A program made the position numbers and the translations under genes. This document shows, piece after piece, positions 1 through 64,000 of a stretch of 64,000 bases of DNA (its first letter is position 1; every line of letters starts with the position of its first letter). This DNA comes from an uncultured Candidatus Rokubacteria bacterium (GTDB lineage: Bacteria; Methylomirabilota; Methylomirabilia; Rokubacteriales; CSP1-6): contig CAVVEU010000013.1 in the NCBI GenBank assembly GCA_963747235.1, positions 32,001-96,000 on the forward strand. Reading direction: 5' to 3'. A model generated the notes under the pieces. The model was given only the letters and a program-made list of their open reading frames with translations, was not told the DNA's origin and ran no database searches.

Positions 1-72
1 CTCCTGGTCTGGCAGGATGCGTCCAGGGGCAGGGTGGAGTCAAGAGCGTGGGTCGCGTCACGTCCCCCGCAG
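1..72. repeat. Imperfect direct repeat, copy 1 (may extend left of the window); partner at 1829-1900
   Basis: ctcctggtctggcaggatgcgtccaggggcagggtggagtcaagagcgtg... aligns with few mismatches to ctcctggtctggcaggattcgtccagggggaggacggagtcaagagcgtg... at 1829. Confidence 0.9.
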
Positions 73-212
73 GTTACTTGTTGACAGTGATTCAGCAGGG
101 CAGGTAACCTGCGGCCCGGTTTGTCCTCTTCGACCTTGATGCATGCTCGGTAGCCGTCGTCCGCGGGCGTACGTGTTGGCCCTCGCTCTGGTGATGTGGG
201 GGCGACACGGGC

Positions 213-1679
213 TTGGCTGAGGCCGACGGGTCCCCGGAGGTCCCCACCGAGGCGGGAATTCCAGCCGCGACCGTCGGCCGTGAAGTCGCGCCGGTCAGGG
301 TTCGGGGTGTCGTCACGTTGTGGTATTTCCTTCGAATGCTGAACGACCCGATCAGTTGCGTCCGTTCCGTCTTCGCGCGCTACGGGTCGTTGGTAGCCTT
401 CGAGTCGTTTGCCCTCCATCAGCGCGGGGACACCGTGCTCGCGGTCGGGGCCGAGTTCAACAAGGCCGTGCTCGGCGACGTCACAACATGGCGCACCGGA
501 CCATTGCCGGTATCCGGGCCGAAGGGCTCGGCCCTGGATCGGCTGGGCCAGAATGTCGTGAGCCTGAACGGACCGCGGCAGACGTACTACCGGAAGCTTC
601 TGTCGCAACCGATCCGCAGCTCGCGCATGGCCCAGATGGGAGACGATATGGGCCAGTTCGTGGCGCACGCAGTAGCGTCGTGGCCGCAAGGGGTGGTCGA
701 TCTCTGGCCGTTGAGCAAGGATCTCGTGCGGTCGGTCGCGGTGGCGATGTTGTTTGGAGGGGATCAGGGGCGAGGCGGCGCTCTGGCCGAGTTGAGCGAG
801 CACCTCATGGTCGAGAGCAAGACTCGCAAGGTCTACCTTTGCCGCGCCGGCTTCCCGGGGAGAGCCTTCGAGAAACTCTTGCGTCGTGCGGAGCAGGTCG
901 AGCGTTGCGCGCTGGAGTTCGCGGAAACCAAGCGGGGCGTACTGAATGAACGGGACATGCTATCCGTTCTGGTCAATTCGCCGGACGAGACCGGTGCCGC
1001 GCCGAGCCCAGACGTCGTGGCCGGCCATATCCCGATCTTGTTCGGGGCGACTCACGAGACCTGCCAGACGGCACTGGCCTGGACCCTTTTTCTGATTGCG
1101 CAGCATCCGGACGTTGCGCGCGATCTCGCGGACGAGATCGCGGGGGCGCTGGCAGGAGCCCCGCCGACCCTGTCGCGGGTCGCCCACCTGCCGTTCCTCG
1201 ACGCCGTCGTGAAGGAGAGCATGCGGATATTGCCGCCGGTGCCGAACCTCGCGCGGGGCGCGTCGCAGTCGACCCGTCTCGGTGGGTATGACGTGACCCC
1301 GGGCACCTGGATTGTTCTGAGCTCATTCCTGACGAACCGGGCGCCAGAGCTGTATGAGAATCCGGCTCGCTTCAAGCCCGAGCGCTGGTCGCGCATCAAC
1401 CCTTCCTGGTTTGAGTACATGGCGTTCAGTGGAGGGCCGCGCGTGTGCCCGGGCTCTTCGTTCGGCACGGCGGTAGTGAAGGTATCGATCGCTGCGATCT
1501 TGTCGCGTTTCTGTATCAGTATCGTCCCGGGGGCCCGGATCGATCACCGGGTTGCGGTCACGATGGCGCCGCGCGGGCTACCGGTCGTGCTGCACGCGCC
1601 CGACCGGGGATGGACGGCGTCGCCGGTGACGGGTCAAGTCTGCGATATGGTCGAGCTGAGCTCCTCGCGGGTTCACTAA
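213..1679 (+). CDS. Cytochrome P450
   Basis: ExxR motif (ESMR), PERW, heme-ligand motif FSGGPRVCPG, I-helix-like GATHET; start codon uncertain. Confidence 0.95.
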   Translation: MAEADGSPEVPTEAGIPAATVGREVAPVRVRGVVTLWYFLRMLNDPISCVRSVFARYGSLVAFESFALHQRGDTVLAVGAEFNKAVLGDVTTWRTGPLPVSGPKGSALDRLGQNVVSLNGPRQTYYRKLLSQPIRSSRMAQMGDDMGQFVAHAVASWPQGVVDLWPLSKDLVRSVAVAMLFGGDQGRGGALAELSEHLMVESKTRKVYLCRAGFPGRAFEKLLRRAEQVERCALEFAETKRGVLNERDMLSVLVNSPDETGAAPSPDVVAGHIPILFGATHETCQTALAWTLFLIAQHPDVARDLADEIAGALAGAPPTLSRVAHLPFLDAVVKESMRILPPVPNLARGASQSTRLGGYDVTPGTWIVLSSFLTNRAPELYENPARFKPERWSRINPSWFEYMAFSGGPRVCPGSSFGTAVVKVSIAAILSRFCISIVPGARIDHRVAVTMAPRGLPVVLHAPDRGWTASPVTGQVCDMVELSSSRVH

Positions 1680-1729
1680 GCACCTCAGGCGCTGGAGGGT
1701 GCAGGCCTCGCCTAGCTGTCCAGCGCGGC

Positions 1730-1818
1730 TTCGGGGTCGAGGTGTCCGTCCGGCCGAGCTCGAGGTCGGTGACTACGGCGCCCAGCGTGGCGGCGATCGG
1801 GGCGACTCTTGGCTCCAT
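1730..1818 (-). pseudogene. 5' fragment of a TauD/TfdA-like dioxygenase gene
   Basis: MEPRVAPIAATLGAVVTDLELG resembles the TauD N-terminal strand motif; preceded by AGGAGG RBS; similarity is lost after about 28 codons. Confidence 0.55.
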
Positions 1819-1828
1819 GGGATGATCC

Positions 1829-1900
1829 CTCCTGGTCTGGCAGGATTCGTCCAGGGGGAGGACGGAGTCAAGAGCGTGAGCGTCGTCACATCCCCCGGAG
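1829..1900. repeat. Imperfect direct repeat, copy 2; on the minus strand carries a TTGACT -35-like box and the RBS of the 1818 gene fragment
   Basis: Direct alignment to 1-72; minus strand reads ...ctcTTGACTccgtcctccccctggacgaatcctgccagaccAGGAG. Confidence 0.9.
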
Positions 1901-1909
1901 CCGCGGGAC

Positions 1910-2887
1910 CTACTCGATCACCTGATCCGCCCGCAGGAGGAGCGAGCGTGGGATCGTCAGGCCGAGGGCCTTCGCGGTCCGGAGGTTGATGACCAGCTCG
2001 AACTTCGTCGGCTCCTCGACGGGGAGGTCGGCCGGGTTTGCCCCCTTGAGGATCTTGTGGGCGAAGCTGGCGGCGTGGCGGTACATCTCAGGGTAGTTCA
2101 CTCCGTAGACGATCAAGCCCCCGGCAAATTCCGTGGAGGCGTAGATCGCCGGCAGCCGGCGCTTCGCCACAAGGTCAACGATGCTCCGCTGATTCGCCTG
2201 CGTGAGGGTATCAAGCCCAACGATGAGTGCGTCAACACGCTGCTTGGTCGCGGCATCGAGCGCCGGCTCGAGATCCTCAGGCGTTCGCACGTCGAGCAGG
2301 TGGGGCTCGATACTCAGAGATCGCGCCGCCGTCTCGATCTCTTTCCATTGAGGCGGGAGAGCAGGGTTACTCATGTTGAAGAGGGCCGCGATTCGTAACG
2401 CTCTCGGGACCAGCTCTCTGAGCAGCTGGACCCGTTTCGGATAGATCTCCGTTACGGCGGCGCTCAGCCCCGTGATGTTCCGGCCCGGCCGTGCGAGGCT
2501 GGCGACGAGGCTCTGTCCGACCGGATCGCCGACCCCGATGATCACCACCGGAATCGTTCCGGTGGCACTCTGGGCCGCCAGAGCCGCCGGCGTACCGCGT
2601 GTCAGGATCAGGTCCACCTTCTGCCGCACGAGCTCGGTCGCCAGGCCCGGGAACCGTTCGTCCCGGCCATCGGCCGATCGGTACTCGATGACGAAGCTTT
2701 CGCCCTCGACATACCCAAGGTCCCGGAGTCCCTGTCGGAAGCTATTGACGTTGGTGGCATTGATCGCCGTCGAGGTTCTCTCGATCATGCCGATGCGATA
2801 GAGTTTTCGTGGTTGCTGCGCCTCCGCGACGCGCGCCGCAGCGAGGACGGCGCCAGCCAGGCTACCGAGGAACGCACGTCGGTCCAC
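1910..2887 (-). CDS. Stand-alone ABC transporter substrate-binding protein (ABC_sub_bind/PF04392-like), twin-arginine signal
   Basis: MDRRAFL Tat-like signal; LARPGRNITG, PADLPVEEPTKFELVINLRTAKALGLTIP...RADQVIE family signature. Confidence 0.93.
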   Translation of the reverse strand: MDRRAFLGSLAGAVLAAARVAEAQQPRKLYRIGMIERTSTAINATNVNSFRQGLRDLGYVEGESFVIEYRSADGRDERFPGLATELVRQKVDLILTRGTPAALAAQSATGTIPVVIIGVGDPVGQSLVASLARPGRNITGLSAAVTEIYPKRVQLLRELVPRALRIAALFNMSNPALPPQWKEIETAARSLSIEPHLLDVRTPEDLEPALDAATKQRVDALIVGLDTLTQANQRSIVDLVAKRRLPAIYASTEFAGGLIVYGVNYPEMYRHAASFAHKILKGANPADLPVEEPTKFELVINLRTAKALGLTIPRSLLLRADQVIE

Positions 2888-3211
2888 AAGAGTCTCCTTA
2901 GGTTGCCGTCCTTGCCGAGTCCGACGCTAGGAACGCAAGCGCCATACCAAGGAGAGATCGATGAAAACAGGTGGAGTTAGGTGGCCTGTCCGGCAATTGG
3001 AGAGGGCGGAACGTCTCGTCCCCGGGAGTTATGCCCGAGTCACTGGCACTCGGCTGGCCTGTCGTGATAACGTAGAGGCCTCGCTGAGGAGATGCAGCGA
3101 CGCTCGCGAAGGAGCTCGCGCATGAAGCAGGCCCCGCTCGCCCTCGTCCTTCCTGTCCCACCATCCGGGGACCGCCCAGACCTCCAACTTCGGCCGGAGG
3201 ATTGATACGAA

Positions 3212-4066
3212 ATGCACACGGACATCCAGAGGGTGGACACCCTAACCCGCAACGTGTTCAAAGACCACCACGTTGCCAAGCGAGTGCCGGTCATCGTGAC
3301 GGGGCATTCGCCGATTCGAGAAGCGGCAAAGCGGTGGAGCCTGGACTACCTGGTCGCGCAGCATCCCGACCACAAGGTCAGCGTGGAGTTCTACCACGAT
3401 GGAAACAGAAATCGACACTGGGCCTACAAGAGCATGACCCTGGCGGAGTATGTATCTCTCATACGAGACCCCCGCGAGCGCGCCCGCTACTACCTGGCGC
3501 AGAAACCCGTACGAGACGTGGTGCCCAATCTCGCCCACGACGTGCCGCCTCCGGATTTTCTCGACGAAGCCCAGGACGAAACCGACCCCGTTGTGTTCAT
3601 GGGAATCGACACGTATTCTCCCGCTCACTATCACCTCGCTCCCAAGGAAGCCGTGCTGATGCAGATCGTCGGCAAGAAGAAGATCGTGATGTGCCCGGCC
3701 GAGCAGTATCAGAGCTTCTATCCCTGCGCGTGGTATTCGAAGCGTACGAACTGGTCCAGCATTCCGTTCAAGGCCGACGGCCCGCAGGACGGCGAGACGT
3801 CCTGGATACCGGAGGATGTCAAGAGCAAGTTCCCGCGATTGGGCAAGGCGACGCTCCTGGAGTGCGTCCTTGGTCCGGGAGAGCTGCTGGTCATTCCTCA
3901 GGGATGGTTTCACATCGTTTTCGGGCTCGGTGAGTCCCTGTCCGTGACGTACTTCTGGCACGGGCTGTGGCGCAACAGCTACTGGAAGGTCGGGCTTCGT
4001 GATGCGCTGTCGATCATCCAGAAGGAATACGTGCTCAAGACGATCGGAGCCTACCGCCCGAGCTGA
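3212..4066 (+). CDS. JmjC/cupin-like (Cupin_8) Fe(II)/2-oxoglutarate oxygenase
   Basis: PVIVTG, WSLDYL, YYLAQ, AHYH, QIVGKK, LGPGELLVIPQGWFH..SLSVTYFW pattern typical of JmjC hydroxylases. Confidence 0.88.
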   Translation: MHTDIQRVDTLTRNVFKDHHVAKRVPVIVTGHSPIREAAKRWSLDYLVAQHPDHKVSVEFYHDGNRNRHWAYKSMTLAEYVSLIRDPRERARYYLAQKPVRDVVPNLAHDVPPPDFLDEAQDETDPVVFMGIDTYSPAHYHLAPKEAVLMQIVGKKKIVMCPAEQYQSFYPCAWYSKRTNWSSIPFKADGPQDGETSWIPEDVKSKFPRLGKATLLECVLGPGELLVIPQGWFHIVFGLGESLSVTYFWHGLWRNSYWKVGLRDALSIIQKEYVLKTIGAYRPS

Positions 4067-4075
4067 GGAGCCCGG

Positions 4076-7000
4076 CTAGGCGCCCAGCGCGGCCTCGGCC
4101 CGTCCGAGCCAGAAGCGCATGTCCATCTCCCTGAAGAGCGCGGCCGCCTGCTCGAGGTGCCCGCGGCCCGCTTCGGGCTCACCCGCACGGTGAAGGGCCT
4201 GCGCCCAGGGCCAGGTGGCAGCGGCCGAGGAGCGGCCGAAGCCCGATGTCCCGCGCGATGCCGGCGGCCTCCTCGAGGGCCGCCCGCGCCGGGCCGGCCG
4301 CGCCCTCGGCGGAGCGGAGCTGGCCCAGGACGCGCAGCGCTTCGGCCACGAGCCAGCGTTGATGCTGGGCGCGGGCCATGCCGAGCCCGCGCTCGACGTG
4401 GGCGAGCGCCTCCGCCGGACGCCCGGCCAGCGCGCACGCCTCGGCGAGCATGGTCAGGTTCCAGGCATGGGTGGGCCGGAGATTCAACGCGGCCGACTGC
4501 GCGACCGCCTCCGCGAGGAGCGTCACGCCCTCCTCCGGCGCGTCCGGACAGCGCATAGGCCTGGCCGAGATCGCTGGCGACGAGCAGGAACAGGGGTCCG
4601 AAGCTGGCGCGGCGGCAGATCTCGACGCTCCGGCCGAGCCACGAGACCGCGAGCGGGAAATTGCCCTGGACCAGGTGCGGACGGCCCGCGCCGGCATAGG
4701 CCACGGCCAGGGAGAGCTCGTGCTGCGCCGCCTCGGCCAGCCGCTCGGCTTCCTCGGCGTGGGTGGACGCCTCCGCGAATTCCCCGAGGTACGCCAGGGA
4801 CCACGCCATGAAGGCGTGCGCGGTCGCCGAGCGGAGCGCGGCCCCGCCGGAGGGCTTGCTCTCGAAGCTCGGCGACATTGCGCGCGAACGCGGCGATGGC
4901 CTGGCGGTACTCGCCGAGGCTCAGATAGGCCTGGCCGAGGCGCAGGGTCGCGATGGCCGCGAGGGCGTGGTCGCCCAGTGTCCCCGCGATGGCCAGCGCC
5001 CGCTGGGCGGACTCGACGGCCCGGTCGGGCTGGCCGGACCACCAGTAGCCCTGGGTCATGTACGCCGCGATCCGGCCGAGCCGCCGCTGGTCGCCGAGCG
5101 CTCCGGCCACGCGCTCCGCCTCGTGGAGCGTCTCGAGCATGCGGACCACCTCGCCATGCGGCGTCAGCGCGTTGTGGAGGTCCAGGCGGAGGTCCACCTC
5201 CTGCTCGTCGCGCTCCTTGCCCGGCGGCAGGTGCGTGAGCGCGTCCAGCGCCTGCTCGGAGCACGTGACGGCTTCCCGGTAGGCGCTGTGCGCGGCGGCC
5301 TTGGCGCCGGCCTTGCGGAAGAGGAGCACCGCCTTGTCCCACAGGCCGCCCTGGAGCGCGTGGTGCGCCAGCCGGTCCACCTGCTCGGCCAGCCGGCCCG
5401 TCGCCAGCCGCTCGATGACCGAGACCAGGCGCGCGTGGAGCGCGCGGCGGTTGCCGTACAGCAGCGCGCCGTACGCGACCTCGTGCGTGAGCGCGTGCTT
5501 GAACGTGTACTCGAGGTCGGGGAAGAGGCTCGTCTCGTACAGGAACTCGGCGGCCTGCAGATGGCCCAGCGCCCGCCGCAGCTCCTCCTCGGGGGCGTCC
5601 TCGAGCGCCTGCAGGAGGGCAAAGGGCACGTCCTTGCCGATGACCGAGGCCGACTGGAGCAGGCGCTTCTCCCGATCGGGCAGGCGGTCGATGCGCGCGG
5701 CCAGGATGGACTGCACCGTCGCGGGGATCTGGATGCCCGCCAGCGGCCGCGCCGCGCGGTACTGTCCCCGCTCGCCGTCGAGCGCGCCCGTCTCCACCAG
5801 CGTCCGCACGCTCTCCTCGAGGAAGAAGGGGTTGCCGTCGGTGCGCTCGATCAGGAGCCGCTTGAGGGAGGCGAGGCCGGGCTCGACCCCGAGCAGCGCC
5901 TGCAGCAGCTCGTCCGCGCTCTCGTGCGCGAGCGTGTTCAGACGCAGGCGCGTGTAGTACGTCTTGCCGCCCCAGCCGTCCTGGTACTCCGGCCGGAAGT
6001 TGGCCAGCAGGACGATCCGCGCGCGCGGCACGCGCTCGACGAGGCCGTCGAGCAGCGCCTGCGTCTCGCTGTCCACCCACTGGAGGTCCTCGAGAACCAG
6101 GAGCAGGGGCTGGCTCTGACTCTCGCGCAGCAGGAGCGCCATGATGGCGTCGAGGGTGCGCTGGCGGCGCAGCGCGGGATCGAGCCCCTGCCACCGCGCG
6201 TCGTCGGCGGGCACGTCGAGCAGCGCCAGGAAGGCGGGGAGGGTCGGCTCGAGCGCCGGGTCGAGCGCGCGCAGCCGGGCGAGGACCTTGGTGTGGATCT
6301 CGCGCGCGCCGTCGCGGGCCTCGATCTGGAAGTAGCCCCGGAGCAGGTCCGTGATCGGCAGGTACGGCGTGGCCTTGCCGTAGGACAGCGACCGGCCTTC
6401 GAGGACGAGCCACTGGGGCCGGGACACGGCCTGCGTGATCTCGTGGACGAGGCGCGACTTGCCGACGCCGGGCTCGCCCACGACGGCCACGACCTGACCG
6501 CGGCCCGCCTCCGCCTGCTCGAGCGCTTCGTGGAGCTGGTCGAGCTCGGGCGCGCGCCCGACGAAGCGCGAGAGCCCGCGGCGCGCCGAGGCCTGCAGCC
6601 GCGAGCGCACCATGCCGGCGCCGGTGACCTCGAAGACCTCGAGCGGGACGTCCAGGCCCTTGACCGGCAGGACGCCCAGCGACCGCGTCTCGACATAGCC
6701 CTCGGCGAGGCGGAGGGTCTCGGCCGTGGTCAGCACGGCGCCGGGCGTGGCCATCTGCTCCATCCGCGCGGCCAGGTGCGTGGTCTGGCCGACCGCGGTG
6801 TAGCTCATGCGCAGGTCGTTGCCGATCGAGCGCACGACGACCTCGCCGGAGTTGAGGCCGACGCGGATCTGGATCGGGATGCCCTCGGTCCGGCGCACCT
6901 CCCTGGCGTGGCGCTTGACCGACTCCTGCATGCGGAGCGCCGCGTAGCAGGCCCGCACCGCGTGATCCTCGTGGGCGAGGGGCGCGCCGAAGAGCGCCAT

Positions 7001-7422
7001 GATGCCGTCGCCCATGACCTGGTTGACCGTCCCCTCGTACTGGTGCACGGCCTCCATCATGTGCTCGAGCACGGGGTCGAGGATCTTGCGCGCCTCCTCG
7101 GGATCGCGGTCCGCCAGGAGCTCGAGCGAGCCCTGGAGATCGGCGAAGAGCACGGTGACCTGCTTGCGCTCGCCCTCGAGCGCGCTCTTCGAGGTGAGGA
7201 TTCGCTCGGCGAGGTGCCGGGGCGTGTACGACTCGGGCGAGGCGAAGCGCGCCTGGCCGGTGGGCTTGCGCGTCCACCGGCCGCCCGCACTGGCCGCAGA
7301 AGCGGACGTCCTCGGCGAGCTCGGCCCCGCACGCGCCGCACGAGAGCGCGAGCCGCGCGCCGCACTCGGTGCAGAACCGCGACGACGCGGGCGTGTCGTG
7401 CCGGCAGCGCGGACAGATGCAT
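4076..7422 (-). CDS. Double zinc-ribbon + class III adenylate/guanylate cyclase + AAA ATPase + TPR protein (frameshifted in this assembly)
   Basis: CPRC/FCTECG/CGAC/FCGQCG ribbons; GERKQVTVLFADL, GDGIMALFGAP cyclase motifs; GEPGVGKS Walker A; LEDLQW Walker B; C-terminus FREMDMRFWLGRAEAALGA* stitched across several frames. Confidence 0.9.
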
Positions 7423-7430
7423 GGGGCATC

Positions 7431-7459
7431 AGAGTAGCCCTCGCGTCCCGAGGGGTCAA
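7431..7459 (-). promoter_or_regulatory. Sigma70-type promoter of the cyclase gene, probably leaderless
   Basis: TTGACC-17 bp-TACTCT, then 8 nt to ATG at 7422, no SD sequence. Confidence 0.65.
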
Positions 7460-7474
7460 CACTCCCGGCGCTTC

Positions 7475-7483
7475 TGCTATACT
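7475..7483 (+). promoter_or_regulatory. Extended -10 promoter (TGnTATACT) of the cfa-like gene, probably leaderless
   Basis: TGCTATACT ends 8 nt before GTG at 7492, no SD sequence. Confidence 0.6.
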
Positions 7484-7491
7484 TCGTCGCC

Positions 7492-8655
7492 GTGAACAGA
7501 CGCAAGCTCCTCTTCGATCTGCTTCCGAGGACACGGTACGGCGCATTGACCGTCGTGACGCCGGAGGGAACGACGCGTCGCTTCACCGGTGATCGTGAAG
7601 GCGAGGCCGCGACCTTCGTCCTGAAGGACTGGCGGGCCCTCGACGCGATCGCCCGGCGCGGGGACATCGGCCTCGGCGAGTCGTACATGGCGAATCTCTG
7701 GGAGACCCCGGATCTCAAGAGCTTCCTGACGTTCTGCCAGCGCAACCGCGACGAGTTCGCCCGGCTGACGCGATTCGACTTCGTGAACGCGCTGCTCTCG
7801 CGGGTCGCGCGGCTCACCAGCGCGAACTCCTTCACCGGGAGCCGGAAGAACATCGCGGCCAGCTACGACTACCCGGCGGGGCTCTACCAGTCGTACACCG
7901 ACCGCATGATGACGTACTCGAGCGGCTGGTGGGACGGCCAGGAGATGTCGTACGACGAGGCCCAGGTCAACAAGTACAACCGGATCCTGAGCCGGCTCGG
8001 GCCGCCGCCCCAGCACATCCTCGAGATGGGCTGCGGCTGGGGGTATTTCCTCAAGCTGGCCGCCGCGCGGGGCTACCGCGTCACCGGCTGCACGGTGTCC
8101 CAGCGCCAGTACGAGTACGCGCGAGACCTGAACGAGAAGGAGATCGCCGCGGGGCAGGTGACGGTGCTGCTGGAGGACTACCGGAACATGCGCGGCGAGT
8201 ACGACGCGGTCATGTCCACCGGCTTCTTCGAGCACGTGGGGTCGCGGTACTGGGTCGAGCACTTCCGCAAGGTGAAGCAGTACCTGAAGCCGGGCGGCGT
8301 GGCGATGATCCAGACGATGCTGTGCAACCGCTTCGACCCGAGGAACGGCAAGACCTTGAACTTCTTCTCCAAGTACATCTTCCCGGGCGGCGAGTTCCCC
8401 TCGGTGGGGACGTTCATCGTCGCCGCCGAGGAGGCCGGCCTGCGGTGCGAGGAGCAGCTCGCGTTCGGCCAGGACTATGCCCGGACCATGGAGGAGTGCT
8501 GGACGCGCTTCCACCGGAACCTCGACGACGTCCGGAGGCTCGGCTACGACGACGAGTTCATTCGCAAGTGGGAGTTCTTCCTCGCCGGCTGGTACGCGAT
8601 GTTCAAGTCGGGCCGCTACAACGTCATGCAGGCGAAGCTGGTCCACTACCCATGA
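7492..8655 (+). CDS. cfa: Cyclopropane-fatty-acyl-phospholipid synthase family SAM-dependent methyltransferase
   Basis: GDIGLGESYM, SRKNIAASYD, MTYSS, LEMGCGWG, LEDYR, FEHVG, KYIFPGG motifs. Confidence 0.9.
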   Translation: MNRRKLLFDLLPRTRYGALTVVTPEGTTRRFTGDREGEAATFVLKDWRALDAIARRGDIGLGESYMANLWETPDLKSFLTFCQRNRDEFARLTRFDFVNALLSRVARLTSANSFTGSRKNIAASYDYPAGLYQSYTDRMMTYSSGWWDGQEMSYDEAQVNKYNRILSRLGPPPQHILEMGCGWGYFLKLAAARGYRVTGCTVSQRQYEYARDLNEKEIAAGQVTVLLEDYRNMRGEYDAVMSTGFFEHVGSRYWVEHFRKVKQYLKPGGVAMIQTMLCNRFDPRNGKTLNFFSKYIFPGGEFPSVGTFIVAAEEAGLRCEEQLAFGQDYARTMEECWTRFHRNLDDVRRLGYDDEFIRKWEFFLAGWYAMFKSGRYNVMQAKLVHYP

Positions 8656-8665
8656 GGAGGCCTGG

Positions 8666-10270
8666 ATGACCCGAGGGCGATCGATGGTGGCGGCGCTGCT
8701 CCTCGTGGCCGGCCTGGCCGGCGCGCCGGCTCCGCTGCCCGGCGCAGGCCCCCAAGCACGGCGGCGTGCTGACGATCATGCAGCGGGAGGAGCTGCCCCA
8801 GGGCCTGTCGATCCTCGAGACCTCCACGATCGCGACGGTGTGGCCGGCCTCGCCGTGCTTCAACAACCTCGTCTACTTCGATCCCGCCAAGCCCATGGAG
8901 ACGCCCGACACCATCGTGGGCGAGCTGGCCGAGAAGTGGTCCTGGCAGGACGGCTACCGGAACCTGGTCTTCTTCCTCAGGAAGGACGTGAAGTGGCACG
9001 ACGGCCAGCCCTTCACCTCTCGCGACGTGAAGTTCACCTTCGACGTGGTGCGCGAGGCGCCGGACGCCCCGGCGAAGCTGCGGCTCAATCCTCGGAAAGA
9101 CTGGTACGCCAACATCGAGGCGATCGAGGCGGCGGACCCCTACACGGTGGTCTTCCGGCTCAAGCGGCCCGCAGCCCTCCATCCTGATGATGCTGGCCTC
9201 GGGCCAGTCGCCGGTCTACCCGGCCCACGTGCCGATCGCCGAGCAGCGCAACCGCTGCGTGGGGACGGGGCCGTTCAAGTTCAAGGAGTGGCGGCGGGGC
9301 GAGTTCGTGGAGTACGTCCGGAACCCGGACTACTTCGTCAAGGGCCGGCCGTACCTGGACGGCCTCAAGTACGTGATCATCAGCGAGCGCGGCACCCGGA
9401 CCGCGGCGCTCCAGGCGGGCCGGCTCGACACCTCGGCGCCCGGTGAGATCACCAAGAACATCGCCGACCAGCTCAAGGCCGCGGTGCCCGGCATGGTGAT
9501 CACGCGGGTCGGCTCGCTCACGTCGCCCAACCTGCTCGTCAACCACGCGCGCCCGCCCTTCAACGACGCGCGGGTGCGGCGCGCGGTGGACCTCGCCATC
9601 GATCGCGACGGCTATATCAAAGGCGTGCTGCAGGGCGCGGCGGTGTCCGGCTCGCCGCTCGTGCCCCGGCCCTTCGGCTCGTGGGGCCTGACGGACGGCG
9701 AGATCGTGGGCATCCTGGGGCGCCCGGAGGGGCGCAAGGCGGCGGCGCGCAAGCTCCTCGCCGAGGCCGGCTACGGCCCCGCGACTCCGCTGCGCTTCGA
9801 GGCGCAGACGCGCGGCATCGCCACCTACGTGGACCTGGCCTCCTACGTGGTGAGCGAGCTGAAGCTGGTCGGGGTGGACATCACCGTCAAGCAGCTCGAC
9901 AGCGTGCAGTGGTACGGGGTCACCACCCGGAAGGAGTTCCAGCTCGGGATCAACATCTCGGGCTACGGGGTGGACGACCCCGACGCGATCCTGTTCGAGA
10001 ACTACACGTGCACCGCGCTGCGGAACTACACCAGCTACTGCGACGAGGGCGTGTCGCGCCTGATCGACCAGCAGTCGCAGGAGCTGGATCCCGAGGAAGC
10101 GCCTGGCTCTCGTCCACGAGATCCAGAAGAAGCTCACCGAGGCGGGCGCCCGCCCGACGGTGGCCTGGGGGATCGACCACTTCGCCCACTGGCCCTACGT
10201 GAAGGGCCTGGTGCCGCATCACTCGCTGTACAGCTTCGGCCGCATGCAGAACGTCTGGCTGGACCGCTAG
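8666..10270 (+). CDS. ABC transporter substrate-binding protein, family 5 (frameshifted)
   Basis: Signal peptide; LRKDVKWHDGQPFTSRDVKFTF, GTGPFKF, RNPDYF, PFNDARVRRA; ends RMQNVWLDR*; spread over ORFs 8477, 8766, 9187 and a final frame. Confidence 0.9.
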
Positions 10271-10412
10271 GTCATCAGACCCGGGGCATGGAGCGTCGGG
10301 CGTTCAGCCCCGGTCGTTGATCCAGGGGGACTTCGCGGCGCCGCTCGCCGCCCGGGCGAAGGCGCCGGGGAAGCTGGTACGGGCCCCAGGTCGCGCGACG
10401 CGTCGCAGGCCA

Positions 10413-11262
10413 TCACGGAATGACGGCCCCGGCGTTGGTGAACACGCGCCCCACCTCGGTCAACCCGTCGGCGATGGTCGGCCCGGCGGTGCAGGTCGCG
10501 GTGATTCCCATCTGGCGAACGTCGGCGAGCGGGACAATCGGTCGGGCGCGCATTGGCGGCGGCCGGGTAGGGAAGGGAATGCAGCGCTCCGTCGTCCACT
10601 CGGGCCAGGAACTGGTTGTGAGGCGCGTCCCAGATCAGCTGTAGCCGCACCTTCTGTCCAAGCGCAATGACGTCGGGGAAGTCGGTCGCGGCCACCGTGG
10701 TCACCGCGATGCAGCCGGCGTCGAGGCAGTGAAACAGGCGCCCCTCCACCCGGAGCACGCCGGCGATATCTCGCGAGTCGGACGCGCGAACGAGCTGGAT
10801 GCGGGCGAGGTAGTCGCCGATCAGGCTGCCCGGCGCCGGCGGGGTGGGGCCGTCGCTGAATCGGTTCAACGTGAGGGCGGCGGCCCGGATGACGGAGGGC
10901 GCCGGATTGGAGGCGCACCCGGTAACCTCGATGTGTTCGACTTTCACCTCCACCGCGATCTGGTCAACGGATGCCGGCCTGGTGAGCGAAGCGCGGCTGT
11001 GTCGAAGCTGAGTGCCCGCGTCCGTCTCCGTTGCACCCTCGGTACGCAGGCGCATCGACAGCTTGCGCCCCTGCACGGCGCGGCGAAACTCCTGCATCGA
11101 ATCGATGGAGCCGGTCCAGCGATCACCGCGCATGTGATCCGCGCCGCGCCAATCCTCGTACAAGGCAAACGGCTCGACGGCCTGGACTCGCGTCGGGCCG
11201 GAGAAGACAAGGCCACCGAGGGCCAAGGGGGCAAGGGCAGTCAATCGCATGATCCTCATCAT
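10413..11262 (-). CDS. Secreted hypothetical protein, paralog B (one frameshift near 10535)
   Basis: Signal peptide then FALYEDW..RGDRW, GCASNP, LNRFSDG, LFHCLDAGC; ends VFTNAGAVIP*; colinear with the 11293-12156 product. Confidence 0.7.
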
Positions 11263-11292
11263 TGGTCGCTCCTCATCTCGCACGGCGAGCGG

Positions 11293-12156
11293 TCATGGAA
11301 TGACGGCCGAGGGGTCGCGTCAGGACCACCCCGATCTCGGTGGTGGTGTCGGCCACGCCGGCCTGGCCGAGGCAGTTTGCGCCCTGAGCTGAGCACGGAG
11401 ATTTTCGCGAAGGGAACGCGCGCCGGTCCCTGGTTCAGCCCGGCCGGGTACGGCAAGCGAGACGTCCGGGCTGTCATTGACTCGTGCCGACGAAGCGGTT
11501 GCTCGCGGCGTCCCAGATGAGGCGGAGCCGTACCTTATCCCCGACGCGGACGAGGGTTGGGCAGGGCGACGGATCCGTTCGGGATCGAACGGATCACGAA
11601 GCAGCGGGCGTTGTCGCACCGGAAGATCGCAAGGTGAACCTGGAGGGTGCCGGGCGGATCGGTCGAGGCTGACGAACGGAAGAGGCGGAGTCGACCGAAA
11701 TGGTCGCCCGTGAAGTCGCCGGCCGGTCCGGGGGTGCCGTCGCTGAACTTGCTCAGCGAGACCTGAAGCGGAAGGGCGGCCGACGCGGTGGTGGAGTTCG
11801 TGGGGCATCCGACGAGCTCGAGGTTCTTCACTCGAGCCTCAAGCACGAACCGGGTGACGCCCAGCGGATGGGTCGTGTTCAGCTCGAGCTCCGCCCCGAG
11901 CGGACCCGATGTTCAAGCTGTTGCTCCCTTCACGTCGCAATCGCAGGTGCGCGCGCCGGCCCTTCAGCTCCTTGAGCGTGTCCTGGGCGGAGGTCGCGCT
12001 GCCGCGCCAGCGGTCGCCGCGGATGTCATCGGCGGTACTCCAGTCTTCGTAGACGGCGAATCCGACCGAGTCCTGGCGCGCCTGGACCGCGGGCACGCCG
12101 AGAGCGAGGACCGCGAAGACACTAGCGAATCCGATCAGTCCCTTCGTGTGTTCCAT
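11293..12156 (-). CDS. Secreted hypothetical protein, paralog A (multiple frameshifts)
   Basis: GGAGG RBS, signal peptide, FAVYEDW..RGDRW, GCPTNS, LSKFSDG, IFRCDNARC; ends SAVIP*. Confidence 0.65.
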
Positions 12157-13053
12157 GCGCAGAATCCTCCTGGATCCCCGGTGCCGAGAGCTCCGGGCGA
12201 TCACACTCGACGCCCGGACGCTCTCGCCGCCACGCATTCGACGTGGCAATGGATCGCTGCGGCTCCAGAAGGTATGTGCCGTCCCAGTGCCATCCGTTTG
12301 CATCGACGGTGACCTTCGGCTCATGTGTGAACCCGGTACGTCCCGGTACTCCCTTCCGCGAAGAAGGCGCACAGCCACGTTGTTCGCGACGACACGATGA
12401 TCACCGCCTTGACGGTCGAAGCTGCTCGTGGTGTAGCCGTCGCGTCGGTGAGCACTGGCGTCCGGCCGTTGAGGTAATTGAAGGCATCGGTCGAAAGTAC
12501 GAGTGCCGGGCATGCCGGGCGGAAGCTAGGTACGTTGGCGTACGAACGTTGCAGAATCTGCCGGCAACGTGCCGCGGCGTGACGTCGCAGCGACTCGGGC
12601 GCCATGTCCGGGAAGGCGGTGGATCCATATTGGTGAACGGTCCGCGGATTGCGATGATCCAGCTCGCACGGCGCGCGCAGGATGGTCTCGTGGCCACGAG
12701 GAGAGTCGGCATGCACAGTGGCTCCTCCGACAGCATCGGGGCAGCTGTAAGAGCGCAAGTGCGGATGCCGTTCGAGTCGCATCGTGCCCCCTCCTATCGA
12801 GCACAGTATGAACTCAGGCTAGCTCTCGGACGAGTCCCGAGCGCATCGCTCGAGTCAGCAGTTGCGCAAGACGTGCCACTTGGCAGGGGGCGATGTGAGC
12901 GGGGAATATCGGCAGATACGGCGCGAGCTTACGGCCGGCATGGAGGGGCGACGGTGCGTGACGCGCTGAGGCGGTGCTGGCGGGTCGTCGCTGCTCAAAC
13001 TGTTCGGAAATCTGAGCAGTGACCTGAGCAAGCGGGTACGCGTATCCGCGGCT

Positions 13054-16000
13054 ATGGAAGCACTGGCTGAACTGCTCGGTGAGAGCCCGGCCATCAGCGT
13101 GGTCCGCGGGAAGCTGCGCCAGCTGCTGGAGGGCCAGCCGACCGGGCGGCGCCTCCCCGCAATCCTCATCCAGGGGGAAACCGGCACCGGCAAGGGGCTC
13201 GTCGCCCGGCTCATCCATCGGATGGGGCCGCGGAAGGGCGGCCCCTTTGTAGACATCAACTGCCCAGGGATCCCGGAGACACTGCTCGAGGCCGAGCTGT
13301 TCGGCTTCGAGCGGGGTGCCTTCACCGACGCGCGTCGCGCCAAGCCCGGCCTCCTTCAAACCGCGCACCGGGGCACGCTCTTCCTCGACGAGGTCGGGCC
13401 TGTTGCCCGAATCGGCCCAGGCCAAGCTCCTCACCGTGCATCGAGGAACGTGTCGTCCGCCGCCTCGGCAGCACCCGGCCGGAGGCGATCGACGTCTGCT
13501 TCATCAGCGCCACGAACATCGACCTCCAGGCGGCGCTCCGGGCGCGGCGCTTCCGGGAAGACCTCTATCATCGGCTGGCGGTGATCACATTCGAGTTACC
13601 CCCGCTGCGAGAGCGAGGTCGTGACGTGCTCCTCCTCGCCGAGCGGTTCCTCGACCGCGCCTGCGTCGACTATGGGCTGCCGCCGAAGACGCTGGGCGAG
13701 CAGGCCCAGGCCCGCCTGCTCGCGTATCGCTGGCCCGGCAATGTCCGCGAGCTGGCCAACGTGATGGAGCGTGCCGCGCTCTTCGCCGACGCGCCCGTGG
13801 TCACCGAAGCGATGCTGGAGCCGCTGTCGGCGGAGGGGCTCCACCCAGGGGCCCGGCGCCCAGCGCGAGTGCCGGTGCCGTCACGCCGGAAGAGGCGATG
13901 CGCCAGCATCTCCTGGCGGTGCTGGAGCAGAGCGCGGGGAACATCTCGCACGCCGCGGCCAGGCTGGGCATTGCCCGCAACACGCTCTACGCGCGCCTTG
14001 AGAAGTACGGTGTGCGCAGCCACCATCCTCCTCCCCGCCGCTCCGAGTCCGATCCCCGCGCCGACGGACACACGGATCCAGTGGGAACGCCGCGGGATCA
14101 CGCTGCTCTGCGCCGCCCTCGTCGAGGCGGACGGGGGCGACGAGGCGTCACCTCCGAGCCGGGCCTGGAAGGACGTGATCGACAAGCTGCAGACGTTCGG
14201 CGGCCGCGTAGAGGAAGTGACGCCGACGAGCGTCGTGGCCTCGTTCGGGGTCGATCCGGTGGAGGATGCGCCACGCCGCGCTGCTCATGCCGCGATGGTC
14301 ATTCACAAGAGAGCCGAGCGCGCCGTGAGGACAAGAGCAGGACGCCGGGGGTCAAGATCGGCATCCACGTGGCGCAGGTTCTCGTCGGACGCTCGGCGAG
14401 GCCGGATCGACATCGACGCGGAGGCCGAAGCGCGCGCAGTGGGCGGTGCTCGATCAGCTCCTGCAGACATCGGGACGGGACGAGACGGTGGCGAGTGCGG
14501 CGGCGGCCTCATTCTTGGAGCGCCGGTTCGAGCTCGTGCCGCTCGACGTCGGGGCGCCGAGTGCGGAGCAGCTCTATCGGCTCACGGGGCAGGAACGCCG
14601 GGGGTTGGGCCTGTGGGGTGCGATGACGAAGTTCGTGGGGCGTCGACGACGAGGTCGAGGTCTTACGGGGCCGCGTGGCCGCGGCGGGGAATGGGCAGGG
14701 CCAGCTCGTGGCGGTCGTCGGGGAACCTGGGGTGGGCAAGTCGCGCCTCTTGTGGGAGTTCACCCGCTCGCCGTCACGTTGCCGGCTGGCTCGTGCTGGA
14801 AGCGGGCGCCGTCCCCTACGGCAAGACCACGCCCTATCTCCCCGTGATCGACCTGCTCAAGGCCTACTGCGGGATCGGCGACCGCGATGACCAGCGCGCC
14901 ATCCGCGAGAAGGTCACCGGCAAGCTCCTCTCCCTGGACCCGGCGTTCGAGGTCGCCCTGCCTGCGTTCCTGACCCTGCTCGACCTGCCCGTGGACGACC
15001 GGGCGTGGCAGGCGCTCGACCCGGCCGGGCGGCGGCAGCGTACCCTGGAGGCCGTCAAGCGCCTCCTGCTGCGTGAGAGCCAGGTGCAGCCGGTGGCGCT
15101 CGTGTTCGAGGATCTGCAGTGGATCGACGGCGAGACGCAGGCGGTACTCGGGAGCCTGGCCGAGAGCCTCCCCGGGGTCCGTCTGCTGCTGCTCGGCAGC
15201 TATCGGCCCGAGTATGCTCATGGCTGGGGCAGCCAGGCCTGCTACACGCAGCTCCGGATCGACCCGCTGCCGCGGGAGAGTGCCGAGCGTGCTGCTCGAG
15301 GTACTCGTCGGGAGCGACCCCGGCCTGGACACGCTCAAGCGACTCCTGATCCAGCGAACCGAGGGCAATCCGCTCTTCGTCGAGGAGAGCGTCCGAGCGC
15401 TGGTCGAGACGGGCGCGTTGACGGGCGCGCGAGGCGACTACCGGCTGGCGCGCGACCTGCCCGCGATCCACGTGCCCGGCACGGTGCAGGCCATCTTGAC
15501 CGCGCGCATCGACCGCCTGCCGCCCGAGGAGAAGCGGCTCCTCGAGATTGCCGCGGTCATCGGGAAGGACTTTCCCCTGGCTCTCCTCCTGGCGGTGGCG
15601 GACGAGAACGAGGGGACGATCCGTCGCGGGCTGGGCTCATCTTCAGACGGCCGAGTTCGTCTACGAGACGCGCCTCTTCCCCGATCTCGAGTACACCTTC
15701 AAGCACGCGCTCACCCATGAGGTGGCCTACGGGAGCCTCCTCCACGACCGGCGCCGTGACCTCCACGCCCGGATCGCGGAGACCATGGAGCGCCTCTACG
15801 GTGATCGCCTCGGCGAGCAGACCGAGCGGCTCGCCCATCACGCGGTCCGTGGCGAGGTGTGGGAGAAGGCGGTGCACTATCTCAGGCAGGCCGGACTCAA
15901 GGCGGCCACGCGATCGGCACTGCGCGGAAGCCGCAGGTCTGGTTCGAGCAGGCGCTGGGTGTGCTCGGGGCACTGCCGGAGAGCCCGTCCACGCTGGAGC

Positions 16001-17149
16001 AGGGCTTCGAGATCCGCCTCGAGCTGGGGCCGGTGCTGGTGCAGCTCGGTGAGGACTCGGCGGAGGCTGGACCACGCGCGCGAGGCCGAAACCCTCGCCG
16101 AGCGGTTGAACGACGACTCGCCGCCGCGGCCGAGCCTGACCTTGCCCTGTGCAACGCCCACGCGCTGCTCGGCGAGCCGGACGAGGCGCTGGTGGCCGGC
16201 GCCCGCGCGCTGGAGCTTGCCGAGGCGGCTCGGGGACCTGAGGCTCCGCATCCTGGCCCCGACACTATCTCGCGCAGGCGCATTTCTTCCGGGGCGATTT
16301 CGAGCGGGCGGTCGAGCTGTCCACCGATAGCCTCGCGGCGCTGCCCGCCGACTGGGTCCACGATCCTTTCGGATACAGCCCCATACCGATCGGGGTCTAC
16401 TGTCGCCTCTGGGTGGTCCACAGCCTCGCCGAGCTCGGCCGATTCGCCGAGGCGGCCCCGTACGAGGCGGAGTTGCTCCGGCTCGCCGAGGCCGACTCAG
16501 CATGCGTTCACGCGTCGGGGTGGCCTACGACGCCGCGAGCTGGCTTCACCTCCGGAAGGGTGACTGGGCGACGGCGCACTCGGTGATCGAGCACGGTATC
16601 GCGGCGGTCCGGAAGGGGAGCATTGCCGCCGGACCTTCGCGACCATGGTCGCCGCGTCCGCCTGGGTCCTCGCGCAGCTCGGCGAGGCGAGCGAGGCGCT
16701 GACCCGGCTCCGGGAGGGCGAGCGGCTCCTCGAGTGTCAAGCGGGCGTGGCACGGCGTGCTCATGCCCTACCAGTCGATGGGACGTGCGGCTCTGCTGCT
16801 CGACCGGCTCGACGAGGCGCAGCGTCTGGGGGAACGCGCCGTCACATATTCTCCGTTTCGCCAGAGCGACGAAGCCCATGCGCTGCACCTGCTCGGCGAC
16901 ATCGCGACCCATCCCGACCGATTCGATGCCGAGAGCGGAGAGGCCTACTACCGGAAGGCGCTGGCGCTCGCCGAGCCGCGCGGCATGCGGCCTCTCGTCG
17001 CCCACTGCCACCTCGGCCTCGGCAGGCTCTACGCGCGCACCGGCAAGCGGGAGGCGCAGGAACACCTCACCATCGCGACGAGGATGTACCGGGAGATGGA
17101 CATGTCGTACTGGATCGAGCAGGCGGAGAGCGTGAAAGGCTCCCGCTAG
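13054..17149 (+). CDS. Sigma54-dependent activator (AAA+ and Fis HTH) fused to a degenerate cyclase-like domain, AAA ATPase and TPR repeats (many frameshifts)
   Basis: [52 protein letters not shown]; then [43 protein letters not shown]; ends [20 protein letters not shown]. Confidence 0.85.
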
Positions 17150-18860
17150 CGAGGGCCGAGGTCGCGCTCGGCGTCGGCCAGCAGGCGCGTCGAAGGCCGG
17201 CGGCACCTCGATCGCGCGCCCGACGACGCCGGGGCTGTAGCCCTGGAGCCAGTAGCTGTTGGTCGGGTGGCCGCCGCCGGCCACGACGATCAGGAAGTTG
17301 TCGGGGCTGGCCGTGATCGGCCACGGGTCCAGCGCGAGGCTCTCGCGCGCCACCTTGCTCGTGTCGATCTCGATCCACGCCGGGGCCCCCGCGCGACGGA
17401 GCTGCTCGGCGGGAATGCGCGAGTGCTCCCAGAGGAACTCGCGCATCGAGGCCTTGGTCCAGCCGAGGCCGGCCATGGTCTGGGCGACGATGCCCGGGAT
17501 CATCAGGATGCCCGGGGTGCCGTGCTCGTAGCCGGCGAGGCCGGCCATGTTGGGCACGCGCATGAAGTCGGCCATGCGGTGCATGCCCTGGAGCGCGTCC
17601 TCCTCGGGCGTCTCCTTCTTGGCGCCGCGCCGCCGGATGTTCGTGGCCCCGTTGGCGAAGGCGAGCGAGATGGAATTGCCGCCCGGCGCGAAGCCGTGGC
17701 GCTCGGTGCGCGTGCGGCGCCCAGCCCGCGGGCAGGCTCGCCTCGTCCTCGGCGAAGACCACGTTCGTGTAGCGCAGGCCGCCGTAGTTGGCCATGGTGC
17801 CGATGCCGGGCAGGGCGCCGCCCAGGTTCTGCTGGAGCAGGCGCAGCGCGCGGCCGATGCTGGCGCCCGCCGGCCGCTGCGGATCCGGGCCGAGGCAGCC
17901 GAAGCCCGCGTTCAGCCGGATCTGGGCGCCGATCGGCCCGTTGACGATCACCACCGGGAACGCGCTGCCCGACGCGGCCTGCAGGGTCTCGCTCCCCGAC
18001 TCGGGATCGAGGAAGGCCTCCACCGCGGCCACGAGCACCGGCAGGTACTCGGGTCGGCCGCCCGCCATCGCCAGGGCGATGGCGCACGACTCGATCGTGG
18101 TCACGCCGCCGCGCGGGGGAAAGGTGCCGAGCCGCTGCCGTCGCGGCTGCGCGGCGCCGGTCAGGATCCAGTCCACGCGCTCGCGCGTCGGAGGCCAGAG
18201 CGGCAGGCCGTCGCCCCAGCGGTTGGCGAGCATCAGGTGGTTCGCGCGGGCGAAGGCGTCCTCGACGCTCGCGCCCTCCACGCGGATCATGGGCGCCTCG
18301 CCCGCGGCGTCGCCGCCGAAGGCCGAGCGCCAGCGCGTCAGGCCGTCGTAGAACTCCTGCTTGCGCGCCTCCACCGGGGTGATGTCGCTGCCCGGCAGGA
18401 ACATCTCGATGGGGAAGGTGACCATCGCCGCGTCGGGCGCGAGCCCGAGGCCGGCCACCGCGTTCGTCATGACCCCCACGAAATCCGCGCGGGTCAGCGT
18501 GACCGTCGGGATTCCGTGGGCCTCGAGCCTGGCGGCCGACCGGCCGCACGCCGTCGCGCAGGTCCCTCAGGCGGCGTTGCCGATGATGACGGCGTCGACC
18601 CCGCTCGCCTTCACGAGCGCCGCCGTCTCCTCCGAGCCGATGACCGCGTTGCCCTGGGGGAAGGCGTCGATCGGCAGGACCTCGATGCCCGGGAAGTCCG
18701 CCTCGAGCAGCGACTTGAGCAGCGGCAGCATGCGGTAGGCCTGCCACTGCTCGTTGCTGACGAAGCCGATCCGCTTACCCGCGAGGGCGCCGACGCGCGG
18801 CGCATGGGACTGCTTCACCTCGATGGCGCCGGACGGGTCGTGGAACTCGAGGCTGATCAT
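17146..18860 (-). CDS. UGSC-family (seleno)protein fused to a ~350-aa WGDGLP-x-x-PPT domain; in-frame TGA at 18567-18569 likely Sec
   Basis: ORF 18567..18860 continues in frame past TGA as GNAA-U-GTCATACGRSAARLEAHGIPTVTL into ORF 17067..18479; later indels near 17715 and 17190; ends [12 protein letters not shown]. Confidence 0.85.
18532..18566 (-). promoter_or_regulatory. Candidate bacterial SECIS element
   Basis: 19 nt after the TGA a perfect hairpin GCGGCC-GGTC-GGCCGC with G-first apical loop, 25 nt from the UGA. Confidence 0.65.
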
Positions 18861-18994
18861 CGCGAAGCCGAGTATAGCCCACGGAGCAGGGCTCGCCGGG
18901 GACTCTCGGGCGATTCCCGGGGAGCGGGTCCGGCGCGGCCGGCGCGATCGCGCAGCTCATGGGAGAGTCGCGCGCCCAGGGGGGCACGGCCGCC

Positions 18995-19028
18995 TATTGG
19001 ACGTTCGCCGGTGGGCCAAGGTCCAATA
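18995..19028. promoter_or_regulatory. Inverted pair of AAGGTCCAATA-type motifs (candidate transcription-factor site)
   Basis: TATTGGACGTT-12 bp-AAGGTCCAATA; the same 11-mer recurs at 32998 and 59362. Confidence 0.6.
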
Positions 19029-19097
19029 CGGGGCCCAATTGGGGGCGGCTAGAGTTGTGAGGAGACATCCGAACCGCTCGTCCTTGGAGGTTCATTC

Positions 19098-19580
19098 ATG
19101 CGTGTATTCCTCTTCACTCTGCTCGCACTCGGCCTGGTCGGGCCGGCGTACGCCCAGGTGCATGTCGACATCGGCATCCATCTGCCGCGGCCGCCCCGGC
19201 TCGTCATCGTCCCCGAAGTCCGGTCGGTCCAGTACGTGCCCACCGGTGACGCGAATCTCTTCTTCTACAGCGGCCGGTACTGGGCCTTCGCCAACGGGTC
19301 CTGGCACTCGAGCCGCGGTTACAACGGCCCCTGGGCCATGGTCGGCCGGAACGCGGTGCCGCAATCCGTGCTGCTCGTACCGGTGAACTACTATCGCGCC
19401 CGGCCCGCGAACTGGGGCGGGTGGCAGCGGCAGCATCCGCCGCGCTGGGGCAACGAGTGGGGTCACGAATGGGCCGAAAAGCGCAAGTGGCGCGATCGGG
19501 ATGACGACCACGACCGGGGCCGCGGCCGGGACAATGATCGGCACGACAACCGGCGTGATGGCCGGGGGCCGGGCCGGTAG
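19098..19580 (+). CDS. Secreted Pro/Trp-rich protein (YXWGXW/PXPV-like) with Arg/Asp-rich tail
   Basis: GGAGG RBS, signal peptide ending AYA, QVHVDIGI..PPRLVIVP, NLFFYSGRYW, YNGPW. Confidence 0.8.
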   Translation: MRVFLFTLLALGLVGPAYAQVHVDIGIHLPRPPRLVIVPEVRSVQYVPTGDANLFFYSGRYWAFANGSWHSSRGYNGPWAMVGRNAVPQSVLLVPVNYYRARPANWGGWQRQHPPRWGNEWGHEWAEKRKWRDRDDDHDRGRGRDNDRHDNRRDGRGPGR

Positions 19581-19667
19581 GGCGCGCCTCCGCACGTAAC
19601 GTTAAAAGGTGGCGGTGCCCTCCGCGCTTGACCCGCGTCTCTCGCGTGTGTTAGGTCGGAGGGCACC

Positions 19668-20699
19668 ATGACCATCACGATCTTCGGCGCTGGCGCGATT
19701 GGAGGCACCACGGGGGCCGCCCTGGCCCAGGCAGGGCACGACGTCCTGCTCGTGGACAGCAATGCCCCGCACGTCGAGGCCATCAACGCCCAGGGCCTCA
19801 CCGTGGAGCGGGAGGGCAAGACGACCACCACGCGGGTGCACGCGGTCCTGGCCCGGGAGCTCAGCGAAGGCCTGGACCTGGTCATGCTGGCGGTGAAGAG
19901 CCACCACACGGAGGAGGCGCTCGGCGTCCTGGTGCCCAGGCTGGCGGCGGGTAGCACCGTGGTGTCGCTCCAGAACGGGCTCAGCGAGGAGCAGATCGCC
20001 CGGGCGGTGGGGCCGGCGCGCACGGTCGGCTGCCTGGTGAACTGGGCGGCGGACTGGGTGGCCCCGGGGCGCATCCTTCACGGCGGCCACGGGGCCTTCG
20101 TGCTGGGCGAGCTCGACGGCCGCATCACCCCGCGCGTGCGCGAGCTGGCGGCGCTGCTGAGCGCGGTGGAGCAGACCCCGGTCACCGACAACATCTGGGG
20201 CTACAAGTGGGGCAAGCTCATCTACGGCGCGCTCCTCTTCGGGACCGCGGTGGTGGACGCCCACGTGTACGAAGTGGTGGAGCGGAGCCCCGGGGTGCAG
20301 CAGGCGCTGGTCGGCATCGTGGGCGAGGGGCTGGCGGTGGCCGACAAGGCCGGGGTGCGCGTCGAGCCCTTCGACGAGTTCGATCCCGCCTGGTACCGCG
20401 CCGCGCTGGCCGGCGACACGGGCGCGCGGGCGCGCGCGATGACCGCCATCGCGGAGCACTACCGCGCGCACACGAAGACCAAGACCGGCATCTGGCGTGA
20501 TCTGGCCGTGCGCAAGCGCAAGACCGAGGTGGACGGCCAGCTCGGCATGCTGGCGCGGAAGGGCGAGGCCCTCGGCGTGCCCATGCCGCTCACCCGCCGG
20601 CTCGGCGAGCTGATCCGCGATCTGGAGGACGGCCGGCGCCAGATGGACTGGGCCAACCTCGATCCGCTCGTCGCCCTCGCGGGCGGGGCGCGCGCGTGA
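19668..20699 (+). CDS. Ketopantoate reductase (ApbA/PanE) family oxidoreductase
   Basis: GAGAIGG Rossmann motif, LAVKS, SLQNG, WGKL, RKTEVD. Confidence 0.88.
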   Translation: MTITIFGAGAIGGTTGAALAQAGHDVLLVDSNAPHVEAINAQGLTVEREGKTTTTRVHAVLARELSEGLDLVMLAVKSHHTEEALGVLVPRLAAGSTVVSLQNGLSEEQIARAVGPARTVGCLVNWAADWVAPGRILHGGHGAFVLGELDGRITPRVRELAALLSAVEQTPVTDNIWGYKWGKLIYGALLFGTAVVDAHVYEVVERSPGVQQALVGIVGEGLAVADKAGVRVEPFDEFDPAWYRAALAGDTGARARAMTAIAEHYRAHTKTKTGIWRDLAVRKRKTEVDGQLGMLARKGEALGVPMPLTRRLGELIRDLEDGRRQMDWANLDPLVALAGGARA

Positions 20700-22459
20700 G
20701 GCGCCCGCACTGGGGCTGGCAGGACCCGCTGGAGGCCAAGCTCCTCCCCGCGGTCTCGGCCGACGCGCTCATGGCCCACGCCCGCGTCATCGCCACCTGG
20801 GAGCGCGAGTCGGGCAGCCCGGGTGAGGCGCGCGCCTTCGACTACATCGAGAGCTGTCTCAAGGGCTATGGCCTCGAGGTGGAGCGGCGCGAGATCGAGG
20901 CCTACATCTCGCTGCCGCTCGAGTCCCACGTGCTCCTGCCCGACGGCACCGTGATCGGGGCGCTGACGCACTCGTTCTCGACCTCCACCGGACCGGACGG
21001 CCTCGAGGCGGAGCTCGTGGACGGCGGCGACGGCACGGTAGAGGCGCTGGCGCGCGCGGGAGCGCGAGGGAAGCTGGCCCTGGTGGACAACTTCGCCACC
21101 CCCGCGAAGGCGTGGGCCGCGCAGGAGGCGGGCACGCTGGGCCAGCTCTTCACGAACCTGGACCACCTGCACAACATGATCGTCACCACGATCTGGGGCA
21201 CGCCCAGCCCGGAGACCGCGTGGCGCATCCCGAAGCTCCCGTGTAGCTCGATCAAGAAGGTGGACGCCGACCGCCTGCGCGCGCGGCTTCAGGCCGGCCC
21301 GCTGCGCGTGCGGCTCGTCACCCGCGTGCGTACCGAATGGATGCCGATCCCGCATCTCACCGGACACCTGGCCGGGGCCGCGGACGCCTTCACCCTCTTC
21401 TCCGGCCACGTGGATGCCTGGCATCACGGCGCCATGGACAACGGCAGCGCCAACGCCACCATGCTCGAGGTTGCGCGGCTGCTGGGTGAGCATCGCGGGC
21501 GCCTGCGCCGGGGCCTGCGCCTGGCCTTCTGGTCCGGCCACTCGCACGGGCGCTACGCGGGCTCGGCGTGGTACGCGGATCACACGTGGCGCGAGCTCGA
21601 GCGTAACGGCGTGCTGCACCTCAACGTGGATTCGACCGGCGCGAAGGGCGCGACCGACTTCACCGTCTTCCACGCCACCGAGGACGCGGCGGACTTCGCG
21701 GAGGCGGTGGTGGCCGACGTGACCGGGCAGCGGGGCCGGGCGCGACACTTCTCGCGCGCGGGGGACCAGTCCTTCTGGGGCATCGGGCTGCCCAGCGCGT
21801 TCATGTCCATGTCGCAGCTCCCGCCGCAGGACACGGAGTTCGGCCGGACCACCGAGCGGCTCTTCGGCACCTCCGGCTTCCCCTGGTGGTGGCACACGCG
21901 TGAAGACACCATCGACAAGCTCGACGGCGCCGTGCTGGCTCACGACACCAAGGTCTTCGTGGCCTCCGCGCTGCGCCTCTGCAACGCGCCGGTGCTGCCG
22001 CTCGGACCGGCCCGCGCCGCGCGCGCGGTGGCGGACACCGCCGCCGAGCTGCACGCCGCGGCGGCCGGGCGCATGGATCTGGCGCCGCTGGTGGACGCCG
22101 CCCGCGGGCTCGCCGCGTCGCTCGACGCCGCGGCCCCGGGGCTCGCGCGCCTGGCCGCCGGCGACGGGGCCGACACCGCGGCCGCCAACCGGCTGCTCAT
22201 GCGCCTTTCGCGCGCGCTGGTGCCGCTGCTCTTCACCGGCGGCGACCGCTTCACCCATGACCTGGCCGTCGGCATCCCGCCGCTGGCCGGGTTGCAGCGC
22301 GCCCGGGAGCTGCCCGGCATGGACGCCGCCGCCGACCTCACCAAGTTCTCGCTCGCCGCGCTGGGGCGCGAGCGCAACCGTGCGCACCACGCCCTCGACG
22401 TGGCCTCCGACCTCGCCGCCGAGCTCGGCTCCCGCGTCCCACAAGGAGAGATTCGATGA
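20696..22459 (+). CDS. M28-family metallopeptidase with PA domain
   Basis: RESGSPGE, GHVDAW..GAMDNGS, HLNVDS, GDQSF, WWWHTREDTIDK. Confidence 0.82.
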   Translation: MRRPHWGWQDPLEAKLLPAVSADALMAHARVIATWERESGSPGEARAFDYIESCLKGYGLEVERREIEAYISLPLESHVLLPDGTVIGALTHSFSTSTGPDGLEAELVDGGDGTVEALARAGARGKLALVDNFATPAKAWAAQEAGTLGQLFTNLDHLHNMIVTTIWGTPSPETAWRIPKLPCSSIKKVDADRLRARLQAGPLRVRLVTRVRTEWMPIPHLTGHLAGAADAFTLFSGHVDAWHHGAMDNGSANATMLEVARLLGEHRGRLRRGLRLAFWSGHSHGRYAGSAWYADHTWRELERNGVLHLNVDSTGAKGATDFTVFHATEDAADFAEAVVADVTGQRGRARHFSRAGDQSFWGIGLPSAFMSMSQLPPQDTEFGRTTERLFGTSGFPWWWHTREDTIDKLDGAVLAHDTKVFVASALRLCNAPVLPLGPARAARAVADTAAELHAAAAGRMDLAPLVDAARGLAASLDAAAPGLARLAAGDGADTAAANRLLMRLSRALVPLLFTGGDRFTHDLAVGIPPLAGLQRARELPGMDAAADLTKFSLAALGRERNRAHHALDVASDLAAELGSRVPQGEIR

Positions 22460-24048
22460 CGCGATTCCGGAACGCGCTGCTCGCCCTCATCGCCGTCGCG
22501 GTCGCCGCAGGGCTCCTGGCTCCCGCCGGCCCGGCCGAGGCCCAGAAGCGGGGCGGCACCCTCACCATCGTGCGCCCCACCGATCCCGTCTCGCTGGACC
22601 CGAACCTCGAGACCACCGCGCCCGGCGCGTGGGTGTACTTCAACATGCTCGAAGGGCTCCTGACGCTCGACACCAAGATGCAGGTCCAGCCCTCGCTGGC
22701 CACCTCCTACGAGGTGATGTCGCCCACGCGGGTGCGCTTCAAGCTGCGCCCCAACGTGAAGTTCCACGACGGCACGCCGCTGAACGCGGCCGCGGTGAAG
22801 TTCACCTATGACCGCGCCCTCAAGGGCACGCCGCCCGCCCGCTGGGCCAGCCTCGCCGGCTCGCTCGAGGGGGCCGAGGTGGTGGACAACCTCACGGTGG
22901 ACATCGTCACCCGGGAGCCGTACGGCCCGGTGCTCCGCACGCTCGCCATGTACTGCATGGGCATCGTGTCGCCCACCGCGGTGGGCAAGCTGGGCGCCGA
23001 CTTCAGCCGGGCGCCGGTGGGCACGGGGCCGTTCAAGTTCGTCGAGTGGAAGACCAATACCCACGTGATCATCGAGCGCTTCCCGGACTACTGGGGCGAC
23101 AAGGCCCTGCTCGACCGCGTGATCTTCAAGGTGGTGCCGGAAGAAGGCGCCCGGATGATCGCGCTCCAGACCGGGGACGCGGACATGGTGCTGTTCCCGT
23201 CGCCGGCGCAGCTTCCCGCCCTGAGGAAGGACGCGAAGTTCACCGTGCACGAGACCACCGGCATCCGCGTCGTCTTCGCGGGCTTCCACGCGGGCATGCC
23301 GCCGCTGGACGACGTGCGGGTGCGCCAGGCCCTGCTGCACGCGGTGGACCGGAAGGCCATCGTCGAGAACATCATGGAAGGCTCGGCGGGCCCGGCGATG
23401 GGCGTGCTCGCGCCCGGGGTGTTCGGCTACAAGGACATGCAGCTCGACAAGCTCTACCCGTTCGATCGCGCGAAGGCCAAGGCGCTGCTCGCCCAGGCGG
23501 GCTGGACGCCGGGGGCCGACGGCATCCTCCAGAAGGGCGGCCAGCGTCTCTCGCTCTCCTGGCTCGCCGCGCGCGGCCGCTACCCCAAGGACGGCGAGAT
23601 CACCGAGGCCATCCAGGCCATGTTCAAGGACGTCGGGGTCGAGGCCAAGGTGCAGGTGCTCGAGTGGGGAGCGGTGTTCACCCAGTTCCGCGGCAACCCG
23701 CTCAACCATCACATGTTCACGCTGGGCTGGGTCACCTCCAACGCCGACGCGGACTACTCCCTGTACGCGCTCTTCCACAGCAAGCAGGTGCCGCCCGCGG
23801 GCTGGAATACCTCGCGCTACGCAAACCCCCGGGTGGACACGCTGGTGGAGCAGGCGCGCCGCAGCCTGAACCAGTCGGAGCGCGAGAAGCTCTACTTCGA
23901 GGTGCAGGACATCCTGGCCAAGGAGATGGTGTGGATCCCGGTCTACACGACGAAGGAGATCATCGCGGCCCGGGGCAACGTCAAGGGCTTCACCATCCAC
24001 CCGGTGGAGTACAACCTCTGGCTGGGTAAGGTCTGGCTCGACAAGTAG
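22456..24048 (+). CDS. Peptide/glutathione-type ABC substrate-binding protein (DppA/GsiB-like)
   Basis: SLDP, LRPNVKFHDG, PVGTGPFKF, VRVRQAL motifs; signal peptide. Confidence 0.95.
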   Translation: MTRFRNALLALIAVAVAAGLLAPAGPAEAQKRGGTLTIVRPTDPVSLDPNLETTAPGAWVYFNMLEGLLTLDTKMQVQPSLATSYEVMSPTRVRFKLRPNVKFHDGTPLNAAAVKFTYDRALKGTPPARWASLAGSLEGAEVVDNLTVDIVTREPYGPVLRTLAMYCMGIVSPTAVGKLGADFSRAPVGTGPFKFVEWKTNTHVIIERFPDYWGDKALLDRVIFKVVPEEGARMIALQTGDADMVLFPSPAQLPALRKDAKFTVHETTGIRVVFAGFHAGMPPLDDVRVRQALLHAVDRKAIVENIMEGSAGPAMGVLAPGVFGYKDMQLDKLYPFDRAKAKALLAQAGWTPGADGILQKGGQRLSLSWLAARGRYPKDGEITEAIQAMFKDVGVEAKVQVLEWGAVFTQFRGNPLNHHMFTLGWVTSNADADYSLYALFHSKQVPPAGWNTSRYANPRVDTLVEQARRSLNQSEREKLYFEVQDILAKEMVWIPVYTTKEIIAARGNVKGFTIHPVEYNLWLGKVWLDK

Positions 24049-24058
24049 CCCCGTCGCG

Positions 24059-24982
24059 ATGCTGACGTTCCTGGTCCGGCGCCTGATGCTGGCGGTGCCG
24101 GTGTTGCTGGGCGTCGTCTTCGTGGTCATGCTCACCGTGGAGCTGATTCCGGGCGACGCGGTGGCCCTGATGCTGGGCGAGCACGCCACGCCGGAGGCGG
24201 TGGCCAAGCTCCGGGACTACCTCGGGCTCGACAAGCCCATGGTGGTCCGCTACGTGGAGTACGTCGGCCGCGTGGTGCGGGGCGATCTCGGGCGGTCCAT
24301 CCAGCAGAACCGGCCCGTGGTGGACGAGCTGCGCGACGTCTGGCCCGCCACGCTCGAGCTCACGGTGGCGGCGCTCGTGATCGCCGCGGTGATGGGCGTG
24401 CTCGCGGGCCTCGTCTCCGCGGTGTGGCCGACGTCGTGGTTCGACACGGTGGCCCGCATCGGGTCGCTGTTCGGGCTCTCCATGCCCGTGTTCTGGACCG
24501 GCCTGGTCCTCATCGTGGTGTTCGCCTTCTGGCTGTCCTGGTTTCCGGTGGGCGGCACCGGCGGCTTCTCGCATCTGGTGCTGCCCGCGGTGACGCTGGC
24601 GCTGCCCTCGGTGGCCATGGTCGCGCGCATGACGCGCTCGAGCGTGCTGGACGTGCTCCGCGAGGACTACGTGCGCACCGCGCGGGCCAAGGGGGTGGCC
24701 GAGCGGCTCGTGGTGTCCAAGCACGCGCTCCGCAACGCGGCCATCCCCATCCTCACGCTGCTCGGCCTCCAGGCCGGGCAGCTCATGGGCGGCGCGGTGC
24801 TGACCGAGACGGTGTTCGCGTGGCCGGGGCTCGGGCGGCTCATGGTCAAGGCCATCTTCGCCCGCGACTACGTGCTGGTGCAGGGGGCGGTGCTGGTGTT
24901 CGCGGTGGCCTTCGTCGCCATCAACCTCGCGGTGGATCTGGCCTACGGGGCGCTCGATCCGCGCGTGTCGCGGCAGGGCTAG
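24059..24982 (+). CDS. Peptide ABC transporter permease (DppB-like)
   Basis: GDLGRS, SMPVFW, EDYVRTARAKG, ETVFAWPGLG, LDPRV. Confidence 0.95.
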   Translation: MLTFLVRRLMLAVPVLLGVVFVVMLTVELIPGDAVALMLGEHATPEAVAKLRDYLGLDKPMVVRYVEYVGRVVRGDLGRSIQQNRPVVDELRDVWPATLELTVAALVIAAVMGVLAGLVSAVWPTSWFDTVARIGSLFGLSMPVFWTGLVLIVVFAFWLSWFPVGGTGGFSHLVLPAVTLALPSVAMVARMTRSSVLDVLREDYVRTARAKGVAERLVVSKHALRNAAIPILTLLGLQAGQLMGGAVLTETVFAWPGLGRLMVKAIFARDYVLVQGAVLVFAVAFVAINLAVDLAYGALDPRVSRQG

Positions 24983-24985
24983 GCG

Positions 24986-25882
24986 ATGGCCATGTCCGCG
25001 GTGGGCGCGCTCGAGGGCCCGGCGGTTGCCGCCGTCGAGACGGGACGGCTCAGCGCGTGGGGCCAGTTCCGGCGCAACCGCCTCGCGGTGGCGGGGCTCG
25101 CGATCGTGGCCCTGCTCCTCATCGCGGCCCTGGGCGCGCCGTGGCTCTCGCCCTTCGATCCCGCCAAGCAGAGCCTGATCGAGAAGCGCGCGAAGCCGGG
25201 CGGGAAGTTCGTCCTGGGCGCGGACGAGTTCGGGCGCGACATCCTCTCGCGGGTGATCTACGGCAGTCGCGTCGCGCTGATCGTGAGCGTGCTGTCGGTG
25301 GCGGTGGCGCTGTCGCTCGGGCTCACGCTCGGCTGCCTGGCCGGGTTCCTCGGCGGCTGGACCGACGCGCTGGTGATGCGGGCCACCGAGGTGCTGCTGG
25401 CCTTTCCGTATCTCCTGCTCGCGATCGCGGTGGTGTCCGCGCTCGGCCCCGGCGTCGTCAACACCACCCTCGCGGTGGGCATCTGGGGCGCCCCCACCGT
25501 GATCCGCGTGGTGCGCGGCGCGGTGCTGGTGGCGCGCGAGACCGAGTACGTGAGCGCGGCGCGGGCGCTGGGCGCCACCGCGCTGCAGGTGCTGACGCGC
25601 CACGTGCTGCGCAACGTGCTGCCGACCGTGATCGTGTACTCCACCCTCTTCATGGCGAACGCGATCCTGGTGGAGGCCGCGCTGTCCTTCCTGGGTCTCG
25701 GTGTCCAGCCGCCCACGCCCTCGTGGGGGCTCATGGTCTCGACCGGGCGCGATCTCCTCCTGGTGGCCCCGCACGTGGCGACGATCCCGGGCCTGGCGAT
25801 CCTGGTCGCGGTGCTGGGCTTCAATCTCCTGGGCGACGGGCTGCGCGACGCGCTCGACCCGCGCCTGCGCGGGCGCATCTGA
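24986..25882 (+). CDS. Peptide ABC transporter permease (DppC-like)
   Basis: LGADEFGRDILSRVIYG, EYVSAARALG, LSFLGLG..PPTPSWG, GDGLRDALDPR. Confidence 0.95.
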   Translation: MAMSAVGALEGPAVAAVETGRLSAWGQFRRNRLAVAGLAIVALLLIAALGAPWLSPFDPAKQSLIEKRAKPGGKFVLGADEFGRDILSRVIYGSRVALIVSVLSVAVALSLGLTLGCLAGFLGGWTDALVMRATEVLLAFPYLLLAIAVVSALGPGVVNTTLAVGIWGAPTVIRVVRGAVLVARETEYVSAARALGATALQVLTRHVLRNVLPTVIVYSTLFMANAILVEAALSFLGLGVQPPTPSWGLMVSTGRDLLLVAPHVATIPGLAILVAVLGFNLLGDGLRDALDPRLRGRI

Positions 25883-26658
25883 TGCGCCTCGACGGCCGGA
25901 CCGCCATCGTCACCGGCGCCGCCAACGGCATCGGCCGCGCCATCTGCCTGGGCCTGGCGGCCGAGGGCGCGGCCGTCTGGGGCTGCGACGTGCTCGGCCC
26001 CGAGCTCGAGGAGACCCGCCGCGCGGTGGACGCGGCGGGGGTGCGCCCGGGCGGCGCGGCGGTAGTCGACGTGCGCGACGTTGCCGCGGTCGCGGCGTTC
26101 GTGGCGCGCGTGGAGGCGGAGGCCGGGCACGTGGACGTGCTCGTCAACACCGCGGGCGGCGTGGCGGGCCAGGTCAACAAGCCGGTCGAGGAGGTGTCGG
26201 ACGCCGACTGGCGGGTGATCTTCGCGATCAACCTGGACGGGGCCTTCCACTTCACGCGTGCGGTGGCCCCCGCCATGAAGCGCGCCGGCCGCGGCGCCAT
26301 CGTCAACATCTCCTCCGGTGCCGGTCGCTCCTACAGCCTCACCGGCATCCAGGCCTACGCCAGCGCCAAGGCGGGGCTCATCGGCTTCACCCGCCAGACC
26401 GCGCGCGAGCTGGGCGCCCACGGCATCCGGGTCAACTGCGTGGCGCCGGGCTTCGTGCGCTCCAATCCCGCCTCCGAGCGGCAGTGGCACGCCATGGGCG
26501 AGGCCGGCCAGCAGCGGCTGGTGGACTCCATCGCGCTGCGCCGCATCGGCACGCCCGAGGACATCGCCCGCGCCGTCCTCTTCTTCTGCGGCGACGACTC
26601 GGGCTATGTCACCGGCCAGACCATCAGCGTTGACGGGGGGATGTGGATGCTGGGCTGA
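25882..26658 (+). CDS. Short-chain dehydrogenase/reductase
   Basis: ATG overlapping the dppC stop; TGAANGIG, YASAK, RVNCVAPG, VDGG. Confidence 0.93.
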   Translation: MRLDGRTAIVTGAANGIGRAICLGLAAEGAAVWGCDVLGPELEETRRAVDAAGVRPGGAAVVDVRDVAAVAAFVARVEAEAGHVDVLVNTAGGVAGQVNKPVEEVSDADWRVIFAINLDGAFHFTRAVAPAMKRAGRGAIVNISSGAGRSYSLTGIQAYASAKAGLIGFTRQTARELGAHGIRVNCVAPGFVRSNPASERQWHAMGEAGQQRLVDSIALRRIGTPEDIARAVLFFCGDDSGYVTGQTISVDGGMWMLG

Positions 26659-26672
26659 GGATCGGGTCCAGG

Positions 26673-27164
26673 CTACTTGTTGCGGCGAATGCGCCGGACG
26701 CTGACCACCACGAAGACGAGCAGGAATGCCCACATCAGCACCGCGCCGATCCCGAAGACGGCGCGTCCCACGGTCTCGTCGCCCGGGCCGCGGCCGACGA
26801 AGGGGAGCGCCACGGTGAAGGCCCGGGGACCCGGCCCGAACGCGACCCAGGTGGCGACCGCCCCGAGCGCGCTGATGATCCCGAGCCCGAGCAGGTACTG
26901 GGTCACGCGCACCCAGCGCGGCGTGCCCGCCGGCAGGTCGCCATCCGGCCCGACGCCGCCCGCCACCGCGTAGCCCACGATCATCGCGGCGCCGGCGAGC
27001 ACGAACGCGAGGCCGGCGGCGGCGACCACCCAGCGGGGCGCCTCGCGCGAGGCCTCGGCGCCGGGGATGATGCCCACGGCCAGGAGCACGATCAGGACGC
27101 CCATCCCGCTGACGGCCGTGCCGAGGGCCACCGCGGCTCTCGGCGAGAGCGGTGTCGCGCTCAC
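26673..27164 (-). CDS. Hypothetical membrane protein (about 4 TM segments)
   Basis: GTG overlaps the stop of the upstream oxygenase; four hydrophobic stretches in ORF 26673..27377. Confidence 0.75.
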   Translation of the reverse strand: MSATPLSPRAAVALGTAVSGMGVLIVLLAVGIIPGAEASREAPRWVVAAAGLAFVLAGAAMIVGYAVAGGVGPDGDLPAGTPRWVRVTQYLLGLGIISALGAVATWVAFGPGPRAFTVALPFVGRGPGDETVGRAVFGIGAVLMWAFLLVFVVVSVRRIRRNK

Positions 27165-28147
27165 CCGGCCCGGGCGGCGGTGAATCCGGTCTTGGCGTAC
27201 TTCACGTCGCGGTACTCGCCGGAGAGTACCGGCGCGTGCCGGGGGGCGCCCTGCGAGGGCAGGCACTCGATGAGGGCGTCGTAGTTGGGGTGGTTGAAGA
27301 AGGCGATGGACAGGCGCGCGGCGCCGGTCGCGCTCGAGGCCGGTGGGTTCACCACGCGGTGGAGATTCGAGAGCCATCGGTCATTGGTCCAGCGCATGAG
27401 CAGGTCGCCGATGTTCACCACGAAGGTGGTGGGCGAGGTCGGCACGTCCACCCAGCGTCCGTCGCGCGTCCGCACCTGCAGGCCGCCGGGGACGTCCTCG
27501 CCACTCAGGATCGTGAAGCCGCCGTAGTCGGTGTGGGCGCTGGCGCGGAGCTGGCCGGGCTCGGGCGGGACGGCCTGGGCCGGGTAGTAGTTGAGCCGCA
27601 TGGTGCCGATGGAGCGATCCACCTTGTCGTCGAAGAAACCTTCCTCGACGTCGAGGGCGAGCGCGGCAAGGCGCATGAGTGAGACGATGAGCCCGCTCAT
27701 CGCACGGTAGTACGTCGTCGCCGCGCGCTCGATGCCCGCCGGTGCGGCCGGCCACAGATTCGGCTCGAAGTGGCGGCGGCCCCGCGCGCCCGTGTAATAG
27801 GCGTCGCCGGAGACGTCCACGGGGCCCACGTGGAAGAACTCCTTCAGATCGGGCGGCGCGGGCGCGTCGTTGGCGGAGGCGAGCGTCTCGCCCGCCACCG
27901 GGTGATAGCCGCGGTTGGTGCCCGGGACGGGATGCCGCGCGGCGAGCTTGGCCGCGAGCGGCAGCGCGAAGAACGCGTGGGCGCGCCCGCGGAGATCCTC
28001 CACCAGGCTGTCGGGGATGCCGTGGCCGGTGATGGCGAAGAAGCCGATCTCGCGGCAGGCGGCGTCGATCGTGCTGGCGATCGCCAGGCGGGCCGCGCGA
28101 TCGCCCCCGCGCGCGGATCCGAGATCGATGACCGGGACGGTGGCCAT
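27161..28147 (-). CDS. Isopenicillin N synthase-family 2OG-Fe(II) oxygenase
   Basis: VPVIDL, GFF..GHGI, RLNYYP, HTDYG, VNIGD, HRV, RLSIAFF. Confidence 0.95.
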   Translation of the reverse strand: MATVPVIDLGSARGGDRAARLAIASTIDAACREIGFFAITGHGIPDSLVEDLRGRAHAFFALPLAAKLAARHPVPGTNRGYHPVAGETLASANDAPAPPDLKEFFHVGPVDVSGDAYYTGARGRRHFEPNLWPAAPAGIERAATTYYRAMSGLIVSLMRLAALALDVEEGFFDDKVDRSIGTMRLNYYPAQAVPPEPGQLRASAHTDYGGFTILSGEDVPGGLQVRTRDGRWVDVPTSPTTFVVNIGDLLMRWTNDRWLSNLHRVVNPPASSATGAARLSIAFFNHPNYDALIECLPSQGAPRHAPVLSGEYRDVKYAKTGFTAARAG

Positions 28148-28150
28148 CGC

Positions 28151-28921
28151 CTAGAGCGTGGAGAACACCGAGCCGCCGTCCACGATGAGGGTCTGCCCGC
28201 TCATGAAGGCGCTGTCGTCGGAGGCCAGGAAGACCACCGTGCCCAGGACGTCGTCGGGGAAGGCGTCGCGCTTGAGCGACCGCGCCTGCATGATCGCGGC
28301 TTCCTGGAAGGCCGTGATGTCGGGGTTGGCCTGCACGGTGTCGCTCAGGATGAGCCCCGGCGCCACCGCGTTGACCGTGATCCGGTCCGGCCCCAGCTCG
28401 CGGGCCAGCGCGCGGGTCATGGCCACCACCGCGCCCTTCGACGTCACGTAGTGCATGAGCAGGGCGGTGCCCTTGGCCACGATGGCGGAGGCCACGTTGA
28501 CGATGCGCCCGCCACCCTGCGCGCGCATGGCGGGGACCACCGCGCGGGCGCAGTTCCAGACCCCCTTGACGTTCACCGCCATCACGCGGTCCCACTCCGC
28601 CTCCGGGATCTCGTCGAAGGGCTGCGGCTTGAGCGTGGCGAAGACGGCCGCGTTGTTGACGAGCACGTCGATGCGGCCGAAGCGGGCCAGCGCGGCCTCG
28701 ATCATGGCACCGACGGAGCCCGCGTCGCTCACGTCGGTGCGCACCCCGAGCGCGCGCCCGGCGGCGTCGAGCTTGTCCACCGCGGCGACGGGATCGGCGA
28801 TGTCGGCCACCACCACGCGCGCGCCCTCGGCGAGAAAGCGCGTCGCGTAGGCGAAGCCGATGCCCGCCGCGCCGCCCGTGATCACCGCGATTTTGTCGTG
28901 AAGCCGGCCCTGAAGGCGCAT
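28151..28921 (-). CDS. Short-chain dehydrogenase/reductase
   Basis: TGGAAGIG, NNAA, YVTSK, VNAVAPG. Confidence 0.95.
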   Translation of the reverse strand: MRLQGRLHDKIAVITGGAAGIGFAYATRFLAEGARVVVADIADPVAAVDKLDAAGRALGVRTDVSDAGSVGAMIEAALARFGRIDVLVNNAAVFATLKPQPFDEIPEAEWDRVMAVNVKGVWNCARAVVPAMRAQGGGRIVNVASAIVAKGTALLMHYVTSKGAVVAMTRALARELGPDRITVNAVAPGLILSDTVQANPDITAFQEAAIMQARSLKRDAFPDDVLGTVVFLASDDSAFMSGQTLIVDGGSVFSTL

Positions 28922-28930
28922 CGTGGCGCG

Positions 28931-28959
28931 AGCATAGACGACGCTCGCGGAGGGGTCAA
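28931..28959 (-). promoter_or_regulatory. Sigma70-type promoter of the SDR-oxygenase operon, probably leaderless
   Basis: TTGACC-17 bp-TATGCT, 9 nt before ATG 28921, no SD sequence. Confidence 0.7.
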
Positions 28960-28970
28960 GGTGACGCGGG

Positions 28971-30086
28971 TTAATCCTCCAGGAGCACGCAGTGGCGCGG
29001 CTCGACGATCAGGAACACCGTCTCGCCCTCGGCCACCGGGTCCGTCGCGACCTCGCGGATCACGAGCGAGCGGCCGCTCCAGTCCACGTGGTACTGGGTG
29101 AAGTCGCCCTGGAACACGCGGCGCCGCACGGTGGCGGGCCACACGTTCAGCGCGCCCGCCGGCCGCTCGCGCGAGAGCCGCACGTGGACGGTCCGCACCG
29201 AGAGCAGCGCTTCCGTCCCCACGCGGCGGCCGAAGGCGGTGCCGTGGACGATGTCGCCGGCGGGCGTTTCCAGGGCCACGAGGCCGTCGCGCTCGAGATC
29301 GGGCCGGTGGCGGCCCCGGATCAGATTGGCCGAGCCCACGAAGTCGGCGACGAAGGTGTTGCGGGGCAGATCGTAGATCTCGTTGGGGGTGCCCATCTGC
29401 TCGATCACCCCGTCGCGCATGACCACGATGCGGTCGGAGATGGCCAGCGCCTCCTCGAGATCGTGGGTCACGTAGACCGACGTGATGTCGAGCCGGTGCT
29501 GGAGCTCCTTGATCTCGAGCCGCATCTCGGCGCGCAGCTTGGCGTCGAGGTTGCTGAGCGGCTCGTCGAAGAGGAGCACCGAGGGCGAGAACACGAAGGC
29601 GCGGGCGAGGGCCACCCGTTGCTGCTGGCCACCGGAGAGCTTCGACGCGCTCCGGGCGGCCAGCTCGCCCATCTGCACCAGCTCGAGTGCGCCGCGCACC
29701 CGCTCCGCGATCTCGGCGGCGGGCAGCTTGCGCACGCGGAGCCCGTAGGCCACGTTGTCGAACACGGTCATGTGGGGCCAGATCGCGTAGGACTGGAACA
29801 CCATGGACAGCCCGCGCTTCTCGGGCGGCACCTGGACGCGCGGCGACGTGGCGAAAACCGGGCTGCCGTCGATACGGATCTCGCCGGACTCGGGCTGCTC
29901 GAGCCCGGCGATGGCCCTGAGCGTGGTGGTCTTGCCGCAGCCCGACGGTCCCAGCAGCGTGAGGTGCTCGCCCGCCGCGACGGTGAAGGAGACCCCGCGC
30001 ACCGCCGGGACTTTGCCGTAGCGGACGACCAGGTCGCGCACCTCGATGGAGGCCTTGCGGCCCGAGCCCACCCGGGGCGCGCTCAC
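28971..30086 (-). CDS. ABC transporter ATP-binding protein (FbpC/PotA class)
   Basis: [34 protein letters not shown]-terminal TOBE. Confidence 0.95.
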
Positions 30087-31753
30087 GCGCCCTCGCCCGG
30101 ATGCTGGATGGCGCGGCGGGCCACCGTGAAGAGGAGCGCGAGCGCGAGGGCGACGGCCAGCGTCTGCAGCAGCGCCATCGCCGCGGTCAGCTCGGTGCTG
30201 GTGGAGAACCACGACTCCACGATGGCGGGGGTGATGACCTTGGAATGGGGCCCCATCAGCAAGATGGACGCGCCCAGCTCCCGCACGCTGGCGATGAAGA
30301 GGAGCAGCCAGGCCGCGATGAGGCCGGGCCGGAGCAGGGGCATCGTCACGGTGCGCAGGCGGTAGCTCCAGGACGCCCCGCACATCTGGGCGCTTTCCTC
30401 CAGTGATCGGTCGATCTGCAAGATCACGCCGGAGATCGTGCGGAGGCCGAGCGGCAGGAACACGGTCAGGTAGGCGATGAGGAGGAGCCAGAGGGTCCCG
30501 TAGACCGGGATCGGGAAGATCAGCCACGCCCAGAGCATGCCGAAGGCGAAGACGAGCCGCGGGACGGCCTGCGGGAACATCAGCACGTACTCGATGACGC
30601 CGACGCCGGGCAGGCGGGAGCGGTAGATCATCCACGCGAGGAAGCCCATGATCAGCACGCCGAGGCTCGCGGTGCCGACGCCCAGGAGCAGGCTGTTCCA
30701 GAGCGCCGACCGCACCGCGTCGAGCGAGAGCGCGGTGCGGTAGTTCTCCAGGGTGAAGTTGCCCGCCTTGGGGAAGGCGGTGGCGAGCCGCTGGATGGAG
30801 GCGTAGAGCAGGGCGAGGACGGGCAGGACCACCGCCACCCCGAGGTACGCCCCGCAGATGGCGAGGAGCGGCCAGCGCAGGCGCCCCACGCTCATCACGC
30901 GCGGGCGGAATGCCTTGCCGGTGATCGTCACGTAGTTGCCGCGGCTCACCACCCGCCGGTAGACGTAGACCATGGCGAACATCACCACGAAGAGGGAGAC
31001 GCCCATGGCGGCGGCGCGGGGGAACTGCGGCGGGTACTGGGAGACGAGCTGGTACATGGCGGTGGTCACGACGTAGAAGCGGTTGGGCAGCCCCAGCACC
31101 AGCGCGGCCGAGAACGAGCCCAGCATCTCCGCGAAGACGAAGATGGCCGCACCGAGCACGCCGGGCAGCACGAGCGGCAGCGTGATGCGCAGCATCGTGC
31201 GCAGCCGCCCCGCGCCGAGCACCTGCGAGGCTTCTTCCAGCGCGGGATCCATGGACTTCATCACCGCCCCGATCATGACGAAGGCCACCGAGCCCTCGAA
31301 GAGCGCCATGACCCAGGCGATGCCGTAGGGCGTCGTCATGTCGATCAGGTGCCCCTCGCCACCGAGCGCCCGCCAGACCTGATTGAGGAAGCCGCCGCTG
31401 GGCGAGCCGATCAGGCTCCAGGCGAGCGCGCCCATGAGCGGCGTCACGTAGTAGGGGAGCGCCATGAGCTGCTCGAGCGCCGCGCGGCCCGGGACATTGG
31501 TGCGGGAGAGGATCCACGCCATGACGAAGCCGAAGAGGACGGCCATCACGGTGGCCGCCACCGCCACGGTCACGGTGTTGGCGAAGATGTGGCTGTAGCG
31601 CGGCAGGTCGGCGAAGTTGTCGAGCCCGTAGGCTTCCGGCGGGCGCGCCTGCGGGTCGCCCACGCTGAGCGACGCCTGGATCAGGAAGAAGATCGGGTAG
31701 AGGACGAGGACCGCGGCGGCGCCCCCGACGAGGAGGCTGACGAGGCGCGCCAC
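30083..31753 (-). CDS. ABC transporter permease (FbpB class, duplicated membrane domain)
   Basis: Two EAA loops: [13 protein letters not shown] and [13 protein letters not shown]. Confidence 0.95.
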
Positions 31754-31766
31754 CGCGGCGGCTCCT

Positions 31767-32870
31767 CTAGAGCCCCATCAGCGCGTTCCACTCCTTCACG
31801 AAGCCCGCGTGGCTGGCCTGGAAGTCCACCCAGTCGGTGGGGAAGAGCAGCTTGAAGTCGGCCAGCTTCTTGCCCGTCGCCATCGGCGGGGCGTCGTTCT
31901 TGACCGAGCCGTAGAGCAGGATGGTCTGCGTCTGGTTCACCGCCTGGCCGCGGTTGGAGATGGCCCAGTCCAGGAAGAGCTTGGCCGCTTCCGGGTGCGG
32001 CGCCTTGTTGACGACCCCGATGAGGGCCGGGGTGGCGGGCAGCCCGTCCGGCGGCGCGACGAACTCGATGTCCGCGCCCTTCTCCTTGAAGAGCGTGTAG
32101 CCCGCGTACTCCGCCAGCCCACAGATGCGGTCGTCGCCCTTGGCGAGCCGGTCGAAGAGCTGGGCCCGCGCGTCGAATCCGCGCGGCCGGAGCTTGCCGA
32201 ACTCCTGCCAGAAGTCCGCCCCGTAGAGCTTGCGCAGCATGTACCACTGCATGTGCTGCATCCCGGAGGTGGACAGCTTGGCGCTCATGCCGTCCTTGTG
32301 GATGGGATTGAGCATGTCCTTCCACGTCTTCGGCGCCTGCTCGGGCTTGACCTTGGACTTGTTGTACGAGATGCCCGCGAAGGTGACGCCCATCCAGGTG
32401 AAGTAGCCGCCGGGCGTGCTCTGGTACGGCGCCTTGTACGACGCCTGCTCGGGCGAGACGTACTGCTCGTAGCCGCCCTTCTTCTGGAAGTCGATGGCGG
32501 GCGAGATGTCGGAGAGCTGGAGCACGTCCACCCCGTAGCGGCCCGCGGAGCGCTCGGCGGTGACCTTCGCGTAGAGCGCGCCGGTCTGGGCCCGCACGTA
32601 GCTGGTCTTGATCTTGGGGAAGTCCTTCCGGAAGGCGTCCAGCAGGGCCGCGATCCCGGCCTCGCCGTCGTGGCTGTAGTAGACGACCTCGCCCTCCGCT
32701 TCGGCCTTGGCGACGTCCGCGCCGGTCATGAAGTCGAGGACCTTGGTGCTCTTCACCGGGGTCTGCGCGGCGGCCGGCGCGACCCGACCCAGCAGGGGGG
32801 TGGCGGCCAGGGCGGCCCCGGCCTTCAAGATGTCGCGGCGAGTGATCGGCTGCGGCTGGTGCTCGGACAT
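31767..32870 (-). CDS. ABC substrate-binding protein (FbpA/AfuA class), Tat signal
   Basis: GGAGG RBS before MSEHQPQPITRRDILK; AEAEGEVVYY, YNK..APKTWKDM, APHPEAAKLFLDW. Confidence 0.92.
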   Translation of the reverse strand: MSEHQPQPITRRDILKAGAALAATPLLGRVAPAAAQTPVKSTKVLDFMTGADVAKAEAEGEVVYYSHDGEAGIAALLDAFRKDFPKIKTSYVRAQTGALYAKVTAERSAGRYGVDVLQLSDISPAIDFQKKGGYEQYVSPEQASYKAPYQSTPGGYFTWMGVTFAGISYNKSKVKPEQAPKTWKDMLNPIHKDGMSAKLSTSGMQHMQWYMLRKLYGADFWQEFGKLRPRGFDARAQLFDRLAKGDDRICGLAEYAGYTLFKEKGADIEFVAPPDGLPATPALIGVVNKAPHPEAAKLFLDWAISNRGQAVNQTQTILLYGSVKNDAPPMATGKKLADFKLLFPTDWVDFQASHAGFVKEWNALMGL

Positions 32871-32997
32871 GTGGGTGCGTCCTCCTCGACGGGGTTGTGG
32901 CCGGCATCCTCGCCGGCGCGTGACCCCGGTAGCATAAGCCAGGTCGGCGCGGTGAGGCCCCGTTTTCGCGGGTGCGGGCGGTGCGCCGGGTGGGGCG

Positions 32998-33008
32998 AAG
33001 GTCCAATA
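32998..33008 (+). promoter_or_regulatory. AAGGTCCAATA motif (candidate transcription-factor half-site)
   Basis: Exact copy of 19018-19028, at a similar distance (about 65-70 nt) from the start codon of a related gene. Confidence 0.6.
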
Positions 33009-33073
33009 GGCGCGCGCGGGCCCCTCGGCCAGACTGGATGAGGAGCGACGAGTCGATCGGCCGAGGAGAGAAT

Positions 33074-34120
33074 ATGCGCTACGACGCACTGCTTGTCATG
33101 GTGGGCCTGTTGTTCTCGGCGAGCCCGGCCTCCGCTCAGATCAGCATCGGCATTGGACTTCCGAGCGTGAGCATCGGGATCAACCTGCCGTCGTACCCCG
33201 AGCTCGTGGTGGTGCCGGACTATCCCGTCTACTACGCCCCGCGAGGGGACGTGAACCTGTTCTTCTACGACGGCATGTACTGGGCATACGAGCGGGACAA
33301 CTGGTACGCGAGCACCTGGTACAACGGCCCCTGGGGGCTGGTGGGCCCGGAGTACATCCCGGTGTTCGTGCTGCGCATACCCGTTCGGTACTATCGCCAT
33401 CCGCCGGTCGCATGGGTCTCATGGGGGCGCGAGGCGCCGCCACGCTGGGGCGAGCGCTGGGGCCACGACTGGGAGCAGCGTCGAAGCGGATGGGACCGGT
33501 GGGACCGTCGCGCTCCTCACGCACCCGCCCCGCTGCCGGCTTACCAGCGGCAGTATTCCGGGAAGCGGTATCCCCAGGTGGAGCGGCAGCAAGCGCTGCA
33601 GCGTGAGCAGTATCGCTATCAGCCGCAAGACCCCGTCGTGCGGCAGGTTCAGCAGGACCGCAGGCAGCAGGACGGTAACAAGGGCAACCAGGAGAACAAG
33701 GGCAACCGGGACACCAAGGGCAATCAGGCCAACCAGCGTCCCAGCCCGCCGCCTCAGCCGAATGCGCCGGCCGTCCGGCAGCAGGACGAGCGCCGGCAGC
33801 AGGACAAGGATAGCCAGCGCTCCAAGGCGCCCGCGCCGCCGCAGGCCGTTCAGAAGGCGGCCCCAGCGCCGGCCCCGGTTCCCCAGGCCGTTCCCGCCGT
33901 GCAGCAGAAGGCGCCTGCTCCGCTGCCTGTTCCCGCCATTCAGGAGAAGCAGCCGCCGCCGAGGCCGGCGCCGGTTCGGCAGGAGCGATCCGCTCCGAAG
34001 TCCGAGGACAGGCAGGATCGCAAGGGCGACGCGCAGGAGCAGGGTCGAGGGCAGGAGAAGGGGCAGGAGCGCGGGGATCGCGGTCAGGAGCAGGAGCGAG
34101 GTCAGGGCCGCAACAAGTAG
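33074..34120 (+). CDS. Secreted Pro/Trp-rich protein (same family as 19098-19580) with long Q/P/E/R low-complexity tail
   Basis: AGGAG RBS, signal peptide, YPELVVVP..VYYAP..NLFFYDGMYW..WYNGPW. Confidence 0.82.
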   Translation: MRYDALLVMVGLLFSASPASAQISIGIGLPSVSIGINLPSYPELVVVPDYPVYYAPRGDVNLFFYDGMYWAYERDNWYASTWYNGPWGLVGPEYIPVFVLRIPVRYYRHPPVAWVSWGREAPPRWGERWGHDWEQRRSGWDRWDRRAPHAPAPLPAYQRQYSGKRYPQVERQQALQREQYRYQPQDPVVRQVQQDRRQQDGNKGNQENKGNRDTKGNQANQRPSPPPQPNAPAVRQQDERRQQDKDSQRSKAPAPPQAVQKAAPAPAPVPQAVPAVQQKAPAPLPVPAIQEKQPPPRPAPVRQERSAPKSEDRQDRKGDAQEQGRGQEKGQERGDRGQEQERGQGRNK

Positions 34121-34713
34121 TCGTCAGCACAACCCGAAGCCCATCAACGAGATCGTGACGGAGAAGTTCGTCACGGATCCCGTGCGGATCGCCCTCGAGG
34201 CGGCCTCGGCCCCTCTTCACGGCCGAGCCGCTCTCGCAGCTTTCTCGCGCGCCCGCTACGCGGGCGTGACGGCGGCGATCGACTCGGCGGCGGCGACCCG
34301 CACGCGGTCCAGCTCGGCCTCGAGCAGGGCAAGGCGGCCTTCGAGCTCTGTCGCCGCCGAAGCCGCGCCTGCGGGCGCGCTCGTCTGACCTCCTCCAGCT
34401 CGGGCTTCAGGATGGTCTGCGCGCAATTCGGGCATACGCCGACGTTGGCGCCATCTCCGCCTGCAGCGACACGACCCCTACGCCGACGCTGACCCGGGGC
34501 TCCGGGCTGCGCCCGGGGGGTCAGCGCGCGATCGGCGGGACGCGGCTACCGGACTTGGATCGTCTTCTTCTTGTCGAGCCCCCCCCCAACGACCAAGCTC
34601 CCGGGTGTTCAAAGCGGGACAGACTTCATGGGACGAAACGCGTATGAATAGGAACACATAGTGTGCGACGCGACGGTAGCAGATAGGGTAACCGGATTCG
34701 ACGGAGGGCGGCG

Positions 34714-35367
34714 ATGGGACGCAAGCAGCCGGCTGGATTCGACGCGAAGGCGTTCCTCACGAAGGCCGGCACGGGACGATCGGCCTTCCCCTACCGGAAG
34801 AAGCAGGTGATCTTCACCCAGGGCGACGCCGCGGACGCCGTGTTCTACCTCGAGCGAGGCCAGGTCAAGCTGACCGTGGTCTCCGAGCGGGGGAAATCGG
34901 CGGTCGTCGCCATGCTCGCTCGCGGTGACTTCTTCGGCGAAGGGTGTCTCGCCGGCCAGCCCCTCCGGATGGCCACCGCGTCGGCGATGACCGACGTCTC
35001 GATCGTGCGCGTCGAGCGGCAGGCCATGGTCGGGCTGCTCCACGACCCGTCGCTGTTCTCCGAGCGCTTCATGGCCCACCTGCTGGCCCGCAACGTGCGC
35101 TTCGAGGAAGACCTGGTGGATCAGCTCTTCAACTCGAGCGAGAAGCGCCTGGCGCGGGTGCTCTTGCTGCTGGCGCGCTTCGGCAAGGAAGGGAAGACCG
35201 AGCCGGTCATTCCGAAGATCAGCCAGGAAATCCTGGCGGAGATGGTCGGGACGACCCGGCCGCGGATCAGCGGGTTCATGAACAAGTTCCGGAAGCTGGG
35301 CTTCATCGAATACAACGGGGGCCTGCACATTCACAGCTCCCTTCTCAACGTCCTTCTGCACGGGTAG
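34714..35367 (+). CDS. Crp/Fnr family transcriptional regulator
   Basis: IFTQGD, GDFFGEGCL cNMP domain; SQEILAEMVGTTRPRIS HTH. Confidence 0.95.
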   Translation: MGRKQPAGFDAKAFLTKAGTGRSAFPYRKKQVIFTQGDAADAVFYLERGQVKLTVVSERGKSAVVAMLARGDFFGEGCLAGQPLRMATASAMTDVSIVRVERQAMVGLLHDPSLFSERFMAHLLARNVRFEEDLVDQLFNSSEKRLARVLLLLARFGKEGKTEPVIPKISQEILAEMVGTTRPRISGFMNKFRKLGFIEYNGGLHIHSSLLNVLLHG

Positions 35368-35377
35368 ATGTCAGAGG

Positions 35378-37065
35378 ATGAGCACCGGCCCGGTAAGACA
35401 TGCGGATCAGTCGGCTGAGCCGACGGCCACCCTCGCGGAACGTGGACGTTCGCTCTGCGCTCTCGACCCGCGCCGCCGCGGCTGCCCGACTCCGAAGGGC
35501 TGGACCGGGCGCTGGCGGTGCTCGCCCGGGAGATGACCGAGAACCCCCGCAGCATGCTCCAGCGCCTGGTCGAGACGGCTCTGGACCTGTGTCGAGCCGA
35601 TACGGCCGGTCTCAGCCTGGTCGAAGGGAACGTGTTCCGATGGGAAGCGGTGGCGGGCGAATTCGCATCGTATCGCGACGGTACGATGCCCCGGGCGGCC
35701 AGCCCGTGCGGCGTGTGCATCGACGAGAACGTGACCCACCTCATGCATCTGCCGGATCGCTGTTTTCCGGCCCTGCGGGCTGAGCCGCGCTTCGTCGAGG
35801 TCTTGCTCATTCCGTTCCAGGTGCGCGGCCGACCCGTCGGGACGGTGTGGGTCGTCAGCCACACCGATGACCGGAAGTTCGACCGGGAGGACGAGCGGGT
35901 CGTCCGGACGCTCGCTCAGTTCGCGGCGGCGGGCTGGCAGCTCTGGAACGCCCTCGAGGCCGCCGAGGAGGCGAATCGGCGCAAGGACGAGTTCGTGGCG
36001 ATGGTCGGCCACGAGCTGCGGAACCCGCTGGCCGCCATCTGCAACGCGGCCCACGTCCTGCAGGAGGCGGACACGGCGGGGCACGCCACCGCGGTGCAGG
36101 TGGTCGCTCGGCAGTCGCAGCATCTCGCGCGGGTGGCCGACGATCTGCTCGACCTCTCCCGGATCGGCCGGGGCAAGCTCGAGCTTCAGATCGGGCCCAT
36201 CGAGCTTCAAGCCGTGGTGGCCGCCGCCGTCGAGACGACGCAGTCGCAGATCGCGCGCCGCGGGCAGACCTTATCGGTTGAGCTGCCGGGCGCGCCGCTG
36301 TGGCTCATGGGTGACGCCGTCCGTCTTTCCCAGCTCGTCGCGAATCTCCTGGACAATGCGGCCAAGTACACTCCTCCCGGCGGCCGGATCTCGGTCAGCG
36401 CTCGATCGGCCGGCGGCCGGATCGAGATCGTCGGTGCGGGACACGGGGATCGGGATTCCCGCGGACGAAGCTGAGCGCCGTCTTCGACCTGTTCGCCCAG
36501 CTCGACTCCTCGGCGGGGGGCCTGGGACTGGGCCTCGCGCTGGTGCGGGACCTGGCGGAGCGGCACGGAGGCAGCGTGGAGGCCACGAGCGAGGGGCCCG
36601 GGCTGGGCAGCCAGTTCACCGTGCGATTGCCGGGCCTGCCGGCCCCGCCTTCGCCGCCGTCGGTGATGCGCGACGGCGATACCGAGTCCTCGACGCCTTC
36701 TCATCGTCGAGGATCATCCGGACGTGGCCGAGAGCCTGGCCCTGATACTGCGATGCGACGATCACGAGGTCCGGATCGCCCACGACGGTCCGGCCGCGCT
36801 CCAGGTGCTGAACAAGTTCAAGCCGGATGTGGTGCTGCTCGATGTGGGCCTGCCCGGGATGGATGGTTACCAGGTGGCTCGTCGGATGCGCGAGGAAGTG
36901 CTCGAGTCCAGGCTGACCATCATCGCGCTGAGCGGGTATGGTCAGACGGAGGATCACAGCCAGTCCATGGAAGCGGGTTGCGACGCGCATCTGGTCAAGC
37001 CGGTGCATCCGAGCGTGCTGCGCAGCATGCTCGGCGCGCAGGTACCGAGCATGTCTTCGATTTGA
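35378..37065 (+). CDS. Hybrid GAF-sensor histidine kinase/response regulator (frameshifted)
   Basis: GAF (SPCGVC, EVLLIPF), H-box [30 protein letters not shown], receiver [17 protein letters not shown]. Confidence 0.88.
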
Positions 37066-37319
37066 ATGATGGACGGCTTGTTTCGGATTGTGATCGGTGG
37101 CTCTGGGGTTATTATTCGTCTGGTGGCTCTGCGGCCCGGCCGGTCAGCGGGGCGGGTCGGCGCGCCAGGAGGGAAACGAGGCCAGGGAGAGCGAGGCCCA
37201 CGTCGACGTCCAGGGCCGGTAACCCGAACAGAGGGAGCAGCCATTCGACCTGAAATCGCACCGGAATCTTCCGAGCAGACCGGCTCCGCGCGACCCCGGA
37301 GCGGGCGGGGAGGGCTGAG

Positions 37320-39129
37320 GTGAGACTGCGCGACCTGGCTCGCCGGGCGACGGGCCGGCCGACGAAGCTCATGCTGGCGAACCGGCTGCGCTTCGAGACC
37401 CTCCTCTCGGCGCTGTCCGCCGGGTTGATTCACGTCAGCGCCCCCGACACCGAGGTGGCGATCAAGCGCGCGCTCCAGCAGGTCGTCACGTTCCTGGGCG
37501 TGGATCGAGGCGGTCTCGACGAGCACGCTGGACGGCAGGCCGGGGCTCCGCCTCTCGTGGGCGCGGCCGGGTCTCGAGAAGCCGCCGCCGGTCACGCGCC
37601 GACGACCAGTTCCCCTGGGTCGTCGGCGAGACTGCGGGAAGGGGAGGTCGTCCGATTCTCTCGGCTCGCCGAGCTTCCCGAGGCGGCGGCGCTCGATCGG
37701 GCCAGCTTCGAGCGCGTGGGCACGCGCTCGAAGGTGTTGATCCCCCTGCGCGCCGGGGGACCCATCCTCGGCGTGCTCTCCTTCGCCTCCGTTCGCGACG
37801 GCCACGCCTGGCCGGACGACCTGGTGGAGCGGCTCCGCCTCCTGAGCGAGGCCTTCGCCGGGCGTCCTGGACCGCCGGCGGATGGAGCTCTCGCTCGCCG
37901 AGCGCCTGCGCTTCGAGAAGCTCCTGTCCTCCCTGGCCGCCGCGTTCAGCCATCTGTCGGCCGCCGATTTCGATCCGGCGGTCCAGCGCGGGCTTCGCCA
38001 GGTCGTCGATTTCCTGGGGGTCGATCGCGGCAGCCTGATCGAGTTCACGCGGGACGGCATCGCCACCCGTTCGTGGGCGGTCGAGGAATGGATGGACGTG
38101 GGCGAGTTCCCGTGGATGACGGCGCGGCTGCAGCGCGGCGAGGTCATCAACGTGTCGCAGATCGAGGAGCTTCCCGGACGAGGCGGCGGTGGATCGGCAG
38201 AGCTATCTCGTGCAACCGGGTCAAGCCGCAGGTCGCGGTGCCCCTGCTGGTGAGCGGGATCGTGGTGGGCGGGCTGATCTTCAGCACGGTCGGCGCCGAG
38301 CGCGCGAAGTCGGAGGAGCTGATCCAGCAGCTCCACCTCCTGGGCGAGGTCTTCGCCAACGCGCTGTCGCGCAAGCAGGGGGAGCTCGAGGCGCAGCGGC
38401 TCCGGCAGGATCTGACCCACATCGGCCGGGTCTCGGCCCTGGGCGAGCTGACCGCGTCGCTGGCCCACGAGCTGAGCCAGCCGCTGACCGCGATCCTCAG
38501 CAACGCGCAGGCGGCCCAGCGCCTCCTCGACGGCCGACGTCGTGGATCTCGACAAGGTGCGCGAGATCCTGAGCGACATCGTGGCGGACGACAAGCGGGC
38601 GGCGGCCGTGATCAACGGACTGCGCGCCCTGATCAAGAAGGGGGACACCGAGTTCGTCGCGCTCGACCTCAACGAGATCGTCGGGGCGGTGGCGTGGCTC
38701 ATGAGAAGCGACACGATCATGCGCAACGTCTCGATGAGCCTCGAGCTCGCCGTCGGACCTGCCGACGGTGCGCGGCGACCGGGTCCAGCTCCAGCAGGTG
38801 GTGCTGAACCTGGTGCTCAACGGCCTCGAGGCCATGCGGGAGCCCCACGCGGGGCGCGCACCCTCGTCATCCGGACGGCCCGGGACGGCCCGGCCGCGCG
38901 TCCGGGTCACGGTCGCAGGACCCGGGGCCCGGCATCGACCAGAAGGATCTCGACGCAGCATCTTCGAGCCGCTCTACACGACCAAGACCGAGGGCCTGGG
39001 TATGGGCCTGGCCATCGTGCGCACCATCGTCGACGCGCACGGCGGCGCGGTGGGGGCCGAGAACAATCCGGAGGGCGGGGCGACGTCTCCAGTTCACGCT
39101 GCCGGTGAACCGGGAGGGCAGAGCGATGA
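37320..39129 (+). CDS. Tandem-GAF sensor histidine kinase, FixL/NodV-like kinase core (frameshifted)
   Basis: Two RLRFExLL..GVDRG GAF-like repeats; [35 protein letters not shown]. Confidence 0.87.
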
Positions 39130-39782
39130 CGGCGGCCTCGCCGCTGGTCTTCGTCGTGGACGACGACCCCTCCGTCCGGAAGAGCCTGACTCGGTTGCTG
39201 GAGTCGGCCGGCTACACGGTCGAGGCGTTCGCGTCGGCCCGGGAGTTCCTCGCGCGCGAGCCGCACGCCGGCCCGTGCTGCCTGGTGCTGGACGTGCGGA
39301 TGCCCGGCCTGACCGGGATCGAGCTGCAGGAGATGCTGGCGGCCACCGGCCGCCGCATGTCCATCGTCTTCGTCACCGGCCACGCCGACGTCCCGACGAG
39401 CGTCAAGGCCATGAAGGCCGGGGCGGTCGATCTGCTCACCAAGCCGGTCGACGTCGAGGATCTCATCGCCGCGATCCAGCGAGCCGTGACGAGGGACGAG
39501 CACGATCGGGCCGCGAGACCCGCCTCGCGGAGATCCGGCGGCGCGTCGGACCTGCTGACCGCGCGCGAGACCGAGGTGTTCGCCCGCGTCGTGACGGGCA
39601 TGCTGAACAAGCAGATCGGCGCGGAGCTCGGCATCGGCGAGAAGACGGTCAAGGTGCACCGCGCCCGGGTCATGGAGAAGATGCAGGCGGGCTCGGTCGC
39701 CGAGCTGGTCCGGCTGGCCGACGAGGTGGGCGTGATCGTCCCCGGGAGCTCATTGGCCGCCGGGCGGACTCGGCCACCGTGA
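39126..39782 (+). CDS. FixJ/NodW-like response regulator (REC + LuxR HTH); 3' end uncertain
   Basis: [53 protein letters not shown]. Confidence 0.93.
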
Positions 39783-40162
39783 CGGCCGACGCGCTCGTCC
39801 TGGTGTGGGTGAGCGAGACGGCGATGGCGCTCAGGCGATAACGGGCGAGCAGCTCCAGGGCCCTCGGGCCGCACACGATACGCGGCGCGCCGTAGCCGTC
39901 GAGCGCGACCGAGAAGTCCTCGGGGCCGATCAACCCCCGCGCGGTCTCACGCGGGAAGAGCTTGAGGCAGGCTTCCTTGGCCGCCAGCCGGGCGGCGAGG
40001 TCTGGCCGCCCGGCTCGGTCCTTCCCCGACGTCGCTCAGCTCCACCCTCGAGAAGAGCTCGATCAGGTCTTCGGTGGGTGTGCGTAGGAGCAAGCGCTCG
40101 ACGCGTGCGATCTCCCCGGTGTCGAGGCCGCAGCGAGTGAGGGGCCTGGTGATGTCCGCCAT
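39750..40162 (-). CDS. acpS: Holo-[acyl-carrier-protein] synthase (frameshifted; end approximate)
   Basis: [31 protein letters not shown] motifs across three frames. Confidence 0.8.
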
Positions 40163-41450
40163 CACGGGGCGTCGCCGGCCGCGGCTCGGAAGACGAGCGC
40201 GGTGTTGGACCCGCCGAAGCCCCGGTTCAGGACGAGCGCCACATCACTGCGGAGCGCCTGGGGCAGGGCGGACACCGGCAGGCTCCCGACGTCGGGATCC
40301 GACTGGCGCAGGGTCGCCACGCCGGGCACGACGCGGTGGCGCAGGGCCGCCAGGGCCAGCACGCTGTCCAGGATGCCCGAAGCGGCGAGGGGATGGCCGA
40401 AGGCCCACTTGAACGCGGTGACGGGCGGGGTGGCGTCACCGAACACCCGGCGGATGGCCAGCGCTTCGGATGCGTCGGATGCCCGGGTGGCGCTGCCGTG
40501 CGCGACGATCATCCCGACCTCGGCCGGGCGCAGCGCGGCGTCGTCGAGCGCGAGCGCGATCGCGTCCGCGAGCCCGTCGCCGTCGGCGCGGATGGGCAGC
40601 AACCCTTCCGCCTCCGACGGAGCACCCGCTGCCGAGGAACTCGCCGAAGACCGTGGCGTCGGCGCTCGGCCGCGGCCTTCTCCGTCTCGAGAAACAGCGC
40701 GCCGGCCCCTTCGCCCAGCACGCTGCCGCTGCGCCGGACGTCGAAGGGCCACAAGCCATCCGCGCTGAGGAGTCCGAGCTGATGGTAGTAGAGGACCATC
40801 TGGGGCTCGATTGGCGCATCGTGCCCGACCGCCAGCGCGCGATCGGCCTCGCCGGCGCGCAGCGCCGCGGCCGCCTCCGCGATCGCCAGGGATCCGCTCA
40901 CGCTGTGGTTCGTCAGGCAGGCATTCGGCCCTTTCAGGCCGTGGCGGATGCCGACGTGGCACAGGACGTTGTTGGGCATGGACCGCAGGAGCCACATCGG
41001 ATTCACGGTGGCGGTGAGCTCACGGCCGAAGGCCCGGAGATCTCCGTTCGCGGCGGTGAGGAGCGGGAAGAACTCGTACTCGTTCTGGTAGCTGCCCCCG
41101 CCCATGCCGACGTAGACGCCGGTGCGGTCATTGACCGTGCCCGCGGCAGCGGCTTCCAGGCCCTTGCGGTAGGCGACGAATCCGGAATCGTCGAGGGCCC
41201 GGGCGGCCGCGTACAGGCCGAGGAGGTCGCTGCGCTGGAGCAGCCGGTGGAGCTTGCGATCCTCCACCAGGGCGCGCGGATCCAATCCGGTGATCTGGCC
41301 GGCCAGTGAGGTCGGCCAGATCGATGTGTCCCACTGCTGGATGGGCCGGACCGCGGATCGGCCGGTCCACACCGCACCCCAGATCTCCCCTGGAGACTTG
41401 CCGGCGGCGCAGATGGCGCCGGTCCCGGTCACGACCACCCGGACGCTCAC
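40162..41450 (-). CDS. Beta-ketoacyl-ACP synthase-like protein with Ser at the catalytic Cys position (one frameshifted stretch)
   Basis: VVVTGTG, GPNACLTNHSVSG, PFD..GEGAG, HGSAT, KWAFGHPLAASG, NRGFGGSN. Confidence 0.88.
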
Positions 41451-42748
41451 CCGTCGACCTCTTCCGGATTCCGGAGGGCGAGGCAGCTGTTGGAGCCGCC
41501 GAAGCCGAAGGAGTTGGAGAGGGCGACCCGGATTCGCCGTGCCCGGGGCTTGTCGCGCACGAAGTCGAGATCGCACTCCGGGTCCGGCGTCGTCAGGTTC
41601 GCGTTCACCGGCAGGACGCTCGTGATGGATCGCCAGGGCGCAGACGACCGCCTCGACCGCGCCGGCACCCGCGATGAGGTGGCCCATGAGGCTCTTCGTC
41701 GAGCTCACGCCGATCTGTCCGCGTGGGCGCCGAAGACCGCCCGGATCGCCGCGCATTCGCTCCGATCGTTCATGAGGGTGGACGTGCCGTGGGCGTTCAG
41801 GTAGTCGACCTCGTCCGGCCGGGCGCCGGCCGTCGTGAGGGCCTGGCGTATCGCCTGGATCGGACCGTCACCGGACGGGATGCGGATCCGTGATGCGGTA
41901 GCTGCTGAGCGAGTTGCCGTCTCCGGCCAGCTCGGCGTAGATGCGCGCCCCGCGCCGGCGGGCCGTGTTCCATTCCTCGAGGACGAGCAGGCCGGCGCCC
42001 TCCCCGAGGACGAAGCCGTTGCGGGTGGCGTCGAAGGGGCGGCTGGCGCGCTCCGGTGTCTCGTTGTCGGGTGAGAGGGCACCGAGCAGGCAGAAGCTCG
42101 CCAGGCCGATCGGATGGATCATGGAGTCGAAGCCGCCGGCCAGGACGTGGTCGGCGGTGCCGCGCCGGATCAGCTTCATGGCCGTCCCGACGGCCTGACT
42201 GCCTGAGGCGCAGGCGGTGTGGACCGAGGTGGCGTAGCCGCGGATCCCGAAGCGGTGGAGCGAGGATGGCCAGCCCGGCGCTGGTCTGGCTCCGCTGGAA
42301 GGCCAGGGGATCCATCGCGAAGCCATCGGTCAGCAGCCGCTCCGGGTGGAAGGTGCCGTCGGGGGCGCAGTGGCGGTGCACCTCGACGAGCTCGCCGAAT
42401 CCGAGGCCCGCCTTGCCGCTTCCCACCACGCAGGCCCAGCGCGTCGCGTCACTGGCCTTCGGCCGGATCCCGGCATCGCGCAGCGCCTCCTCGGCCGCGA
42501 CGAGGGCGATCGCGTGCGAGCGGTCGGCGAGCCGCAGGAGCTTGCGGTCTTCGATGACGTGGCGAGGGTCGAACCCTTTCACCTCGGCGGCGATGTGTAC
42601 CGGAAAGCCGCCGGCTTCGAAGTGGGTGATCGGTGCCACCCCGCTGCGGCCGGCGAGGAGCGCCTTCCAGGTGGCGGCGACGTCGTTCCCGAGCGGGGTC
42701 ACGAGACCCAGCCCGGTGATGGCGACGCGGCGCGGGTGTCTTCGTCAT
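41447..42748 (-). CDS. fabF: Beta-ketoacyl-ACP synthase II (frameshifted)
   Basis: RVAITGLG, TACASG, SRPFD..GFVLGEGAG, NAHGTST, KSLMGH, SNSFGFGG. Confidence 0.92.
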
Positions 42749-43581
42749 GCCCGCTCCTGCGAGGCGATCTCGATCCGCGCGGTGGCGACCCGCTGCCCCT
42801 CCACGATCGCGGCCAGAGTCAGCTCGGCCGCCGCGTCCGTCGCCGACCGCATCCCCGCTTCGATCTCCACCGCGATGCCGGGGAGGATGAACGAGCGCAT
42901 CTTCACGTCGGCCACGCGGGCAGGTCGCAGCCGCCGGCCCGGCGGTAGCGCCTCCGCGGCGAGCCGCAGGGCCAGGCGGATCTGGGCGTCGAGCAGGAGT
43001 GACGCTGGAAAGACGGGGCGGCGCGGGAAGTGATCGCCGAAGAAGGGCGCGGACGTCGGGACGTGTAGGGTGGCGCGCAGCCGCCGGCCGGGGATGTGGT
43101 CGATCAGCGAGAGATCCGGCGCCGTGATCCCCGGGAAGCGACCCGGCCGCGCGCCGGGTCCGCAGAGCGTCTCGAAATCTCCCCGCACCGCCTCCGGAGC
43201 ATCGAAGTCCTCGAGCGGCAGCATCGGCCCCACGCACCCGCCCAGCTCGAGGATGTGCGTGTCCGCGACGCTCGCCCAGCCGCTGTAGGCGACGGCGTCC
43301 GGATCGCAGCGCTCGATGTCCACGCCGAGCTCGAGCACCGCGCCCGGCGCCACCTCCGCGAGGATTTGCGTCTCCCGGGACAACGCCGCCACGGGCCGCC
43401 GCTGGAACCCGGCCTGGGCCATGGCCACCCAGCAGGCGAGCTGTCCGACGGCCTCTACTACCAGACAGGGCGGGAACGCGGGGAGGGTCGCGGGGATCGC
43501 GAAGCGGGCCCGGGCCCGGATGCCCGCCTCGAGCGACGTGATCCGATCCACGAACGAGAAGGCGCTGAAGCGATCGGGCAT
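42745..43581 (-). CDS. Double hotdog-fold (FabA/FabZ-like) hydroxyacyl-ACP dehydratase
   Basis: FSFVDRI..EAVGQL first domain; FFGDHFPRRPVFPASLLL..FILPG second domain. Confidence 0.85.
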   Translation of the reverse strand: MPDRFSAFSFVDRITSLEAGIRARARFAIPATLPAFPPCLVVEAVGQLACWVAMAQAGFQRRPVAALSRETQILAEVAPGAVLELGVDIERCDPDAVAYSGWASVADTHILELGGCVGPMLPLEDFDAPEAVRGDFETLCGPGARPGRFPGITAPDLSLIDHIPGRRLRATLHVPTSAPFFGDHFPRRPVFPASLLLDAQIRLALRLAAEALPPGRRLRPARVADVKMRSFILPGIAVEIEAGMRSATDAAAELTLAAIVEGQRVATARIEIASQERA

Positions 43582-44012
43582 CAGGTCGGGTCGCCCGGCC
43601 GGGCCCGAAGCCCGCGCGCGACGAGCTTGCAGAACGTCTCCGGGGTAAAGAGTCGCGGGATGTCCCCCGCCCGCATCGGCGAGTGGAAGCGGTCGGCGGG
43701 GACCTCGCTGAGATACTCCCGCAGACGCTTCAGACCGACCTCGGTCAGGTAGCCCTTCTCCTCGAACACCGCCTCCGGGAGGTCTCCCCGCGCGTCCTCC
43801 ACGATCTTGCCGCGCGGGATCTTCACCTTGAAGGTCCGCTCGAGGCCGAAGATGATGTCGAGGAAATCGATCGATTCCGCGTTCAGGTCTTCGATCAGAG
43901 ACACGCTGAGCCCGACCTCCTCCGCCTCGCAGCCGAGCGCCTCCGCCATGATCTGGGCCACCTTCGGGTACACCGCCAGGATCTCTTCCCGCGTGATCTC
44001 CGCTGTCGTCAT
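43581..44012 (-). CDS. Elongated acyl carrier protein (AcpXL-like)
   Basis: 143 aa; phosphopantetheine site LIEDLNAESIDFLDIIFGLERTFKVKIP; long insertion before FTPETF. Confidence 0.88.
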   Translation of the reverse strand: MTTAEITREEILAVYPKVAQIMAEALGCEAEEVGLSVSLIEDLNAESIDFLDIIFGLERTFKVKIPRGKIVEDARGDLPEAVFEEKGYLTEVGLKRLREYLSEVPADRFHSPMRAGDIPRLFTPETFCKLVARGLRARPGDPT

Positions 44013-44021
44013 GTTGTCCTT

Positions 44022-44781
44022 TCATTCCATCTTGAAGCCGCCATCGACGTGGATGACCTCGCCGGTGATGTACTCGGCAAACCGGGAGGCGAGAAACCAG
44101 ACGGCATACGCGACCTCCACCGCCGTGCCGAACCGCCGGAGCAGGATGCGCGACGCGACCTCCTCGCCGGCGCCGTCGCGGATGGCCCGCGACATGTCGG
44201 TCTCGATGACTCCCGGGGCCACCGCGTTGACCGTGATCCGGCGCGGGGCCAGCTCGACGGCGAGGGCGCGGGTGAAGGCGTTGATCGCCCCCTTGCTGGC
44301 CGCGTAGTTCGTCTGCCCGCGCCCGCCCTTCTCGCCGGCCACCGAGCTGATGTTGATGATCTTGCCCGCGCGGCGGGCGATCATGTGCGGGACCACCGCG
44401 CGCGTCACGTTGAAGACGCCGCCGACATTGGTCTCGAGCACCGTCCGCACGTCGTCCTCACCGAGGAACCCCAGCAGGCCGTCGCGGACCACCCCCGCGT
44501 CGTTGACCAGCACGTCGATGCGCCCGCACCGCTCCGCGACCCGCTCCACCGCCAGGGCGCAGGCCTGGGCGTCGCGGACGTCCACCTGCTCGGCCGTGAT
44601 CGGCCGCCCGGTGGTCTGGCCGGTCGCGACCACCTCGGCGGCGGCCGCGGTGTTTTCGCGGAAGAGAAACGACACGTCCGCTCCCTCGGCGGCAGAGCAT
44701 CTCGACGATGGCCCGACCGATGCCACGGCTGCCGCCCGTCACGATGACCGCCTTGCCGGCCAGCCCGGAGTCCGTCAGCAT
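44022..44781 (-). CDS. fabG: 3-oxoacyl-ACP reductase (one frameshift near 44695)
   Basis: TGGSRGIG, GVVRD, GQTNYAASK, VNAVAPGVIETDM. Confidence 0.92.
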
Positions 44782-44788
44782 GCCCGAC

Positions 44789-45557
44789 TCAGCCCGCGAT
44801 GGAGAAGCCGCCGTCCACGACCAGCGTGTGGCCGGTGACCATGGCGGCCTCCGGCAGGCAGAGAAGGTAGACTGCCCCCGCGACGTCTTCCGACGGTGAG
44901 CGCTTTCCCGGCCGGCGCACGCTCCGCGAACGCGGACAGCAGGGCTTCCCGGTTGGGGAAGGAGCGCAGCGCGTCGGTGTCCACGACCCCCGCGCTCACC
45001 GCGTTCACCCGGATCCCTCGCGGTCCGAGCTCCTGCGCCAGGGTGCGCACCAGGGACTCGAGCGCGGCCTTGGACGCCCCGACGAAACCGTAGCCGGGAA
45101 TGGCGCGGTCGGCGCCCAGGCTCGAAAGGGCGACGATGCGGCCGCCCGCGGGCATGAGCGGGACGGCCCGCTGGGCCAGCAGCGCCAGTGCGAGGGCATT
45201 GGTCTCGAGGCACCAGCGCCAGTGCTTGAGCGACATCTCGAGCGCGGGCTTGAGCACGCCGGAGGCCGCGTTGCTCACGAGGATGTCGAGGTGGTCGAAG
45301 TTCTTGCGAAGCTCGGCGAAGAGCTCCGCCACGCTCTCCGGATTTCCGACGTTGGCCTGGATGGCGCAGGCCCGGCGGCCCGCGGCCCGGACCGCCGCGC
45401 AGACGGCCGCCGCCTCGTCGTGGCTGTTGTAGTAGTTGACGGCCACGTCGCAGCCCGCCGCGGCCAGCTTCAGCGCGATGGCGCGCCCGATGCCCCGGGT
45501 TGCCCCGGTGACCAGTGCGATCCTTCCGCCCAGGGGGGCCGGTCCCTGGGCGCTCAC
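44789..45557 (-). CDS. Enoyl-ACP reductase, FabL-like SDR (frameshift near 44890)
   Basis: TGATRGIG, VSNAASGV, YGFVGASKAALE (Yx6K as in FabL), VSAGVVDTDAL. Confidence 0.85.
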
Positions 45558-46696
45558 GCGGCTTCCTCCCATCCGGTCGTCTTGATGCCGACGACGAAGA
45601 CCACCGCCGCGAACGCTCCGATCATCGCGGCGTCCCGCAGCGCCGCGCCGTGGTCGACGAGGACCATGGCGGCCCGGAGACCCTGGTTGACGTAGTAGAG
45701 CGGCAGGATCCTCGCGATGGTCTGCAGGAAGTCCGGCATCAGCTCGAGGGGGAAGAAGCTGCCCGAGAGGAACATCATCGGGAACATGATGAAGTTGGCC
45801 GCCGCCGCCGCGCTCTCCGCCTCGTGCGCGACGCGGGTGAGTATCATCCCGATTCCGCCGAACGCGAAGACCTCGAGCCCGATGAACACGAAGAGCCAAC
45901 CGTCTACCTTCAGTCGAACGCTGAACACGGCGTAGCTGACCGCCAGGATCGCCATCGTGGATATGACGGCGAGAATGAACTGGTACAGGATGTTCGACAG
46001 GATCCAGTCGGTACGGGTGATGGGCGTGGTGGATAGCTTCCGGATGACGCCCGTCTGCCGGAGCTCTGCGTTCATGGTGACCGCGCCGGACAAACTCGAC
46101 GTCATCACCGACATCGCGATGATGCCCGGGACGAAGAACTCGATGAACCGATAAGCCTTCGTGAGGGTGGATGTCTCGGTCGCCCTGATGAACGGTGGCT
46201 GCCCGGACATCCCCTGGTTCACCATCGCGAACCCGGCCTTGAGGATCTGGATCTTGGTGGATGTCGAGCTTGCGCTTGCGTCGTAGATGTACGTGAGCGT
46301 CACCGACGCGTTCGGGTCGCGGAATGCCGCATTCGGGATCCCGCCGAGCAACCCGAGCCTCCGCGCGAGCGCCCTCTCGTAGCCCTTGGGAATCACGAGG
46401 ACGAGGTCCACCTTGTTGCCCTTGGCGTACTGCATGGCGTCGATGGCCGGGTCGACGGCGGTGATCCTGATCTTCCCTTCGAATTCGAGGCCCTTGACGA
46501 GCTGTTCGGATGAATGCGTCTGGTCGAGGTCCTGCACGTGAAGACCGAAGCTCACATTGTCCTGATTCAGGAAAATCGTACCGAAGACGAGGATCAGGAT
46601 GATCGGGAACGCGATCGTGAAGAACATCGTCGACTTCTCGCGGGAGAATGTCTTGATGCTCACGACGAGATTTGCCCCGATGATGCCCGGACTCAT
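45554..46696 (-). CDS. ABC-2 type exporter permease
   Basis: FFVPGIIAM, PMMFLSGSFFP..MP..LPL motifs; N-terminal TM plus periplasmic loop. Confidence 0.93.
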   Translation of the reverse strand: MSPGIIGANLVVSIKTFSREKSTMFFTIAFPIILILVFGTIFLNQDNVSFGLHVQDLDQTHSSEQLVKGLEFEGKIRITAVDPAIDAMQYAKGNKVDLVLVIPKGYERALARRLGLLGGIPNAAFRDPNASVTLTYIYDASASSTSTKIQILKAGFAMVNQGMSGQPPFIRATETSTLTKAYRFIEFFVPGIIAMSVMTSSLSGAVTMNAELRQTGVIRKLSTTPITRTDWILSNILYQFILAVISTMAILAVSYAVFSVRLKVDGWLFVFIGLEVFAFGGIGMILTRVAHEAESAAAAANFIMFPMMFLSGSFFPLELMPDFLQTIARILPLYYVNQGLRAAMVLVDHGAALRDAAMIGAFAAVVFVVGIKTTGWEEAA

Positions 46697-47638
46697 CCCG
46701 GCACCTCCTCGACCGGACCTTCCCGGAGCGCCTCGCCGGTGAGCTTCAGGAAGACCGCTTCGAGGTTGGGCTTGCGAACGTCCACGCCGAGGGATGAGGC
46801 CCCCGCCTCCTTCAGGGCGCTCAGGATCCTCTGGATGTCGTCCGGATGCTCCACCCTGACCTTGATGCTCTCTTGATTGTCCCGGACCGGGTCGAAGCCC
46901 ATCCTATGGATGATCTCGAAGGGGGCCGCATCGATGGCCTTGAGCGTGAGAACCAGGTAGTTCGCGTTTCGTTCTATGAGCTCGTCGGAAGAGCCCATCG
47001 CGACGATCTTCCCATTCGAGATGATTGCGACCGTGTCGGCAAGAAGCTCGGCTTCCTCCATGTAGTGCGTGGTGAGGAACACCGTCTTCCCGTGCCTCTT
47101 CAGGCTCAGCAGGACTCGCCACACCTCGCGCCTTGCCCGCGGGTCGAGCCCGGTCGTCGGCTCGTCGAGGAACACGACCTCGGGGTCGTTCACGAGTGCG
47201 ATGGCGATTCCGAGCCGCTGCTTCAGGCCCCCGGAGTAGGTTCTTGAACTGTTCGTCGCGCTTGTCGTTGAGATTCGCGAGCTCTATCAGCCTGTCGGCA
47301 TCGGTATTCCGACAGCCAAAAAGCCGTGCGTAGTACTGGATGGTCTCCCGGACCGTGATCCGGTCGAACGAGCTGAACCCCTGCGTGAGGACGCCGATGC
47401 GGGGAAGGATGTCACGCTTCCGCGTCGCGACATCCATCCCGAGCAGGCGCACGTTCCCCGACGTGGGCGTGCGGATTGTCTCGATGATTTCGACGGTTGT
47501 CGTCTTGCCGGCGCCGTTCGGGCCGAGGAACGCGAATACTTCGCCGGTTCTGACATGGAACGATATGTCGTTGACCGCCAGTAGATCTCCGTAGCGTTTC
47601 GTCAGTCTCTCGACCTCGATCGCGTGTTGGAGCGCCAC
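46693..47638 (-). CDS. ABC-2 type exporter ATP-binding protein (frameshift near 47235)
   Basis: GPNGAGKTT, SGGLKQR, FLDEPTTGLDP, TTHYMEEA. Confidence 0.93.
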
Positions 47639-48936
47639 TATGGGGCTCGGCCCACGACCACGCAGGCGTTGAGTCCGCCGAAGCCGAACGAATTCGACAT
47701 CGCGACCTCGATGTCGTACGGGCGCGCCAGATGGGGCACGAAGTCCAGGCCAAATCCGGGCTCCGGTTCGTCGAGGTTGATCGTCGGGTGCAGGTAACCA
47801 TCGTGCATCTGCACGAGGAGAGCCACCAGCTCGACCAGACCCGCCGCGGTCAGACAATGCCCGAGCATGGACTTGGTCGCGTTGATCGGGATGCGGTAGG
47901 CATGATCGCCGAAGACCTGCTTGATCGCCTCGACCTCGGCGGCATCCGCGAGGACCGTCGAGGTTCCGTGGGCATTGATGTAGTTGACCTGCTCGGGTGT
48001 GACGCCCGCATCGCACAGAGCGGCGCGCATGATCCGTACCTGGCCTTCGACGACCGGCTTGGGCAGCCGCGTCGCATCACAGGTCGACACGCCGCCCAGC
48101 AGCTCAGCGTGGATCCGGGCGTCGCGCGCCCGCGCGCCCGCGAGGGTCTCGAGGATGACCGCGCCGGCGCCCTCGCCGGGCACGAATCCCTGGCGCCGGG
48201 CGTCGAAGGGCCGGCTGGCCTGGGTCGGGGCGTCGGCGAAAGACTGCCACACGAGCGCATTCATCAGCGCCCAACCCTGCAGCGTGACCGGGTCCAGCTC
48301 CTGGGTGGCGGCCGAGACCACCACCGCGTCCGCGCGGCCCGCGCGCAGGAGGTCGACCGCGCAGAGGAGTGCCGCGTTGCCGCTCGCGCAGGCATTGCCC
48401 ACCATGTAGTTGGGGCCCTTGATGGTCAGCATCTCCCCGAGCTTACCAAGCACGTCGGTGTCCCAGAACACCATCCCCAGGCGGGGATCGATGGAGTCGG
48501 GGTCCTGGTCGAAGGCGCGGACGTTCTGCACAAAGTAGTTGTTGTTGAGATTGTTGCCGCCGGCCACGTGCCCGAGCCGCTCGGGGTCGAGCCCGGTCGC
48601 GTGCAGCCCGGCATCGATATAGGCCTGCAGGGCCGCGGCGCCAGCCAGCCGCCCCGTCAGAGGCGTCGCGCGCAGGACCTTGCGTGCGCGTGTGATCATC
48701 TCAGGGGGATAGCCCGCCCCGACGCGCTCGAAGTGCTCGCCCAGGTCGAACTCACACATGTCGCCGCCGATCTTGGACAGAGTGCGTTCGTCCATGTGCT
48801 TCCAGCGGGTGATTCCGGAACGTCCCGCCCGAAGGGAGGCGCTGAGCTCGGCAGGGGTCTCCCCGATCGGGGTCACGACACCCGTACCTGTCATGACCAC
48901 GCGTCGCATGTCATCGCCCCGACCGTTGGCGCTCAT
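47638..48936 (-). CDS. Beta-ketoacyl-ACP synthase (third KAS, intact Cys-His-His); start 48909-48948
   Basis: RVVMTGTG, GNACASG, SRPFD, NAHGTST, KSMLGHCL, SNSFGFGG. Confidence 0.93.
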   Translation of the reverse strand: MSANGRGDDMRRVVMTGTGVVTPIGETPAELSASLRAGRSGITRWKHMDERTLSKIGGDMCEFDLGEHFERVGAGYPPEMITRARKVLRATPLTGRLAGAAALQAYIDAGLHATGLDPERLGHVAGGNNLNNNYFVQNVRAFDQDPDSIDPRLGMVFWDTDVLGKLGEMLTIKGPNYMVGNACASGNAALLCAVDLLRAGRADAVVVSAATQELDPVTLQGWALMNALVWQSFADAPTQASRPFDARRQGFVPGEGAGAVILETLAGARARDARIHAELLGGVSTCDATRLPKPVVEGQVRIMRAALCDAGVTPEQVNYINAHGTSTVLADAAEVEAIKQVFGDHAYRIPINATKSMLGHCLTAAGLVELVALLVQMHDGYLHPTINLDEPEPGFGLDFVPHLARPYDIEVAMSNSFGFGGLNACVVVGRAP

Positions 48937-48959
48937 GTCAAAGTTCACTCTCTATCACC

Positions 48960-49985
48960 TCGCCGCATCGGCTGGCAACCTGTATCTGCCGGAGCGCGCA
49001 TCGCCGGCGCCCAATCTAGAGCGCAGCCGCGTCGAGAAGCCGGGCGGCAGACCTGTCCGATTCGGAAGGCCGCCGAGCCGTTCTGAACTGGCATCAGCCG
49101 GCGCAGCTCGTCCAGGTCGAAGTCCGAGTAGGTCTCCTTGCCCAGGGCAAGGCCCACGAAGGCCGTCGACGAGAATCGAGTGACCAGGACATCGCAGTTC
49201 GCGATCATCTCTTCCGCGCTGCCAGTCGTGAACACCATGGCGCCCGGCGCGTGCCGGGAGATCTCTCGGGTGGCGCGCTCGATATTCTCGTTCGGGTGAA
49301 GCTTGAAGATGAGGCGCCGGTGGCCGGCGAGCTCGACCGCTCTCCGGATGAAGGCCTTGCGATCCTCGCGCCGGAAGATCTCCCTCAGCGGCGACGTGCA
49401 CGCCCAGCACATACTGTCGATAAGGGAAGTCGTTGCGGTAGTATCGACGGCAGTCGTCGAAATTGGGTATGCCCGTCACGACGATCTTCTCGGGGCGCAC
49501 GCCTTTTCTGATGAAGAGATCGCGATATCCTTCGCTCGCGACGCAGAAGGCCCGGTACGCGTCGCTGAGGCCCGGTCGTCGACGTTCCCGCCAGCCAGAG
49601 AGGAAGGAACCGGAGGCGCTTGACGAGATGAACACGCTGGATTCCGGGTAGTGATGCCCTCTTGAACCGGCGCCGATCCGGGTGTCACGGATGCTTCGGA
49701 AGGAACAGGTCCGGCGGGTGACCACCAGGTGGTAGGGCCGCTTCTTCGCCCTGGTAATCGAATGGGAGGTCCATGATCCCGCGGATCGCCCGGCAGCGTC
49801 CCGCCACTTGCTCGCACGATCGTGGAGTTCGATGATACCCAGCTTGCGGAAGGATCTCGGTCGGCATCGTCGTGTTCTGCGGCGAGAAGGATTGTTCGTT
49901 GCTCGGACAGGTCCTTCGGAGTGTTCGTGCATCTGGGTTGTCGGTTCATCAAGCCGCCGAAATCGACCGAGTTTCGTCTTCTCGC
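48960..49985 (-). CDS. GT-B fold glycosyltransferase/epimerase-like protein (heavily frameshifted; ends approximate)
   Basis: TTQMH near N-terminus; FCVASEGYRD..GVRPEKIVVTGIPNFD, IFKLHPNE, IANCDVLVTRFSST..LALGK. Confidence 0.6.
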
Positions 49986-49989
49986 GACG

Positions 49990-50945
49990 CCACCCATTGT
50001 CTGGATCCACTTCACGTCGCTGTTGCTGCCCTTCCTCGACCCGACCCGCGGGACGATCCCGGGCTACCTATACGCTTTGCCCGTCTCGGCGGGCCATCTG
50101 CGACAGCGTGCCGGACCTTCCCCTCGCGGGGAGTCGGCCCGTCGCTCCAGTGAGCCGCGCACGGTATCCGCGCATGGGGCCGGGCGAGGAGAGTCGGCAC
50201 GCGGATCCGCGACGGTGTTCGGTGTATTTCCCAGGGCCTCGCCCCAGGCCATCCGCCACCTGCTCCCAGGTCGAGGCCCTCGCTGGCCGCGTGGAAGATC
50301 TGGCCGGAGGGAACCTACACCTCGCCGCGGTCGAGCGCGATCAGCAGATCCTGCGACGTAGCAGAGGCTGGTCCGCGACGGGCCGGCGGCATTCAAAGAC
50401 CTCGTCGCGCCGCGGCGACCGCTGGGCGCCAGCGATTGCTCGCGGACCGTACACGGAGGACAGAGACGAGCACGGTCAGCGTGCACGCGAATCCCGTTGC
50501 CCGAGGACGCTGCTTCACCCTGCGGCTTGCTTCCTCCCCGTAGGGGAGACCCGGGCGGGGCGGAACATCCTCGGCACACGCCGTAGCCCTCGACCTGGGC
50601 CCCGCCGCAGCGAGGCTGCTCGGGTGGACGAGGCGGCGTGCGACCCCAGTTTCCAGGCGCCGCGTCGCCCAGATGTCACCCCCTCAGCATTGACGCGGAG
50701 AGCCCCGTGTCCCGCGGCCGCGTCGACCCCGGCCACATGGTCGACCTGGTCGACTCCACGCATGCCCTGCAGGAGGGATGCGGGCTTTCATCCATGTTCC
50801 CTGGACGAGATCATCGCCGACGAAAGCCCCGGGATCCAGCCGAGGCCCGGTGTCCCTGACGGGACAGCGACATGGCCCTGGGCGAGTTGAGCGCCCTCCA
50901 CGAGGATCGCCCCGATGAATCCAGTACCGCCGGTCACCAGAGGCC
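49990..50945 (-). pseudogene. NAD-dependent epimerase/dehydratase (extended SDR; CerR-like), badly corrupted reading frame
   Basis: LVTGGTGFIG at 50940, HVAGV, VNAEG, PVSPYG.SK (YxxxK) near 50540, VYGPR near 50450, EEG..W..NGW near 50000. Confidence 0.65.
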
Positions 50946-50962
50946 CCCGGCGCCGCTCCTCT

Positions 50963-52099
50963 CGGAAGTGGCTTCTCATAAATCCTATAGGTTTTTGATC
51001 TCCGGGCACCCATCTTCGTCAGCAGGGAATTGGCCGCCGTGTTGCTTTCGAGAATCCAGGACAGCTCACACTTCCGGTAGTTCTGGTTTCGCTTCGCGGC
51101 ATCGTATGTACGACAGCACAAGACGGCCTCGATGCCTCTCATGCGGTGCTTTTTCAAGACGCCCAAGACGGGCATGCGCCAGGAGTTGATCTTCCGCCGA
51201 TGCCAGAGCAACTTCAGCAAACCCAAAGGGAACAAACGGCCGCCCGCCTTCTTCAGGGCCTGGTTCATATCGGGAAGCACCAGAGACATACCGGCCGGCT
51301 CGCCGTCGTACTCGGCGATGAAGGACAGATCCCTGTCAAAAATCAATTTGAACTCACCGACAATATGATCGAACTCTTCTTCCGTCAGCGGCACGGCGCC
51401 CCAGTTCTCGGACCAGGCCTCCGTGTAGATCTTCTTGATCCTGTCCCTTTCATTCTTGAAATCTCTCACATCCATCGTACGGACGACGAGTTTGGGGTCC
51501 TCAAGCACAAAGCCGGCAATGTCGCGCAACCTCTTCGGGAAACCCTCGCTCTCGAACATTGCATAGGCGTACAGGTCCTGGATCTTCCGCAAGCCGTATC
51601 CTTCGATCAGGCCGGCATAGTACGGGGGATTATAGGTCATCCGGATGAATGGCGGCTCGTCGAAGGGATCGATGAGCAATCCGACTTCATGATTCACGGA
51701 AAAGCTCATGGGCCCCCTCATCGTCTCGAGCCCGCGCCCCCTCAGCCAGCTCGCGGCTGCATCAAACAGCGCATTGGCAACCGGTTGGTCATTGACACAT
51801 TCGAAGAAGCCGAAGAATCCGGCGCCGTCTTTGTGGACCTGAGTGTGCTGTGTGTTCTCATGGGCTGAGATTCGTCCGACTGGCTCTTCGCCCCGAAACG
51901 CCATGAAGAGCTGCGCTTTCGAATGCGAAAGGTAGAGATTCTTTCCAGGGTGAGAATTGACGCTGGTCGAAGATCAGGGGTGGGACCCAGTTGGGATCAT
52001 CCTGGTAAATCGTCCAGGGGAACTCTTAATGAATTTCCCGAGCTGCCGTCTGTTCCCCAATTCAATAGGGTGTATCGAGACGGGGGGCGAGCCTGCCAT
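50963..52099 (-). CDS. GNAT-fold N-acyltransferase of the YghO/bacterial ceramide synthase (bCerS) type (5' frameshifts; stop uncertain)
   Basis: GGAGG RBS; FIKFPW.IY.DDPNWVPPL, GRISA, GFFGFFEC, RGP.SFSVN.EVGLLI, YNPPYY, ENWG.VP, PDMNQAL, ELSWILE.N, KTYRIY. Confidence 0.85.
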
Positions 52100-52199
52100 G
52101 CCTGCGCCTCCTCCGGATGACGTTATCACTCCCCGCGGGTCGTCTCGCGGGATGGGTCTCGGCCCTCGAAGGGCGGGAGCCCTCTGCGAGGTGTAGCGG

Positions 52200-53078
52200 A
52201 AGCCGGACGATCGACGACGTGGGGTCGTATCGATGCGATCGTCACTGTTCCAGGCCAGGTACCACTCCGTGACATCACTCCCGATTCCTAATTGGGCAAG
52301 CTGGCGCAGATCCGCTTCCAGAACGTCGGGCGTGCTGTACTCCAGTATGCGGTATTGGGGATCCGTCCAGACACGCCGCGTCCGACCCAAAATCTTCGTT
52401 TCCGGCGGCACGGTGAGGCGAATGCGGTGGATCAGGTTGATGCCCGCCAGCGCCGCTGTTTCTGTCACCATATCGGTGCAGTTGTTGCTCCTCAAGCCGA
52501 ACTGGTCGTACTTCCGCTGCATCACGTATTCATGGATCAATTGATGCCGTCGCCGGGTAATCGGCATTCGCCAGACGAACGTGGGGGGGCGATTGGGCTT
52601 GCCGATCTGGAATTGGCCATCGGACATCGTCTGCCACAGATAAGCGATAGGATTGGGATCCCCGTCCCGGATTCTCTGAAACACGCCGTCATGGTAACGC
52701 GGCTTCGTTTGCCCGAAGTCGCCGGTGTGGCCGAATTCCAGACGATCCTGGGGACTTTCCAGGATGAGCCAACTATGCGCCCACGGACGCTGCCAAATTG
52801 AGAAGAGAAGCGACGTCGTACTGCTGTAGTCCCAATTGGCAGCTTCGTTCAGGATATAGAGGTAATATCCCTCGTCCCCCACGGGCGTTCTGGTGGCGGG
52901 ATCCAGGTCGGCATCGGGGGCAAAACGGCACGCGATCGCGATGGGCTGAGCACTCCAGCCATCGGGTTGCATCGGAGCGTAGAGCCGGTGGGCACATCCA
53001 GCCGCAACCCCCGCCAGCAATATCATCACCACGAGGAGACACGCTCGATATATCCGTTCGGGTCACTGTCCGATGCAT
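52200..53078 (-). CDS. Putative lipoprotein with permuted papain-like His...Cys motifs (ends approximate)
   Basis: Lipobox-like VAAGC; WAHSWL, EFGH, Y.....NNCTD. Confidence 0.6.
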
Positions 53079-54235
53079 CACGTGGTCTCGCTCTGCGGCA
53101 GTACAGCCGGGGCGGCGAGGGGGGGACGACGGGCCAGAACCCGATGTATCTGAGGACCTCCTGATCACCGCCGGTTGCTCGAAAAGAAAACGGTCATACA
53201 CGGCCGGCGGTGCTTGAATAAAATAAGGCTCGGGATAAACGTCGCACCCATATGCGCTTTGGTCTTTCTCCGCGCCCTGGCCCGCCTGGTAGACAGGGAT
53301 CTTTTTGCTCCACGCAGGTGCGGAGATTTTCAAGCCACGACAAAACATAAAGGTTGTATTTGCGGCCGAGCTCGTAATCCATGCAGAAATATTTATCCAC
53401 CATCGCTTCCTGTTTACGACGAGAAGGTTGAAAGCGGCGAGTTCTTCCTGCACAAAATAGAGCATGTACTCGGCGCCCGGGACTCTCTCACAGATTTTTT
53501 CAAGAAATAAACGGTTGTGCACGCCAAACGCCAGGGGACCTCGCTTCACGGTTTCCAGATAAAGCTTGTAGATCCTGTCCAGAAAAGGAGAAATATTGCG
53601 GCTTCGAACCACCCTGACTTCGTGGGAGACACGCATTTTGCGGCGCAGGTCCTTTCTCGCGGCCCTTGAAAGGCGGCTTAGGTATTCCTCCAGGCTGTTA
53701 AAAGTGATCGGCAGTCGGGCGCAAGGCAGACATGGCACCCGGTTGAACTGTTGAAGACTTCCCCGGGGAGTTTGCCGTGATGATTAAAGTTGTAGAACGC
53801 CACGATGTCGCTCTTACGTTCGGTCGCGAGCGTTTGCAAGGCGTCCAAGGCCATTTTCCATGCCGCCTCGAGGGTGCCTGGATCGAGGTGAGGATCGATC
53901 CCGATTTCACTCCATTCCCCGACCAACAACCCCACGCCTAGTACGCGAGGATGAAAAATTGAGGGGATGAGACGGACTGCCGCTTTCAGCGATTTCTTGA
54001 TCCATCCCTCCGCAAAAGTGGACAGATCAAAACGGCTTTCAAACAACGGCAACAAGAGAATAGGAACATCATCTTTTGACACCACGATACTCCGCAGGTT
54101 AAAACCGTCAATACCTGATTCCTGCAACAGAGAAAGAAGGGGGGCGGTGCTAGAAGGCTCCGGGAAAAGCCGCCGTAGTGCGGCCGACGGTACTCCGTCT
54201 AACCGCGGCAGGCATTGGCAGGTAAGGTTATTCAT
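53078..54235 (-). CDS. GNAT/FemAB-like (BioF2 N-terminal-type) acyltransferase (frameshifted)
   Basis: FNSLEEYLSRLSRAARKDLRRK, LYLETV, AAFNL, DKYFCMDYE..YNLY, YQAGQG. Confidence 0.75.
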
Positions 54236-54301
54236 GGCGTGTCGGTCGTGATCATCGACAAGGGTTCGCTTCGTCCCGTGCCGGGACTCCCGTGCTGGAC
54301 A

Positions 54302-55177
54302 ATGCCAGATCTCATCTCGATCGTCTACCTCTCCGGCCTCATCGTTCTTGTTCTGGCGGCGCGGGAGCACATCACGCACTGGTACTGGCTAGTGGCGAGG
54401 TACGCCATCCTCCTGGGACTGCAGGCGGGCGTGGCCGCGGGCAGAGGCCGTGGTTTGCCCCGGATCATTATCGCCTTCTTCCCGTTGGTCCCGGTTCTGG
54501 GGATCTACGACTCGCTGGGATTCATCCCAGAGCTGAACCCCGGAGACCGGGACGACCTCTTGATCTGGCTCGACCGGGTCGTCGTGGGCGGAGACCCGAG
54601 CGTTTGGCTTGAGCGGATCAGCGCCCCCTGGCTCACCGAAGTCCTCCAGCTTGCGTACTTGGTGTACTACGCGCTTCCGTTCGTGTTGCTCGGGGCCCTC
54701 TACTGCCGGCGGGTTCGCTTCGCGAAGGAACCTGGAGAGACACGCGAAGACGGAGGGGCCTTCGAGCTGTGCGTCATCGCTCTTCTCCTGTCCCACTACT
54801 TCGCATTCTTGGGCTACATGGCAATCCCGGCCCTCGGGCCCCGATTCGTCCTGGCGCCCAGCTACGGAGCGGAACTCACCGGCCTCCTTGTCGCCGAACC
54901 GATCCGGCACTTCCTCGACGCGGTGGAGGGAATCAAGCGCGACGCGTTCCCCAGCGGCCACGTGTCCGCGGTCTTGATCAGTGTCCACTACATGTTTCGC
55001 TTCACGCCGCGCCTGGCCTGCTGCGCCCTGCCGGCGGTCTGCCTCATGATCTTCGCGACACTGTACCTCCGCTACCACTATGCCGCCGATATCCTGGGAG
55101 GCGGGATGCTCGCCGCGTTCTGTGTGCTTCTGGCCCCCCGACTCCTTCGTCACGAGCGCCCCACCTCCTGGACGTAA
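54302..55177 (+). CDS. PAP2 superfamily membrane enzyme, AUR1/inositol-phosphorylceramide synthase-like (start uncertain)
   Basis: D..L...D, PA.GPR, DAFPSGH, LRYHYAADILGG; multiple TM segments. Confidence 0.85.
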   Translation: MPDLISIVYLSGLIVLVLAAREHITHWYWLVARYAILLGLQAGVAAGRGRGLPRIIIAFFPLVPVLGIYDSLGFIPELNPGDRDDLLIWLDRVVVGGDPSVWLERISAPWLTEVLQLAYLVYYALPFVLLGALYCRRVRFAKEPGETREDGGAFELCVIALLLSHYFAFLGYMAIPALGPRFVLAPSYGAELTGLLVAEPIRHFLDAVEGIKRDAFPSGHVSAVLISVHYMFRFTPRLACCALPAVCLMIFATLYLRYHYAADILGGGMLAAFCVLLAPRLLRHERPTSWT

Positions 55178-55472
55178 GCGTCCGGCAGTTCGCGCTGCAC
55201 CGCGTTCGCATTGAGACGCGCAAGACCGTGGAGCGCCCGGGGCAGCGTATCGAGACCGGGATCCCTCGACGCTTGACGCCCGCCAGACAAGTGTTTTATG
55301 TTATTCGGGCTCCCGTACAGGAAGTGTTTCGTTTGGAACACTCGGAGGGGGGGTCGAGTGGTACCCTAAGACGAGTCGACGAATACCCCCGCGAGGATGC
55401 CCAGATCAACACGTGAGCTTCGAGAGCCGGCGACCCGGGTGAACGTGCCCGGCTTCCCGAGCTAGCCCCGCC

Positions 55473-58898
<3,426 letters not shown>

Positions 58899-58971
58899 GC
58901 GTCGGCCGGGGCCGCGGGCCTCGCGCGCTCGGCCTCGAGCGCCCTTCGGGCGGTCGACCCGGGCGGGGACC

Positions 58972-59181
58972 TCAGGCGAAGTTCTTCAGCACCTCGGTGC
59001 AGCCACAGAGAATGTCGGGGGCGCGGTCCACCGGCGCCTGATAGGTGCGGGAGCCGCGGCTTCCGTCCGCCGCCGTGTCTCCCGCGCGGGCCCACGCCTC
59101 GGCGGTCCAGAGGCACGCCACGAGGGTCAGTGCCGGCACGAGCACCAGCGTCGATCGTCCGGGCATGCGGGTTCGATTCAT
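58972..59181 (-). pseudogene. Possible 5' remnant of a Tim44-like domain protein, or a small secreted protein
   Basis: Signal peptide ending AWA then RAG....GSRGSRTY.AP, resembling the N-terminus of bacterial Tim44-domain proteins; stops after 69 aa. Confidence 0.45.
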
Positions 59182-59361
59182 CGCCTGATCCAGAGGCGCG
59201 GAGCCACGGACGGGGACGCAGCAGCGGTCACGACGCTGTTCATGACGTGTGCCTCCGTCATCGACCTTGCGGAGCCTGGATCAGGCGCGGTGCTCTCGAT
59301 GAACCGTGGCTGGAGTCGTCCCATCAGAAGCTGAGTCTAGCCGGCCCGTTCCCAGGGTCGG

Positions 59362-59372
59362 TATTGGACCTT
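59362..59372 (-). promoter_or_regulatory. AAGGTCCAATA motif (reverse orientation) upstream of the OmpA/BON operon
   Basis: TATTGGACCTT is the exact reverse complement of the motif at 19018 and 32998. Confidence 0.6.
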
Positions 59373-59501
59373 GGGGCACCCGGGCGCGGGTCGAATCCGG
59401 GCCTAAGGCCGTAGACCCAAGAGCCAGTAGGCCGCCGGGCGCGGGCTGCGTAGAGTCGCGCCAAGCAAGGCGCTGTCAACTATCGCAGGAGGTACGAACA
59501 C

Positions 59502-60104
59502 ATGAAGCAGAAACCCACACGCATAGGAGTGATGCTGAGCGCGATCCTGGCGCTGACCGTGCTCTTCGGAGCCGGTTGCGCGAGCGGGCCGTACGAAGAC
59601 CCCCGCAACTTCGGGCCGGCCGGTCCGATCGGGTTGACGGGCCCGCAGGGCCCGCAGGGCCCGACGGGCCCGAACGGCGTGGCCGGCATTCAGGGTCCCG
59701 GCGGGCCGCAGGGCGTGACGGGTCCGGAGGGCGTGATGGGGCCGCAGGGCCCGCAGCGTCCCTGGGTCACATTCGCTGACTTTCTTTTCGACTTCGATCG
59801 CAGCGCGATCCGCGGCTCGGAGACCGGCAAGGTCGACAAGCTCAACCAGTACATGAAGGAGCATCCCGGTATCGAGGTCGGCCTCGATGGCCACGCGGAT
59901 CCTCGCGGGACCGCGGCGTACAACCAGCCCCTCAGCCAGCGTCGCGTGGACGCGGTGAAGGCGGCCCTGGTGAACGCGGGCATCGCCTCGGACAAGATCT
60001 CGACCGGCGCGTTCGGCGAGTCGCAGCCGAAGTGCTCGCAGGCGACCGAGGAGTGCTGGCAGCGTGACCGTCGCGTCGAAGTGCTCGTGCGGCGCCTGGA
60101 GTAG
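59502..60104 (+). CDS. OmpA-family lipoprotein with collagen-like Gly-X-Y linker
   Basis: AGGAGG RBS, lipobox GAGC, GPAGPIGLTGPQGPQ..., FDFD, GHADPRG..YN..LSQRR, DRRVE. Confidence 0.93.
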   Translation: MKQKPTRIGVMLSAILALTVLFGAGCASGPYEDPRNFGPAGPIGLTGPQGPQGPTGPNGVAGIQGPGGPQGVTGPEGVMGPQGPQRPWVTFADFLFDFDRSAIRGSETGKVDKLNQYMKEHPGIEVGLDGHADPRGTAAYNQPLSQRRVDAVKAALVNAGIASDKISTGAFGESQPKCSQATEECWQRDRRVEVLVRRLE

Positions 60105-60115
60105 AGGATCAACCC

Positions 60116-60760
60116 ATGAGAATTCTCACGAGCCTGATCGCGGTGGCGGCCCTGTCCGGGTGCGCCTACCAGAGTGGATACATCGATCCGCAGGGCGTAT
60201 GGATCGCGAAGGGCGAGCCGTACGCGAAGGGCACGTGCCGCTCGAACGCGCCGTACGTCATGGGGCCGCAGGGCCCGACGGGAGCCCCCGGGACTCCGGG
60301 ATTGGCTGGAGGACCGGGTGGGCCCGGAATCGCTGGACCGATGGGCCCGCAGGGCCCGCCGGGGCTGGCGGGGCCGGCGGGAGCGGTTGGGGTGACCGGT
60401 CGGGGGGGCCGACCCGGCGCGGGCGGCTGGTCCTCGATGGAGAACGTGAATTTCAAGTACGGCAGCTCCGATCTGCAGGAGAAGTGCAAGGAGAAGCTCG
60501 CGAACTTCGCCCTGTGGATGCAGAACAACCCGCTGGCCCAGGTGAGCCTCGACGGCCACCAGAGCGACGCGGATGATCGGAACCAGGTGCTGGCCGGCAA
60601 TCGCGTCACCGCGGTCAGGAATGAGCTCATCAGGCTGGGCGCCTCGCCCGACCGCATCACGGTCGGCTCCAACGGGAGACAGAGGCCGGTCTGCAACGCT
60701 TCCACGGATACGTGTCTGGAGTTGAACCGGAGGGTCGAGATTCTCGCAGTCAGATCCTGA
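60116..60760 (+). CDS. Second OmpA-family lipoprotein with collagen-like Gly-X-Y linker
   Basis: Lipobox LSGC, GPQGPTGAPGTPG..., VNF, LDGH, NRRVEI. Confidence 0.92.
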   Translation: MRILTSLIAVAALSGCAYQSGYIDPQGVWIAKGEPYAKGTCRSNAPYVMGPQGPTGAPGTPGLAGGPGGPGIAGPMGPQGPPGLAGPAGAVGVTGRGGRPGAGGWSSMENVNFKYGSSDLQEKCKEKLANFALWMQNNPLAQVSLDGHQSDADDRNQVLAGNRVTAVRNELIRLGASPDRITVGSNGRQRPVCNASTDTCLELNRRVEILAVRS

Positions 60761-60831
60761 GGTCATCAGGGCAGCCCCTCCGCGCTCCTTCTCGCGGAGG
60801 GGATGCCCTCTACCCCGAGAGAGGACAGGAC

Positions 60832-61686
60832 ATGAAGAGGTCGCTTCACGAGAGTGGCAGGGCCGCGGTCGGGACCATCATCGTCGTGGTGCTCATCGTG
60901 CTGATCGCGGGCGGCGTGTGGACCTACTCGTCCCGGCGCGCGGCCGGGGTGCGCGACACCCTGCGGCTGGTCAAGGACACCTCGCAGGACACGGCCACCA
61001 CCACCAAGGTCAAGACCGCGCTGCTGCTCTCGAAGCACGTCTCGGCTTTCGACACCACGGTGGCAACCGCTCGAGGTGAAGTCACCTTGACGCGGAGAAG
61101 TGCCGACCGAGGAAGTCAAGGGGCTGGCCGCCGCCATCGCGCGGGACACCACCGGCGTCAGCGCCGTGCACAACAATCTGACCGTCAATCCCGGCGTCGG
61201 AGCCAACCCGGAGGCGGCGAGCATCGGCGATCGCGTGGCGGATCTCGAGATCAAGACCCTCGTCACCGATCACCTCGCCCAGTCGGCCGAGCTGCAGAAC
61301 GAGCACATCACGGTGCAGGTGAGCAAGCGGCGCGTCTCGCTGGAGGGAACGGTGGACTCGCGCGGGCCAGCGGCGCGTGGCCGACCGGATCGCCCTGCTG
61401 GTGCCCGGCGTGCATGGAGCTCACGAGCAATCTCACCGTCACCACCGCCGCGGGCGCCCCCGAGAGCCCGGACGACAAGCTGGCGCATCGCGTGGAGTTC
61501 GAGCTGTACGCGACGAAGGCGGTGGCGCTCAAGGAGGTGCAGGTCCGATCGCAGGACGGGTCGGTCTACCTCAGCGGCAAGGTGGGCTCCCGCGCCGAGA
61601 AGCTGCTGGCGGAGCGGGTGACCCAGTCGGTCGAGGGCGTGAAGAAGGTCGTCAACAACCTGAGCGCCTCGGAAGAGCCGCGGTAG
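60832..61686 (+). CDS. BON-domain (OsmY-like) protein, three BON domains (internal frameshifts)
   Basis: DTATTTKVKTAL, GEVTL, GVSAVHNNL, GSVYLSG.V, VEGVKKVVNNL. Confidence 0.87.
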   Translation: MKRSLHESGRAAVGTIIVVVLIVLIAGGVWTYSSRRAAGVRDTLRLVKDTSQDTATTTKVKTALLLSKHVSAFDTTVATARGEVTLTRRSADRGSQGAGRRHRAGHHRRQRRAQQSDRQSRRRSQPGGGEHRRSRGGSRDQDPRHRSPRPVGRAAERAHHGAGEQAARLAGGNGGLARASGAWPTGSPCWCPACMELTSNLTVTTAAGAPESPDDKLAHRVEFELYATKAVALKEVQVRSQDGSVYLSGKVGSRAEKLLAERVTQSVEGVKKVVNNLSASEEPR

Positions 61687-61732
61687 GCGTAGCGCACCCT
61701 GGAGTCCCGTCAGTGGTGGGGGGTGATGACGC

Positions 61733-61813
61733 ATGGAGACCCTGTTGATCGTTCTCCTGGTGGTGTTCCTGCTGGGTGGTGGAGGCTGGGGGTATTCTCG
61801 TTGGCGCCGGTAG
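61733..61813 (+). CDS. 26-aa small membrane protein, DUF3309-like
   Basis: METLLIVLLVVFLLGGGGWGYSRWRR*; below the ORF-track length cut-off. Confidence 0.75.
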   Translation: METLLIVLLVVFLLGGGGWGYSRWRR

Positions 61814-61958
61814 CCGGCCGCGCTGGACGGGAAGCCGAAGCTCCCGCCTCGCATCGGCCGCAAGGACCTGCAGGATCCCGATCGCGATGTGACGGAGCCG
61901 GCCCGGCCGGCTCCGGCCGACGACAGGAAGCAAGCCTCCTCTTCTTCTGCCTAGCCGC

Positions 61959-63325
61959 TGTCATTGACAAGTGATCTGGCCGCTCGCGTTTGACACGTGA
62001 TCTGACCGCTCCGGGTTGGGGCTCACGCCGCGCGCGCCCGGACGGGCCGGCCGGTGGCGCGTAAACCACCCCAGGCAGCGGGGCCCCCACCAGACCGAAT
62101 GCCGCCCGTCGAGATGCCGCCGCACGAGGACGCGCAGGCCCGCGCAGCTGCGCCGGCCCCGCTGTTTGTCGATCTGCAGCACCACGCCGTCGAGGACGAG
62201 GGTGTTGTCCCGCGCCGACGCAGCGCTCTTCCTCGTGGCAGAGGATCTGGTCGAGGTCCGGCTGCCGCCCCACGGGCACGAAGGCACTGCTGGGATCGGC
62301 CGGGGCGCGGGCAAAGCGCGCGTTGTAGTCCGGAATGAACCGCGCGCGCAGATAGCGATTCGCCGCTGCGCGGGTCCGGATCCCGGCGACCCGCAGCTCG
62401 TTGACGAGCCGCCCTTGCAGCGTGCCGTTGGCGCGCTCGCTCCGCCCCCGGGCCTGCGGCGAGCAAGCTCACGATGTGCTCGATGCCGAGCCGGGCCAGG
62501 GCCCGGCCCGACCTGGGTCCGCTTGGTGCGATCGGGGGCGCTGCCCGACGTCGGCGTGTAGACGGCCCAGCCGGCGCGATCGGTGTACAGCGCCCCGGGG
62601 ATGCCGTGCTGCCTCGAGCACCGCCCGCAGGGCCGTCATGATGGCCGCCAAACTCTCGCCCCCGGCCACGAGCTGAGCGTAGAGCAACCGCTTGGTCGCG
62701 TCGTCCACCACGGCGATGAGGGTCTGCTGGGCGTCGGCGACCAACGCCAGCCACGGGTGCCGACTGCCATCGAGGTGCAGCAGTTCCCCAAAGCACGGGC
62801 GCGGCGCGCGGCGGCGCCGATGCCGCCCGCGCGGGCGCCGCTTGCCCGACCAAGCCGGCGGTCTGCAGCGCGCGCTTCACGAAGCTGTACGACAGGCGCA
62901 CGCCATGGTCGCGGCCCGCCACCTGGTAGAAGTGCCGGATGTTGTAGCCGGGATGGCCGTCGCGCGGCCCGTACCGCTCCCGGTACAGCTGCAGGAGCTG
63001 CTGCACGGCTCGGCCAGCCGGCACCGCCCGCGGCGAGGGGCACCGCCGCCGGTGATCGACCAGCCCGTCGTAGCCATACCGCTCATACCGCCACCGCAGC
63101 CGCCGCACCGTGCGCGGACTCACGCCCAGCACGTCGGCGACCTGCAGCCAGCTTTGCCGCCCACTCAAGGCCCGCAAGATGGCCTCCTGCACTTTCATGA
63201 CGCGCTCCACGGCCGCCCGGGTGTAGGCCATCGCCACCTCCCTGCGGCGATGACACCCCGTCGGCCCGTTGTGGAGCGGTCAGATCACGTGCTCTCGGGA
63301 GCCCGCCCCTTCCTGCCGCTTGACG
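61959..63325 (-). mobile_element. Insertion sequence, ISNCY/IS1202-like; right boundary uncertain (63291-63325)
   Basis: TGT terminus at 61959; tandem 22-bp sites at 61964 and 61990; perfect 19-bp inverted repeat 61994-62012 / 63273-63291; encloses an HTH-DDE transposase. Confidence 0.85.
61961..63231 (-). CDS. DDE transposase (ISNCY-type, frameshifted)
   Basis: ADVLGVSPRTVRRLR HTH, LLHLDGS.H, VDDAT, YTDR, GRSERAN.TLQGRL; ends SGQITCQ*. Confidence 0.88.
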
Positions 63326-63441
63326 CTGTGCCCCCGCCGGGGCAGTATCCCCCAACGACACGGAGGTCGCGGGGCCTGGCCAAGGGGGCCGCGGTCGGCG
63401 CGCGCATGGAGGCAGGGCGAGCGGTCAATAGGGGGACGGTC

Positions 63442-64000
63442 ATGGTCGACCTCGGGCGAACGCCTCGGACACGCCGGCGCAGGTCCCGGTTCCTGATTGC
63501 CCTGCTGGTGGGGCTCCTCACCGCGATGGTGGCCGCGGGCGCCCTGGCCCAGGCGGGCAAGAGCGGCCTGATCGGCAAGCTGGAAGGACCGGAGGTCGTC
63601 ACCGACCCCGCGAAGTTCCCCAAGACGCTCAACGAGGCCCCGCAGCTCGCGGCGCTGGTCAAGGCGGGCAAGCTGCCGCCGGTGGCCGAGCGCGTCGGGC
63701 AGGACCCGCTGGTCATCAAGCCCCTGCGCGAGATCGGCAAGTACGGCGGGACGTGGCGCGCCGGGTTCACCGGCCCCGCCGACTTCTGGAACGGGTTCCG
63801 GTGCTGCTCGGGGCCGGACCATCTGATGTTCTGGGACTACACGGGCGACAAGGTCCTGCCGAACCTCGCCCGGGGCCTCGAGATGCAGGACGGCGGGCGC
63901 GCGTGGCTCCTGCACCTGCGCCGCGGCATGAAGTGGAGCGACGGCAAGCCGTTCACCGCCGACGACTTCGTGTTCTGGTTCGAGGACGTCTACCGGAACA
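63442..64000 (+). CDS. ABC substrate-binding protein, family 5 (truncated by window end)
   Basis: EAPQLAALVKAGKLPPVAERV, IGKYGGTWR, LRRGMKWSDGKPFTADD. Confidence 0.92.
   Translation, partial: MVDLGRTPRTRRRRSRFLIALLVGLLTAMVAAGALAQAGKSGLIGKLEGPEVVTDPAKFPKTLNEAPQLAALVKAGKLPPVAERVGQDPLVIKPLREIGKYGGTWRAGFTGPADFWNGFRCCSGPDHLMFWDYTGDKVLPNLARGLEMQDGGRAWLLHLRRGMKWSDGKPFTADDFVFWFEDVYRN

Follow-up and report, generated by a model that had tools for sequence, protein, structure and literature searches.

A probable UGSC-family selenoprotein read through an in-frame UGA and fused to a large C-terminal domain

In this work, we found that the minus-strand gene at 17146..18860 of the window (the whole 64,000-nt stretch of DNA that was analysed) very probably encodes a selenoprotein of ~570 aa that belongs to the UGSC family and is completed by selenocysteine (Sec) decoding; in this reading, the frame breaks of the window copy are assembly errors and a redox relay is the likeliest mechanism. 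The gene would add one more member to a family of selenoproteins that has been known since 2007-2008. The main practical lesson concerns annotation: gene callers cut this gene at the UGA, and all nine UGSC genes of this genome carry one. The features of the locus are as follows.

17146..18860, minus strand: whole gene, putative UGSC-family selenoprotein, 570 codons plus stop after discounting two extra bases
18860..18858, minus strand: start codon ATG
18408..18842, minus strand: UGSC domain (Pfam PF24696), residues 17-161 of P0001, 74 bits
18468..18632, minus strand: predicted Sec module, residues 77-131, with a strand, U-G-x-C, a helix, and the GIPTV strand (hhalign)
18569..18567, minus strand: in-frame TGA, predicted Sec, residue 98, first of U-G-T-C
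18531..18549, minus strand: SECIS-like hairpin (folding, comparative covariation), with closing pair G18549-C18531, bulged U18548, stem 18547..18542 with 18537..18532, and loop GGUC 18541..18538
17146..18368, minus strand: C-terminal 'WxDGxP' domain, ~400 aa, without a Pfam or NCBIfam family
18368..17711, 17709..17190, and 17188..17146, minus strand: frames of the C-terminal domain in the assembly
17708..17710: first extra base (frame break), placement alignment-dependent, absent from 7/7 aligned orthologous loci
17187..17189: second extra base (frame break), absent from 7/7 aligned orthologous loci
17148..17146, minus strand: stop codon TAG

The ORF at 18567..18860 (minus strand) has 97 codons (18860..18570) and ends in ...IIGNAA followed by TGA, as described in the initial annotation. 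The frame past this TGA reads GTCATACGRSAA...GIPTV; after the TGA, the same frame reads GTCATACGRSAARLEAHGIPTV and enters the ORF at 17067..18479 (minus strand). The earlier statement that the frame continues without interruption holds for the TGA itself, but two single-base insertions break the frame farther downstream. The span 17146..18860 measures 1715 nt, which is no multiple of three. The open frame that follows the TGA turns into Arg/Pro-rich nonsense at about residue 390 of P0001; from there, the real protein is read in a second frame, which starts at about 17709, and then in a third, which starts at about 17188 and runs to the TAG. The single protein of ~570 aa that had been proposed agrees with the codon count obtained without the two extra bases, but the annotation had overlooked that the window copy is frame-broken.

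These breaks lie in a region with many similar changes. Relative to two homologous loci, about 22 single-base insertions were found at 13.0-16.7 kb, involving all four bases and located outside homopolymers. Because the two insertions lie inside a 6-kb insertion-rich stretch, we read them as assembly (sequencing) errors, which is the most likely explanation from the comparison of loci, rather than as gene decay. Short-read contigs of three DNA runs (X1, X2, and X3) and one RNA run (X15), which are not the source sample (≤0.49 of sampled words) and speak for relatives rather than for the window strain, all leave out the base near 17710. The base near 17189 is left out in the contigs of the three DNA runs, and no base is left out there in the RNA run, at a depth of 10.6. 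The RNA contigs cover the gene, a coverage that cannot show transcription. In a search of the genome with 16,000 bases left out, meant to gauge assembly quality, the rpoB match was partial and rpoC was not found.

It is unlikely, though worth weighing, that the window carries a real pseudogene, formerly a UGSC selenoprotein gene, which two frameshifting insertions have inactivated. Such a history would fit the two 1-nt insertions relative to all seven aligned orthologues and the neighbouring regulator gene, which is likewise broken, and the eight other UGSC genes of the genome could compensate for the loss. However, nearly every change over 13.0-18.9 kb is the insertion of one random base, a signature of error rather than of decay. 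The frame-shifted segments remain close to the orthologues, and stop codons or other damage are absent. The adjacent region is clean where it can be compared, with no uncompensated insertions in the parts of 19.6-32 kb alignable to G015 (genome in 870 contigs). Contigs from related populations also lack the extra bases, at both sites in the three DNA runs and at 17710 only in the RNA run.

In addition to assembly error as the source of the frame breaks, our reading of the gene depends on the TGA at 18569..18567, which on comparative sequence grounds is a selenocysteine codon. TGA occupies this position in 14/14 orthologues of the genus, all of which have U-G-[ST]-C. Orthologues with 79-94% identity occur in 13 related genomes. 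Among the 75 species representatives in which the motif was found, 68 have TGA and the other seven have TGC. Alignment with Cys-containing homologues and a search for the Sec genes had been suggested as checks, and both gave the expected result. Cys is aligned to the TGA codon, with a second Cys at +3, in all 93 full-length database homologues (C-G-[SAG]-C), and the genome contains selA (578 bits), selB (365 bits), selD (228 bits; the match consists of two pieces in the assembly), and tRNA-Sec (69 bits), all above their cut-offs. It had also been pointed out that TGC or TGT in the reads would speak against Sec; near-identical short-read contigs of other runs span the codon, none of the differences listed for them falls on it, and one 168-nt piece has no differences at all. 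Conservation is continuous across the site in homologue alignments, and the Pfam domain spans the TGA. Each of the nine UGSC domains of the genome, eight of them in genes other than this one, has an in-frame TGA.

A hairpin begins 18 nt downstream of the UGA, with the core GCGGCC/GGUC/GGCCGC, an energy of -12.5 kcal/mol, and a loop that starts 25 nt after the UGA. This is the GC-rich, GGTC-loop hairpin recognized earlier as SECIS-like. Its 4-nt loop starting with GG, 6-bp stem, 25-nt spacing, and energy fit the bacterial SECIS model, which has a loop of 3-9 nt with a G within its first two nucleotides and a stem of 4-16 bp (PMC13188914), together with a spacing of 16-37 nt and an energy below -7.5 kcal/mol (PMC13188914, section 5). 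Against shuffled sequences, the stability of the hairpin is unexceptional for such GC-rich DNA (z = 0.18; 111 of 200 shuffled versions do no worse). Its weight as evidence comes from the comparison with other genomes and not from its stability. The sequence of the hairpin is unlike that of the E. coli fdhF element, although a bulged U beneath the upper stem is reminiscent of it.

The comparison covered 73 distinct sequences. The closing pair, formed by two four-fold-degenerate Ala wobble sites at which changes are synonymous, is AU in 29 of them, GC in 18, UG in 16, and CG in four, and is unpaired in six. The covariation score of this pair is 0.197, versus 0.071 in shuffles (0/500 as high) and 0.010-0.036 at slid registers. 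Two-sided covariation is found at this one pair only, and the upper stem hardly varies. Wobble sites in the stem have an entropy of 0-0.18 bits. Most of the remaining third-codon positions that were scored reach about 1-1.8 bits, and three more are low as well (0-0.7 bits). Paired stem cells amount to 447/511 in Sec forms versus 20/42 in Cys forms. Paralogues of differing sequence have their own hairpins 3′ of the UGA.

That the TGA is instead a genuine stop, separating a gene for a 97-aa protein from one for a downstream protein that starts at an internal Met or Val, is highly improbable. Gene callers yield exactly such a split in close relatives (products of 439-456 aa) and stand-alone proteins of the C-terminal domain exist, but a stop codon does not agree with the Cys found in its place in the seven TGC representatives and the 93 homologues, with the unbroken conservation and the Pfam domain across the site, with the covarying hairpin, or with the in-frame TGA in every UGSC domain of the genome. 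Two shifts that go the same way in a single gene might recall programmed ribosomal frameshifting that serves gene expression, a reading of negligible probability given that the shifts occur in 0/7 aligned orthologues, the sites are not slippery sequences, and about 22 like insertions lie in the neighbouring gene.

Judged by its profile match and motif, the Sec-decoded gene is a member of the known UGSC family, in which Sec and Cys alternate at the same column; the family assignment made in the initial annotation is supported by the PF24696 match (74 bits, with the cut-off at 25, over residues 17-161 of P0001) and the U-G-T-C motif. The NCBIfam UGSC equivalog model NF041046 gave 47.1 bits, below its cut-off of 125, and we therefore regard the gene as part of a divergent, fused subfamily that is related to the modelled short form without being its equivalog. 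A 573-aa Cys homologue from Variovorax (P0105) carries the UniRef name 'UGSC family (seleno)protein'. Among the best 120 database matches, 105 are fusions of 563-621 aa, and 12 are calls of 439-456 aa that are 88-95% identical and lack the N-terminal domain, so the prediction that gene callers would split the gene was correct. The fusion to the WGDGLP domain, which had been singled out as a peculiarity, is present but is the norm of the subfamily.

Both a 'UGSC-containing protein' and a 'UGSC/Unknown_1 fusion' are named in the GOS selenoproteome paper (PMC2398784). The fusion, which is the norm of the family, was reported in 2008 and is therefore not new. In supplement file 1 of that paper, a GOS read under '#UGSC-containing' has the C-terminal domain motifs WTDGLPIVPPT, AGCRPEY, and AENED (PMC2398784); this one read suggests that 'Unknown_1' corresponds to the C-terminal domain of the window gene. 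The same paper places the family among the most abundant selenoprotein families of aquatic metagenomes (PMC2398784), and the papers on the family call its function unknown and guess a thioredoxin-like fold. Across 45 members, the UGSC module gave no Pfam match to the thioredoxin families at E ≤ 1.

By profile comparison, the Sec module of UGSC is homologous to that of the GrdB/PrdB selenoproteins. In hhalign, the two Sec-module alignments (A6 for UGSC and A8 for GrdB/PrdB) match with a probability of 95.95% and an E-value of 5e-9 over 54 columns at 41% identity, with Sec aligned on Sec, and weak reciprocal single-sequence matches also link the modules. Common to GrdB/GrdH/PrdB (PF07355) and the UGSC module is a strand that ends in ...GVDAV(I/L)..., followed by U-G-x-(C) and a helix and finally by a second strand, G(I/L)P(T/V)V. 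All eight GRDB-family genes examined in the relatives have TGA at the Sec position. In contrast to GrdB/PrdB, the window protein lacks the ~345-aa GRDB N-terminal domain, has no PF07355 match, and differs in domain order. We considered the C-terminal domain as a circularly permuted form of the GRDB N-terminal domain and rejected this at an hhalign probability of 0.08%. In PrdB, the substrate is attacked by the Sec, and the selenoether that forms is then resolved by a Cys close by.

The C-terminal domain has relatives in 7159 cluster representatives at E ≤ 0.001 and occurs in stand-alone form as proteins of about 340-380 aa. Searches with it against solved structures gave no credible match (the best, a spore protein of 63 aa, had an E-value of 0.045), those against Pfam and NCBIfam returned no family, and in the protein atlas it falls in its own unnamed or auto-named clusters only, with no named lead. 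UGSC is located on the N-terminal side of the domain in the window gene and on the C-terminal side in P0160, P0163, and P0241. In 27 clusters (539-733 aa, spanning the junction), its fusion partner is a thioredoxin-reductase-like flavoprotein that carries a CAVC motif, and in one case (P0214) the partner is a ferredoxin:thioredoxin-reductase beta-like domain. The P0245 type, which JGI names 'thioredoxin reductase (NADPH)', has the same ~350-aa core with invariant DG.P, MAG, GR..L..N, and AE, and in it a low-molecular-weight thioredoxin-reductase-like FAD/NAD(P)H enzyme with CAVC replaces the Sec module. As a possible redox centre of the C-terminal domain, we examined the Cys residues of its ESC and FGC motifs; they are not conserved in paralogues or other architectures, and the architectures compared have no invariant Cys in this domain.

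The alternative fusions of the C-terminal domain to reductase-type modules suggest a redox relay that would feed an uncharacterised catalytic domain, and such a relay is the most likely mechanism; together with the selenenylsulfide and the part played by the C-terminal domain, it is deduced from domain fusions and one module homology. SelB and tRNA-Sec would decode the UGA at 18569..18567 as Sec, directed by the downstream hairpin, and the U-G-T-C centre (Sec98/Cys101) would lie where a helix begins within a small alpha/beta module that is covalently joined to the ~400-aa C-terminal domain. The selenol/thiol pair may cycle between a reduced state and a selenenylsulfide, and may either reduce a substrate held by the C-terminal domain or attack it as a nucleophile.

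A more specific and rather tentative proposal is that the UGSC module is a detached Sec module of the GrdB/PrdB type, and that the 'WxDGxP' domain forms the catalytic core of an extensive, so far undescribed enzyme family, a core fed with electrons by interchangeable modules, namely, Sec-UGSC, thioredoxin-reductase-like, or ferredoxin:thioredoxin-reductase-like ones. If this were true, abundant selenoproteins of soil and freshwater would be small-molecule reductases that act by selenol chemistry, like the proline and glycine reductases, in aerobic bacteria. The function of UGSC becomes more testable with two leads, its homology to GrdB/PrdB and its recurrent replacement by thioredoxin-reductase-type modules.

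For the gene neighbourhood, 75 loci were compared, and no informative conserved neighbours of the C-terminal domain were found among them. TctC-type binding proteins are the most frequent neighbours, in 33 loci; in 11 related loci, a four-rhodanese protein follows directly downstream. Both are absent from the window, and their occurrences across kin are not independent. The gene studied here looks monocistronic.

The gene at 17146..18860 (minus strand) opens with a short ORF that ends in a TGA:

18567..18860, minus strand: 97-residue ORF ending in ...AVIIGNAA and then TGA, from the ORF listing and translation
18569..18567, minus strand: in-frame TGA after the 97-residue ORF, read from the sequence

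When the TGA is read through, the frame stays open, as the initial annotation had described, and continues as GTCATACGRSAARLEAHGIPTVTLTR... into the ORF at 17067..18479 of the minus strand. Comparative evidence indicates that this UGA encodes selenocysteine and that the gene is genuinely a hidden selenoprotein gene. The model of the UGSC selenoprotein family (PF24696) matches the read-through protein across the UGA at 74 bits (cut-off of 25), which agrees with the family proposed from the sequence, and the NCBIfam UGSC equivalog model reaches just 47 bits against a cut-off of 125. Among the 120 best database relatives, 105 are proteins of 563-621 aa with PF24696, three are fragments, and 12 are proteins of 439-456 aa that lack the N-terminal domain and are 88-95% identical to the window protein. 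These 12 calls are Sec forms that the gene caller has truncated, as had been predicted for genes of this kind. In an alignment of 93 full-length and five truncated relatives, both the UGA column and the +3 position hold Cys in all 93 full-length proteins, so homologs do align Cys to this codon. Six-frame searches found orthologs at 79-94% identity in the window and 13 related genomes, with one TGA apiece, and all 14 contain the motif ...GNAA-TGA-G[ST]C.... In a set of 80 species-representative loci, the motif was located in 75, with TGA in 68 and TGC in seven; the Sec form is thus the commoner one. By label, its records belong to Betaproteobacteria/Burkholderiales and Rokubacteria/Methylomirabilota, with single loci each in records labeled Gammaproteobacteria, Deltaproteobacteria, Desulfobacteraceae, and others.

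The genome also has the Sec machinery, with all matches above the cut-offs: selA (578 bits), selB (365 bits), and tRNA-Sec (69 bits) share one contig, and selD (228 bits) lies elsewhere. The selD match comes in two overlapping pieces and that of a second selD-like gene in three (C27:46033-46945 and C8:303114-303868 of the same genome), and these splits may be further assembly frame errors. Short-read contigs from other runs span the UGA codon, including one 168-nt piece with zero differences, and none of the difference rows listed falls on it. The residue at +7 after Sec, counted from the printed sequences, is Cys in 66 of the 68 Sec forms; in the Cys forms it is mostly Leu (63 Leu, 29 Cys, and one Val among the 93 database proteins; Leu in 7/7 species representatives), such that Sec use tends to accompany a U-x-x-C-x-x-x-C pattern.

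The hairpin noted 3' of the UGA is present, in the order 19 nt, GCGGCC, GGUC loop, and GGCCGC, with the loop starting 25 nt from the UGA. By itself it proves nothing, because the DNA is so GC-rich that shuffled sequences fold equally well (73-nt fold: z = 0.18; 111/200 shuffles). The bacterial SECIS consensus in section 5 of a 2026 review (PMC13188914) has a loop of 3-9 nt with a G within its first two positions, an upper stem of 4-16 bp, 16-37 nt from UGA to loop, and an energy no higher than -7.5 kcal/mol. These ranges include the values of the window hairpin (4-nt GGUC loop, 6 bp, 25 nt, and -12.5 kcal/mol). Comparison among relatives is more telling. In an alignment of the 66 nt from the UGA in 82 Sec forms (73 distinct), the five core stem pairs are near-invariant, with one changing from G-C to G-U in 10 sequences. 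The closing pair, below a bulged U, links the wobble positions of two Ala codons and occurs as AU in 29, GC in 18, UG in 16, and CG in four of the distinct forms, with six unpaired. Its covariation score is 0.197 vs. 0.071 in shuffles (0/500 as high) and falls to 0.010-0.036 when the register is slid by 1-3 columns. Because kin are not independent, the counts exceed the true number of events. It is nevertheless hard to account for four kinds of pair at two synonymous positions without RNA constraint. Entropy at stem wobble positions is 0-0.18 bits, compared with mostly ~1-1.8 bits at the other third-codon positions scored, of which three further sites are also low (0-0.7). Paired cells number 447/511 in Sec forms vs. 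20/42 in six distinct Cys forms. In L118 and L131, two Sec forms whose peptide differs, the hairpin is shifted and has 7 bp and a GGGC loop; by reading of the printed sequences, a compensatory change separates the two. Paralogs at 33-35% identity have hairpins of their own, about as far from the UGA.

The selenoprotein reading of the initial annotation is right, but the gene belongs to a curated family. A UGSC-containing protein appeared in 2007 in a list of selenoproteins, with its function unknown (PMC1976440), and in 2008 UGSC was described as one of the GOS data's most abundant families, seen more often in non-marine samples (PMC2398784). The passages on UGSC in 2022 and 2026 reviews still give its function as unknown. 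The fusion to a C-terminal "WxDGxP" domain (hereafter C-domain), presented as notable, is neither new nor special to the window, because a "UGSC/Unknown_1" fusion has been in print since 2008 (PMC2398784), and the 105 longer relatives among the best 120 are fusions as well. In supplement file 1 of that paper, a "#UGSC-containing" read has ...GMGC-U-GSCTPAV... and continues into ...WTDGLPIVPPT...AGCRPEY...AENED.... The paralogs found here have this two-domain architecture too. What the present analysis adds is the SECIS covariation, a link to GrdB/PrdB, and alternative reductase fusions.

The link to GrdB/PrdB concerns the Sec module (residues 77-131). Initial matches were weak: NCBIfam GrdH at E 0.009 and Pfam Gly_reductase in 11 of 45 members at E 0.06-0.4, always at residues 77-125. 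Eight genes of the GrdB/PrdB selenoprotein B family (GRDB, PF07355), collected from related genomes, all have a TGA immediately past the Pfam match, where the sequence reads ...GVDAVILTST-U-GTSTRCGAAIARELEAAGLPTV... These GRDB/PrdB-like genes (L154-L161) have ~90 more codons after the TGA, and the family search reported no stops inside them because the Pfam model ends just before Sec. When a 19-sequence UGSC alignment is compared profile-to-profile with the eight GRDB sequences, Sec falls on Sec (probability 95.95%, E 5e-9, 54 columns, 41% identity), and in the reverse direction three of four GRDB proteins match PF24696 at E 0.015-0.023. From these alignments, the Sec modules of the two families appear homologous. 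The passages on "UGSC" returned by a limited literature search do not mention this link, which we do not claim to be unpublished.

For the C-domain, no Pfam, NCBIfam, or solved-structure relative was found, and the protein atlas gave no lead. Kinship with the GRDB N-domain was ruled out, as comparison found no relation. At E <= 0.001, a profile search retrieved 7159 cluster representatives; 4779 of them remain at <= 1e-10, and 2099 remain at <= 1e-30. The best 150 of the 7159 include:

~340-380 aa: stand-alone C-domain proteins
~415-470 aa: C-domain forms, many probably cut at a UGA
~540-580 aa: UGSC fusions
~700-740 aa: tandem duplicates

Among 20 of these 150 scanned against Pfam, three have a UGSC domain C-terminal to the C-domain and cut at the Sec position, one (P0245) has an attached pyridine-nucleotide-disulphide oxidoreductase, and one (P0214) has a ferredoxin:thioredoxin-reductase beta-like domain. 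The fusion to a flavoprotein is a recurrent one: 27 clusters (539-733 aa) cover 97-100% of the junction region, retain a CAVC motif, and come from contigs as long as 3 Mb; for several, the source name is "thioredoxin reductase (NADPH)". Across all architectures compared, the C-domain invariants are DG.P, MAG, G, GR..L..N, AE, and a few Gly/Pro, with no invariant Cys. The C-domain may be a core that performs catalysis or binds the substrate, with an exchangeable module of the disulphide-reductase type attached to serve it; in the window gene, that module would be a GrdB/PrdB-type Sec-x-x-Cys centre. The fusions and the Sec-module homology are observed; the redox chemistry is predicted, in that this centre would cycle via a selenenylsulfide and, because the C-domain lacks a conserved Cys, may act directly on the substrate bound there.

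The single protein of ~570 aa proposed for 17146..18860 stands once two bases are discounted; as assembled, the span is 1715 nt, not divisible by three, and its frame is broken twice. The read-through frame turns into Arg/Pro-rich nonsense past about residue 390, recognizable protein resumes in a second frame (...TERHGFAPGGNSISLAFANG...), and the end, a TAG at 17148..17146, is in the third. DNA alignment places exactly two single extra bases at ~17710 and ~17189, both missing from 7/7 orthologous loci, and their removal leaves 570 codons plus a stop. Such breaks could mark a decaying pseudogene. The surroundings are similarly affected: compared with two homologous loci at 84-85% identity, the adjoining regulator gene (13.0-17.1 kb) contains ~22 single-base insertions, of all four bases and outside homopolymers, and the sequence immediately upstream of the UGSC gene has another three. 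Where 19.6-32 kb aligns to the related genome G015 (870 contigs), there is no uncompensated single-base indel. Each of the three DNA runs has contigs in which a base is missing at 17708-17710 and another at 17187-17189, whereas the RNA run has this only at 17708-17710; these runs represent relatives rather than the source, because they contain at most 0.49 of the sampled words. The shifted segments match the orthologs closely and have no stops. Together, the clustered insertions, the clean neighboring stretch, the runs without the extra bases, and the stop-free segments make it very probable that 13.0-18.9 kb is a locally poor consensus and that the gene is intact in the organism; a pseudogene is unlikely.

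Over window 13000-18890 (~6 kb), ~27 single-base insertions of random bases were counted relative to homologous loci, and the regulator gene is read in many frames. Another relative, G013 (~30 contigs; L136 on G013:C19), differs from window 19622-29055 by about a dozen single-base indels, which are its own frame errors because G015 lacks them. The exact border between the insertion-rich and clean stretches is a segment of ~735 nt (18887-19622), missing at the corresponding place in G013 and G015, that contains an ORF of 160 aa (19098..19580, plus strand) with a signal-like N-terminus and an Arg/Asp-rich tail. Copies at 65-72% identity occur elsewhere in 14/20 genus genomes and twice more in the same genome.

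An in-frame TGA occurs in every one of this genome's nine UGSC domains, and the family is absent from 14/14 control genomes. The further genes have one in-frame TGA each:

C8:271193-271702, UGSC-domain gene
C8:277027-277536, UGSC-domain gene
C19:8600-9103, UGSC-domain gene
C24:626741-627244, UGSC-domain gene
C33:156946-157440, UGSC-domain gene
C33:207833-208333, UGSC-domain gene
C40:391256-391759, UGSC-domain gene
C14:220771-221244, UGSC-domain gene

Two of these eight are 6 kb apart; some are fused, and some are apparently stand-alone, as judged only by open frames of ~170-180 aa. In 11 related Burkholderiales loci (L097:5482-7317 and 10 others), the UGSC-fusion gene is followed immediately, on its own strand, by a gene for a four-rhodanese protein, and TctC-type binding proteins are found near the fusion gene in 33/75 loci.
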